Shown here piece by piece: positions 1 through 64,000 of a stretch of 64,000 nucleotides of DNA. A program made the position numbers and the translations under genes. The notes below the pieces were generated by a model. That model searched no databases, was not told the origin of the DNA, and saw only the letters and a program-made list of their open reading frames with translations. Position 1 is the stretch's first letter. The number at the start of each line of letters is the position of its first letter. The DNA is from Lytechinus pictus. Lineage: Eukaryota. Where the stretch lies: positions 8,186,001 through 8,250,000 of the forward strand of contig NC_087251.1 of the NCBI RefSeq assembly GCF_037042905.1. The letters run 5' to 3'.

Positions 1-673
1 ATTCATTAGGTGGGCTGGTGATGACAATGGGATTGTCCTTGCTTATGAGGACTGCTATTTTTCACTTCCCCTGCAGGACAGACAGTCAACAGCAATGACA
101 AGGATTATGGCAGTGCTACAAAAGGATTCAGTGACCTCCATTCCACGGCCCTGTTCACCATGTACTTTTTTACGTCTAGCCGTCTTCCAACAATCTTGTT
201 GTGAAACCCGATTTGTTTACATTGACTCGATTGGCATCGGCACTTGACAGGTGAATGAACTTTCTTAGATTTCTTGTGTGGGTGGGGAAATCTTTGAAAA
301 CTGAGAGTGAGACAGTCCCTGCAAACTAGGACTAGATCTATCCAAATTTTCTGACCAGCTCCTCTACTGAAATTTTAGAAAGTGTTATATAGATCTAGGC
401 CTTTTATTATTCCTTCAAGTTCAAAGACTGATTTCAATCAAAGTCACATTTTCAGTATTTTGTCTGATTTTTCTTTAGACTCTAGATCCCTAGTCTAGGG
501 TCTAGATTCTAACTTTTACAAGACCTAGATTCTAAGACCCTGTATCTGTTCCCTTCAATTTGATCATATTACTTTCATCCTGGAGTGCCCTTTTAATCAG
601 TCAATTTCATGTAAGAGTGGTGGGGTATTCTGCACTCGTTCCTTTGCTTTTATTTTTTTTAATCTTGACTTTG

Positions 674-1306
674 GGCGCTAATGCAGTTTCGCACCGGCTG
701 ACTACCTATACCAGCAGTACCGTACCAGCATACATCACCACCAGTAATTGTTCGCCAATGTCATGGCAAGGCTCTCAGTCACATTTCGAGGTCAATAATA
801 TGCCCACCGCTTTTCCAAATATCGTGTTTGGGATTGGCTGTATTTAGCTCTGATCTCAACGTTATCGTTCAACTTCTCAGACATCGCTTCGCTTGGCCTC
901 GCCGTAATTTTGATGGACTGAAGTTAGTGACCAAAAGATTTGCCTGGCCTGCGGCAGCTCACCCATTTGTATGCCGCCGCATTTTCACATGATTTTGGAT
1001 GCTAACTTTAGTCCAAATAAAAATTACGATGAAGCCAAGCGAAGCGATGTCTGTCCGAGAATCTGAACAACATCGAGATCGAACCCGAAATACATGTACA
1101 GCCTTTCCTGATCGTGGTATTTGGAAAAGTGGTGTGCATATGCATATTGACCGTCACCTTGTGATTCTGATTGAGTTGAGCCAGAGGCCATGAGATGAGG
1201 GACTTTAATTCTAACAATGACTAGGCTGGCATTTCCGAACAATTACTACTGGTGAGGTATGCTGGCAATTGGCCAGTGCAAATCTGGGTCAGTGGCTTCA
1301 GCGCCA
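674..1306. mobile_element. Degenerate non-autonomous TIR element; a second, left-truncated copy at 5197-5814
   Basis: Ends ggcgct.../...agcgcc. Subterminal ccagcatacatcaccaccagtaattgttcg is an imperfect inverted copy of cgaacaattactactggtgaggtatgctgg. Confidence 0.6.
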
Positions 1307-1812
1307 ATCTTTGTTACTCTTTGATTCTTGATCCAACTCCCTGTCCTGCACGACCCTAGCTTCACGTAGCTACGACCTACATAGACCCAGGCCAGGGTAG
1401 CCAGGAGGCTCCTTGAGAGTAAAAATAATTTACTATAAACGTGTGCTTACTTTCCATAAAGCCAGGGATTGCATCCTATTCATGTGCGTGTACCGCGAAA
1501 AAACTGAAACTTTCACCCCCAAGATATCTACTTTCCTTCTAAAAGATCTAGCCCTAAATCATGTAAATAGGATACAACTTCATTTCGGACATTTCTATAT
1601 TGATTTCATTTTTAAACAAGAATTCATTTAAAAAATGAGAAAAATATTATGAAAAGACGGGGAAAACTTGCGGGATGTTTACGACCTCATCTTGTTGATT
1701 TTTGTTCTTCGCCAACGTTACAGACGTCAGACGCATGTCCTCGATATGCGTCTGTAACGTTGGCGAAGAACAAAAAGAAACAAGATGGCGATGTAAGTTT
1801 TCACTGTCTTTT

Positions 1813-3412
1813 CCGCCCTTTTCTTGTTAGCACAAAATCTCCAAATCTACATCATCAATTATCTTCAGAATATCATCAGATATGGGGACTTATCATGTGA
1901 TGTGTATACCGGTAAAACAAGTTCAAGGTCAAAAGGTCATCATGACGTCATCTAGACGCCATTTTGTAAAATCACATTATCAATCATATCTTCATTATCA
2001 ATTTTAAAAAATTAACAATATTTACATCGCATTAACTTCAGGTCAAGGGTCAACTGTCCATGTCATCAAAGGTCATGTAAAGGTCACGACGTGCGCGTAC
2101 GCGCGCGTCAAAATTTTAAAATGCTCAAAATCACTTTTTGACCAAAGTAGAGTACGAATCAGGTCATTTTAAGCATTTCAAAAATTTGCGCGCGCGCACG
2201 GTTACGCTCGCATTCTCGCGCGTAACGGCACTATACAACATAGGATCGGCATCTTTTTAAATATCAATGCATTGATAATATAATTCTGAGTAATTTGATA
2301 CCTTGACCAACCTTCTACGACAAGTAATAACGGAATTAGCCTCCATCAAATTTTACAGCCCGCACGCACGCGCGCACTAACCATAGACAATATATGTGCA
2401 AAAACATGCCTATACAAAACTCATTATAGCTCTTCAGGTAGTCTGTTGACCCCCAATTTTTTTTTCATATTTGAATAGAGTATGGATGGGAGATATGATT
2501 TCATGTCACATTTGACCCGAAATTTTATCATGACGTCATCAAAATGGCGTCGGAACTCAAAATTCCCATTTTACTACTTATGACGTCATCATAATTATGC
2601 AAATTTGACTCTAACTCCATAAATATTGGTCAATTTTCGCTCAGTTTTTTATATATTGTAGCTGAGGACTCACTCTATCTAATGAGTTGGCATTTTCACA
2701 ATTTAAGGAACGGATTATCCCTGAAAATGTTGATTTATAGGGGTATGTCATTTTCGCTCATTTTGTGTGCAATCTCTATGGGAAATGACTTTTTCTCCAA
2801 ACTGGATTTTACATTCCTCTATTTCGCGAGCCATATCTCCATTTCTTTTTTTCGGTTTTCTCTGAGCTTGGAGTATGTTGTAGCTGAGATTGTAAGCTAT
2901 TGCAAGTGTGGTCTCCATTTTCCGATCAGATGCCGGGATCATGCCCGTATTTCACTTGCAAAATTGGATTTGAGATCCTCTTGTTTTGCTTATGTGTAAG
3001 TCTATGGGAAGTGTGTAGCTCAATGGGTAAGGCATGAGACTTGCGTCCTTCGGGTCCAGGGTTCGAGCCCAGGGGGCCGGGGTGAACAGGAGATTTTTTC
3101 TTCTTTTCAACATTTCACAAATGGTCCTTTATGACCATTACAATGTATATCAAATAAAACATTGGACAATAAAAGAGATAAAAATCCCTTTTAATGTACA
3201 ATGTTCCTGTACAATATGTGTATGACCTACACTTTTTCACACAACTTTTTCATTTCCCTCTTTTTCAAGAGTATTCAACACGTTCTTTTCTAAGAGAAGT
3301 TCAGTTTTCATCATGATGATCATATTGATCTCACTACATGCTGATTGTCTTCCTGATCATGAAATCAGAGACAGATCACCTAATTCGTCCTCATGACGAA
3401 TTAAAATTCTAG
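1813..3412 (+). mobile_element. Helitron/Helentron-like non-autonomous element with an embedded tRNA-like segment; duplicate at ~6321-7920; a solo 3' end at ~26920-26962
   Basis: 3' end has a 9-bp-stem hairpin (taattcgtc-ctcat-gacgaatta, 3381-3403) followed by CTAG|T at 3409-3413, the classic Helitron terminus. Interior is rich in aaggtca. The 5' boundary is approximate. Confidence 0.6.
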
Positions 3413-3794
3413 TTTTTATTTATTTTTGGTGCGTTTCAGGCCAAAACAGAATAATGATCTTTATTTTGGTATAGTGAGCGATTGTATTACCGACCGGCCT
3501 TGTATTATCGAACGCGTGCATCATACCCATCAGAAAATAATTTCATAAGCTCAAAATTTTGCGACATCCTTCCAAAGAGAACTTGAATAGAAAGATGATG
3601 AAAAATGGTCAAAAACACATTTTCAAAGTCTTAATATTCTAAAAATAATAAAATATGGTCAAAATAGCTCATCAGTGATTTTGTAGTTTTCTCAACTTTT
3701 CCCATAGAATCACACGTTCGGTAATACGATACCTTTTTCAAGTGACCAAAATATTTCACATGCGAAGAGGGGTCCGATTGGAAGCTTATATTGT

Positions 3795-4603
3795 AACAAG
3801 TGGAATGCCTCTGGCCGTCTCACCTGCATCACGCGATTCAATAGAGCAGCAGTGCTGATTTTGAAAACTACTATAACTCGCACAAGACGTTCAGTGATAC
3901 TTGGTTACTCTTATTTCCACGTTTTATGAACTAGACCAATACACTTATAGAGATATGATGGCAATTCAACAAATACCCCCAACGTGGCCAAAGTTCTTTG
4001 ACCTTACATGACCTTTGACCTTGATCATGTGACCTGAAACTCGCACAGGATGTTCAGTGATACTTGATTACTATTATGTCCAAGTTTTATGAACTAGACC
4101 AACACACTTTCAAATTTATGGCTGTAATTCAACAAATACCCCCAATTCGGCCAAAGTTCATTGACCCTAAATTACCTTTGACCTTGGTCATGTGATGTGA
4201 AACTCAAGCAGGATGTTCAGTGATACTTGATTAACCTTATGTATAAGTTTCATGAACTAGGTCCATATATTTTCTAAGTTATGATGACATTTCAAAAACT
4301 TAACCTTAGGTTAAGATTTTGATGTTGATTCCCCCAACATGGTCTAAGTTCATTGACCCTAAATGACCTTTGACCTTGGTCATGTGACATGAAACTCAGG
4401 CAGGATGTTCAGTAATACTTGATTAACCTTATGGCCAAGTTTCATGAACTAGGTCCATATACTTTCTAAGTTATGCTGTCATTTCAAAAACTTAACCTCA
4501 GGTTAAGATTTGGTGTTGACGCCGCCGTCGCCGTCGCCGCCGCCGCCGCCGTCGGAAAAGCGGCGCCTATAGTCTCACTCTGCTATGCAGGTGAGACAAA
4601 AAA
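3795..4603 (-). mobile_element. HINE/DINE-1/pearl-type non-autonomous Helentron, family A copy 1 (one unit shorter)
   Basis: Subterminal inverted repeats gtctcacctgcat / atgcaggtgagac, a (GCC)n microsatellite near one end, internal ~160-bp tandem units (tgacctttgacc...gaactag), A/T-run ends. Confidence 0.8.
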
Positions 4604-7600
4604 GGAAAACGATTTCGGCAAAATTTTTACATATTTATATTTTGTAGGTAATTGTGTATTTATGTTAAAAGTTTGGTGAATTTCATGAGAATAATGTATT
4701 TGATATGATTGAATTCATGAAAATTGTTCGGTAATATGATCCACTACCACCATACAGTTGCAGTTCTTTTAATTATATATAAAAGACAAAATTCGATGAG
4801 CCCGCCGTCGGGGGGATTTTGCATTGTCTGAATTTTTACCATCTAATGGTGGCTGCACGATAGCGAGCCGTCTGTGTACGAGGAGAAATAAAAAAAATGT
4901 AAAAAAACTCCTCAAAACAAATGGCTGCCAGGGGCCCGTTTCTCAACACCGTCATAAGTCTAACTTCTTGACTAAATCGGAGATAGTGAGCTACTTATCC
5001 GCTAACCGTTTCACAAAGCCCTCTTTACCAAGATCGGGTAAAACAACCTCATTAAATATTTATGACACCTCCGAACCTGTCATAATTTCTTTCTTAATGA
5101 CGTATGGCATCACGTGGGTAGACTATGACATGCAAAAGTGCCTAGAAATTTTGCAATTATAATCTTACGTAATCAATCATAGAGGTTGAAATTACATCGC
5201 ACCGGCTGACTACCTATACCAGCAGTACCGTACCAGCATACATCACCACCAGTAATTGTTCGCCAATGTCATGGCAAGGCTCTCAGTCACATTTCGAGGT
5301 CAATAATATGCCCACCGCTTTTCCAAATATCGTGTTTGGGATTGGCTGTATTTAGCTCTGATCTCAACGTTATCGTTCAACTTCTCAGACATCGCTTCGC
5401 TTGGCCTCGCCGTAATTTTGATGGACTGAAGTTAGTGACCAAAAGATTTGCCTGGCCTGCGGCAGCTCACCCATTTGTATGCCGCCGCATTTTCACATGA
5501 TTTTGGATGCTAGCTTTAGTCCAAATAAAAATTACGATGAAGCCAAGCGAAGCGATGTCTGTCCGAGAATCTGAACAACATCGAGATCGAACCCGAAATA
5601 CATGTACAGCCTTTCCTGATCGTGGTATTTGGAAAAGTGGTGTGCATATGCATATTGACCGTCACCTTGTGATTCTGATTGAGTTGAGCCAGAGGCCATG
5701 AGATGAGGGACTTTAATTCTAACAATGACTAGGCTGGCATTTCCGAACAATTACTACTGGTGAGGTATGCTGGCAATTGGCCAGTGCAAATCTGGGTCAG
5801 TGGCTTCAGCGCCAATCTTTGTTACTCTTTGATTCTTGATCCAACTCCCTGTCCTGCACGACCCTAGCTTCACGTAGCTACGACCTATATAGACCCAGGC
5901 CAGGGTAGCCAGGAGGCTCCTTGAGAGTAAAAATAATTTACTATAAACGTGTGCTTACTTTCCATAAAGCCAGGGATTGCATCCTATTCATGTGCGTGTA
6001 CCGCGAAAAAACTGAAACTTTCACCCCCAAGATATCTACTTTCCTCCTAAAAGATCTAGCCCTAAATCATGTAAATAGGATACAACTTCATTTCGGACAT
6101 TTCTATATTGATTTCATTTTTAAACAAGAATTCATTTAAAAAATGAGAAAAATATTATGAAAAGACGGGGAAAACTTGCGGGATGTTTACGACCTCATCT
6201 TGTTGATTTTTGTTCTTCGCCAACGTTACAGACGTCAGACGCATGTCCTCGATATGCGTCTGTAACGTTGGCGAAGAACAAAAAGAAACAAGATGGCGAT
6301 GTAAGTTTTCACTGTCTTTTCCGCCCTTTTCTTGTTAGCACAAAATCTCCAAATCTACATCATCAATTATCTTCAGAATATCATCAGATATGGGGACTTA
6401 TCATGTGATGTGTATACCGGTAAAACAAGTTCAAGGTCAAAAGGTCATCATGACGTCATCTAGACGCCATTTTGTAAAATCACATTATCAATCATATCTT
6501 CATTATCAATTTTAAAAAATTAACAATATTTACATCGCATTAACTTCAGGTCAAGGGTCAACTGTCCATGTCATCAAAGGTCATGTAAAGGTCACGACGT
6601 GCGCGTACGCGCGCGTCAAAATTTTAAAATGCTCAAAATCACTTTTTGACCAAAGTAGAGTACGAATCAGGTCATTTTAAGCATTTCAAAAATTTGCGCG
6701 CGCGCACGGTTACGCTCGCATTCTCGCGCGTAACGGCACTATACAACATAGGATCGGCATCTTTTTAAATATCAATGCATTGATAATATAATTCTGAGTA
6801 ATTTGATACCTTGACCAACCTTCTACGACAAGTAATAACGGAATTAGCCTCCATCAAATTTTACAGCCCGCACGCACGCGCGCACTAACCATAGACAATA
6901 TATGTGCAAAAACATGCCTATACAAAACTCATTATAGCTCTTCAGGTAGTCTGTTGACCCCCAATTTTTTTTTCATATTTGAATAGAGTATGGATGGGAG
7001 ATATGATTTCATGTCACATTTGACCCGAAATTTTATCATGACGTCATCAAAATGGCGTCGGAACTCAAAATTCCCATTTTACTACTTATGACGTCATCAT
7101 AATTATGCAAATTTGACTCTAACTCCATAAATATTGGTCAATTTTCGCTCAGTTTTTTATATATTGTAGCTGAGGACTCACTCTATCTAATGAGTTGGCA
7201 TTTTCACAATTTAAGGAACGGATTATCCCTGAAAATGTTGATTTATAGGGGTATGTCATTTTCGCTCATTTTGTGTGCAATCTCTATGGGAAATGACTTT
7301 TTCTCCAAACTGGATTTTACATTCCTCTATTTCGCGAGCCATATCTCCATTTCTTTTTTTCGGTTTTCTCTGAGCTTGGAGTATGTTGTAGCTGAGATTG
7401 TAAGCTATTGCAAGTGTGGTCTCCATTTTCCGATCAGATGCCGGGATCATGCCCGTATTTCACTTGCAAAATTGGATTTGAGATCCTCTTGTTTTGCTTA
7501 TGTGTAAGTCTATGGGAAGTGTGTAGCTCAATGGGTAAGGCATGAGACTTGCGTCCTTCGGGTCCAGGGTTCGAGCCCAGGGGGCCGGGGTGAACAGGAG

Positions 7601-8302
7601 ATTTTTTCTTCTTTTCAACATTTCACAAATGGTCCTTTATGACCATTACAATGTATATCAAATAAAACATTGGACAATAAAAGAGATAAAAATCCCTTTT
7701 AATGTACAATGTTCCTGTACAATATGTGTATGACCTACACTTTTTCACACAACTTTTTCATTTCCCTCTTTTTCAAGAGTATTCAACACGTTCTTTTCTA
7801 AGAGAAGTTCAGTTTTCATCATGATGATCATATTGATCTCACTACATGCTGATTGTCTTCCTGATCATGAAATCAGAGACAGATCACCTAATTCGTCCTC
7901 ATGACGAATTAAAATTCTAGTTTTTATTTATTTTTGGTGCGTTTCAGGCCAAAACAGAATAATGATCTTTATTTTGGTATAGTGAGCGATTGTATTACCG
8001 ACCGGCCTTGTATTATCGAACGCGTGCATCATACCCATCAGAAAATAATTTCATAAGCTCAAAATTTTGCGACATCCTTCCAAAGAGAACTTGAATAGAA
8101 AGATGATGAAAAATGGTCAAAAACACATTTTCAAAGTCTTAATATTCTAAAAATAATAAAATATGGTCAAAATAGCTCATCAGTGATTTTGTAGTTTTCT
8201 CAACTTTTCCCATAGAATCACACGTTCGGTAATACGATACCTTTTTCAAGTGACCAAAATATTTCACATGCGAAGAGGGGTCCGATTGGAAGCTTATATT
8301 GT

Positions 8303-9269
8303 AACAAGTGGAATGCCTCTGGCCGTCTCACCTGCATCACGCGATTCAATAGAGCAGCAGTGCTGATTTTGAAAACTACTATAACTCGCACAAGACGTTC
8401 AGTGATACTTGGTTACTCTTATTTCCACGTTTTATGAACTAGACCAATACACTTATAGAGATATGATGGCAATTCAACAAATACCCCCAACGTGGCCAAA
8501 GTTCTTTGACCTTACATGACCTTTGACCTTGATCATGTGACCTGAAACTCGCACAGGATGTTCAGTGATACTTGATTACTATTATGTCCAAGTTTTATGA
8601 ACTAGACCAACACACTTTCAAATTTATGGCTGTAATTCAACAAATACCCCAATTTGGCCAAAGTTCATTGACCCTAAATGACCTTTGACCTTGATCATGT
8701 GACCTGAAACTTGCACAGGATGTTCAGTAATACTTGATTACTATTATGTCCAAGTTTCATGAATCAGATCCATAAACTTTCAAAGTTATGATGGTAATTC
8801 AACAGATACCCCCAATTCGGCCAAAGTTCATTGACCCTAAATTACCTTTGACCTTGGTCATGTGATGTGAAACTCAAGCAGGATGTTCAGTGATACTTGA
8901 TTAACCTTATGTATAAGTTTCATGAACTAGGTCCATATATTTTCTAAGTTATGATGACATTTCAAAAACTTAACCTTAGGTTAAGATTTTGATGTTGATT
9001 CCCCCAACATGGTCTAAGTTCATTGACCCTAAATGACCTTTGACCTTGGTCATGTGACATGAAACTCAGGCAGGATGTTCAGTAATACTTGATTAACCTT
9101 ATGGCCAAGTTTCATGAACTAGGTCCATATACTTTCTAAGTTATGCTGTCATTTCAAAAACTTAACCTCAGGTTAAGATTTGGTGTTGACGCCGCCGTCG
9201 CCGTCGCCGCCGCCGCCGTCGGAAAAGCGGCGCCTATAGTCTCACTCTGCTATGCAGGTGAGACAAAAA
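8303..9269 (-). mobile_element. HINE-type element, family A copy 2
   Basis: Same structure as 3795-4603, plus one extra 162-bp unit. Confidence 0.8.
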
Positions 9270-9597
9270 GGAAAACGATTTCGGCAAAATTTTTACATAT
9301 TTATATTTTGTAGGTAATTGTGTATTTATGTTAAAAGTTTGGTGAATTTCATGAGAATAATGTATTTGATATGATTGAATTCATGAAAATTGTTCGGTAA
9401 TATGATCCACTACCACCATACAGTTGCAGTTCTTTTAATTATATATAAAAGACAAAATTCGATGAGCCCGCCGTCGGGGGGATTTTGCATTGTCTGAATT
9501 TTTACCATCTAATGGTGGCTGCACGATAGCGAGCCGTCTGTGTACGAGGAGAAATAAAAAAAATGTAAAAAAACTCCTCAAAACAAATGGCTGCCAG

Positions 9598-10667
9598 GGG
9601 CCCGTTTCTCAACACCGTCATAAGTCTAACTTCTTGACTAAATCGGAGATAGTGAGCTACTTATCCGCTAACCGTTTCACAAAGCCCTCTTTACCAAGAT
9701 CGGGTAAAACAACCTCATTAAATATTTATGACACCTCCGAACCTGTCATAATTTCTTTCTTAATGACGTATGGCATCACGTGGGTAGACTATGACATGCA
9801 AAAGTGCCTAGAAATTTTGCAATTATAATCTTACGTAATCAATCATAGAGGTTGAAATTACATCACAAAACAAGTGGGTTAATGCATTCAATGATAATTG
9901 TAATACAATGAAACTATAAAAACTGTTGATAAGACGCCACAAAACCATTCATTTTGAAATAGTAGAATGATTTAATCGATAAAGATTCTACCACGTCAGG
10001 CCATCCATAACTGAACTCGTATTTGTTGTTTTCAGACCCCAGTTTCAGACAGTTGGATAAATTCTATCTCTAATTCATGCATATTACAATTTGTCAAATA
10101 TCGTATGTTTCGGTATCAATGATTAAAAATGTTTCATTGAACTACATTTTGATGACGTTTGGAATCGTAAAAGACCGTATAATTATCATCATTTTACAAA
10201 GAAAACCATTATGGTTTACTTTTGTAAACTATCAATATAGGATATCCCGGGGATACCCATCTCAACGTCCACAAGTGATTTTTTAGTCATGAAATGAATG
10301 ATTCATAATTTAATTTTCTCTGTAATTGAATGCTCCATTCTTCATGGTCTAACTCTATGCATAATTCACCTGTGCTATTATTTTGAAAATATTTTTTCCC
10401 CAATTTATCACAATATTTGCAATTTTGTCATAATTTTTCTTCTTGAAAATTAATAATTAGGCCTAGGCCTAGGCCCTATGCTATTTTGACTTTTGTGACT
10501 AAGGCTGTCTAAGGCTACGTCTCGTCTGCTCTTTTCACCGATAGTATCATCGATATCAAGGTATTCTAGTTAGGAAGCCTTTCGAGAAACAGGTTTAGTA
10601 AGATTGGAACTAACTCCGTGGTTGGTGGATAAAGATTCTAACTTGCCATGTGTTGAGAAACGGGCCC
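9598..10667. mobile_element. PIF/Harbinger-like MITE; truncated duplicate at 4932-5198
   Basis: TIRs gggcccgtttctcaacac / gtgttgagaaacgggccc; 3-bp CAG TSD at 9595-9597 and 10668-10670. Confidence 0.85.
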
Positions 10668-10768
10668 CAGCCAGTCAGGGCCATGAGCTCCGCCGCGCCG
10701 GCGCGGCTTGGCCTGGCTGCCCTGAGCTCCCTGGCCCAGGCCGGCAAGGCTGAGCTGAGTTAACAAAC

Positions 10769-10978
10769 CTGCACTGCTTCTCGGAGACGATAACAAACAT
10801 CTTCTGCTAAAATTGCTGCTGTTTCCTCAGACAGTCTGTCATGCCCTGCAGACTCTGCCATGGTCTTGATTGATTCTTTAGAAAAGATCGCATACTTTTT
10901 CTCATCAGTAGCTTTCGGTTTTTCCTCTTTGATTTGTTGAGGTTTTGCACAGGATGCGTTTGAGCTTGTCTCCCCCAT
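10769..10978 (-). CDS. TAF6L: TAF6-like RNA polymerase II p300/CBP-associated factor (SAGA/STAGA histone-fold subunit), first coding exon; the gene continues left of the window
   Basis: 70 codons, MGETSS...KKYAIFSKESIKTMAESAGHDRLSEETAAILAEDVCYRLREAVQ, closely resembling the recalled human TAF6L N-terminus (ESVRLMAES...AALLAEDVCYRLREATQ). Ends at a phase-0 donor CAG/GTTTGT. A pyrimidine tract plus AG lies 2 nt before the ATG. No convincing next exon in 1-10768. Confidence 0.9.
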
Positions 10979-11004
10979 TGCTGCAATAAAGACAAAGTGC
11001 AAAC

Positions 11005-12642
11005 CAACGAACGTAGAGGGCAGCAACACACGACAGTGTTGCTTTTAGGAAGGTCCACTCCGCTCAGATTTTGTGACCACTTAAGCCCCGCCCCTCACTC
11101 AGCGCACTTTTTTGGTAGATTGTAGAGTTGATTTTTTTTCGTTTGTTCAATTTTATTATTTTTTATGGATACTGAAAACTCCACGAAATAATGTAAATAT
11201 TCTTTAATAACTGTTTATTTATTTTTTGAAAAAAGTAAGGCAAAACGTAATCATGATTCTTGTAGTTTGCACATCAATAAACATACATAGTCTGATGACA
11301 TTGAATTACCTCTTTTCTGCTTAATTTCGCTGCCCCTACAAAGCTACACCAGCCAACACGAGAGCCAATACCTTGATCTTCTGGCATAGCCGCGCCGGAA
11401 CTTCCGGGACACATCGGTGCGTGTACTGCGCAAATGCAATGCTGGCCGCACTAGCAGGACTGGCAGGATATCTAGACGCTACTCGACTTAGTCAGATATA
11501 GACTTGAACGATATGGACTTAATCTGTCATTGATGTGGCACTAACTGCCAGTTGCAACGAGAAATGATCAAGGTTAGGATCCGAATTTTCCCCTACAGTG
11601 TAGATCGGAGTCTGAAAGTATAAAAGAATTAATCGCGATATCCACGAATCCGACCCAACTTTTTTGCAAGACATCAGGCAGAGCTCGAATACGGCCACCA
11701 GTCAAGCTCAAGCCCAGGTAAGTCCTAGTCTAAAGTTTGACCTAATTAACAGACCAAAATTATCTGGTCCAGTATCGAGCCATATATGTTTTGACGGGCC
11801 TTGACTTGTGAACTATCAAGAGACGAAGGTATATGTCACAGCTACTTTTTTCATTCCATAATTTCATCCTAATTTGTGCAATTAGCATGCACAAATACCA
11901 GCCAACCGTATCCTACCTTCGCATCGACCGGCCGGCCGGGGCGCTGGCGCGGTCAGCCATGGCGCTTGCACTCAAGCGATGGCACTGTTGCTGGATTGTG
12001 TAGGCGCATTAATGTGGTGCAGCGAAACATAGATGAAGAATGTTCAACCTCACGTGTATTTGTTATCATGTTGATATGCGAAAGTCATGAAATTGTTTTC
12101 ACCACTACGTAATATTTTAGGAAAAATACAGAAATAGATATTGAATACTTTTATGCTTGATATTTGCTGTAAAAGTCTATCAAGTAAAAATGTTGAAAAT
12201 TAGGAAATAAAAAAAAATCAACTCTACAATTTACTAAAAAAGTGCGCTGAGTGAGGGGCGGAGCTTAATAGCGGTCACAAAATGAGCTTGACTAAATCGG
12301 GGTGAAATTAGCAGATTGGTTTATTTGATGGCATAATTAATCCTGTTTACTGAAGAATTAAAAAAACAAAAGACAATAATCTGGTAATATTTTTAATTTT
12401 GAAATGTGGTACATTTTTTGTCAATTGTTTTTATATTTTTCTATTTCTATTATTGGGATTTAGTCTTGTCATAATCTGTTATTTTACCTCTATTTTGTTA
12501 TTAATCTCTGAATGTATCGCGTCGGTTCATGGTTTCGTTGGCATGCCTACCAAATTGTGCGCGCACTTCATTTGTATGCGCGTATCGAGTGGACCTTCCT
12601 AAAAGCAACACTGTCGTGTGTTGCTGCCCTCTACGTTCGTTG
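11005..12642. mobile_element. Non-autonomous P-like (or hAT) DNA transposon between TAF6L and MRPL33
   Basis: Perfect 56-bp TIRs (11005-11060 / 12587-12642, CAACGAACGTAGAGGGCAGCAACACACG...). 8-bp TSD GTGCAAAC at 10997-11004 and 12643-12650. Extra degenerate inner inverted repeat ~11062-11140 vs ~12204-12287. Confidence 0.88.
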
Positions 12643-13777
12643 GTGCAAACATCGAGAGAGCGGAGGGCCAGGAGCTAGCTCGGAGGTACCGGTAGGCGAT
12701 ACTGACATAGCGCCATGATATGGTATGTCCCAAAATCGTCATTAAAAGCCAATGATTTGAATGAAATATTTATATCAGCTTTGGTTTTCATCAGAATAAT
12801 CTTACAGATCTAGTAGAGATCTAGATCTCGACATTTTTTTCACACAAAAATAAGTAGCATTGTCATTGATTTATACTGGTCCCACATATTGCATTTCAGT
12901 GCTGGAAAGTGGAAATGAGAATCAAATGAAGAGAGAAGCTAAATTTTGTCTATGTTCCGGTACTAAAGTCTAAAGTACTTACTTACTTTAGTTACTTACC
13001 TAGAATTTAGAAAAGTTATGGATACTTATGATGGAGTCTGGCATCTTCTGAACTCAATCTTAGGACTCGGTAATCTGTATTCAGCTCCAAATTCTTTCTC
13101 TTTATTGCCTTATTGGAATGATTTTAGATCTTTTGCCATCATGCATCCATTTTCGGCAGAACTAACGTCGTTAATGCGATCACTCAGTAAAAACATGACT
13201 GAGCAGATGACTTATTTTATGAGGGTGTATGTGTGTGCTTTTTTTTTTACTACAGTTACACCATGTTTTGCATTTTGCCAGGCAAGATTATGAAGATATG
13301 GATTTTCTTGCACAAATGCAAAGTTTGATTGCACACTTCTCATCCATGTTTCTTGAAAAATTAAAGGCCTATCAAGTTTCACAATGATCCCATTCACACT
13401 TTTCAGTTGTTTGCAGCCTGGTTGTTTGAATTTCAATATAGAATGTTAATGCTATTTATAGATTTACATGGATAATGGATTTAATTTTTTACCATTGCGT
13501 ATGGGCTATGATTCTAGAATTCTGTTCTTTCATAAAGTATCTGTGGCAATGGTACATATATTATCAAACATTAAAGCAGCCTTTTTCGAATGGTTATTGC
13601 CTTCTGTTAGGTGGATGATATTGATGATCTTATTTGAGTGCTGAATATGAAATAAAATTTACAGAACTACATGTATTTCACCTTCAATTGTTCATTATAG
13701 TGAAGTGTGAATTGAGCTGAGTATATTTGAAAACACAACTTGCAGATCCGTAGTGCAGATTCTCAGTGTCATCAATC

Positions 13778-15541
13778 ATGTTTCTTTCATTTTCTCTATG
13801 TAAGTATACGTTGTTTATTTATATTCATACATAATATATAAGATATTGTCATAATATATGGAATATTGTAATATATGGAGTTATGTTTGACATCCTCATT
13901 CCTCACATAAACTGTTAACAGAAATTACATGTGTGCTGGGGGGGGGGGGTAGTTATTTAGGTACATGTATGTTCCTATACTGATTACAGTAATATATTCA
14001 ATGATCAAAACCGTCTCTTCCCTCCACGTGTGCAAGTTTTGTTTATTTTGTATCATATGGAGATGGAAGATTGTATATTCAGATGATGTAATTGAGGTCA
14101 ATAGTATTACCTCACCTCATCTCATAACATGATGATGATGATGTACTTACCCTAGGGATATTATCAGCATTGAGAATTTGTGTAACTTCACAAGAATTTT
14201 CAAGTGATTATTGAATTTTTATGAAATTTGGATCATTGTGGAGTAGTTCCATTTTATGAAAATATATGAAATTTGATAAGTCCAAGCATTTAGGGTAAAT
14301 GAGAAAGGACATGGTTGATGCCTTTCTGATTGAAAGTTGTGCAAAATTTAGGCCTATTAAACTATTCAAACATGATTGTTTAATTTTTATGTTATTTCTC
14401 TCTTCTTTCTTTGTTACAGTTGCAAAAAGCAAGTAAGTATTGGCAAAATCAATCACTATTCATTCAAACATTGCATCTTGAGCACTGTGCAGAGTGAATT
14501 TGGTGCATTATAAATCATTTACATTCATGACTATTTCATTTTACATCTAATCTAGTTGAATTACCGGTATAGAAAGATTTGATGTTATATTTCTTAATAT
14601 AATTCAGAATACACGACAGCGAGTCAAATGACTGTAAATAATAAAATTCATTTTAGGCCCCTTCTACAGGGAGTTAAAAATGTCTTGAATGCATGATTGA
14701 ACTGAAGATGTACTTCATATTAGACTTGTGAGATTGTGTGATCAAAGCATATTTTTAAAGCTTAGGAGAGCAGGTAATTGTAAGTTATATTGCACAAATA
14801 TGAAGAAAAAAGTACCAGTATTATAGCACAAGTGAATCAACATTCATAATGATATATTTTTTGCCTGTCATTTTGAACCACAAAAATCTGTTTCCTTGGG
14901 AGAAATTAAAATTATAAGAGGTTTGTTTCTACTTTATAAGACATATTTTTGTATAATATGGTTCGACTTGGGCCAATATTTCATTTATTGAATGTGGACT
15001 TTATATGCAATAGTACCTATATTCTCTAATATTTGTCAAATTAAGTAGTGATATATACATGTATTTTACTTGCTAATTGAATATAAACTACCGGTAAATA
15101 AAATTGTGTTTAAGAATAATTGAAGACATGAAGTACAATGTGTAATACACTTCCCACTTTCTTTCCATTTCTAGACGGGTAATGGTGATGTTGAAGAGTG
15201 CAGCTGGAACAGGAACTTGTAAAGTGATGATCAGGAACAGATTAAAACCCAAAATGATGTTGGTCAAGTTTGATCCAAAAGGCAAGTTGATTAAGTCCTG
15301 GAGGTCATTAAGATGCTCAATATTCATTTTATGTATGTATTTTCATGATTTATTCACTTGTTTATATATACAAGATATTAAGAGAAAGTTTGCTGAGCTA
15401 GTGCCATGAGCTTCTTTTGGCAGTATATTATCTTGTATTATTTAGCAAATGAAGTAAAATTATTTCTGTAACTTTTTTATTCTGCCTGCAGTGAATCGAC
15501 ATGTATTATTCATAGAGGACAGAAAGATCAGGTCAATGTGA
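13778..15541 (+). CDS. MRPL33: Mitochondrial ribosomal protein bL33m, complete CDS; exons 13778-13799, 14420-14432, 15175-15281, 15492-15541
   Basis: The 192-nt spliced CDS gives MFLSFSLFAKSKRVMVMLKSAAGTGTCKVMIRNRLKPKMMLVKFDPKVNRHVLFIEDRKIRSM*, collinear with human MRPL33 (MFLSAVFFAKSK...AGTG...RNRL...DP.V...VLF.E..KIRS). Phases agree. Intron 3 uses a GC donor. Confidence 0.93.
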
Positions 15542-18500
15542 AAACTTTTGAAAGACTTCAACCATCAGCGGACTGTTGAATGTATCCAGAGGTATCAAGA
15601 ACCTGTGCTGATGCTATGAGAGACTTGAACTTAGAAAGACTGGGAAGAAGTTTATGTGATCCCAGCTTGTATGTCATTGGATTTAAATCATGGAGTTGTA
15701 CAGCATCACTGCACAACAGTCTACCTGTGACAAACAAGAGATTGTTTCATCTTTGATGAAATATTTGTGTGAAGACCATTGGACCTATTCTTTGTAAATA
15801 GGTCATTTTCATAAAGCAATTAAATCCAATGCATGTCTTTGTAGAGTGAATATGAATTCAATTTAATTGGCACAAATACCTATATTTTAGGCAGAGTCAA
15901 ATTTGAATTGTGGATTGGGTGAAAAATTTTGCCTGCCAAACTTCGGATTGCAAGGTAAATGTGGATGAATTCAAACGCATAATGGTAATGGTCTATTCTG
16001 TTTCAAATAAACACATGTTCATGAATTTGATATCAAACAAAAACCTTTTTCTTAATCCCCTTAAATTCAATTAATATCTGGATGATGTTACTCCTTTTAC
16101 GCAAATTATTTATCTTCCAGGTTAAATTTCCATTTAAGGCATGCACAGCGAGTCCCAGTAAAAATGTCCCTCGATAGATACCTTACTCAATAAAATTTTA
16201 GGATTTATAAAGCCTAGTTAATTTACTAACCCCTGTGAAAGTTACATTGATTTTGTATCATTAGTTTTTAATACATATTTGATGTAACAAAAGTTTGCAC
16301 TTCCTTGGAAGTCTTACAGTAAAACAATGGTTAGTGATTTGCATTCAGTTCTCTTGTATTTTCAAGCTTGGCCTAATTGAAATCAACAGTGGAGATTCGA
16401 GCTATTCATCATTAATGTCATAAAACAGAAGGGTGTTTTTTTTTTTAAGTGAATCGAGAAGAAATCTGAACAGGTACTGTGAGATTAGCAAGTTCAGAAC
16501 TTCTGGACTTGGGTTGAAAAGCAATGCCTTTACAACAGAGCCTGTTTATTTGAAATAAATTAAGTGAGACCTTCAAATATTTACTGAAAATACAAACTGT
16601 TTTTTTAATCTACATTCTGTTTATTTTTCCTTTTTTCTGTTTACAGGCACATTTTATTTTGGGACACAATGTACAATGTATGTTTCATTTCAGAGCATTT
16701 GGGGTCTGACAGGAAGAGAACTTTGGTTTAGTGAAATATGATTGACAAGTGTGGCTGATATAGCCTAGCAGTTGACATAGACTGAAGAAAAAAATATGTG
16801 CATGAAATTAATTCAAAGAATATCATGTTTTAGAGTCAAATTGGTCTCATTTGGTGCAAAGTAAAAAATATCTACATGTAGGTGTACATCTTGAAATAAA
16901 TAGCAACAAATAACTATTCTGTGTACTTTGAGATTAATTCATATCTCGGCCATTTATTGCTGTCATGATCCATGGTTTACAAAAAAAAATATTATCAAGA
17001 TTCCTACATGTACCATGTATTTAAATAAAACAAATATGGTAGCATTACAACATAACAGCTAATGTTTTGCTATCATTTCATAAACCAAAACTGTACAAGA
17101 AACAAACATCAGTGAATAGTACTGGCTGATCTTAAATATGTATGGAAGACTGAGGTTGTTAGTAGTGCTGCTCACATGTCATTATTTGTTTACATCCTTT
17201 CCTCTTTGAAGAGGTTTCTATTTCTTTAATGAAATTATGGAAAGAGTGAAAACAGGAAAGGCAATTACAATAATATCCTATTTACTCCTAGGGACTGTTT
17301 TCACTAAGGTTGTAAGCACTAAAAATTTGTCATCCTAATTCTTCTTATCCAATCAAAACCAAGGAAAATTCTTAGATCTGACAACTTGACAAATGTTGAT
17401 GAAAACCTTACAGGTTCTGAAAAAACAACACAGCATGTACAAATAAATGTAGTGACGATTACAGTCAAATTCAATGCATAAACAGAGCAGCTTTGGGTGA
17501 TTTCAAATAGTGTTAAATGCTGGTGTTGGGGCAAATCAAACACCAATCATAACACCTAACTTGAAGTGTCAACATACTTTGTTGGGTTTTTTCAATAAAA
17601 TTATTACTATAACTTGCTCTGCCAAGTAGCCAAGTTCAGTAGCTGGTTATACATTTATCTAAACAGCAACACCACTTTAAATCACCCATTGAAAGTTAGA
17701 AACATATCTTCACCAACTTCAACTATTCTATTCACATGCTCTATTACATGTTACATGACACCTAGATATACCCTTGCCATTTGATTGTTTGATATTGATC
17801 ATTCAGCCCATTTTTTAAAATGACGTAATTCAGGCACCACAAGCAAAAACACTCCCGTTTGCAGTGCGTGTGTTGTATGTACGCAACAATAAACAGACCA
17901 AGCTTGTACTGCATGAGTATATTTTGCATCAAAATTCATGAATTTAAAACGAAAAAGGATCTCTATTTTTAAGTGTCATATAAATCAAATAATGAATGTT
18001 ATTTTCATTTGTGCAATGGACAAAATACTTCATTCAGTGAAAGATAAAATGAATGATCCATTTAAAAGGCTATGCCTAATTGAATGGATCATTTCATCTT
18101 TCACTTTGTGAAGTATTCTGACTGTTGCACTCATAAACATTAATTATTAGTATACTGTCACCTCAACACTTAACATGAATATATGGATGGGTTATCTCAG
18201 TCAAATGGGCATTTCAAAACGGATGAATTTTCTAAACAGATGCAAGGTTCTTTATTCTAAGTACTCTAATTCTCCATTGATAATTTGGTTGTCAAAATGT
18301 AATTACACTTGTTTGTATTCTTGGGGAAATGTTTGTGTACCCTTTACAACTCACCTTTAGTATACTGTGACCTATTTGTATGAAATTTCAATAATCTGAT
18401 TTGACTGCAGTCATGCATGTGAATCTTATTTCATGAGGTGCTAGTGACAGGAATTTGCTTAATACTTTGGTTCCAGTTTGCATACTCTTACTTATCATAT

Positions 18501-20957
18501 TTCTATAGCCAACAAGCCTTGAGCAAGTCTAAGTTGTCTGAACAATTTACGTATCATGCATTACGTTTTATCTGCTATTTGTAATCCATCATTAAATGCA
18601 GGAGAAAGGTAAAAATTTATGCTGAGACAATATAAAATCTTACATTAAATTCATGATAGTACATAGTATATCACAAGACCAGACAACAACAGGAAACACA
18701 GAATGTAAAAGCAATCTGAAATTTGAAACCCTAACTTGTCATCCACAAATATACAAAACAACATACCAAGCAATAACTGGAAGACAATGGTTACTGTTAT
18801 TTCAAGTTCATTGTTGGTATTGGTGTTGAGAGTAACTGGGCTGACTTACCTAACTTTAAAAACATGATATTTGTTATATAATTTTAGAGGTTGGTCCTAG
18901 CACCAGCTCAATTAGAAAATCAGCCTAATCAACATCAAATCAACCAGTAACAAAATAACTTGAGCTGTGCTTCTGCAAAGAAATGCTTGACTAATGTGCA
19001 GAAAGGAATGCGACATGTTACTAATGGGGCATTGCAAAAAAAAAATAACATTCAATTCCAAATCAAGCCTATCACAAAATCAAGTGTAAGTCCTTTGATT
19101 AAATGCAAAATTGCAGTCAACTTGTGAGCAATTGCAACTCAAACTTTCATGTAATGCCGGCCCCATCAGGCTTGATGTAAGGAATTACAATTGATTTGCA
19201 ACTGAAAATACCTTTCCTTCCATGCCCCATATGTTAAAAAGTACTTCATATTTAAAGTACCATGGTACCAAAACTTGCTTCAACCAAACTGCAAAATGTA
19301 CATCTTCATCCTCTTCCAGTTAACTTTATCTGATGTTTTTAAAGTCTCACATGGGGATAATAATAACCAAGTGGTTAACTCCTTTGCACAACAAAACTCA
19401 TTGACATTTCTTGTAAGAGTTCAGGTATGGTGAAACATCACCACACTTATGCTCTTAAATATATATTGAACAGTTCAAGTCTATATAAAGATATTGCCCA
19501 TTATCTATATAGAGTATTTTAACGATACATTAAAAATGCACATCAAATGCCTATTCAATATGAGAGGATTGAGATTGAAACCCATAGGCTCCTGTACAAA
19601 TTTGCTGTTCAATATTTATTTTTGATAAAATCACTAGATGTCGTAAAATCATTTTGATAGATATCATAAATGTATTTATCCAGTCAAGTCTAGGTATACA
19701 TTTTGCACCAACTTAATCTGAAAATCTGATCATACTAGTGACTCTTGTTATTTTGCAAAACTAGAGCTGTCTCTTGCCTCTGCAAAATTGTATTTTATAA
19801 CTGACAACTCGTCGACTTCAAACACAAAATGTTCTTGAGCTATGTTGTTAAGCTCTGCTATGTCCTGTCTAGACAAGCCTTAAATGTCATAAAGAACAAC
19901 AAGTGTTTTTTTTCTTGCACAGATTTAATTTTGAACAGGTAACTTTAAGACCAATATTCTGGGATATACATCAGTGTACAAGTTTCCCCTGTTGCATTTC
20001 ATAAACAAAATAAAACACACATACATTAAATTGTTTCTTTCTTTCTTTGAAATAGAAACACTTCACTATTTAGTAATACATGTATGTTAAACAGAGGGTT
20101 CCATAAAATGTCCTTGTATTCCTTCAAGCAATCTGCAGGATTCACTTGTCATTGTACAAATTTTGTACATGATTTTCTCCTAGAATGGTAGATCATGTTG
20201 TGCATGTACACTGATTGAAATCCATTCAATGGAAACACTACTCCTGAAGTCTTAGAAAACTTTGGTGAATTGGTAAACTGTGATGTTGGAAACTCACCAA
20301 CTTGCTAATACAAACTAAACACACGAGACATAGGTCATTACTACTTTCAGTCAATTCCTACACACAAAAATACATTCCTACAATCAACATTACATGTGTG
20401 TTTCTTCATGATTGATTTTTTTTTATCAAAGCAATCCATACTTCATAACACATGTACACTCATAATTCCATATTTTCCTAAAATACAATGCTAGAACTGC
20501 AATTCATTTCAGATCAATCACAAGAAATGGGTTTACACAGAAATAAAAACAGAGCCTTTAGAAGGTTCCCATCTCGTTTTTTGACTAAAAGTGAAAATAC
20601 AACATTCATCCTATGTGTTTTTATAGTACTGATCCCATTTAGGTTCAACCAATCAAAAACATAATCTTTCTATCAGTACATTATTAATAAAAAGTGGATG
20701 CACATCAAGCCTTTGGCTTATCAACCTGAGATTTTGCAAATTCTATCATCTATTTTTAGAGATTCAAATAAAAACTATACATGCCAGGGATTGCACTAAA
20801 AATAAAACAAAACAGTTGTCACATGGTTATGATTGATAACACTTCTCAAAATGAAATTCTGACTGGGGAAAGACATAAAAAAGTACATTTTAAATAAAAG
20901 AGATATGCATATATTGTACTTCATAATCATGAAGTGTTTAAGCAATACAATACACCA

Positions 20958-23900
20958 TTACATATCTAGCTTTAGTAGGTAAGGTGCATGGTAGGAACCC
21001 AGATAGAGAGCTTTTCCTGTATCAAGAACCTCACTGACTGAAGGTACAATCTTTCCTGTAGGATCATGAAGACTCTGGACGATCTCACCTTCCTGGTTCA
21101 GTTCTATGATCAGACCATACTGAGGCATCAGATTCACTATTTGAGTAGGATCAATGAGCTGTAAAGAAAAAAAAGTTGTACAATGTTTATTAAAGCCAAT
21201 CTCTAGCTTGCTTAATCTAAGCACATTTCAATAGCTTGGCTTTCATTATCAGATAAAATCAAAGATTATGCATGTGTACTAAAACTTCGTAAGCATGGAA
21301 TGGGAAGAAAAATTCAGGATTCAATCTTGTATTGGTAAAGCTTTCTGGTATAAATGAACTAAATTTATTAGATAAGGATTTGAAGGGCTTATATAAAATA
21401 ATAATACACAAAAAGAAAGGATGTTAAATTATTTCATTAGTAAGGGAACCAATATAACCATGGATATCACTATAAAATCACCTACTTTTGCTATAAGACG
21501 CCTAATCCAAGGATACGGGGCAAGTAGGTCTGCCGTTAGAAGCCCTCTTCTGCTGCTAGCAAATGCCAGACCCACCCAGTAGCCTCCATTACGACTAGGT
21601 CTGATATTATCAGGCATCCCTGGAAGATTATCAATGAAGACTTCTGTTGATCCTGTCATAGGTCCAGTCAAGTGATATCTACATCATCAAAGATAATAGA
21701 AAATGTCAGTGTAAGATTTAATACTCCCAGTACAACCAAATTGTCGCATTAGCTGATGACATGGCAGCTACCACAACTCTTTCAAGGAATCAATTTCTGT
21801 GTCTGGTACCCATTTACCCTACCTGGGTAAGGTAAATCGATGTCCTGATGAAATTAATTCATATAGCAATGGTGTCTGAACCCTATATACCTGGTGATTT
21901 GTAGTCCAAAGACTTGTTCACTAGACCACAATGCCTCTACATGAAGGAATCTGATGTTGCTCACAATTATTCTCAAAATACTTATCTGAAAAACACCCTC
22001 ATTTATGACATGATAAGTTTGATAAAACACCCTTTACAATGTAGCTCCACAAGTAATACCATACTTACTTTAATATTCTGTATCTTGATGTTTCTGCAAT
22101 GAGGAGAAAGTCTTTCTTGGGTGATAGTTGAAGTCCATTGGGGAAGTGTAATTTATCCAGTGATAGGTCACTCATACGATTCACCGGATTGAACCATAGC
22201 AGCCTAGTGGACCAAAACAAACATTTGATAGGTTAGTCACAAATATATTGAAACATGAAAATATATAACAAAATTTTACTTGCCTATGAATCATGCTGTC
22301 CAATTCGTTGAAAATTTAATCATGTGGCAATTTGTTTGATGTCTCAAATTACTTGTTCTCTATAGCCACAGATTTGCTTCAGAAAGATGGCTATATCACC
22401 TTTGAAAGATTAGTTTGTCCAAATACCTAACTAACAGTAATTATTCAGTTATTAGATATTAAACAAATATATCAGGCTTTGAGAAAGTATAGTGGAATTA
22501 TTTGTCCGAGGTTGGTCTGGCAATTACTATTTTTCCCCGAGGGGCGAAGCCCCGAAGGAAATATAGTAGTTTTGCCAGTCCAAACGAGGATGAATAATTC
22601 CCACTATGCTTTCGAATGAAACTCCTGATATATTTGTTTTATATCCTACTTTTAATAATTTATAACCAAAATCTATGCGCTGAGCAAAAATGCAAAGTCA
22701 TGTTACTTGCGTTGAATTACCTACTTTTCTCCGAGCCACCGTGCTCAGCGGAATGCAGATTAGCGTCTGCGCTGACGCATCGCGCTGGACTTGCCCGGGA
22801 GAGAGAGCGCGCAAGCCGGTGCGCCGAGATATCCAGTTTTGTGAAATAATGACGTCAGACCTCGATATATCCAAAAATATATTGAGGTCTGAAGTCATGC
22901 AACATCATAGTTGAAATATATTTGGTCACATGATGCTATTTGAACCAATCACTATACAGGATTCAATCTATGTAGGATATAAACATGTATATATCTTGTA
23001 TATACATGTATATACCTTTTTATCTTGAATATTGTGGTTATTATTTCAAATGTTGAATTATTATTCATACATTGTACGCGCTATGGTACTTTTTATTTTT
23101 AGCGCCTCTAAGTATCCATTATTATTATCATATACACATCATAATGACAATTCGGGTGGGTGACTCATAAAGCTGTTCATAAGATACGAATGACTTTACG
23201 CACGACTGGTGATCCTTTCTTGGGCTATGTGATATAGCCCTATGTAATTGATTTATGACTTAAGAACATGAAACACCCACCTGAATGGGTTTCAAAAATA
23301 CATCATCATTAATGGTGACCTTCTAACTCACCTACCACAACCTTTACTTTCCAATGCAAGTATCCCATAGTCCTTACGATACTTGCGATAACTAGAATCA
23401 GTGAAGAGGAAATCTCCATTATCCAGCTTTACAAAATCATTTGCAAACCTCATCTGATGTCCTTTGTAACTTCTCTGAGTTGAAACCAATTCAACAGGAA
23501 GGGATTCTGCATAAAAGTTAAAAAAGACAATAGTATGATATAGTCAATGGAAAATCCAGGGGTTACTTCCCTGCGCAAAACAAACAAGGCTACGCTGGAG
23601 TTTTTAAAATGGGAGTTTTTCAATGTATACTTTAATCTGTTGTACCAAAGACACTACAAGGGGAAGACCGAACACTTTGGCAAATTTTTTAAAAGCTCAA
23701 TTTCGCTCAAGGGGAAGGGAGCCTGACAGCGTTGAGTAAGTAAACTGATGCAAATCGGCAAAGGTTTGTGTACAAGACATATGGGGTGGCTAAGGGTCAG
23801 TTTTTATTATTACTGTTACAGAGTGAATGAAAGCATACATTTGGGTATAGAGCTTATATGGACCAACTTTTGATTTCAGATGGGGATCCAACCAAACCAG

Positions 23901-26900
23901 GTTCATCTTCACTAGTTGCCATGGCAACAGATTAATTTTCAAAAATAATTTCTATTCTCCTGTACATAGTAAATAAACATGATATTAATGACTAAATTAA
24001 TCAATTTCAAGCTTTCATTTTAATAGAAATAAAATTTTCCAATATTTAAGGTTATCAAAATAGTTGCAATCGGTCCATTGCCATGGTAACAGCTTATTTT
24101 CCACCCAGAAAAAAAAATTTTTTTTTTTTTTTTTTTCTTTCATTTTTTCAAAATGTAGAATATGATTTTTCTTTCATCTCTCCTCTACTTTAGGGTGTTT
24201 AACACAAAAGTACTTGTTGCTAAATGCATAAATACCATATTATACTGTTGCTATGGCAACAAAATAACACCTACTGGGCAAAACAAAAATATGGTGGAAA
24301 ATACAACAAAAATGAAACATCTACAGGTTTGGCCCACTCATTTAATTTTGAAAACGAATTACAGTAAGAGTATTGTTCATTAGACTGTCACACTGATCAT
24401 GCCTTGGTAACACAAGAATTTAATAATAAAATGTTGCAAACATCCAGTTGCCATGATAACAGCTAATTATCCCAAAGAAAAGTACAAATTTTGATAAAAA
24501 CATGTAGAATCATATTTTTCTTTCATTTCCCCTATATTTTTAGGTGTAAAAGATAGTTATGCTTGTTGCTAAATGTATAAATACCAAGGCTTAGGCTTTG
24601 CTATGACAACCAGATAACATGGTAAACAAGATAATGGTGGAAAAAACCATAACAAATTACCTAAAATACATACATATGCGTAAGGTTTGACCCAGTCATT
24701 TCATTTTGAAAACAAATTACAGTAAGTGTTATGCATGATTTCATTATAATTATAAATATTAATGTTGCATTGGTAATGCTAGAATTCAATGATTAATAAT
24801 GATGTTGCAAATAACCCATTGTCATGGTAAAGGCTTATTTTTACCAGAAAAGTGCAAATTTGTATTGCCATGGCAACCAAATAAGACTCGTTTTGTATGT
24901 GTTTAGGTAGTGGAGGATCTAGGATTGACCAAGGGGGGGGGGGGTGATGCACACAAAGCAACCAACCTTTTATTAAATATGTGTCAAGCCAAAACAAATT
25001 AAAACACTTTTTAACACTGCCCCCTTTCTTACATCGATTCACCCAGTAATGACTTATAAAAATACACATATTGCTAAAATGTTTTTTTTATATGAAAGAG
25101 CCCCACCCCGCCCCCTTTGGAGAAAAATATCACATTTTTATCCAGGCGCCCCCTCCCCATGGATCTGCTATGTGTAGAGATGTGAGTAGACATGTGAGAC
25201 TACTAAATAACTAGAAATATGCGCTAAATGGGGGGGGGGGGCAAAACAATAAAGTGAAATTTGTTAGGGACCGCCCCACTCTCAGCTGCTATGATCGATA
25301 CATGCACTATTTTCTCCTCTCAACTATCGGCTGTGTATTTTTTTGTATAGGAGCAATATAAAAGACTACCCATGGGGGAGGCAAAGGCAGGTCCCTGGGA
25401 ACAGTTTTTTTTTACTGGGGTGCTGATGTAAATTTGAAAAAAAAAAAAAAAAGGGGGGATAAGTACAAAATGGAGATCAAATCGGTCCTGAGAAATTTGG
25501 AAAAGCAAAAAAAAAAAAAGGGTTTCCTTCAAAAATGGAAATCAAATTGGTCCCAAGAAATTTGAAAAGCAAAAGAAAAAGAAAAGGGGGAGGGGGGGGT
25601 TTAACTATAAAATGGAGGTCATTTTGGTTACTTTTTTTTTTCACATCTGCTGCCTATGGAGAATAGTACAGCACCCCCTAATGCCATGGGCAAAGGGTTG
25701 AGGAGGCGATGCCAGATCGTTGGCTTTAAACGGGAAGTTCACCCTGACAAAAAGGTTATTGTAAACATAGCAGAAAAAATATTGCATAAGGTTTGAGAAA
25801 AATCCATCAAAGAATGAAAAATTATTAGAATTTTAATTGTGAATTTTCTACATATCGTATGGTAAAAAATCAATGAAATGTCATTTTCTCAGATACTTAA
25901 AATGGCTTTTACTGAACCTTCAATATATCAATAGACAAATTATTTCACACCCATTCCTAAACAGAAAACCAAAATAAGTCATTAGCAACCATTAAAATAT
26001 CAAAATTTATGCATTTTATATTACATAACATATGGGGCAGCTGCTCGTTTATGACGTCACAAATTCAAAACTTGAAATTCTAATAACTTTCTTAATCTTT
26101 AACAGATTTTTCTCAAAACCGTCACCAATATTTTCTCTGCTATTTTTACCACAAAGTTTTCTTCAGAGTGAACTTCCCCTGTAATGTATTGTGCCACCAT
26201 TAAAATTGATTAAATTTTGAAAATCTGGCAACCCCACTTCTAAAATCTGAAGAAAAAAAAAATCAAATTCAAAACTGAATATATCTTTAACATTTCTAGG
26301 AAATAAGAGGTGAAATTTATCCCCCTGTGCTGCCCCTTTACCCTCTTTTGTATGCCTTGTACACAGGGTTTGGCCGACTACTCAACGCTGTAGGGCGCCC
26401 TTCCCCATGTGCGAAATTCAGCATTTCATTACATGCTCTATTGAGTGTGCGATCTTCCCTTGTAGTGTTTTTGGTTATACTTATACTAGATATATCAGAC
26501 CTCCTAATATTTACATGTACTTCCTCAAATCATCTCTTGTATTTTCTTTGCAAATCACAATACCTCTTTATCAGTCAAATTGTAGAGCTCAGAAGATGAT
26601 GCAACTGGAACTCCTCATTAATATTGGAATTAATAAATAACTCCAATTAATAATTCTGAAATACTTAAAAGTACATCAAATCTTTAAGTCAAACTCACAT
26701 GACTTAAAACGATACAAAGGTTGAGGGTATCAGAAGACTCTTCCCTTTACTTTCATGTATTTTATTTTTCATCTTTTCTTAAGAGTTCAACAATGTTCAA
26801 CTTTTTCGCAAGTCTCCGTATATGTATGTCTATCTGACTGTCTATTTATCTTTCAATCTTATATCAACTCATTTGTTTAAATAATTATGTCTGTTTATAA

Positions 26901-29900
26901 ACTAGTATTTATCTTTCTACGACAGACCACCTAATTCGTCCGCATGACGAATTAAAATCTAGTTCTAAATTTCATTTCAATGGTAATTAACTTACTTCCT
27001 TTATGATCAATTTCAAAAAGCCCATAGTAAGCATCGATCATGTAGAGCTTATCACCAATAAACTTGATCCCCAATGGACGGCCACATTTAATCTCGTCTT
27101 CTCTGGTGCCTAGACAGAACAGAAAAATGGCTTCAGGTTCAAGAACAATCAATCAATCAAAATTAATGGAGGGAAAAACAGGCATCTAAAAAATATGTAA
27201 TTATTCATGAAGTTACTGAAATAAGACTCAACTCTTGCAGCAGTGGCATACCATATACTAGTTGGGAAGATCACAAGTTATAAAAGCAGACTGCAATTCT
27301 TTAATTACATGGACAAAAGCCTGGATTACCAGTAAGAGTAGGACAGGTACATATCCATAACAGTAAGGTTCTATGTTCATGAAGCATATATACCTAGACC
27401 TCAATTTGGTTTAGATCTAGCAGGGTAATGTGGTCTAGTAGTTAGGGCATTGGACTCACAATTGAAAGGTTGTCTATTTTCTTTCATGGCCCACTACTTT
27501 GGAATTCTTTGCCGTTTAATTTGAAAACATCTTGTTCATTTAATATTTTCAAACGTAACTTCAGAAACTTTATATTTGATAATTAAACCTGTTTGTAAAT
27601 ATTTATATATATATATAATCTAAATCTTACCATTTGTGAATCTATGCCTTTGTATTGTCTTCTAATTGTTTTGTTTTTTACTTTTGATATTGTCAATAAT
27701 TATTTCTTTTTAAAGTAAGTTGGGGTGGCCTTTTTATAAGGATATTCTTTTCCTTTTTGGCTGCTTCCCTCTCAATGCTTATTTATGTCTTTGATGTTAT
27801 GTAAACTTTGTTCCTATGTATTTTACCACATTTGTATTCATTTTTATGCAGAGAGAAAAATAAACTTGAATTGAAATTGAATTGAGTTGTGAGTTCAAGT
27901 CCCCACTATGCCACTGCCTCCACTTTGATAAAGACCCTCACTACATGTATGCCTGATTAACTGAGACGTAAAATGTTTCCAATCTAATTGGTTACTTGTA
28001 CACAGCTTGGAGTTATAAAAGCATAAAGCTGTCCTGCCGAGTTCCTATGGGAGTTAATGAAACAGAAACCTATAAAACGATATATATCTTTAAATTTCTT
28101 GTTTTGAGCTACCAAGCAGCATAGCAAATGCAAAACAATACTGCAATTTTTCCCTCCTCAAAAAGATTGATAAACATAACAAGTGGAATGCCTCTGGCCG
28201 TCTCACCTGCATCACGCGATTCAATATAGCAGCAGTGCTGATTTTGAAAACTACTATAACTCGCACAAGATGTTCAGTGATACTTGGTTACTCTTATTTC
28301 CACGTTTTATGAACTAGACCAATACACTTATAGAGATATGATGGCAATTCAACAAATACCCCCAACGTGGCCAAAGTTCTTTGACCTTACATGACCTTTG
28401 ACCTTGATCATGTGACCTGAAACTCGCACAGGATGTTCAGTGATACTTGATTACTCTTATGTCCAAGTTTTATGAACTAGACCAACACACTTTCAAATTT
28501 ATGGCTGTAATTCAACAAATACCCCAATTTGGCCAAAGTTCATTGACCCTAAATGACCTTTGACCTTGATCATGTGACCTGAAACTTGCACAGGATGTTC
28601 AGTAATACTTGATTACTATTATGTCCAAGTTTCATGAATCAGATCCATAAACTTTTAAAGTTATGATGGTAATTCAACAGATACCCCCAATTCGGCCAAA
28701 GTTCATTGACCCTAAATGACCTTTGACCTTGGTCATGTGACGTGAAACTCATGCAAGATGTTCAGTGATACTTGATTAACCTTATGTATAAGTTTCATGA
28801 ACTAGGTCCATATATTTTCTAAGTTATGATGACATTTCAAAAACTTAACCTTAGGTTAAGATTTTGATGTTGATTCCCCCAACATGGTCTAAGTTCATTG
28901 ACCCTAAATGACCTTTGACCTTGGTCATGTGACATGAAACTCAGGCAGGATGTTCAGTAATACTTGATTAACCTTATGGCCAAGTTTCATGAACTAGGTC
29001 CATATACTTTCTAAGTTATGCTGTCATTTCAAAAACTTAACCTCAGGTTAAGATTTGGTGTTGACGCCGCCGCCGCCGTCGCTGTCGGAAAAGCGGCGCC
29101 TATAGTCTCACTCTGCTATGCAGGTGAGACAAAAAGGTGAGTTGGCTGGTTCAACTTTACTATCCAAGGCCAAAATAGTCCAAACTTGAAACAGTTGTGC
29201 AAATAATCTGTTGAACCAACAAGCCAACTCTTAGTCTAAATGTATCAGTATTACCATAATTAGATAATTACTAATTATCAAACTGTTGCAAACTGAATAG
29301 GGAACCAAGAACTATTTGTATGTAAGTGTATATATGTATTTTAGGTCATATGGTTGGGGTCTAGAGTTGATGCTGTTCAAAAAATTTCAATACAAACTGA
29401 ATAAACCATATCAGAGATAAATAATATAGTTTTGATATCAGTAAAATATTATAAAACAAATAAGGATGTACATCACTTGATCCTGAATAGAGCAACTTAC
29501 CACAAGGAGGAGTACCAAGCTGTGCAATAACTTTGATGTCTTTATCATTCTTAATCTCTACCACTTTACCATCATAGGTACCTGTGTAAATGCGACCTAC
29601 AAGAAAGAAAAAAAATCAAACTTTCACCCATTCTTTGTTCTTCTAAACCCCAACTTTCCATTTGGTTAGAATACCATTAATATTTGGCTAAATAGACAGC
29701 AATTGAAACAAAATGTCATTTACCAGCACATATTCATACCCCCTCCCTCCATCCATCCTCTCTATCTACCTCACTCTTACATTAACAAAAGCAAATGCCA
29801 GCACATTATTGCAACTACTTCCTTGATGACAATCTTTTTAAATGAATTCCAAGGCCCCATACTACCAGCAAGTATTGAAAAAGGAAATATTCCATGACAT

Positions 29901-32900
29901 TTTTGATGGTAGAGTGGTTGTTATACTTTACCTTTATTATAGGCCAATGATTCAGGTCCAATAATTTTTCCTTCTAGTAGTTTCTGAGCTTTCTGGAGTT
30001 TGTTGTTTGGTGCCAATGCTCCAGTCCATGGCCGAGGAGGTGGTAACCTAGTATCACAGAAGTAATCCATACAAAGTCATAAGGAAGCAAAATAAATGCA
30101 TCCAAAAAAGAATTTATTTGAGGGGGAAAAATGAAAGGTGTCTGTTAAACTGTATTGTTGTTGATACCTTGATTTCTTAGTTTTTAATACAAGATATGAA
30201 AAACAACAGAATTTATATCATGATTTATTTCAAACTAGGGATGCACTACTCAAAAGTTGCTATTGAACCAATTCTTTAAAAAAAAGTACCAAATGATATC
30301 AATCAAAACAATACAAAGACATTACCCACTATTATTATATATTTTTAAAACCAATATATTTGCATGATTCAATCTAAAAAAGAAGCAGAGTTTACACATC
30401 TATTACATACACAAACAAAGACAGAAAGGAAAGGTAATTCAAGGGGAATCTAGCCCAAATAAAAATTTGTTTATAAGAACAAAAAACTCAGTGATACAGA
30501 TAGGTGAAAGTTTGAAAAACAGTTTGAATGCTGTAAACTTTTAGGTATGATGCTTTCAAATTATCTGAAATGTCATGCTCATTACAAGTATGTGAAATGA
30601 GATTTAAAGAGTGAATCAAAACGACTGTGTAACGTGACTTACTCAAATGCCTCAGGTTCTGCAGGGGATGATTTGAGTGTGATGAGTATAGTCAATGCAA
30701 GCACTATCACAAAGGTGATCTTAAATACTCTGGAAAATAAGTTACAGCATCTTGTCCTGGAAAGAAGCAGAAGAGATATCAATTAAAGCTTAACCAGATG
30801 TTATGATTGCTTGACTTGTTATAGGATTATACTCCTAGTTTTGGTTTTGTTTGATAAAAATATGAAATTAATATCTTACCTGTACATTGGCTCTAACCTT
30901 ACAATTAACTATTAAAGGGGGGGGTGAGAATAATAATATTGGATTTGCAGGGCTCGAAATTGGTGGCGGTCCGGGGGCCATTGACCGCCTAAAGCTCCGT
31001 CGGGCACCCTAAAAGTCGGGTAATAGTGCCCGGGCTGACCACCAGAAAAAATAAATGTAGAAAACCGAAAATGAGTAGGTCTAAAACGAATGAAACTTCT
31101 GGATCTGGATCTGGATGTAATACAGTGCAGGACCGTTAGGTATAATGCACCGGGTTAGGAGAGGGCGCAAATGAGTTTAGTCGAACCGTAGGTGGCTTTC
31201 TTCGATCTTGGCTTTAAACACCTCTGGTGATGTACTGCTGACAACTTCGTTAGGGAGTTGATTCCAGGCCAACGTTGTATTCACAAAAAAAGAATTTCTT
31301 AACTGCTCTGTGTTACAATGTCTTATTGAGAAACACTTGGAGTTATTTGTTACTTGTTTCTCTACCACATTAGTAGCATCAAAGTTTACAAATTTCTTAG
31401 CTTTGATATTACGTTTAGGTCTTGCTTTAATAAGAAATTTATCAACAGGAAGGGCAGGAACCAACCCCTCGACCACTTTGAAGTAGGATGTAAGTTTCAG
31501 GACTTGGCGTCTTGAGGCAAGAGTAGGCAGGTTGAGATTCTCTCTCATCTTGGTAATCGAACCTGGTTCTCGAGAGCTGTAGTCCCCACAGATGAACCGT
31601 ACTGCTCTACGCTGTGTTTTCTCCAGACATTGAATATCCTTCTGAAGATAGGGATCCCACACACATGCACCATATTCCAGGATAGATCTGACTAGTGCAA
31701 TGTATGCTGTGCGCTTGCAGTTCTCTGGGCAGAAACTTAGGTTCCTTCTGAGTAAAGCAAGGACAGAGTTTGCCTTCCTCACAGCTTTGTTGATCTGGGG
31801 TGACCACTTCAGATTGTCAGCTAATGTTACTCCAAGGTATGGATGTTGAGATACATGTTTAAGTATACAGTCATTTATGGTGTAAAAGTATGAGGTTTTG
31901 GCATTTATGCTCATAACTTGGCACTTGCCAGCATTGAACCTCATTCCCCAAGTGGATGCCCAATTTTCTAATGCAGTAAGGTCCTGCTGCAGCTTATGAT
32001 GGTCTCGTTGAGATTTAATCTGTCTATACAGCACACAGTCATCTGCGAATAAGTGAACCTGTGACTGGACAACATCAGGGAGGTCGTTGATGTGGCATAG
32101 AAATAACAAGGGTCCGAGTACTGTCCCCTGCGGCACACCTGATGTTACTTCCTCTGTTACTTCTCTCATGCAGAGCATTTAAACTTATATTTTGTTGCTT
32201 ACGTTTAGAAATTTTGAAATCCGTTTAGACGAATTCTGCACTGATTATTCAATTTTTTTACAATTCTCCCCGACTTCATTGTAGATTCGATCCACATCGC
32301 GCATCAAAGACAGTCACGCTTAGTCTAGTCCCACGCATGCAATCAATCTCACTCCCGTGATCGAAAGTGCAAGTACACACTGAGCAAGACTGGTACCTAG
32401 TTTTGTAAATTTTGTGTGTATGACGCACACACTCTTATGCCGCGGTATATGGTATCATTCAACAGACTGACCCGTGATCCCACCACTTAGGTATTGTGCG
32501 GCACTACCGTACGCTCTCAATATGACCGCATATTCAATACCCTTCATTATTTCGCGGCATGTACATTGATCAACCCACTGACGGTTCGGCTAGCCCATGG
32601 CACTAGCGCACGACTTTCATGGGCCGATCGACGGCCGGCGTATCCAGTCATTGATCGGCCCATTGAACTTGAATAAAGTTAAGTCCTTTCATTATAGTAT
32701 CAAATTCAACGTGTGGTGAGCTTGTTGTGTGTTATTTGGTGATCGAGGACACATTTTGTGATGTTGGGGAATGGACAACAACATGATCACTTGTTTATGT
32801 TTTGCCTCATCCAAGCCACTTGTGGTTTTGTTCCCACTCTTTCTGTAATGTACACTTCTGGGGCCCATTTCATAAAAAGTTGCTATAAATTCTTTCACAG

Positions 32901-34760
32901 CCAGAGGCTGAATTGTGGAATCTTTTACAAATCAAAAATATAAACATTACATAAACATCATAAATAATTACATGATTACACAATGCAAAATTAAAATACT
33001 AATATGATATCCAAAAACAAACTATGAGTACAGGATATCATGCATTAAAAGAAAACAAATTAAGCACAGAGACTCAGAGTTTACCTTAGAGAGAGTGACA
33101 GAGAGAAAGGGACTGGGACAGAAAGAGACAGTTACACAGAAAGAGAGAAACATGGACAGAGAGAAAGAGAAAAGGATCATGAGTAATTTTTTTTATCTCC
33201 TTTGAAACAAAGGCTTGAGTTTGTCCTTTTTAATCCACAGAAAGGTTCCACCAGTAATGTAGTGTTTCGCAGCAAACTTACACAAAAGTATACAGAGTTG
33301 ATACACTTTACAATTTGTCATGATACAATATTTTCAATATGCATGTGATGACCACCTAAAGTTCAGTCCAGGGTGCCCGGCTGACTTCCAAAAATTAAAG
33401 TTAATCGACAGGCCTGAATTTGTATAGCGCATGTATCCACCTTGCTAGGTGCTCAAGGCGCTCCTATATTACCCCGGCTAAGCTAGTCTACCGATTCTGG
33501 TGTGCACAGCTTTTTGAGGAATTACTTCCTGCCGGTACCCATTTACCTCACCAGGGTCAAGTGCAGCACAGTGTGGATAAATTTCTTGCTGAAGGAAAAT
33601 ACGCCATGGCTAGGATTCGAACCCACGACCCTCTGTTTGAAAGGCGAGAGTCAGAACCACTAGACCACGACGCGCCCACTGATCAAAACTGATCAAACTT
33701 TGTGTGGTCTCTCATTGACTGTGTGTTCTAAGCAACTAGTCTTGAAAATATACATTTTGAAATAACCATCAACAATACTGAATTACCGGTAGCCTATAAT
33801 TTTATTCATACAGAGACATTAAAATGATTTTGAAAGGAAAGTACTTATTTGCTGCTCGGTAATAATTGATGTGGTATGATTGAGTAAAGAATTATTTTGT
33901 AATCATTCAAGTGAGCCTATATCATAAGACTACACACCTCAGAATCTTGCATCATACTGGCCAGATGTGGGTAATTGAAAACTTGAAATGGTGCAATTAC
34001 AGCTGCTAGTTTGTTGCTGCTTTAAAATTACTACTATTATTGTCTTTTAATATCCCTTCAAGTTGAAACACTTTCTATCTAAATGTGAATCTGAAGTGAT
34101 TTGTTATTTTTTATTGAATCAGTTGAAGGAAATTATTTCATGAACATACACTGTATATAAAGTCACATACTATAATTCCTTTCTGTCATTTATGTTGATA
34201 AAGAGGAAATTAAAAAAAAATTATTTGCATTCCAATTAATTGTTATTTCAATTTTTATTCAAAAGAACAAACTAACTCGAAGAGTAGGTCTACCAAATTT
34301 TAAATAAAAATTTAAATATAGTTTTTGGGTGTAATTTTTTTTAAGATCACATAGAATTTTCATTTGAAAATTAGATCATAATTGTTTGTTTAAAAACTCA
34401 TGCCATGTATCTGTTATGGAGTAGTATTATGCAGGTTGTTGTTTTACACCATATCTGAATATATTTGTGATCAATATCACTCTTATTTATAGTGTAGTTT
34501 CTCTTTTCATCCTACAATTTGTTTTCATGTAAACAGTACTCTTGAATGTCTTGAACTACAATTATCATAGTTTCATTTAGATTAAAAAGTGGGATCAGAA
34601 AAAAAACACTTAGGCACCTGGCCGGAGTAGATTTGTCTTTAACTTACATCATTCCTTGCTTCTTCATCTTCCTTTTCATCTGCTTGGGAGGCTCATTTTG
34701 TCCATCATCCTCAGTCAACTCTGGTTTCCGATGCCTAATTCCTTCAGTATTGGCCATCAT
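20958..34760 (-). CDS. APMAP: Adipocyte plasma membrane-associated protein (strictosidine-synthase-like/arylesterase beta-propeller), complete, 418 aa; exons 34760-34648, 30756-30643, 30047-29932, 29596-29501, 27109-26996, 23506-23332, 22203-22069, 21678-21486, 21158-20958
   Basis: All introns are GT-AG with consistent phases (1257 nt in total). Motifs: GIRHRKP, a TM segment in exon 2, GPESL, YTGTYDGKVV, CGRPLGI, FAND, FTDSS, FPNGLQLSP, NLPGMPDNIRPS, SLHDPTG, LYLGSY, matching the recalled human APMAP. Confidence 0.95.
23640..26480. mobile_element. Old degenerate TIR element in an APMAP intron, hosting a nested MITE
   Basis: ~140-bp imperfect inverted repeats (cactacaaggggaaga...ggggaaggg...cagcgttgagta...tgtgtacaag versus the reverse complement at ~26350-26480). 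Repeated gttgccatggcaac-like motifs inside. Confidence 0.55.
25728..26184. mobile_element. Kolobok-like MITE (TTAA-associated)
   Basis: TIRs gggaagttcaccctga / tcagagtgaacttccc flanked by ttaa / gtaa. Confidence 0.65.
28178..29135 (-). mobile_element. HINE-type element, family A copy 3 (APMAP intron)
   Basis: Nearly identical to 8303-9269 but with unrelated flanks, so an independent insertion. Confidence 0.85.
31098..32171 (-). mobile_element. 5'-truncated CR1/L2-clade LINE; uninterrupted RT C-terminal ORF ending at 31177
   Basis: SGVPQGTVLGPLLFL, INDL, LFADD, W...WGMRFN..KC, YLGV, LVRSILEY..VWDPY motifs. Short 3' UTR ending in a (TCCAGA)n tail at ~31098-31116. Confidence 0.9.
33418..33678 (-). 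mobile_element. tRNA-derived SINE; degenerate relatives at ~21740-21930 and ~27420-27920
   Basis: Minus strand reads gggcgcgtcgTGGTCTAGTGG (A box)...GGTTCGAATCC (B box), followed by an aaatgggtaccgg-containing core and an AT-rich tail. Confidence 0.8.
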
Positions 34761-34877
34761 TGACTTGATATATCTTCCTTATACTATTATTATATAGAAC
34801 ACAATATTCATGAAACAATGTGTAGAAGTATTAATTATGGTACATGGACTGATTCACCCAACTTCACATTTCTTTCT

Positions 34878-35547
34878 GTATGATGGGGTGTCCAAACTTC
34901 GTGGACATTTCAAAAATATTCATCAGGCTTAACTTTGTTCACAAAATATTCACATTTTATACAAAACAAATTCAAATCATAGCTCCCAAATTGATGGCAA
35001 ATCGTAAACTATAAAATTATTGACGAAGTTGTGAAGTACATGTAGGTCAAGGGGTTAAGCTGGTATCATGATCTCAAAATTCTTCCGATCGATGAATGTG
35101 CACTGTACTGGAAATCCGTTCTGAAAAAGTGTGACCAAACTTCGCGGACCAAAGTTTTGTGGAGATTTAAACAAAAACTCATAATTCAAAAGGTGAGATA
35201 ATTATATCAGATAGACGGATAAATGCTATAGAATCGGTCAGTACCAAGTTTAACTCACATTATTGATATCTGCTTGCAAAATGATTTCCTGATGCTTAAT
35301 TGTTGAGATAATAAGAAGATCAGATTTTTTTCGGAATGGGCGCCAACGCGGTGACAAATTTGCCGATCTTTTGTCAATATTTTCATGAATACTGAACTTT
35401 TCCTAAAGAAACTTACCAGAGGATAATTTTAAGTCGCTTCTCATGTTGATGATATTGGATTTCAAAGTCTTGAATAAATTTTTAGATAATGGTCGTTCGC
35501 GAAAAATGGATACACGCGAAGTTTAGACTTTGGACTCTCTGCCATAC
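34878..35547. mobile_element. Degenerate TIR element
   Basis: gtatg...gtccaaacttcgtg versus cgcgaagtttagac...gccatac inverted ends. Confidence 0.45.
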
Positions 35548-35681
35548 TAGCTGCCACTGTGTCTGGCAGCATTCGTTAGAAAGCCAAATTTTGATAGGGG
35601 AGGGGGGTCTATCTAGATCTAGTTCAATTATTCTAATCTAAAAAAAGTTAGGCCTATTTTTTTTTAGGCTATTAATTACAT

Positions 35682-36561
35682 GTATAGTCACATATTGTAT
35701 TACCGGACACTATTATGATTCCGGACGCACATATTACTGCGTTCGAAAACAATTTCGTACCGTAAGCCTTCTGCAATTCAATTTCACATAGCAATACATA
35801 AAACAAGATTGCAAAAACAAGGCGAAAAAATCCAACTTTTACATTATTTATCTCTAAAATGACAGAAAATGCTTAAAATATCATATAACATAGTTTTGCA
35901 TTAACAATTGATATATTTTCTATCGGAAATATGGGCCTGATTTGCCGAATTTCAATCTCGTCCACTCCTTCGATCGAATGATGAGGTGTGGTGTATTGTG
36001 GGTGATCGTCGACGGCTAGTTCTCAAGGTACCCATGCGCAAGGTTTACCGTGAGTAGAGCCATCGATCGGCAGCGCATCGATAGAACTTGATGAGCGAGC
36101 GTCACGATATGAACGCGAGCATATATTATTGGAAAGTGCCATGGAACATGCAGCTAACAAGAAAAAATAAAATAAGTTATCAAACACGAATTTATTACCA
36201 ACATCTGCTCAGATTCGATATAAAAAGCAAATAAAAACTTAGAATTTACTCATGATATAATATAAGAACAAAATCACACAAATTTGTTCTTACATCATTA
36301 TAAAGGATATCTTTACCCGTCCGGAATCATGATGTAATTTGTCGCGCACGAAAATAATTGTTTTTCGTGGAGGGGTATGCGGCAACTGCGATGCAAAGAA
36401 AATGGTTGGTAAATATAAAATAATTTTATCATATTCATAATTTTCATAATATTTGGAATAGCAAGTGTGATTTTTTCTTGATTGTATTTCCTCTAGTTGT
36501 CATTTTTAAAGCACTGAAAATGAAATAAAGGTGTCCGGCAATATAGGATACACTGCCATAC
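35682..36561. mobile_element. Degenerate TIR element with a CpG-rich centre
   Basis: tattaccggacac / gtgtccggcaata inverted ends; internal atgattccggacg / cgtccggaatcat pair. Confidence 0.55.
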
Positions 36562-36747
36562 GTCATACTAATATACTAGTACATACAACAAGCTTCATTT
36601 TAACCAAAATAATTTTAGTAAAAGAAAATAAAAATAAATAAAATTCCCAGTTCAAAGATCAAGTTCGACTAGTCCTCTAGATTTTACGGCATAGTATTGG
36701 TCTATAATATAAAAGTCCTTCATCAAAAATTAAGTGCAGCCCTGCGC

Positions 36748-37310
36748 CCCGGGGGGGCCACTTCCATTGACGAGTGGATACCATGCGCGACCACGGGGTC
36801 TCGAAAAGCACCCTAAACACGTATTTTCCATGTTCTGAAAATGCACCCCTTAACAAGTATTGGCGTCTGAAACCCTACCCTTAACAAGTATTGGAAACAA
36901 ATCTATACTCTTGGCAAGTATTCCCTGAAATGAATCCCTAAACAAGTATACAGCGATATTTTATAGTTGTGTCACGGGTCCGTCGGTTTTACTAATTTTT
37001 ACACACCATTTGGTTTAGTAAGGCCCCACCTTCCTCACCTCGCGCAAATCGGGACTCTAAATACGTAGTGTTGGGGCAAAAAGGACATCCTTTATACAAC
37101 ATTTTAATTTTGTTTTATCATCCCCGCAAATTTGACCCTAAACACGTAGCTTTCCTAGCGAAATAGATACCCTTTTTTCATTATATTGTGTTTTTGACAC
37201 CCTTATCACGTTACGTACGTAACGTGCCCTATCTTGAAAAAGACATCCTTTTTACGTGTTTTTTTGGTCGCGCATGGTATCCACTCGTCAATGTAAGTGG
37301 CCCCCCCGGG
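36748..37310. mobile_element. MITE with an 8-bp TSD (hAT-like)
   Basis: ~44-bp near-perfect TIRs cccgggggggccacttccattgacgagtggataccatgcgcgacca; TSD CCCTGCGC at 36740-36747 and 37311-37318. Confidence 0.9.
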
Positions 37311-37632
37311 CCCTGCGCCTGCTGCTGCGCCAACCAGCTCCACGGCGCACGGCCGTGCATACTGTACTGTATATGCCGTGGAACTCCCGTCTCCGGAGTC
37401 CGATCCTCTCGCGTCTCCTCAGTCCCTGCACGTCAAACGACTCTCTAACTCTAACTTGTCTAAGTCTAAAACTAAAAGCTAAGTTAAGTCTCAGCTATAA
37501 ACTAACACTCATATGATAATTTCCAGGTGTTCTCTCTTGCTTTTCTTAATTCAGATCTTAAAAAATTGTTTAAATAAATGTCTTTAAAAGGCGTATTTAA
37601 AATGTAAAAGATTTTATCCGGTTTATCCCTAC

Positions 37633-37710
37633 CTTGCTTGCCGACCTTGCTAGCGGCTTCCTCTAACTTTTATGTATTGAGGGTTTTCTACATTCACTTC
37701 CTCATACATA
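37633..37710 (-). promoter_or_regulatory. Candidate non-coding first exon / TSS region of APMAP
   Basis: Minus-strand donor AAG/GTAGGG with the exon ending at 37633, an ETS-like cacttcct at ~37696, and an adjacent CpG-rich stretch at 37311-37440. Inference only. Confidence 0.4.
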
Positions 37711-38166
37711 TCCGGTATAGTCTATTTTGAGACCATGGGCATGGAAATAGTAGCAAAGATTATTAAAAATTATGCTATGATATTCTTTGGCAAAGAAATA
37801 TCATATATATATATATATCAAGGCAGTTTTGAAGGTGTAATGAATCAGAAAAATTGTCTAACTTACTTCTCGCTTGGATATTAATGACATTAATCTAAAT
37901 ATATTCAATTGCTGAAAAGTTCAATCCCGGAGTTTATATGGATTCAGCAGGAATTTTTTTTCCAGTAAGGTACTCTTTTTCGGTTCGTGGGAACTGTTCC
38001 GTCAAAACTAGGAATATTTTGAAGAGAGCAGCTAGAATAGTTGAAAAGAACCCGGAAAAGAACTTTGATTATATTATAAGAGAAGTATAAATACTCCTCT
38101 TTACCCCCTTGTGTTTGTATGTTTGTGTGTATTTTTTTGTCATTTAATGTTATTACTATATATATA

Positions 38167-40604
38167 CCCACTGGGCAATTTGTTACCGATTACCAATTTT
38201 ACCGGTTATTACCGGTAATATCACCCGGAAATTTGAGTAACACCAAATATTACCGTTATTACCATGTTATTACCGAAATTATAATTCCTGTTGATACCTG
38301 TTACTGTAATTATCACCCTGATGAAACCTACATTTACCTATAGTTACAACAGGGTGATGAGGGGTAATAAGGGTAATGTTGAATGACTTTGATTGGTTAT
38401 AACATTGCAAACTTTAGTAATAAGAGCAATCTTACAGCAATCCCAGCGAAATTTTCAAAGTCCAAAAAATTACTGTTATCACCCTGATGAAACCAACATT
38501 TTACCCAGTTACAAACAGGTTGATAAGGGGTAATGGGTAATGTTGAAACGCTTCCATTCCCAGACAGCAAAGTATCTGGATCACATACGGTTCTTATCTG
38601 GGATATCTGGGTCCCATATGGGCCCACATGGAACCCAGATGAAAACATATACTTGAACCCACATGGTGCCCAGCAGTGGCGTAACTACGGGGGGGGGGGC
38701 ATGGGGGGGGGGCACGTGCCCCCCCCAATCGGCTGACACAAAAAAAAAAAACGGGGAAAAGGAGAAAAAGAGGGAGAAAGGAAGAGGAACGTAGTGGGAA
38801 AGAAGAAATTATTATTCATTATAATTGTATATTGTATTACAATCATGTTGTTATTTTACATAGGAAACATTTTTATCATAACTTTATGAAACATAATTTG
38901 CTCAGGGTCCATGTCTTCACTGTTCCTGGTGCACGCATTGTCTGTTTAAAGAGATATATAAACCTGTTGTACGAAAACCTCCCGTTTTCAAGTCAATATA
39001 CATCAAATATATTATTGTTTTATATAGTGACATATGGTTCTTTTTCATGACTACTTAAAGTGATTGCCCCATGTTAAGGTCTTAATATAAAACATTTCCT
39101 GTCCGTGATTACGTTCGCTTCAGTGGATTGGTGAGATATGTCTGCTCTCCATGAATTCCTAAAATCAGTCCTTGAAATATCCCTTTTTCTGATCTAAATA
39201 TCCAAAATTTTCAGCTCGCGCTTCGCGCTCGCATCATTTGGTTAGTGAAATACGTATGGTCTTCGTGAATTCCTACAAACAAGCCTTAGACTGCCCCGCT
39301 TCAGGTCTGAATTATCTAAATTTTCAGCTCGCGCTTCGCGCTCGCAATATTTGATTAGTGAGATGCGTATGATAATCATGATTACATTGACTACAAAAAG
39401 TGCTTCATGTGTTCAGATGTGATTCTAACACAATCAGCAAGCACTTGGCACTCGCATTAGATGACTATGGTGAGATATGTATAATATTAAGAGATTCCTA
39501 AAATATAGTCCTTAAGATCTCCCTGTTTGTGATCAATATATACAAAAATTTTCGGCTCGCGCTTCGCGCTCGCATTGTTTAGCGAGACAGGTACGTATCA
39601 TGATCACAAAAATTCGATTGTTAAGTCCCTTTTTAGGTCTGAATATCAAAAATTTTCAGCTCGCGCTTCGCGCTCGCATTATTTGATTGCTGAGATGCGT
39701 ATGTTATTCATGATTACAATGACTACAAGTGCTTCCTCAAAATGTCTCTATTAGGTCAGTGTACCTGACAACTGAGCGCGCTTCGCGCGCTCACTAAGTG
39801 ACTTAATTTTTTTGCTGGTGCCCCCCCAATGCCGTGACCCACGGTACGCCACTGGTGCCCAGATAGGACTCAGATGGAAACGAGACCTCCAACCCATGCG
39901 GAACCCATTAATATTGGGTAAATGGAGTAATATCAGATGGTAATATCAGGAAAATGCTGGGAATATTAGTTACTCATGAATATTCATTACTACAATAAAT
40001 GGCCAAAATTTTAGCTAATATAGCTGTAATAATTAATGTGTTTATGTTTATGCAATTATTCCACCCAGAAAATTTTCAGAAAAATGTGTAGTTTATAAAT
40101 ATATTTTATTAGTCATAATCATGACATTAATTTTAGAAAAATGTTTTAGGGTTGAATAATTGTTAACCATAATTTGTCAAGTGTTGTAAACTCGCTCAAT
40201 ATATATAAGTAAATGACAGGGTTTGGTGGATAGGTGTAGGATAGGATTAGGATTAGGATGTAGGATTTTAGGATAGGATAAGATGATATGGCTTAGAGTA
40301 TGGAGTTGTAAAAATGTGCTTCAATGACCCTAATGACACTAATTGTTTTTTTAATGAGCCGACATTAATTGGGTAATATTGGGTAAACAGAGTAATATGA
40401 GGTGGTGATATCATTAAAATAACTGGAAATATCGGTTACATCATACTGGGTAATATTGGGTAAATTGAGTAATATCGGGTCCGGGTAATAACGGGGAAAG
40501 ATTGGTCTACTATTTCCCCGTTACTACCCACTGGTGTTACCGTGGTAATAACTACGTTATTACCTGTTACAACCCGGGTAATATCGGGTAAAATGCCCAG
40601 TGGG
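38167..40604. mobile_element. EnSpm/CACTA-like (CCC-terminal) non-autonomous element, outer layer of a nest
   Basis: TIR cccactgggca / tgcccagtggg, TA on both sides, many subterminal ttacc / ggtaa repeats. Confidence 0.75.
38674..39854. mobile_element. hAT-like element with internal tandem units of roughly 110-130 bp
   Basis: TIR cagtggcgta / tacgccactg; 8-bp TSD GTGCCCAG at 38666-38673 and 39855-39862; recurring gctcgcgcttcgcgctcgca core. Confidence 0.88.
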
Positions 40605-41097
40605 TAGTTGTTTTCAATTCTTTGGTTATTCTCCCTTTGGTGTATATTATACCTTGGCTTTCTCATTCACCATTTTCCATTAATACGCTGCATTTTTTGT
40701 TGTTGTTAAATTGTACTTTTGTTATGCTTTCTGCTGTCTTTTCAAAACCTATTATTGTACATTACTATTAATTTGTGATTACATGTTTTTATCAAATAGT
40801 TAAAATTGATTTGGAAATAAAGTTTACCTTTGCCTAAAACTTAATACTGACAATGGCATTGATATTATCAAAAGATTGAAATGGCAGGTGTTTTTTTTAA
40901 AGACGTAATTATTTCCTTGCTTGTATTATGTTTAATTGTATCCATGGATATGTTCCGGTACGTTTATTTAATTCAAGATGGTGCAATGAAAACAAGATAT
41001 GCCAATTCACTAAATGTTGTAGCACCCAAAACAAGCATTGATGTTTAAGAATAGCCTACGACAATCACATGTGCATGCAAGAGGAAGCATATGGAAC

Positions 41098-44000
41098 CAG
41101 GGGCGTCGCTAGGCCTTTTCCAGGGGGGGTGGGTGCAGGCCCTGATTACCGACAAATATCGGTAGCGATTACTGACGTCCGGCAACCATGAATCTTGGAA
41201 GTGTTCTACATTCTTCTAAGTCACATTATATTTCCCGTCGCGGCCGCCAAAATCTGATTTTTTTTTTTTTTTTTTTAGGGGTCAGTCATTACTAAATTTT
41301 CATTTTTAGAAGCAACATATAAGGTATCGCATGTGGCCTGAATACAAATTACCACACGAGCGCGAAGTGCGAGCTCATTTTTTTAAATTTAATATATTTA
41401 GCCCTGAAAATTTAACATTGTGAGCAGCTTTTGTAATCATCATGGGGGTATCTAACTTAACGATCCATGCGAGCGGCGAGCTGAAAATTTTGATATACTG
41501 GCCAGCAAAAAGACCTGTTAATGTCTATTCGCAGTGATACATGAAATAATACATTTGATCTCCCCAATCCCAAAAGGTTTATATTCCGACCTGAGAACTC
41601 GAATGTAATCATGAAGAGGGTGGATATATTAACCAAACTATTGAAGCGAGTGCGAAGCGCGAGCTGAAATTTTGATATCCGACCAGAATACTGGACATTG
41701 TTAGCACTTAATTTTTGCATGAATATTATGCATATATAGCAATTCATGTGAGTGAGAGCTAATAATTTTTATTAACCTTTCTGAAAAAGTACATGTTCAT
41801 GTTTGCAGTGACTCATGAATATAATACATTCCTCACTAATCAAATAGACCGAGTGTGAGCCGATTTGTTTTTTAGATATTGGACCTGAAAACTGGACTGG
41901 TTAAACATATTTTCAATAAAGAATACAGTAAAGAAGCGCAAAGCGCGAGCTGAAGTTTTCTTCAGATTTAGAACTAAAAATAAAACATTCGAAGCAATGT
42001 AACCATGAAGAATGTCGGCATAGAACTAAGCAACTGTCGTGAGCGTGAAATAATTTTTTTTTACAACCTGACAAACTTACATTTTCAACACTTTTTGCAA
42101 TCATGAACACGATGGTTATCTAATCAAACTTCTTTTCGAAATCAGACATTCTATGCAGTTTCTGTAATAATGGGAGCGCGAAGCGCGAGCTGAAAATTTT
42201 GGGATATTTTTACTTGAAAACAAAATAAACATGTTTTTACATTAAACCAAACTCAGTTTTTTCATCTGTAATTGAACAAGCTGTGTATCTCAATTAACAT
42301 TAATGCGAGCGCAAAGCGCGAACTGAAAATTTTGGACAGTTTGACTTAAAAACCAAACATTTTTACATGTTTCTACATTAAAACAAACTCAGTTTCTGCA
42401 TCTGTAATTGAACAAGCTGTGTGGCTCAATAAATATAATATCAGCGCAGTTGAAAATTTTGGAATATTTTGACTTGAAAACCAAACATTTTTACATGTTT
42501 CTACATTAAAACAAACTCAGTTTCTGTATCTGTAATTGAACAAGCTGTGTATCTCGACAAACATTAATGCCAGCGCGAAGCGCGAGTTGAATATTTTGGT
42601 TATTTTTTACTTGAAAACTAAACTATACATGTTTTTACATTGAAACAAATTCAGTTTCTGCATCTGTAATTAAACAAACTCATATAATGCCAGCGCAGTT
42701 GAAAATTTTGGGATATTTTTACTTGAAAACTTAACATTTTTACATGTTTTTACATTGAAGCAAACTCAGTTTAGCTGTGTATCTCAATAAACATGATGCG
42801 AGCGCGAAGCATGAGCTGTAATTTTGATTTACTGACCCGAAAGGGAACATTTTAAGCACTGTCAAACATGAATGAAGGAAAATGGTTCAATGTCGGTACA
42901 GAAGGACGAGCTGACAACACTCGATACTTTGACTTGAAAACGTTTTTGTACAAAGAACAAACTTATTAGATTCCGCATATGTAATTGAACAAGTTCTGTA
43001 TCTTAATAAACATAATGCGATTACAAAGCGCGAGCTAAAATTTTTGGTATAGTACTGAGTACTGATCCGAAAGGGAAAGTTTAAGCACTGTCTAACATCA
43101 AAATGAAGGAAAATTGTGCAGAGAATATTGATCTCACTAAATATATGATGCGAGCGCGAAGCGCGAGCTGAAAATTTCGTTGAGATTTAGACTTTAAACA
43201 GGGACGTTCTTTTCACTGTCGGTACAGAAGCGCGAGCTGAGAACTTTTGATGTTTTGACTTAAAAACTTGATATTTTCACAAGCTTTTTTATATAAAGAA
43301 CAAATTACTCAGATATGCAATTTAACAATCTGTGTATCTCAATGCGAGCGGAAGTTTAGGCAACAATTTTACTAATTATGATGCGATTTTTTATTGAGAT
43401 TTAGACTTTAAACCGGGACATTCTTATCACTGTCGGTACAGAAGTGCGAGCTGAGAACTTTTGATGTTTTGACTTGAAAGCTTAACATTTTCTTACTTTT
43501 TTTTAAATAAAAATAACAAACTCAGATATATGCATATGAAATTCAACAATCTGTGTATCTCAATGTGAGCGCGAAGTGCGAGCGGAAATTGTTGATATTC
43601 CTGAGTGAAATTTAGGCAACATTTTCACGAAATATATGATGTGATTTTTTGTTGTTGAGATTTAGACTTTAAACCGAGACATTCTTATCACTGTCGGTAC
43701 AGAAGCGCGAGCTGAGAACTTTTGATGTTTTGACTTGAAAACTTAAGATTTTCACACTTTTTCATACAAAGAACAAACTCAGATTTGCATATCAAATATA
43801 ACAATCTGTGTATGTTAATGCGAGCGCGAAATTTTTGATATTCTTAGGGAAATTTAAGCAACATTTTCAGCAAAATTTTACTAAATATATGATGCGAAGC
43901 GCGAGCTGAATTTTTTTTAGATTTAGACCTTTCATTTCATTTTTTCATTTAGGTTTTATTTCCACAAATCCGTTATGTTACAAAACTTTGATAACTTAAC

Positions 44001-46180
44001 TGACATAACTAAGCTGAGCAACCATTACACACGTAGACTATAAGTATAGATAGCAAGCATTCTTAATCACTACATATTAATTCATGTTTAAGTACATAAA
44101 AAACGGAAAAGTGGAGGAAACCTTAGAAGCAGAATGCTTGTAGATAAGGTTCCCTTTTTTATACATTACTTTTGATATTACTACTTAGTAATAATACACG
44201 TGACAACATTTTATCAATTAAATTACACCCACAAAAACAACACAACACAGAAACGTGACAAAAAACAAAGAAAGAAAGAAACGAAGAAATAAAAAAACAA
44301 AATAAATAAAGTAAGCAGCTGCCATCCAACAGAATTTAAGAAACATCTGGATAATAAGCTCTGTGGACAAAAATGCAATAGAGCATGCCAATAAATAGCA
44401 ATTTCAGTTTGTTTTATTATATCGAAGAAGAAGCTTTGCTTTCAAGTGATGTTTGAAAATATTATAACATACCTTAAATCGTAATTTCTAATGATTGTCG
44501 GTAAGAAAGTTGTCAAATCGCGTGTACCGCTATTTTACGGACAAATTTTACAAGCCTGGGTGAGAATCAGGTCAAGCACTCCCCTAAACTAAAAAGGAAA
44601 TATATGCAACGGAAAGTAACAAGCTGAAACAAATTCTTTGGTATAACGAAAATATTACATACAACAAAAACACTCTATTTTTTAGAGGATGGTATGAAAG
44701 TGGTCTAACCTATAAAGGATGTAATTTGTGATGGAAATTTTCTCTCCACAGAAAACATTGCTTTAAGGCTTAAAACTAGAAAAGAAAAATGTAATGTAAT
44801 GTATGATTACTCTAAATTAAGGAAATCGATACCCAAAATCTGGAACACTTCGACTCCCTATACTCAGCCAAAACAATTAGCTCCACATTTACAAATACCA
44901 CTTTTGATTATTGGAGATAAAGATAAATGTATCAGTGAATGTAGTAGCAAAATCTTATCTAAACTGCTTTGTCCCGATTACATGCACACCAATACGTGTT
45001 GTATTTACTGGGAAAATAAGAAAGGAACTCATTTTGATTGGGAAGTTACTTTTAAACGTAATCTAAATCAAGTTCAAGAGTGCAAGTTACGCGAATTTAA
45101 TTTTAAACTTCGAAGATATCCACCACGCTTTCATTTCTTGTGATTTCAATAAATCATTTTTTTGAATATTTGAAAGAACTGACTAAAAGATTATTTCATA
45201 AAGATTTAGAAATCAATTATAAAATTATGTTTAAACATGAAGTAGACGAAAATTTGGTTTTACTTCTGACCATTGCACTTTGGTGCATTCACAAAGTCAT
45301 TGTTTCAAGAAACATATCCGGAAAAGAAAAGAGAGGTAGTCTGAAATTTATATTCTTAAGAGAAATAGAAAGTATAGAGTAGAAATGAAAGCTCGGTACA
45401 GAAAAAGATATGTTTTTTTACCCAGAGAAATTACCGAATACGTATGAAACTCAGTAAATCTTTTGTTATCACTTTATGTCTTCAATATGTTATAACTCAT
45501 GTAAGATTATTGGATGATTGCATAACTATTTTGTATCGATATAATTTTTCAAAATGTCATGTCATCTCATGTATATTCATTTTTATAATGTGTTATGTTG
45601 CGATGGTGTAAATAAATCCTCTAATTGGAGGCAAAAAAAAATGATTGTCGGTATATAGCCTACAGAGAGCTCTCCACGACAGCATTGCAAAAAGAAAATT
45701 TAAAAAATACGATAATAGTATGCAATTTGACATTATTTTACCGACAAAGATAATGGAACTCAAAGACCAAGTATAGAACAAGGTACATGGCGCAGCTAGA
45801 ACAGCCCTGCGTGACCCGACAGTTTGTCATTTTCCCGACAAGCGTCAGTCCATCTGCCCTGCGCTTGCGTAACAGACAATTTATATTTTTTCCAATTAAC
45901 ATCTCAGACTCCGCATCTTTGATTACACCGACACACAGGTTTACCTAATCAAAACCTTGCATGTCTACCCCATTTCTTCTCTCTTTGAGTTTTCTCCTTC
46001 CTTTTGTTTTCCTCTTCCTCGTTGTCCCTTTCTTTCTTTCTTTTCCTTTCTTTTTTTTTCTCTTCCTCTTCTTTCCCTCCCCCATTTTTCCCGACGGCAG
46101 CGCTGATTTAGATATCCAAATAAGTTGGGAGGGGGGGGGGGGGTTTGTCGCACCCCTCCCCCTTTTTAGCGACAGCCCTG
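41098..46180. mobile_element. ~5.1-kb hAT-like composite element with a tandem array and a LINE remnant
   Basis: TIR caggggcgtcgcta / tagcgacagccctg. TATGGAAC on the left (41090-41097) recurs at 46183-46190, 2 nt offset. Array of gcgagcgcgaagcgcgagctgaaaatttt units at ~41350-43910. Confidence 0.7.
44400..45640 (+). pseudogene. Degraded Tx1/L1-type LINE ORF2 C-terminal region and 3' tail
   Basis: Broken frames read FYGQILQAW, QILWYNENI, LFFRGWYESG, FDWE, KLREFNFKL, LWCIHK, typical of the Tx1/L1 ORF2 post-RT region. Ends aataaa...poly(A) at ~45640. Confidence 0.6.
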
Positions 46181-48625
46181 TATATGGAACAATTATTTAC
46201 CTTCGGATCTACAAAATTCAAATTCTGTTGATAATTTAAAAATAATTTATAAGAAAATCACTTTCTCTTAATGTTCTTTCGGCTATCCATCCTATATTTC
46301 TATGCCAGATTGTATTTTCAATCCGAATTTATCACCCATGCACAAGTATTTTCATGCCTTTTGGTTTACTCACTCTTTTTTCTTTAATCAAGGTATTTTA
46401 TGCATTTTCTGTACGTTGATTTTTATGTCAACAAGACCGTGTTGAAAAACAGTGTATATTATCTGAACATGTAATCCTTCTTTTGTATATTTGATCATTA
46501 TTTTTTATCTACCAACACATTCAGGGATGTCGATCCCTGTTTCGGATGGGGGGGGGGGGGGCAGAGTGAAAAAAAAATGTAAAAAGAAGCTGTATGCTGT
46601 TTAATGAGTATGCTGGGTTTAATGGATTTATAGTGCTTTCCAATGCTTTTTGAAGCGTACATTCGCATTGCATATAGTAAATTGACCAATTCATCAAAAT
46701 TAAATTGGAGTAGGTTCAATTGGCAATTGTTGTCATGGAGGAGACCCCTGCCCTCTCACGATCAACGCCTCTGAACATGTCTATGCGGCCAACAAATTTG
46801 ACTTCGTGAAACCATGCACAATAAATATAGGAATTACGAATAAACGTATATGGCGAGAAAGTAAAGAAATTGGCATTTCAATAACACAATGCAATCTTTG
46901 TTAAAGTTGATATATATGTATATATTTGTATATGTGTGTAGGTAATGTTTATGTAATTTTATAAGCTACACATGCGTGCACTGAGTGAATGTTACGGACG
47001 TATTACTTGTCATGCTTCAATGAGCACCGCCTGAAGGCAAAATTGTCACTTTTAAAAAATCACAAGCCAAATATCATATCATTCCATTTTGTTTGAACGA
47101 ATTCCATATTCTCATCATGACATATCGTCAGAAGACTTTTAAAAGCTATTTTCTAAAATACGATTCAACTATTTAAAAAAAATTCAAGATTGAATAAACA
47201 TAAGTTAAAATTTGCTATAAATTGATTTTTTTTAAAACATATTTCTGTCGATGAAAATGATCAAATGTGATGACATTCATTTTGAGGAAGAGTATCTTCA
47301 ACAATGTTCATCCTTTCACGGTTCAATAAACATTTAATGAAAACAAAAATAAGATTTTCAAATACATAGGCAAGTATTGTTTCATTTTGGGAACTGAAAT
47401 TATCTTATCAACTTTTTTCGTTATGTTTATGACCAATTAACATGCTACACTGATTCGAAGGCGTTTGATTAAACATTCACGCTTGAATGAACATGTGGAA
47501 TGTGATTAGCTCTTTTTTTACGTTATTGGAAAAAAATTGCTATCTGTCACAAACCTCCTTGCATACTTCATTTGATTTGATTTTTATGAAAATCCCGATG
47601 TCTAATGCTTCAGTGAGCACGCAATATTAGAAAATTATGTAAATAAGAACAAAGTTCAAGGCCTTGGCCCCACTATGTGCCGTATCGAATGATTATTTTG
47701 GTGTTGGCGCCTTCTGGATATATAGTTTCCCTCTGAAACCATGTGCTGTAATAAGTTTATGGAAAAACTGTTCAATTAGTGGCAGAAGTAACAAAAACCG
47801 TCCATGAAACAAACCCTCATTTTACTTTTGTTAAAATTTTGATTTCCTCTCCCATAGACATTTTGTACGCGTGCGTGTATTTGACTTTTGTCAGACGTGA
47901 ATCAATGATCAGATATGATTATTTACGTCTGGGACCGATAGACGTGACCGGGACTCGAACCTCTGCATCAATTTGTAACTTTGTAAGTTGGGGGAGGGAT
48001 TTAAGCCACTACCATTTTCCTATTTTAACATATTTTTTTAGTTATAGAGGATACTACCATAAACCCCTATGATGATACGTCACAAAAAATTTTACTCACT
48101 CAACCATGAACATACGTTATCAAAATTTGTGTGGAGTGGCTAAATGATGGTTAATAAAACAGCATTAGCACCATAAATTTCACCAAAAAACACTTGTTAG
48201 CCCAACTACACAATCTGAAAAACGACTCTTGTGACTTTTAAAAAATTGTCATTTTTAATTAAATCTTTGATTACTCATGCATGACTCAACCGATCAATCT
48301 AATTTTTTCCAGGAGTTGCTGGAATATATACATGTGCATTTATTTGATATTTTATCAAACTTATAGGGTCATGCAGTATTTCCATTTACTTAATCATAAA
48401 ATCATAGTGTAAGATAAAAGAGTAAAGTTGATTAAACGCCTTGCTCAAGAGCTTTGGTGCCGTGGCCTGGGACTTTTATGTGTCAGTCATCAGCAAGGCG
48501 CCATTCTGCCAGCGCCAGCGCCATGGCACGATGGCAAAGTCGAATAATTCTTTTTTCATTTGACATTTTAGAAACGCTGTATCTTTGCAATTGGGAACAG
48601 ATACTTCATTCAGAATATTTCAAAA

Positions 48626-51600
48626 ATGAAGTCCAGATTTACAACTATTGACCTTCGGGCAATACTTTACGAACTTGGATCTAAGTAAGTGTCCTTAAAC
48701 TCTTGGTATTTGTAAAAATATAATTTTGAAAACGTGTGCATTTTGTAATAATTTAAAGTTTGTGCTGTGCGTGTCGTGACTTCGTGTGGTGTGTGAATGT
48801 GGCGCTACACGTACCGGTACCGGTACGGTACCGTAGCGGCTAGCGGGACTCTACGGTCCGAACGAGAATACCGTACCACCCAGGCCCAAGCCGGGCCGCT
48901 GCGGCGCACCTGGCGGCGACCGTCTTCGTTTTGCACTTGCTTGCCTTCTTCCAATTAGGGAGTTCGGTGACTTTTTGAAATCTTGAACTTTTGAATCCCA
49001 ACAAATTTGATATCATTGGAAAGCTTTTGGAATAAGAAAATTATGGTGCTTCAATCAACTCATTGTCTGATATAATTAAATATTGACACTCTTTGACAGA
49101 GATATTCCAGAATCGAATTTACAACAAGGGAAAATCTGCAGATTTTGTTCTGTAAAAAAATATTTAGGCCAAGAGAATGAAAGCTTTAGATTTGCGTCCA
49201 CCGCCCGCATGCTCTAAAACTGCCCGCATGAAAATTTCATTATTAAAAAAAAAAATCATTACTTACTAGGGTGTCTGGAGAAAAATATTATTTTTCTTAT
49301 TTCAAGAAAACATCACATTTTCTTTGTGAATTTGAAGAGAAATGACCTTCAGACTGACAGAAATGTAACATTTTTGAAAAAAATCCGATTATTGGCTGCA
49401 AAAAAGAAGAATGAAATTAGGTCAATTTTCAGCATTTCTCTGCCATAGACTGTGTAGTTAAGAAATGGACACACACAAATCCAAATTTTTAGCTTCCGAG
49501 AGCTGTTATAAATTTATTATTAATGCCAAAAACTTGTCCATAAAGAGTCCAATAGGATTTTTTATGCTCTTTCTGATGGTATGATTTTTATAAAGATTTG
49601 GAAACCAGATCACAATGAAAAATTGTGACAAAGTGACAAAAATTGTGCAAAACAGAAATTTCATTTTCTCATAGAAAACGCATGGGGAAATGGCAATCTC
49701 AACACACACAAAAATAAGGGTTTGCAATTTATCTCTAAATCCTTATTTAAAATGATCATATAAACTTGTCCTTACTGTCAAAAGAAGCCCCTGAATTTTC
49801 TCTTTCCATACATGCCAAACACAAGTTAATAATCAATTCAGATCACATTTTTCTAGTAGCCTGAACTTCCCGAAAAAAATGTGCCACATTTTCCCCTAAA
49901 TCAGCCTCTCTTATGCTGACACTTTTCAGTGTGGCTTCAGACACCCTATACTTACTCTCCATCACGAAATTACAAGTTCCAAATCATCGCAGGGCAGTAA
50001 AAGGTTATATTTACGCACTTACTACGTGCATACGGTATACCACTGCAGCCCACCTTCATCTATAGACTGTACAACGGATAGACCATCTCGGCTCAGCGAA
50101 TCGGAGATCGCTGATTGGCCAATTGCGCAGATCACGTCATGACTACGTGGTCGCCAAAATAATTCCTTCGGACTGCGTGCGAAAGTATCGATAGCGATAA
50201 CGATATCCGGTCACCTTGTCTACACGGGAAATGGTCTTGGTTCGTGATCGGATCGCTCCAGTATCGATCAAAAATTATCGAGACTCTGCAATTTCATGCA
50301 TATTCACGTGACGCTCCGAAACCCGGAAATCAATTGACTTTGTACACGTTGCGATAGACTCTACAAACTCCAACGAACACGATGCCATATCGACGCTAAT
50401 CCGCAAGATTTTGACCGAAAAGCAAGAAGTAATCGAAATTCACTTACCTGTACGGTATCGGTGAGAAAATAGATCCTCCAAGAATACCTTTCATAATTCA
50501 TATAAAATATAGGAAAGTGAAATTCTAGGTCGATTTTGGTACGAGGTGATAGAGAATAGCACACTTGTATTCACTCATTCAATGAACAAGGTTATGATAT
50601 AACCTTGTTGTCAGTTACATCTCCATACATGTGTGGCAAAATAATTTAAATAAGGGTGGCAATTTTGGCTTATTTTTTCTTTTTCTATGGGACAAATGCT
50701 TGATTTTTTTACACTGTCAGTTTCCAATACAGCTATTCATCATATAACTTGGCTCTTATGTAAATTTGATTCTTTAAGTTATTTTTTCTTAATTAAAAAT
50801 AGAGATTGAAAAATGAATTTTTTTTTGCCATATTACTTTCCACCAATAAAGGGCGTACACACTTGTTCACTGCAACCATCCTGCCTGTGGGGAATCTACA
50901 GGTAGGACTATGGCATGCAAATGCTGTACAGAGCACACACTTTAAAAAATCATTAAAGGGGAATCTAACCCAAATAAAAACTTGTTTTTATGTGAAAAAG
51001 AAAAATGAGACAAGTTGATAGGTGAAAGTTTGAACAATATTGGACAAACAACAAGAAAGTTATGAATTTTTAAAAGTTGTAAATATTGGTAATCACTATA
51101 CCCATGGAGACTTCAGATTGGCCGCATATGGGATGTCATAGTGATGTAAGGCAAGGACTACTCTTCCATGTACTCCAATACATATTATGGCTAAAATGTC
51201 ATTTTTCTCAAAAGTTTTATTTCAAATTATATTTTTCTTTCATGAGGACATAAAACAATATACTACCTGGATTATGTTAAGATTACTGCCCCAGGGGAAT
51301 GGGTACTTAGGAGAAAACCACAAATCCCTGATAATTAAGTACATGGCCTATGGGAAAGTTGTCCTTGCCCCTTGTCATAATTTACTTACCCAGTTGCCAA
51401 TTTGAAATCTACATACTATTAGTGATCTCAATTTTAAAGCAGCCATAACTTTCTTATTGCTTGTCCGATTTCTTTCAAACTTTCGCCATTCTGTTTAATT
51501 TATTTTTCTCCTTCCCAACACAACCATTTATAGCCAAGGCTGGATTCCCCTTTAAAATATCACTTTTGTGACCAAAATTACTAATTTCCATACAGTTGCA

Positions 51601-54600
51601 ATTTATTTTCCATTAGTAACTTGGGAATAATTTTTGTATTCACTAGAGAGAAAATAGATCCTCCAAGAATACCTTTCATAATTCATATAAAATATAGGAA
51701 AGTGAAATTCTAGGTCGCTCGCATTGATTCGCCAGGATATCGAAAATTCTAATCGGAAAGCATTGATAAAAGCACACCTCATTGAACGTAGAGGGCAGCA
51801 ACACACGGCTGCCATTTTTTCATCTACCGTAAGTACCGTACTAGTGCGCTCACTGCGCTGAGCTTTGTGAATGTGAATTTGATGTGAATGGTACATTACG
51901 TGCACGTTATAACCCACGCACGAAGGGAAGACAGCAGAAGTATGGCCGAGCTAGTTACTGTACACAAGATCACGGGAGCGATTTTATTTTCCCCGATCGC
52001 TCTCTCTATTGGGTTTGCAAGTGCGATTTCAAAATTTACAAGAGCGAAATCGCTATGCGCTCCCGTGTATTTTTTCGCTGGCCTGTTTGTTTTATTTTTT
52101 AATGGCCTTTGATCGACTCACAAACATTGAAACAAAGAAAATTGTAAGTTATACTACCATATTGTTTTCCATTAAGTGTCTTAAAAACTACATGTATGAT
52201 TTAGTTCTGAAATAAAGGCAAGTAGAAATGCCTCAGTAGGGAATTTTTGTGATGTTGGACAGCAAGATCTAGTTTTGAGGCCAGTGTTGCATTGCTACCT
52301 TTGAAACTACAATTGTTTGTGAAAATGGATTGAAAACTGGTCTCTTTACTGGTGTTTGCTTGCGCAGTGGTATGTATGCACATTTATGAGTGGGCAAGAA
52401 GCATTCACTGCTGCTCTGACTTGCTGGAAGCAGAAAAAGGTGAACTTTTTTTTATACTGCTCAGCTTCTATGGGCTTTAAAGTGTGTGAGCCAATTTCAC
52501 CACATAAAAAGGAAATGCTCTTTGGAACAGAGTGAAGTGGCCAGAGCAACAACAAGAAAAGATAAAAATTATGCTATAGAACAATGTTTCATATTTTGCT
52601 CAGGAAGAGAAAATTGCTATGCATTGGAACAGAAAATTGAGTGTAAAATTGTGGGTCTTCTCAGAGGGACATATCCACCACATATTATTGAGATCATCAT
52701 ACATAGGCCTCCTAGTCATATCTGATTGATATCTGTTTCTAAAATCGCAATCACACACACACATCATATGGGTAGATATACTCTTCTTCCTTTTTTGTCT
52801 CGCCCACCAGAGGTGTAGACGAGACTTAGAGATCCAAATGTCATCCGTCCGTAACAAACCTTATGACACAACTCTGCAACCGTAAGTCACTATTCAACCA
52901 AACTTGGATGGTAGATGGACTTGGGGGACCTGCATGTTATGCTGCAGTCGGTTGTAACATCATCAATCAGAGTCAAGAAAGAGATGAATATTCTTCATTT
53001 TCCTGATAGTTTTCAACTAAATCAAAATAATTTCAAGGAATTATGGAAAGTAGATGGCCATTTCATGGATTTAAAGATGTATTATGTATAATGTGAAATT
53101 TTAGTAATCATTTAAAGCAGGGGTGCTATATTTTGTAAACGTAATGGCTCAGGCCTAGTTTCACCACAGATTACATGATAGCTACACAGCTATTGCATTT
53201 ACAATTTTAAGAAAAATCTACAATTAAGCATATGTATTGAATTAAATTGATTTGAGCTCCTCAAGGAGAGCGATTCTGAAAAGCTCAATTGAACTTGAAA
53301 AAATAAGGAGAGCGATTTATTGAGCTCCACAAAATTATAAACGTGAAGGACTGGACACCTAACTCCGCAACCGTAAGTCACTTTTCAACCAAACTCAGGT
53401 GGTAGATGGACTCGGGGGACCTGCATGTAATGCTGCAGTTGGAGGTCACATGGTAAGGTCAAAGGTCATTTTCAGGTCAACGATAAAAGTTTACATGCAA
53501 GACTCTCTTATGACACCTAAATCCGCAAGTGCAAGTCACTTTTCACCCAAACTAGGAGTGTCGATGTAGTTAGGAGACCTGCATGTTATGCTGCAGTCGC
53601 AGGTCATATAGTAAGGTCAATGGTCATTTTCAGGTCAACGTTAAAGTTTTCCTTCCAGACTCTCTTATGACACATAACTGTGCAACCATAAATCACTTTT
53701 TAAACAAACTTGGATGGTAGATGTATGTAGGGGATCTGCATGTTATTGTGTTGGGAGGTCACATGGTATGGTCAAAGTTCATTTTGAGGTCAACATTAAA
53801 GTTTATGTGCAAGACTCTTATGACAAGTGTTATTCCATCCCAGTCATTTCACAATGAAGTTTCGATACAATCCTGTTGCGTGCCCTAGCAAATCACGATA
53901 TTTCTGGTTATTTTCATAAGTGGGCGAGACACAAAATCGCTTATGCCTTGTTTCTTACTTAGTTAACCTTCTCTCCATTCACATGTGTGGGACACTGCCC
54001 TGCTGACGACACTAACAGCACAAAGGTGATGCCCCCTTCCCCTCCCTCCCCGAGGTTTAAGAAGATTTAAATTTTTTCCCTTTTCTATTTTATCATGCAG
54101 ATTGCTTGGACTTCGTGTTCTTAATGTCTATGATGTAAATAACAAGACATACCTGATTCGACTTGGAGGGTAAGTGTATAAATGAGTTAAATTTACAAAT
54201 AAGTTAATATAATGCCCAGCTTGCATTTCTGATCAGTGTATCCTCTGGTAGAAATTATAATAAATCAGAGAAGGGATTTCCAAATTGTGATGAATCTATG
54301 CTATTGGCTATATAGCAGGATGTACAACAAGCCGTATGTACTGCTGGCAAATGTTTGCGGATAAATCCCAAAGTTCTCATCTCAAACTTGTCTTCACTAG
54401 TTTGTTATTTTGTCAATTTCTTTTCCAGGACGGACCAGAAAGTGGTCCTTCTATTTGAGTCTGGAACTCGGATGCACACCACTTCGTTTGATTGGCCCAA
54501 GAGCCAGATGCCATCAAACTTTTCCATGAAGTTGAGAAAGCACTTGAAATCTAGACGTTTAGTAGAGATCAAGCAGCTAGGTGTTGACAGGGTTGTTGAC

Positions 54601-57600
54601 TTGCAGTTTGGATCTGATGAAGCTGCTTATCATGTTATTGTTGAACTTTATGACAGGGTAAGCTTAAAATTAAGGGGCAAGTCAACCCTGGTATGCTTTT
54701 TGTCTTGCCTGAACAAAGTTCGGCAGAGACTTAGTGATTAATTTTGCCTGTTAGTCTTTTGCAAAAATGTTATAATTTTTGTTCAACTTACTCTCATTTC
54801 TTTATTTCTGCATCAAGTTCATACTTGGTACATATGATCCTTGGGTAATACCACATGTGTGTCCATGAGGATGATAGGGTCAAATTTTCAAATTATGTGA
54901 GGTCATGTACATCTTTGTTTGAAGTTTTATTCAATTTACAGTACTGTATTATGTAGTATTCTTGATAATGGAAAAGCTTGGTACAACAGATTTAGTGGGA
55001 AATATATATTTCTAATAGAAAAGTGTTATAGTGTCAACATCTATTATTTTTTAATATTTGAATATTCATCCATCGATCCTTTGTGAATTCAAAATGACTA
55101 GATAAACATTTATACTGGATGAGGGGCTAAAGGTATTTCATTTCTATGCACACAGGGAAATGTTGCATTGACAGATCATGAGTATACAATCTTGACCCTT
55201 CTAAGGACCCGAAAGGATAGTGATGATGTTAGGTTTGCAGTCAGAGAAAGATATCCTGTAGACACAGCTAGACAGCCAGATCCTATTCCTCCATTAGAGA
55301 GGTAAGATATTCCCATACATTAACAAGATTTTTAGATACTTTGATTGTATTACATGGGTGCTCCAATGTGTAGAAATGGTGGTCAATTGGTAACATGCTT
55401 AGATTATTTGCCCCTATTCACAAAGATGGTTTTGTATCAATGGACCAAAACCATGCTTAAGCAGATTTCCTGCATTTATCTCACTTAATCAGTGCTTGGC
55501 CTATATTGAGAAATAGTCCAATGCTCTTCTATAACAGTGAGCTGGATGCTATGTTCTGACTTTATGTCAATTTACAGTGGACTCTTTAATGCTAAAAACA
55601 AAGCAACAAGCATAAATTTAAACTCTTTCTCAAAATTTGTGCATGCGAATGTTAATATAGTTAGTGTAGAGAATGAGATATTTAGAATAAATCAGCTATA
55701 AAGTGCAGAGATGTCTGTCTCTTGGTCAAGAATCCTTATTTTTAAGCCTGAGTCGAATCGATTTTAAAATCGGTGTTCGATCGATGTCATCGAACGCCGA
55801 TGCAGATTTTGCAAAATCGGTGCATCGAAAAAAAAAAAAAATACGTTGGCCGGCCGATTCATTTGGTTCACACAATCAAACATCAAAATAAACAATAATA
55901 TCCGTCTCGACTACTACTTACTTCATTTATATTGCCCCCAAAATGAAACGGATTGTGTAATTATGATGCCTATTCACCATTAATTTGAAGTTTATTTCGA
56001 TCATAGTTCGAGTCTTACTCGTCTGCACGGCTCGTCTGCTCGTGCCGAGATAATTTATGCACGATGAATTTATGAATGGAAGTCGCCATTGATCGTGCAT
56101 GCGCAGTACTGTGCTTTAATCAAATCAGAAAATGGCCGGAAAATGGATGCGATCAACGTATAAAAGTAAATCTTGCTTTCATGAACAATATTAATATCAT
56201 GACCATAGAACATGATTTAATCGTAATATTTAACAATAATTTGCATATGATAATCATTAATATGAATTTAGAGCTTGATGTGAAACGTTTGTATTTCGTT
56301 TCAATTTTCAATGGCGGACATCACGTGACGATCGACTTGAGTGAGTGGAATCGCACTTGTCTAAAAAAATAATTACACGTCAGGATTGATTATCGAACAT
56401 TGTCAACATGTAGAAACTCTTTTGATGATCGTAATATCACCATATAATAATATTTTACATGACACAACAGAGAAAAATTACATTTGATATTTTTTCCCAT
56501 CAATTTGAAGCTTGTTTGTGCCCAACTTTGGGCTCTGATTTCATGAATGGAAAATATGTCAGACGTCATCGAACGCGCATGCGCATTGTGCTTCTTTTCT
56601 CGGAGCTCGGAGACGTCCAGAGATGGAATAAAAAATAAAAATAATGCCAGTATAATACTATTAATTCTTCCATATGAACATAACATACTTTGCTGACATC
56701 GTCAATATTTTTAGTATGGCCATAAAATCTTATTAAATCGTAATTATTTTACATCCAATAATAATTTATATGAAGTTAGAGCTCGATCCGAGACATTCGT
56801 ATTTATTTCGATCACAAGCTCTTGTGTCTAAAATAAATGGATTATCATTATTAGGATTAAGTCTCGAACATCGTCAGAACTCATATTTCCAATCTTTCCT
56901 CACAATCGTTATATATCAGCATTGAATACCAATTCAAATGACCATCCAGAGAAAATTACGTATTTATTTCCATCAATTTATTTGGAGCTAATTTTGGATC
57001 CAACTACCCCGCCAACTACACAATCTCAGGCAAGTTACAGCGCTCTCCCCGCTGTTTGCACTTGTTAGATGGCGCTGGCAAGCATGCCTGTCGTTTCGGG
57101 AGAGTGAGTGAACGGGGCTGCGGACGGGGCTGGTCTGTGCGAGGCTGGACTGCGAATGCTAGTTGACCGAAAATCATTCGGATCGACTCTGCGTGATTCA
57201 TGTCTTTAATATTGTTTCATTTTAAACTTATATGTTATCATCTGCAAATATCATTGTTGAAGATATTTTGGGAAGAATTCTGCATTGCCCCCGGCCTTTT
57301 TTGTGTTTTGTGATCATGGAAAATACAAACGAACTTTGCTCTGTCATCTGCTTTTGCAACGCTCACCCGGCGCGGCCAGCGCAGCCAGCGCAGACCGTCA
57401 GTGCATGTAGTGCATGCATAGCGCATGCATCGACGGCCGGCCGGAGCAAAAAAAATGACTAGATTTTCCCCGCCTTCAAATTTCGATGCATCGATGTTCG
57501 ATCGAATTAAAGCTGTCGAACACCGGTTTTCAAAATAATCGATATGACTCAGGCTTACTTATTTTTTCAATTGATATCCTTTGGAATTCTTGGTTTTAGG

Positions 57601-60600
57601 ATGATCTACCAGAAGGGTTATAGTTTTATGAATTAACAGAGAGCAAGAAAAAACATTTTTTATCAGATAAAAGGGGCAAGTAACATTGGTAATTTGCAGG
57701 AAAGAGGCCCTTGCATAAATGGATAGATTGGAAACCATTCAAGGTTATGATTGAGTCATATCAATGGATTAGCAATTGGTATAGGTTTTCCTTATTCAAG
57801 TTCGTAAATTTATGGGATAATTTTTTTTAAACGGCTCAGTGAAATACCCTTTCTTCATTCTAAAATCTTGTAATTCATTCTTCCCTTTCTGTACTTTCTC
57901 TGTATATCCCCTCCATGTCTTTGATTCCAGGATTCAAGAGATCTTAGCTGCAGGAAAACCAGGGGATAACATCAGGAAACTACTCAATCCTCATTTTAGT
58001 AAGTTAAGAATAATTGATCAACTTGATCAACAATTATTTGATCAGTTGATCTATGATTTTTATTTGGGTAGAGATCAGCCTCGCCTATATATACTTGTCT
58101 GAGATAGGTCTTGAAAAAAGTTGATTTTTCTTGTGTAATACCAACCATAGAACAATAGAAGGCAATACATATTTCATAGTGTTTAGATCGTGAGCTTAAA
58201 CACAGTATCCCCAGATAATGTTGACTTGGAGTACTCAATTTCAAACTGTGATTATGGCTTAACCTTCCAATCTTATGGATGGTATTCTTCATATACTTGT
58301 GTCATTCAGTGTAAGAACTTTGTGAACAGTGTCAATGCACTCTTCAGAGCCCTGTATCATGAGACTTATCATCAATGGCAAGTTAGAAGTTATTGCTATT
58401 TACTTCCATTCTGGTACAGTCTGGCTTGCGTTATGCTGTATGGCCCGTATTCAAAAGTCTGGTTTAACTTAGACCATGGTTTAACTCTGTTGTAAAATTA
58501 TGGGTAATCATAAATGTAAAAAAAATAAAAAAAATTGCTGTGCTCTTTCCTGATTCTATAATGTTGAATGCAACTGTCTTATTTAACCTTCCTAGGCAAT
58601 TATGAATAACCCAAGAGTCGAATGAGCTGATACATTGAATCTCTACTGTTTGACATTTTATTTCACAATTGGCTTTCCATAGTTACACCACAACTTTAGA
58701 CCAGAGTTTGAATGAAACCTGACTTCAGAAAATGGGTCATAGTTAGCAGTTAAATACTTAGCAGTTTCTGAAATCATGTCCCTGGATTGGTCGAAAAGAG
58801 CTTTGTCATAGAATTGTAGCACTTATGAATGATAAGTTTTATGAAACAGGACTCAGAATATAATATGAAAATGTTGATAATGTATGATCATTGATTTCAT
58901 TTGTTTTTATTCATACAGTCTTTGGACCTGCCTTGATTGAACACTGCCTTCAGAATCAAGGATTCCCTTCAAATGCTAGAGGAAATAATGGATTTGACAT
59001 CCAGCAAGGTCGGTGTATAACAATTCTTGTGATTTCTTTATTTACATCAAAATATACAACATAAATACCTAAAAATGTGTATTCATTTCTGTCCATATGA
59101 AATATTTATTATTGAAGAGAAGATAATGTGCCTAAAATTCAAAAGACAAAAGATGGTGAACGAAATGGATTGAGAAAAGAATAAAGATAGCAAATAAAGG
59201 ACGTTCCACAGTTATATTTGTTTTGTGCACATCATATCTATGCATATTTTACACTACTGTATGCGCATTGACGTCAAAATAGATGAACAGGTGATTAATC
59301 AGCTATATATCACGTGTGTTATTTTATAAAGCTAATTTGTAGAAAATAGTTCATGAACAAATGTTTTTTAAATACCATTACAATTTCTGAATATTTTACT
59401 TTGAAGTGCTGCAAAGTATAGCGAATATGACCTCGATTTTGAATAAATGGTAGAGTGGTTTGGAATTTTTCCTCACATTAGATACAAAGCATTTGGCACA
59501 TTTTTGGGTGTTTTGAATAGCACACTTGCTGAGTCCAACAAACTGCTGATAGTTTGAAATCGAGCATATGAACCCCTAATTTTTGAAGGGCCAGATGAGC
59601 TTATGCGGTGGCATGGCCTCATCCATCGTCTATTGTCCGTCCACAATTTCAAAATGCTTCATATTTGTCATTTCAAGTCCAATTTCAATTCTGTTTGCTT
59701 TATATGACAGCACTAGGTGGGGGATTCAAAATTTGTACACAGAATTTTGAAACTCATTGAATGTGCTAATTTATGCGCATTTTTCAAAATACACCAAAAA
59801 TGCTCCTCTATTTGTTGACCTATAATGATTTTTTTTGCTTTCATCTGGTAGAGCTTCATGAGGTTCACTAAACTTCTACACAGAATTTTGAAATTTTGAT
59901 TAGAAAGTTATGGTAATTTATGCGAAATTTATTCATAAATCACAGAAAATGCCTCTTCTTTATTTGTTGACCGATTTTGATATTTTTTTCTTCCATCTGG
60001 TATAGCTGCATGAGGTTCACCAAACTTGTACACAGATTTTTAAATATTGACTAGAAAATTATGCTAATTTATGCAAAATTTATTCATAATCACAAAAATA
60101 TGCAACTTCTTTATTTGTTATACAATTTTGATTTTTTTTTCATCCATCTGGTAGAGCTGCATGAGGGTCACCAAACTTCCACAAAGAATTTTGAAATTTT
60201 GACTAGAAAGTTATTTATGCTAATTTATGTGAAATTGATTCATAAATCACAAAATATGCTTTTTCTCCTTCATTTGTTGATCAATTTCAATTTTGTTTGC
60301 TTTGAATATGAAAGCTCTGGGTGGGGATACAAAATTTATACGCAGAATTTCAAAACTCATTAAATATGCTAATTTATGCATGTTTTTCGAATCTCACAAA
60401 AAATGCTTATTTATTTGTTGACTGATTTTGTTTTTTTCTTGTTCCATGTGAGATCTACATGAGGTTCACCAAGGTTCTACACAGAATTTAGAAATTTTGA
60501 CTAGAAAATTATTTATGCTAATTAATACAAAATTTATTCATAAATCACAAAAAAAATGCTTCTTCCCTGTCATTTCTGCATCAATTTCATTTTTGCTTCC

Positions 60601-62245
60601 TCAAATTATTTAGCCAATAAATTCTCTACAGTGTCAACTGGGCTGAAATTAAAAATTGTGTTAAATTTTGTTGCAAGATGGCGGATGAGCTTCAAATCAT
60701 TGATGTGCTAGTTAATGTTTACACCGCTTAAGTAAATCTTCATATACAGACTTGCAAATTTTGGTGAAAATGACATGGATTTTGAATAAAGTGCAGCATT
60801 TAAGTAAGATTTTATATAGAAATTTCAACTTTTTAACCCCAACGTACTGATCTTGTGGGGTCGAAAAATGCCAAATTCTTTTGAATGTGCAATTCTCGAG
60901 AACTTCCAATACGATTAGATTAAAAGCTCAATAGCAAAAAATCAAGCACATGAACCCATGTTATTTTTTTGCATATTTGAAATATTCAGGTGCTAAAGTA
61001 ACTGTGTGCAAACTTTGGTGAAAATGACATGTCCTTAAATAAAACAAGATGAATAAGAAGCAGAATGTTATGAAGTATTTGTCTGTATTTGATACATCCA
61101 TTTAAATTAACTTCAGAGTAATGATACTGACTCCTTACAGATCATAGTTAATGTAGGATTTAAGAGATAGTTTCAGCACTTGTCATCTATTGTAACCCTT
61201 ATGGGGTGTTGCAAGAACTTGTGATCAATTGCAAGTCAATTTTCTTGGTGCTTAAATCAGTCATGTGTCTTGCAATTATTTGCAAATTTGTGATTGATTG
61301 CTAATCTGCTCCTTGAAACAAAGAGTGCGAGCTAATATTGATCTATCAAGTTTATAATTGCAGTGGTATATTTGCAATTGATTGCATATTGTTTCTTGCA
61401 ACACCCCCTTAGTTAAGTAGTCTGTAAAAATGCTGATTTTTAGAAAGATGTTTGTTTATTATCATATACATGCAGACATGTCTCGAGTTATGGCCTCCTT
61501 GTCAGAAGGAGAGCAGTATCTGGAGAAGTCAGGCTCGGAATGCAAGGCAAGATATCTTTTCATATTTTGTTCCCTTTTCTGTGATTTATTAAGGACGTTT
61601 TACATCTACAGTTGTTTGCATCCTGGTTTGCGCGTGTTTCATGCCATGCGCATTGATGTCCCATTGGTAGAATAGGTGATTGATCAGCTTTACATACCAG
61701 CTGATCTTGTCTGCCTTTTAAATATGAATGAAATTAGTTGAAATATTAAGCAGGTCAGTGGAAACATATGTGTGGACCCCAGTTTTATTGATTCTTTCTA
61801 CTTTGTATACTTTTCTCTGCAATTCAAGATGTATGATGAATATGAAATTGTCAGGGTTAAACAAAACATGCGCAGAATCTTTTTGTTTTGTTCATGGAGT
61901 TATGTTGTAGCAGGTTATACAGGTATGCCAATGTTACAAGTTTTGCCAAAAACCATGAACTCACTTGGTCTTCAAAATCTGTTAGGTTGCCAGTATTGTT
62001 GTCATCTATGTCTCTGTAAATCTTTATCAGCCAGTTTGGTTGGTTGGTTGGTTGGCGATGTTTACATGCTCATATTTAAGGAATCACTGTACATGACCAT
62101 TCTCTCTGTCATCTTCTATTGAGTTAATTCTTTATAGAACATAAAGCATTGTAATTTTATATATATCTACCCAGGGCTACATTATTCAAAAGAGAGAAAA
62201 GAAACCCACAGCATCACAAGATGGTGAAGATTCAGAACTATTGAC
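48626..62245 (+). CDS. NEMF: Nuclear export mediator factor / Rqc2 ribosome quality control subunit, 5' part; exons 48626-48684, 54101-54169, 54429-54657, 55156-55301, 57931-57998, 58919-59008, 61476-61546, 62175-62245; continues beyond the window
   Basis: Spliced translation [14 protein letters not shown]...[21 protein letters not shown]...ESGTRMHTT...RKHLKSRRL...[31 protein letters not shown]...FAVRERYP...[10 protein letters not shown]...KGYIIQKRE matches the human NEMF N-terminus. Phases agree. Intron 7 is GC-AG. Confidence 0.95.
49267..49948. mobile_element. hAT-like MITE in NEMF intron 1
   Basis: TIR tagggtgtctg / cagacacccta flanked by tacttac direct repeats. Confidence 0.65.
50957..51551. 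mobile_element. Kolobok-like MITE; a related fragment at ~30441
   Basis: TTAA TSD at 50953-50956 and 51552-51555; TIR aggggaatc / gattcccct. Confidence 0.8.
52790..53952 (+). mobile_element. HINE-type element, family B, with an internal insertion at ~52960-53350
   Basis: T-run followed by sub-TIR gtctcgcccac, and gtgggcgagac near the 3' end; tccg microsatellite; ~160-bp aaggtca-rich tandem units. Confidence 0.75.
55743..57557. mobile_element. hAT-like non-autonomous element in NEMF intron 4
   Basis: TIR taagcctgagtc / gactcaggctta; 8-bp TSD CTTATTTT at 55735-55742 and 57558-57565; many subterminal tcga motifs. Confidence 0.88.
59580..60712 (+). mobile_element. HINE-type element, family C, with ~120-150-bp tandem units
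   Basis: gggccagatgagctt head, repeated catgaggttcaccaaactt...cacagaattttgaaa units, and a gatgagctt...gctagtt end. Confidence 0.6.
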
Positions 62246-63039
62246 GTAAGTATTTGATTTATCAATGATACTGACATTATATCTGAAAGAAAATGATTTC
62301 TTTGTGGTTTTCAAAGTATAATAGTTTAATATGTTGGTCATCGTTGTGCAACTTTTGAGTTGATGATGATCACTCATTTTCAGACAAATCTCAATCCCTA
62401 AGAATTTTTATACAAATTTTCTGATATATCGCTATGTTAGGCATGTCCACTCGAGAACATGAAATTAACTGTGATATATGTATATCTAACAGCATGCAAG
62501 CCACAGCAAGTCATTTGTACATTAACACTAAACTTGGATTTTGGCATCAGCTGATCTTTATTTTGATTTGATTCGCTTCATTTATTTATTCATGGTAAAA
62601 GCCCTATTCAGGTGCTAGGCTGTTTTACAAAGGGGCCATGCAAACGAACAAAAAAAACTCTTACATATGACAATGAAAATATACATGATATACAGAGATA
62701 AATGAAATAGAGTTACCAATAACACAATGAACAAACAAATTATATAGAAATAGAATAAATTTATGCACATGTATGTAAATTCAAGATATAAAATGGATAA
62801 GGAAGTGAGAATAAAAGGGGAATAGTTGACCGAGCCATATAAACTACATGGTTATCGGTATGATTGAAAGTATTCAAAGTGATAAAAAAATGGAATTAAA
62901 TTAAATATTTGAGAAATTGATTTGTTATGTAACTTCAAAGTAAACAGGGTATTTTTGTACAGACTCAAATAAAAGAAACATTTAGTTAGAAAGGTAGAAA
63001 AACAAATTGTGAGTAATTTAAGACATATTCTGGAAAAAA

Positions 63040-63810
63040 TAGTGGACATTCCAGTCTAATGCATAGAAATCATTTTCATTAAAATTCTTGTAACTTCTGT
63101 AGGTTCTGTAAACGTGGACTGTTTTGATAGCGAATATTTGGTCTTTCCCCAGATGAAATAAACAAATGAATGGTCACTAGTACCAATATGCATAACATTA
63201 CTTACAGCAATGTTGTATAATTTTTTGTAAAAATTAAGTTGATCATTGTTGATGTATCAGGAGTGATTCTTCTTTTCAATGATCTGTACTAAAGGAAAGT
63301 AGTCACACATTAATTTTTATTTATTAGTGTAACAATTATCATAGTCTCTTGCAAGGTAATAACAGTTGAAATCATGTAGAGAAAATTATACATGTATCTT
63401 TGTTTTCGTAATCTGCTTTCATTAAGATCACTTCAACAGTATCAAATAAAACAATATTAGAATTAGGCAGTCTGGACCAGGCAATACCTATTATTGGTGA
63501 TGATTTAGGTTGCATTACTTCAGTGTCAACGACATGACTTCATCCATTATCAAGTCTTACCTCAATTTATGGCTCAATCTTTTCTCATTTACTTAAATCA
63601 ATACTCCGCGAATATTATGATCTTTCTTGTAGACAACATAGTCCTCAATAGTATTCTGCCATCAAATATTTTTCCCACAAATGATGAGTTTCATTTAGTG
63701 CCAACACGTCGAATCCAGGCTCCTGCACAGTAACTTCCACTTCATCAAGATTCGGGAGAAGTGACCTTATGTTATGATGTGCTATTCTAAGACCACTTTT
63801 ATTCTTGATT
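63040..63810 (-). pseudogene. Degraded CR1/L2 LINE ORF2 APE-endonuclease region
   Basis: Minus strand reads SGLRIAHHNIRSLLPNLDEV...FDVLALNET...YKKD, later DFNC and RSYKNFN, with frameshifts and stops. Confidence 0.7.
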
Positions 63811-64000
63811 TTCATATTGTTATTTAAAAATAGTATGCTGATTTATGCACATCTTCATCACCGTGTCTTACTGGTTGGTGAAGAATTAATCTTCATGATT
63901 ATTATTTTCTGATAATAGGTCATCTTTAATAATAGGATCATCTTGTGAGCCAATTGAGGTTCTCACAAATTTTTTTTTTAGAACTACAAATAATTTCATC

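Follow-up and report, generated by a model that had tools for sequence, protein, structure and literature searches.

P and hAT elements both make target site duplications (TSDs) of 8 bp, and Ds insertions have been found to be spliced out of maize transcripts. For P elements, the passages of PMC7776569 on target choice and cleavage describe insertions that favour promoters and a transposase that cleaves 17 bp inside its terminal inverted repeat (TIR), with a 17-nt stagger, and from a cut so placed we would expect remnants of the element ends at donor sites, a matter on which that passage is silent. For hAT elements of the Hermes type, the part of PMC10368747 that deals with the TSD gives the 8-bp pattern nTnnnnAn, the TSD consensus sequences of P, hobo, and Hermes are set out in a table of PMC2577343, and the five Ds footprints tabulated in PMC1978519 keep no element sequence. 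THAP9 homologues are stated, in the relevant lines of PMC10983969, to occur in sea urchins.

The present study analyzes an element inserted between the head-to-head genes TAF6L and MRPL33 in a 64-kb window, by which we mean the whole stretch of sea-urchin DNA under analysis. The element resembles non-autonomous P and P-like elements (Drosophila P, zebrafish THAP9-type, and the BuT5 MITE) in its perfect TIRs and its 8-bp TSD of GTnnnnAC type, as these are described in the pertinent sections of PMC7776569, PMC2577343, PMC3698922, and PMC10983969, and in its subterminal inverted repeats, its non-coding 0.5-2.8-kb size class, and its insertion beside promoters. It differs from P, as far as those sections go, in having TIRs of 56 bp compared with 31 in P and 13 in zebrafish, a subterminal repeat that is about 110 bp long, imperfect, and very asymmetric compared with 11 bp in P, ends that read CAA/TTG, and putative excision scars in which each end retains about 25-27 nt, compared with 17. 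With non-autonomous hAT elements (Ds, and derivatives of hobo and Hermes) it shares an 8-bp TSD of the form nTnnnnAn that is near the hobo/Hermes consensus, and dissimilar subterminal regions; in the same sources, however, Hermes TIRs are 17 bp and imperfect, and Ds excision leaves no element sequence, in contrast to the end-to-end remnants of the present family. As with spliced Ds in maize, the insert could be lost from RNA through splicing between a donor in or near the element and a latent host acceptor adjoining the TSD, but no such splice was among the joints listed here, and two opposed genes would both need rescue.

Methods

Of 23 candidate public runs, four (X21, X1, X12, and X16) were aligned to positions 10600-14500 of the window at 85% likeness. 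X21 consists of raw stranded RNA reads of organism A, about 6 in 100 of the run having been read. X1 comprises contigs of organism A that are not on record as RNA, splice joints within them indicating that they are. X12 holds DNA contigs and X16 probable RNA contigs of organism B. X1 was assigned to the species of the window because its records 7 and 8, intron pieces of 1037 and 494 bp, showed 0 differences from it, and organism B was taken as a relative because X12 and X16 differ from the window at 14 and 11 places, respectively, in the TAF6L piece.

Results

The element occupies positions 11005-12642 (1638 bp) between TAF6L and MRPL33, with an 8-bp TSD on both sides (Table 1). Its TIRs are complementary at 56 of 56 bases and end in CA...TG, so that the perfect 56-bp TIRs, the CA...TG termini, and the intact TSD described in an earlier reading of this DNA from its letters alone (the sequence-only reading) were confirmed, GTGCAAAC standing on both sides. 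An inverted-repeat search returned 58 bp, of which 56 belong to the TIR and 2 to the palindromic edge of the TSD; when positions 10000-14000 were Markov-shuffled 200 times, the longest perfect inverted repeat reached at most 15 bp, with a mean of 11.9, and the computed chance of a match between two 8-bp TSDs is about 1e-5. Internal to the TIRs lies another inverted repeat, the arms of which are 78-83% alike and are placed 1 bp from the left TIR as opposed to 299 bp from the right TIR, with weaker similarity of the left arm extending to about 11320. Each arm carries a GC box, oriented outward at both element ends, at 81-89 and 379-387 bp from those ends. The mirror-image upstream sequence that had been described for the two genes is thus exact for 58 bp, but beyond that it passes into an imperfect and asymmetric inner repeat, and the GC box claimed for both sides is present once per arm but in unequal positions. 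We read this symmetry as a side effect of the TIRs and not as an adopted regulatory design.

Table 1. Features of the insertion and of the two flanking genes, in window coordinates.
Feature	Positions	Strand	Remarks
TAF6L first coding exon (histone fold)	10768-10978	-	ATG at 10978, donor after 10768
TAF6L host leader between TSD and ATG	10979-10996	-	latent 3' splice site ending at 10981
Left TSD, GTGCAAAC	10997-11004	+	single copy in empty allele
Left TIR, 56 bp	11005-11060	+	inner 7-bp hairpin 11023-11042; partial CTCF-like match 11010-11023
Left subterminal inverted repeat	11062-11171	+	GC box 11086-11094
Probable internal non-coding exon of the family	11404-11717	+	ends at donor CAG/GTAAGT (11718)
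Right subterminal inverted repeat	12178-12287	-	GC box 12255-12263
Right TIR, 56 bp	12587-12642	-	
Right TSD, GTGCAAAC	12643-12650	+	
MRPL33 non-coding exon 1, 3' part	12651-12722	+	donor at 12723; on the opposite strand probably part of the TAF6L leader as well
MRPL33 exon 2	13701-13799	+	true ATG at 13778
MRPL33 further exons	14420-14432, 15175-15281, 15492-15541	+	with exon 2, an ORF of 63 residues

None of the 12 frames translated, six each from the element and from positions 49900-53201, matched any Pfam family at the cut-off, P-type and hAT-type transposase domains included; three sub-threshold matches in these frames were disregarded. There was no Rfam match inside the element, a single match outside it at E 0.1 being below the cut-off, and the left end folded as TAF6L leader RNA gave a z of -0.09, that is, no special structure. 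Given its TIRs and TSD, the empty site and multiple copies described below, and this want of coding capacity, the element belongs to the non-autonomous class II (cut-and-paste) transposons. A probable non-coding exon within it is delimited by X1 record 4 (11587-11717) and X16 record 19 (11404-11717), both of which stop at 11717, and X21 reads within 11648-11778 all share one orientation. The exon region contains only short ORFs, and paired ETS-like motifs are found at 11395-11407. These internal transcripts are not identical to the window and so derive from other copies or alleles of the element.

Related copies are abundant in organism B. Against a single-copy depth of about 43-45 in X12, bins over the TIRs reached 38599 and 23299 (877 and 530 times) and bins over the element interior 642-3158 (15-72 times single-copy depth), values which, since summed contig depth is no copy number, we take to mean that this interior is present in tens of copies and that related ends number hundreds or more. 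The sequence-only reading had proposed a search for further copies, and the DNA of organism B does hold the whole interior at many loci, with TIR ends at 530-880 times single-copy depth. X16 record 17, from the relative, spans the TIR and left subterminal repeat (11003-11146) with 5 differences, and X12 record 10 crosses the junction of inner repeat and right interior; as contigs of organism B cross the inner-repeat junctions, this repeat belongs to the subterminal structure of the family. The idea that it might be a separate nested MITE was set aside, these two contigs crossing both of its outer junctions and no TSD being evident. Loose ends at the element tips show other flanks, and three of the four readable ones fit nTnnnnAC (two are a consensus of mixed loci). 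Within the window there is a solo related end at 51784-51807, identical at 24 of 24 positions from TIR position 5, which begins CAT at 51780. A metagenome scan with a 17-nt TIR core yielded 74 loci, all of which matched at no more than 33 of 56 TIR positions, with blastn alignments of no more than 24 bp, and are chance matches. No published description of the element family or of the insertion was found among titles and the starts of abstracts, and the family may already have an entry in Repbase or Dfam.

The gene names proposed from the letters alone proved correct. The TAF6L exon matches Pfam TAF at E 8.8e-13, and its residues 1-70 are identical to named TAF6L proteins at 66 of 70 positions (P0001) and 69 of 70 positions (P0008) by tblastn. 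The longest MRPL33 exon (15175-15281), taken at 15176-15280, matches mitochondrial L33 in PDB at E 2.8e-4, a Pfam search of a 35-residue piece from it giving no match. Spliced contigs of X1 and X16 begin at 10768, which is the TAF6L donor, and in both runs the loose end behind 13799 runs on into the next MRPL33 exons. The TAF6L ATG and the left TIR are 26 nt apart, and 80 nt separate the right TIR from the donor at 12723, in agreement with the earlier spacings of 26 and about 80 nt. This donor is used: a joint from 12721 to 13700 (GT..AG, cut +1) occurs in four raw RNA reads of X21, in one orientation, and in two X1 contigs. The ATG/GTATGT donor that had been noticed upstream of MRPL33 is therefore genuine, but its ATG is not the MRPL33 start, exon 1 being non-coding and the coding sequence running from 13778; two ATGs in exon 1 open a 5-codon uORF and a start-stop uORF. 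On the other side, a latent acceptor at 10981, with a pyrimidine tract (11 of 15 Y) and CAG, ends 2 nt before the TAF6L ATG. As the normal TAF6L acceptor it was rejected for the empty allele, in which the contig of X1 record 1 reads straight through. A 4.5-kb near-tandem duplication adjoins the region.

The empty site that the sequence-only reading had predicted was found in the same species. X1 record 1 (2593 bp, depth 45.2) covers 10768-11004 and then jumps from 11004 to 12656, skipping 1651 bases, with 19 letters between the two sides of the joint, the first of which resemble the right flank in the window. The record carries a single TSD and no TIR remnant, and it departs from the window by three substitutions (10935, 10964, and 10974) and two small insertions, all of which mark it as a separate pre-insertion haplotype that never held the element. 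The last 118 letters of this record equal 19+75+24, the sides of the empty-site joint and of the MRPL33 splice joint, and by this arithmetic one contig would hold both the spliced TAF6L mRNA and the spliced MRPL33 leader; contigs carry neither strand nor start site, and one that spans two genes does not amount to a single transcript. Such a joint contig needs continuous coverage from the TAF6L ATG to the MRPL33 donor, a distance of 98 nt (window flanks) to about 120 nt, so the insertion site is transcribed leader, and we infer that the element landed within about 100-120 nt of transcribed leaders and not in an intergenic gap. The 5' leaders of TAF6L and MRPL33 probably overlap head to head, and the compact shared 5' region that the element had been said to split is recovered in this contig, which spans both gene leaders across the empty site. 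In the DNA of organism B, X12 record 9 follows TAF6L to 10987 and continues with 90 letters that were not aligned to the TIR, which suggests that the element is absent from the orthologous site there too.

A young, segregating insertion is supported by the expressed empty allele in the same species, and the earlier description of a young DNA transposon agrees with the intact TSD, the multi-copy family, and this empty site. The suggestion that the insertion is a segregating regulatory allele was borne out as to segregation, by way of the expressed empty allele, a regulatory role forming no part of what was borne out. The insertion allele itself is seen only in the assembly of the window, and among the joints, loose ends, and pieces listed for X21, X1, X12, and X16, none connects the element to either gene. 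X21 has no reads at 10935-10974 and hence is silent on the 5' end of TAF6L; in X1 only the empty-allele contig covers that interval, which, because contigs drop variants, is no proof of silencing.

Discussion

Patterns detected at this locus are probably best explained by a young non-autonomous insertion into head-to-head leaders that is segregating and is not an adopted control switch, an account that we hold, taken whole, with reasonable confidence. The element, 1.64 kb long and non-coding, would belong to a dispersed cut-and-paste family and would have been moved by transposase made elsewhere, and the recent insertion would have been into a GTnnnnAC site where the TAF6L and MRPL33 5' leaders meet, in a region of about 100-120 nt. 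Open promoter chromatin may have attracted the insertion, and its youth may be the reason why the allele still segregates. In the haplotype with the insertion, the leader of TAF6L would be broken 26 nt before the ATG, while MRPL33 would keep exon 1 and lose its normal upstream context. On the TAF6L strand the element contains 26 upstream ATGs, together with 5 hexamers of poly(A) type, and since read-through from the native TAF6L start would carry all of these, reduced TAF6L output appears most likely; judging from the sequence, this allele probably yields less normal TAF6L mRNA, unless splicing removes the insert or transcription begins anew in its left end. The locus shows, in nature, a young DNA transposon within the probably overlapping leaders of two housekeeping genes, and a single sea-urchin species of laboratory relevance has both alleles. 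It is suited to an allele-specific test of the tolerance of a compact bidirectional promoter for a split of 1.65 kb. It also carries a warning that the assembly shows a non-universal allele at the 5' end of TAF6L.

Co-option of the element as a promoter or insulator is unsupported, because the symmetry ends after 58 bp, the match to CTCF is incomplete, and transcription of both genes from the empty allele means that the element is not needed. A co-opted transposon promoter should be fixed and necessary for transcription, whereas X1 contains an expressed empty allele. The proposal of the sequence-only reading that the element supplies symmetric promoter or insulator sequence to both genes is likewise unsupported, given their transcription without it, the relative's orthologous contig, which appears to run on without the TIR, and a symmetry that is that of the TIR only. 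The possibility that the element interior is the native bidirectional promoter was rejected, as the empty allele expresses both genes and the interior is multi-copy. A more specific version, in which the TIRs form a convergent CTCF pair insulating TAF6L and MRPL33 from each other, strikes us as very improbable. In each TIR, and in convergent orientation, there is a match to 11 contiguous positions of a 14-position CTCF consensus rather than of a sea-urchin matrix, and promoter-near CTCF motifs are weakly enriched in echinoderms according to the pertinent lines of bioRxiv 10.64898/2026.10.19.760054. However, the first three positions of the consensus, the 5' CC among them, are missed, and the 64-kb window has 42 sites that fit as loosely, at no more than 3 mismatches, so that the CTCF-like motif previously noticed in the TIRs survives as a partial match (11 of 14) and not as the full core. 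Moreover, the same lines of that preprint place CTCF looping in vertebrates, sea-urchin CTCF has been suggested to be mitotic rather than interphase in the passage of PMC11457506 that cites Watanabe 2023, and the empty allele works without the element. Somewhat less remote, but still unlikely, is a self-neutralising or co-opted regulatory allele in which the element replaces what it displaces, the internal exon at 11404-11717 splicing to MRPL33 exon 2 and, for TAF6L, the insert being removed from minus-strand donors at 12706, 12487, and 11309 to the acceptor at 10981, or transcription starting at the left-end GC box. The coincidence of donor 11718 with contig ends in both species would be consistent with this, as would an internal-exon leader that keeps the MRPL33 ORF intact, its five upstream ORFs (3-20 codons) all closing inside the exon, an acceptor 2 nt before the TAF6L ATG, and GC boxes that face outward at both ends. 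In addition, the 5-nt insertion that marks the empty allele is missing from another X1 contig at the MRPL33 joint, of depth 20 by subtraction, and from both of two X21 reads at 12668; together these indicate that a window-like MRPL33 leader is expressed, origin from a carrier being only possible, as the second contig may represent another empty haplotype. Yet the joints listed for X21 (about 6 in 100 of which was read), X1, and X16 include none from 11717 to 13701 and none to 10981, and the internal transcripts differ from the window, at best by 2 differences in 131 bp. Furthermore, 21 X21 reads at 11492-11500 run the opposite way with at least 7 differences, a pattern to be expected of read-through from other copies, and neither gene needs the element for its transcription. 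We would give still less credence to a promoter-seeking P-like family built for tolerance, in which an internal promoter and a spliced non-coding exon would provide a replacement first exon on one side, the insert would be spliced out at the latent acceptor beside the TSD on the other, a lone segregating insertion would rewire both genes of an essential head-to-head pair, and the transposase would cut about 25-27 nt inside the ends as opposed to 17 nt in P. If the rescue reading were true, it would show how promoter-seeking elements persist beside essential genes. Finally, an assembly artefact in which a repeat was mis-joined at this site is hardly credible: among the reads and contigs listed none spans either junction, and the near-tandem duplication lies next door, but a mis-join would not yield an exact duplication of an 8-bp host site at both element tips.

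Within the preferred account of a young, segregating insertion, membership of the element in the P superfamily is somewhat favoured over hAT because end-to-end junctions of 60-66 bp resemble P-type excision scars. In six such junctions among those listed (five from X12 and one from X1), the left end contributes 25-27 nt (38 in one case) and the right end 23-27 nt (38 in one case), with 2-14 filler letters between them that differ in each, and the five from X12 have depths of 35.7-55.1, or about single copy. Their unique fillers fit independent repair events; an alternative would be internal deletion at the TIR's own hairpin (11023-11042). Classification as a non-autonomous hAT of the Ac/hobo/Hermes type, with the rest of the account unaltered, is a possibility that we regard as real if rather doubtful. 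The TSD agrees with the tabulated P pattern at 5 of 8 positions, with hobo at 6 of 8, with Hermes at 5 of 6, and with nTnnnnAn at 2 of 2, a comparison of motifs that gives no decision and would lean, if at all, slightly to hAT, and three of the four readable flanks of other copies fit nTnnnnAC. With the Drosophila P target motif, ATRGTCCGGACWAT, the TSD has these 5 of 8 positions in common, and the element ends in CA...TG with a different third base, i.e. CAA...TTG, and not the CAT...ATG that restores the P target motif in the corresponding part of PMC2577343. On the other hand, all six end-to-end junctions retain element ends, five of them near single-copy depth, whereas the tabulated Ds footprints keep none, and the related solo end at 51780 starts with CAT. 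Should the 60-66-bp junctions be excision scars, they would record the cut geometry of an uncharacterised marine P-like transposase.

Fused and solitary ends of the TIR family

In contigs of the same species (X1) and DNA contigs of a related species (X12), joints running from 11029-11042 to 12605-12620 bring TIR ends of the family together end-to-end over 60–66 bp (positions are those of the element at 11005-12642), with filler that is unique to each joint. These junctions are possibly excision scars in which about 25–27 nt of each end were left behind.

A lone end of the same TIR family lies inside intron 1 of a NEMF-like gene; it starts with CAT, is identical at 24 of 24 positions from TIR position 5, and had no partner at ≤2 mismatches in the 12-nt core. 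Just to its left is an exact direct repeat of 70 bp, both copies of which have GT-AAGT donor-like sites close by.

Features of the window outside the element
Feature	Position	Strand	Detail
Apparent near-tandem duplication, TAF6L intron 1	689-9867		about 4.5 kb, 97–98% identity, as assembled
High-copy repeat, near start of TAF6L intron 1	10600-10680		
GC-rich stretch	10660-10760		
TAF6L residue 2	10974	-	
MRPL33 leader	12715-13710	+	
APMAP/strictosidine-synthase-like exons (presumed)	20958-29615	-	
Further partial copy of the 4.5-kb duplication	28177-29137		includes 163-bp subrepeat
LINE reverse-transcriptase fragment	31177-32178	-	RVT_1, E 1.5e-15
NEMF-like gene, first exon	48626		
70-bp direct repeat	50463-50532, 51648-51717		spacing 1185 bp
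Solo TIR end	51780-51807		
NEMF-like gene, NFACT_N	54316-54738		

Neighboring genes

Residue 2 of TAF6L is Gly in the window and Ala in X1, in X12, in probable RNA contigs of the same related species (X16) and in both closest named proteins; the Gly is a variant carried on the insertion haplotype. The named proteins P0005 and P0008 are two versions of a single accession: the 653-aa XP_054759513.1 includes the histone-fold first exon, and the 578-aa XP_054759513.2 begins in exon 2. Intron 1 of TAF6L exceeds 10.7 kb and, besides its internal duplication, holds a separate high-copy repeat that reaches a depth of 11629 in X12, where single-copy depth is about 43–45 and summed depth does not equal copy number; many stranded RNA reads from the organism of X1 (run X21) fall on this repeat, with loose ends, and the GC-rich stretch comes after it.

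The exons that by eye resemble an APMAP/strictosidine-synthase-like gene gave no match when three pieces were searched against Pfam. Two uORFs, one of 5 codons and the other a start-stop, lie in the MRPL33 leader across the joint between exons 1 and 2, and, as read from the sequence, the MRPL33 intron after 15281 appears to begin with GC.
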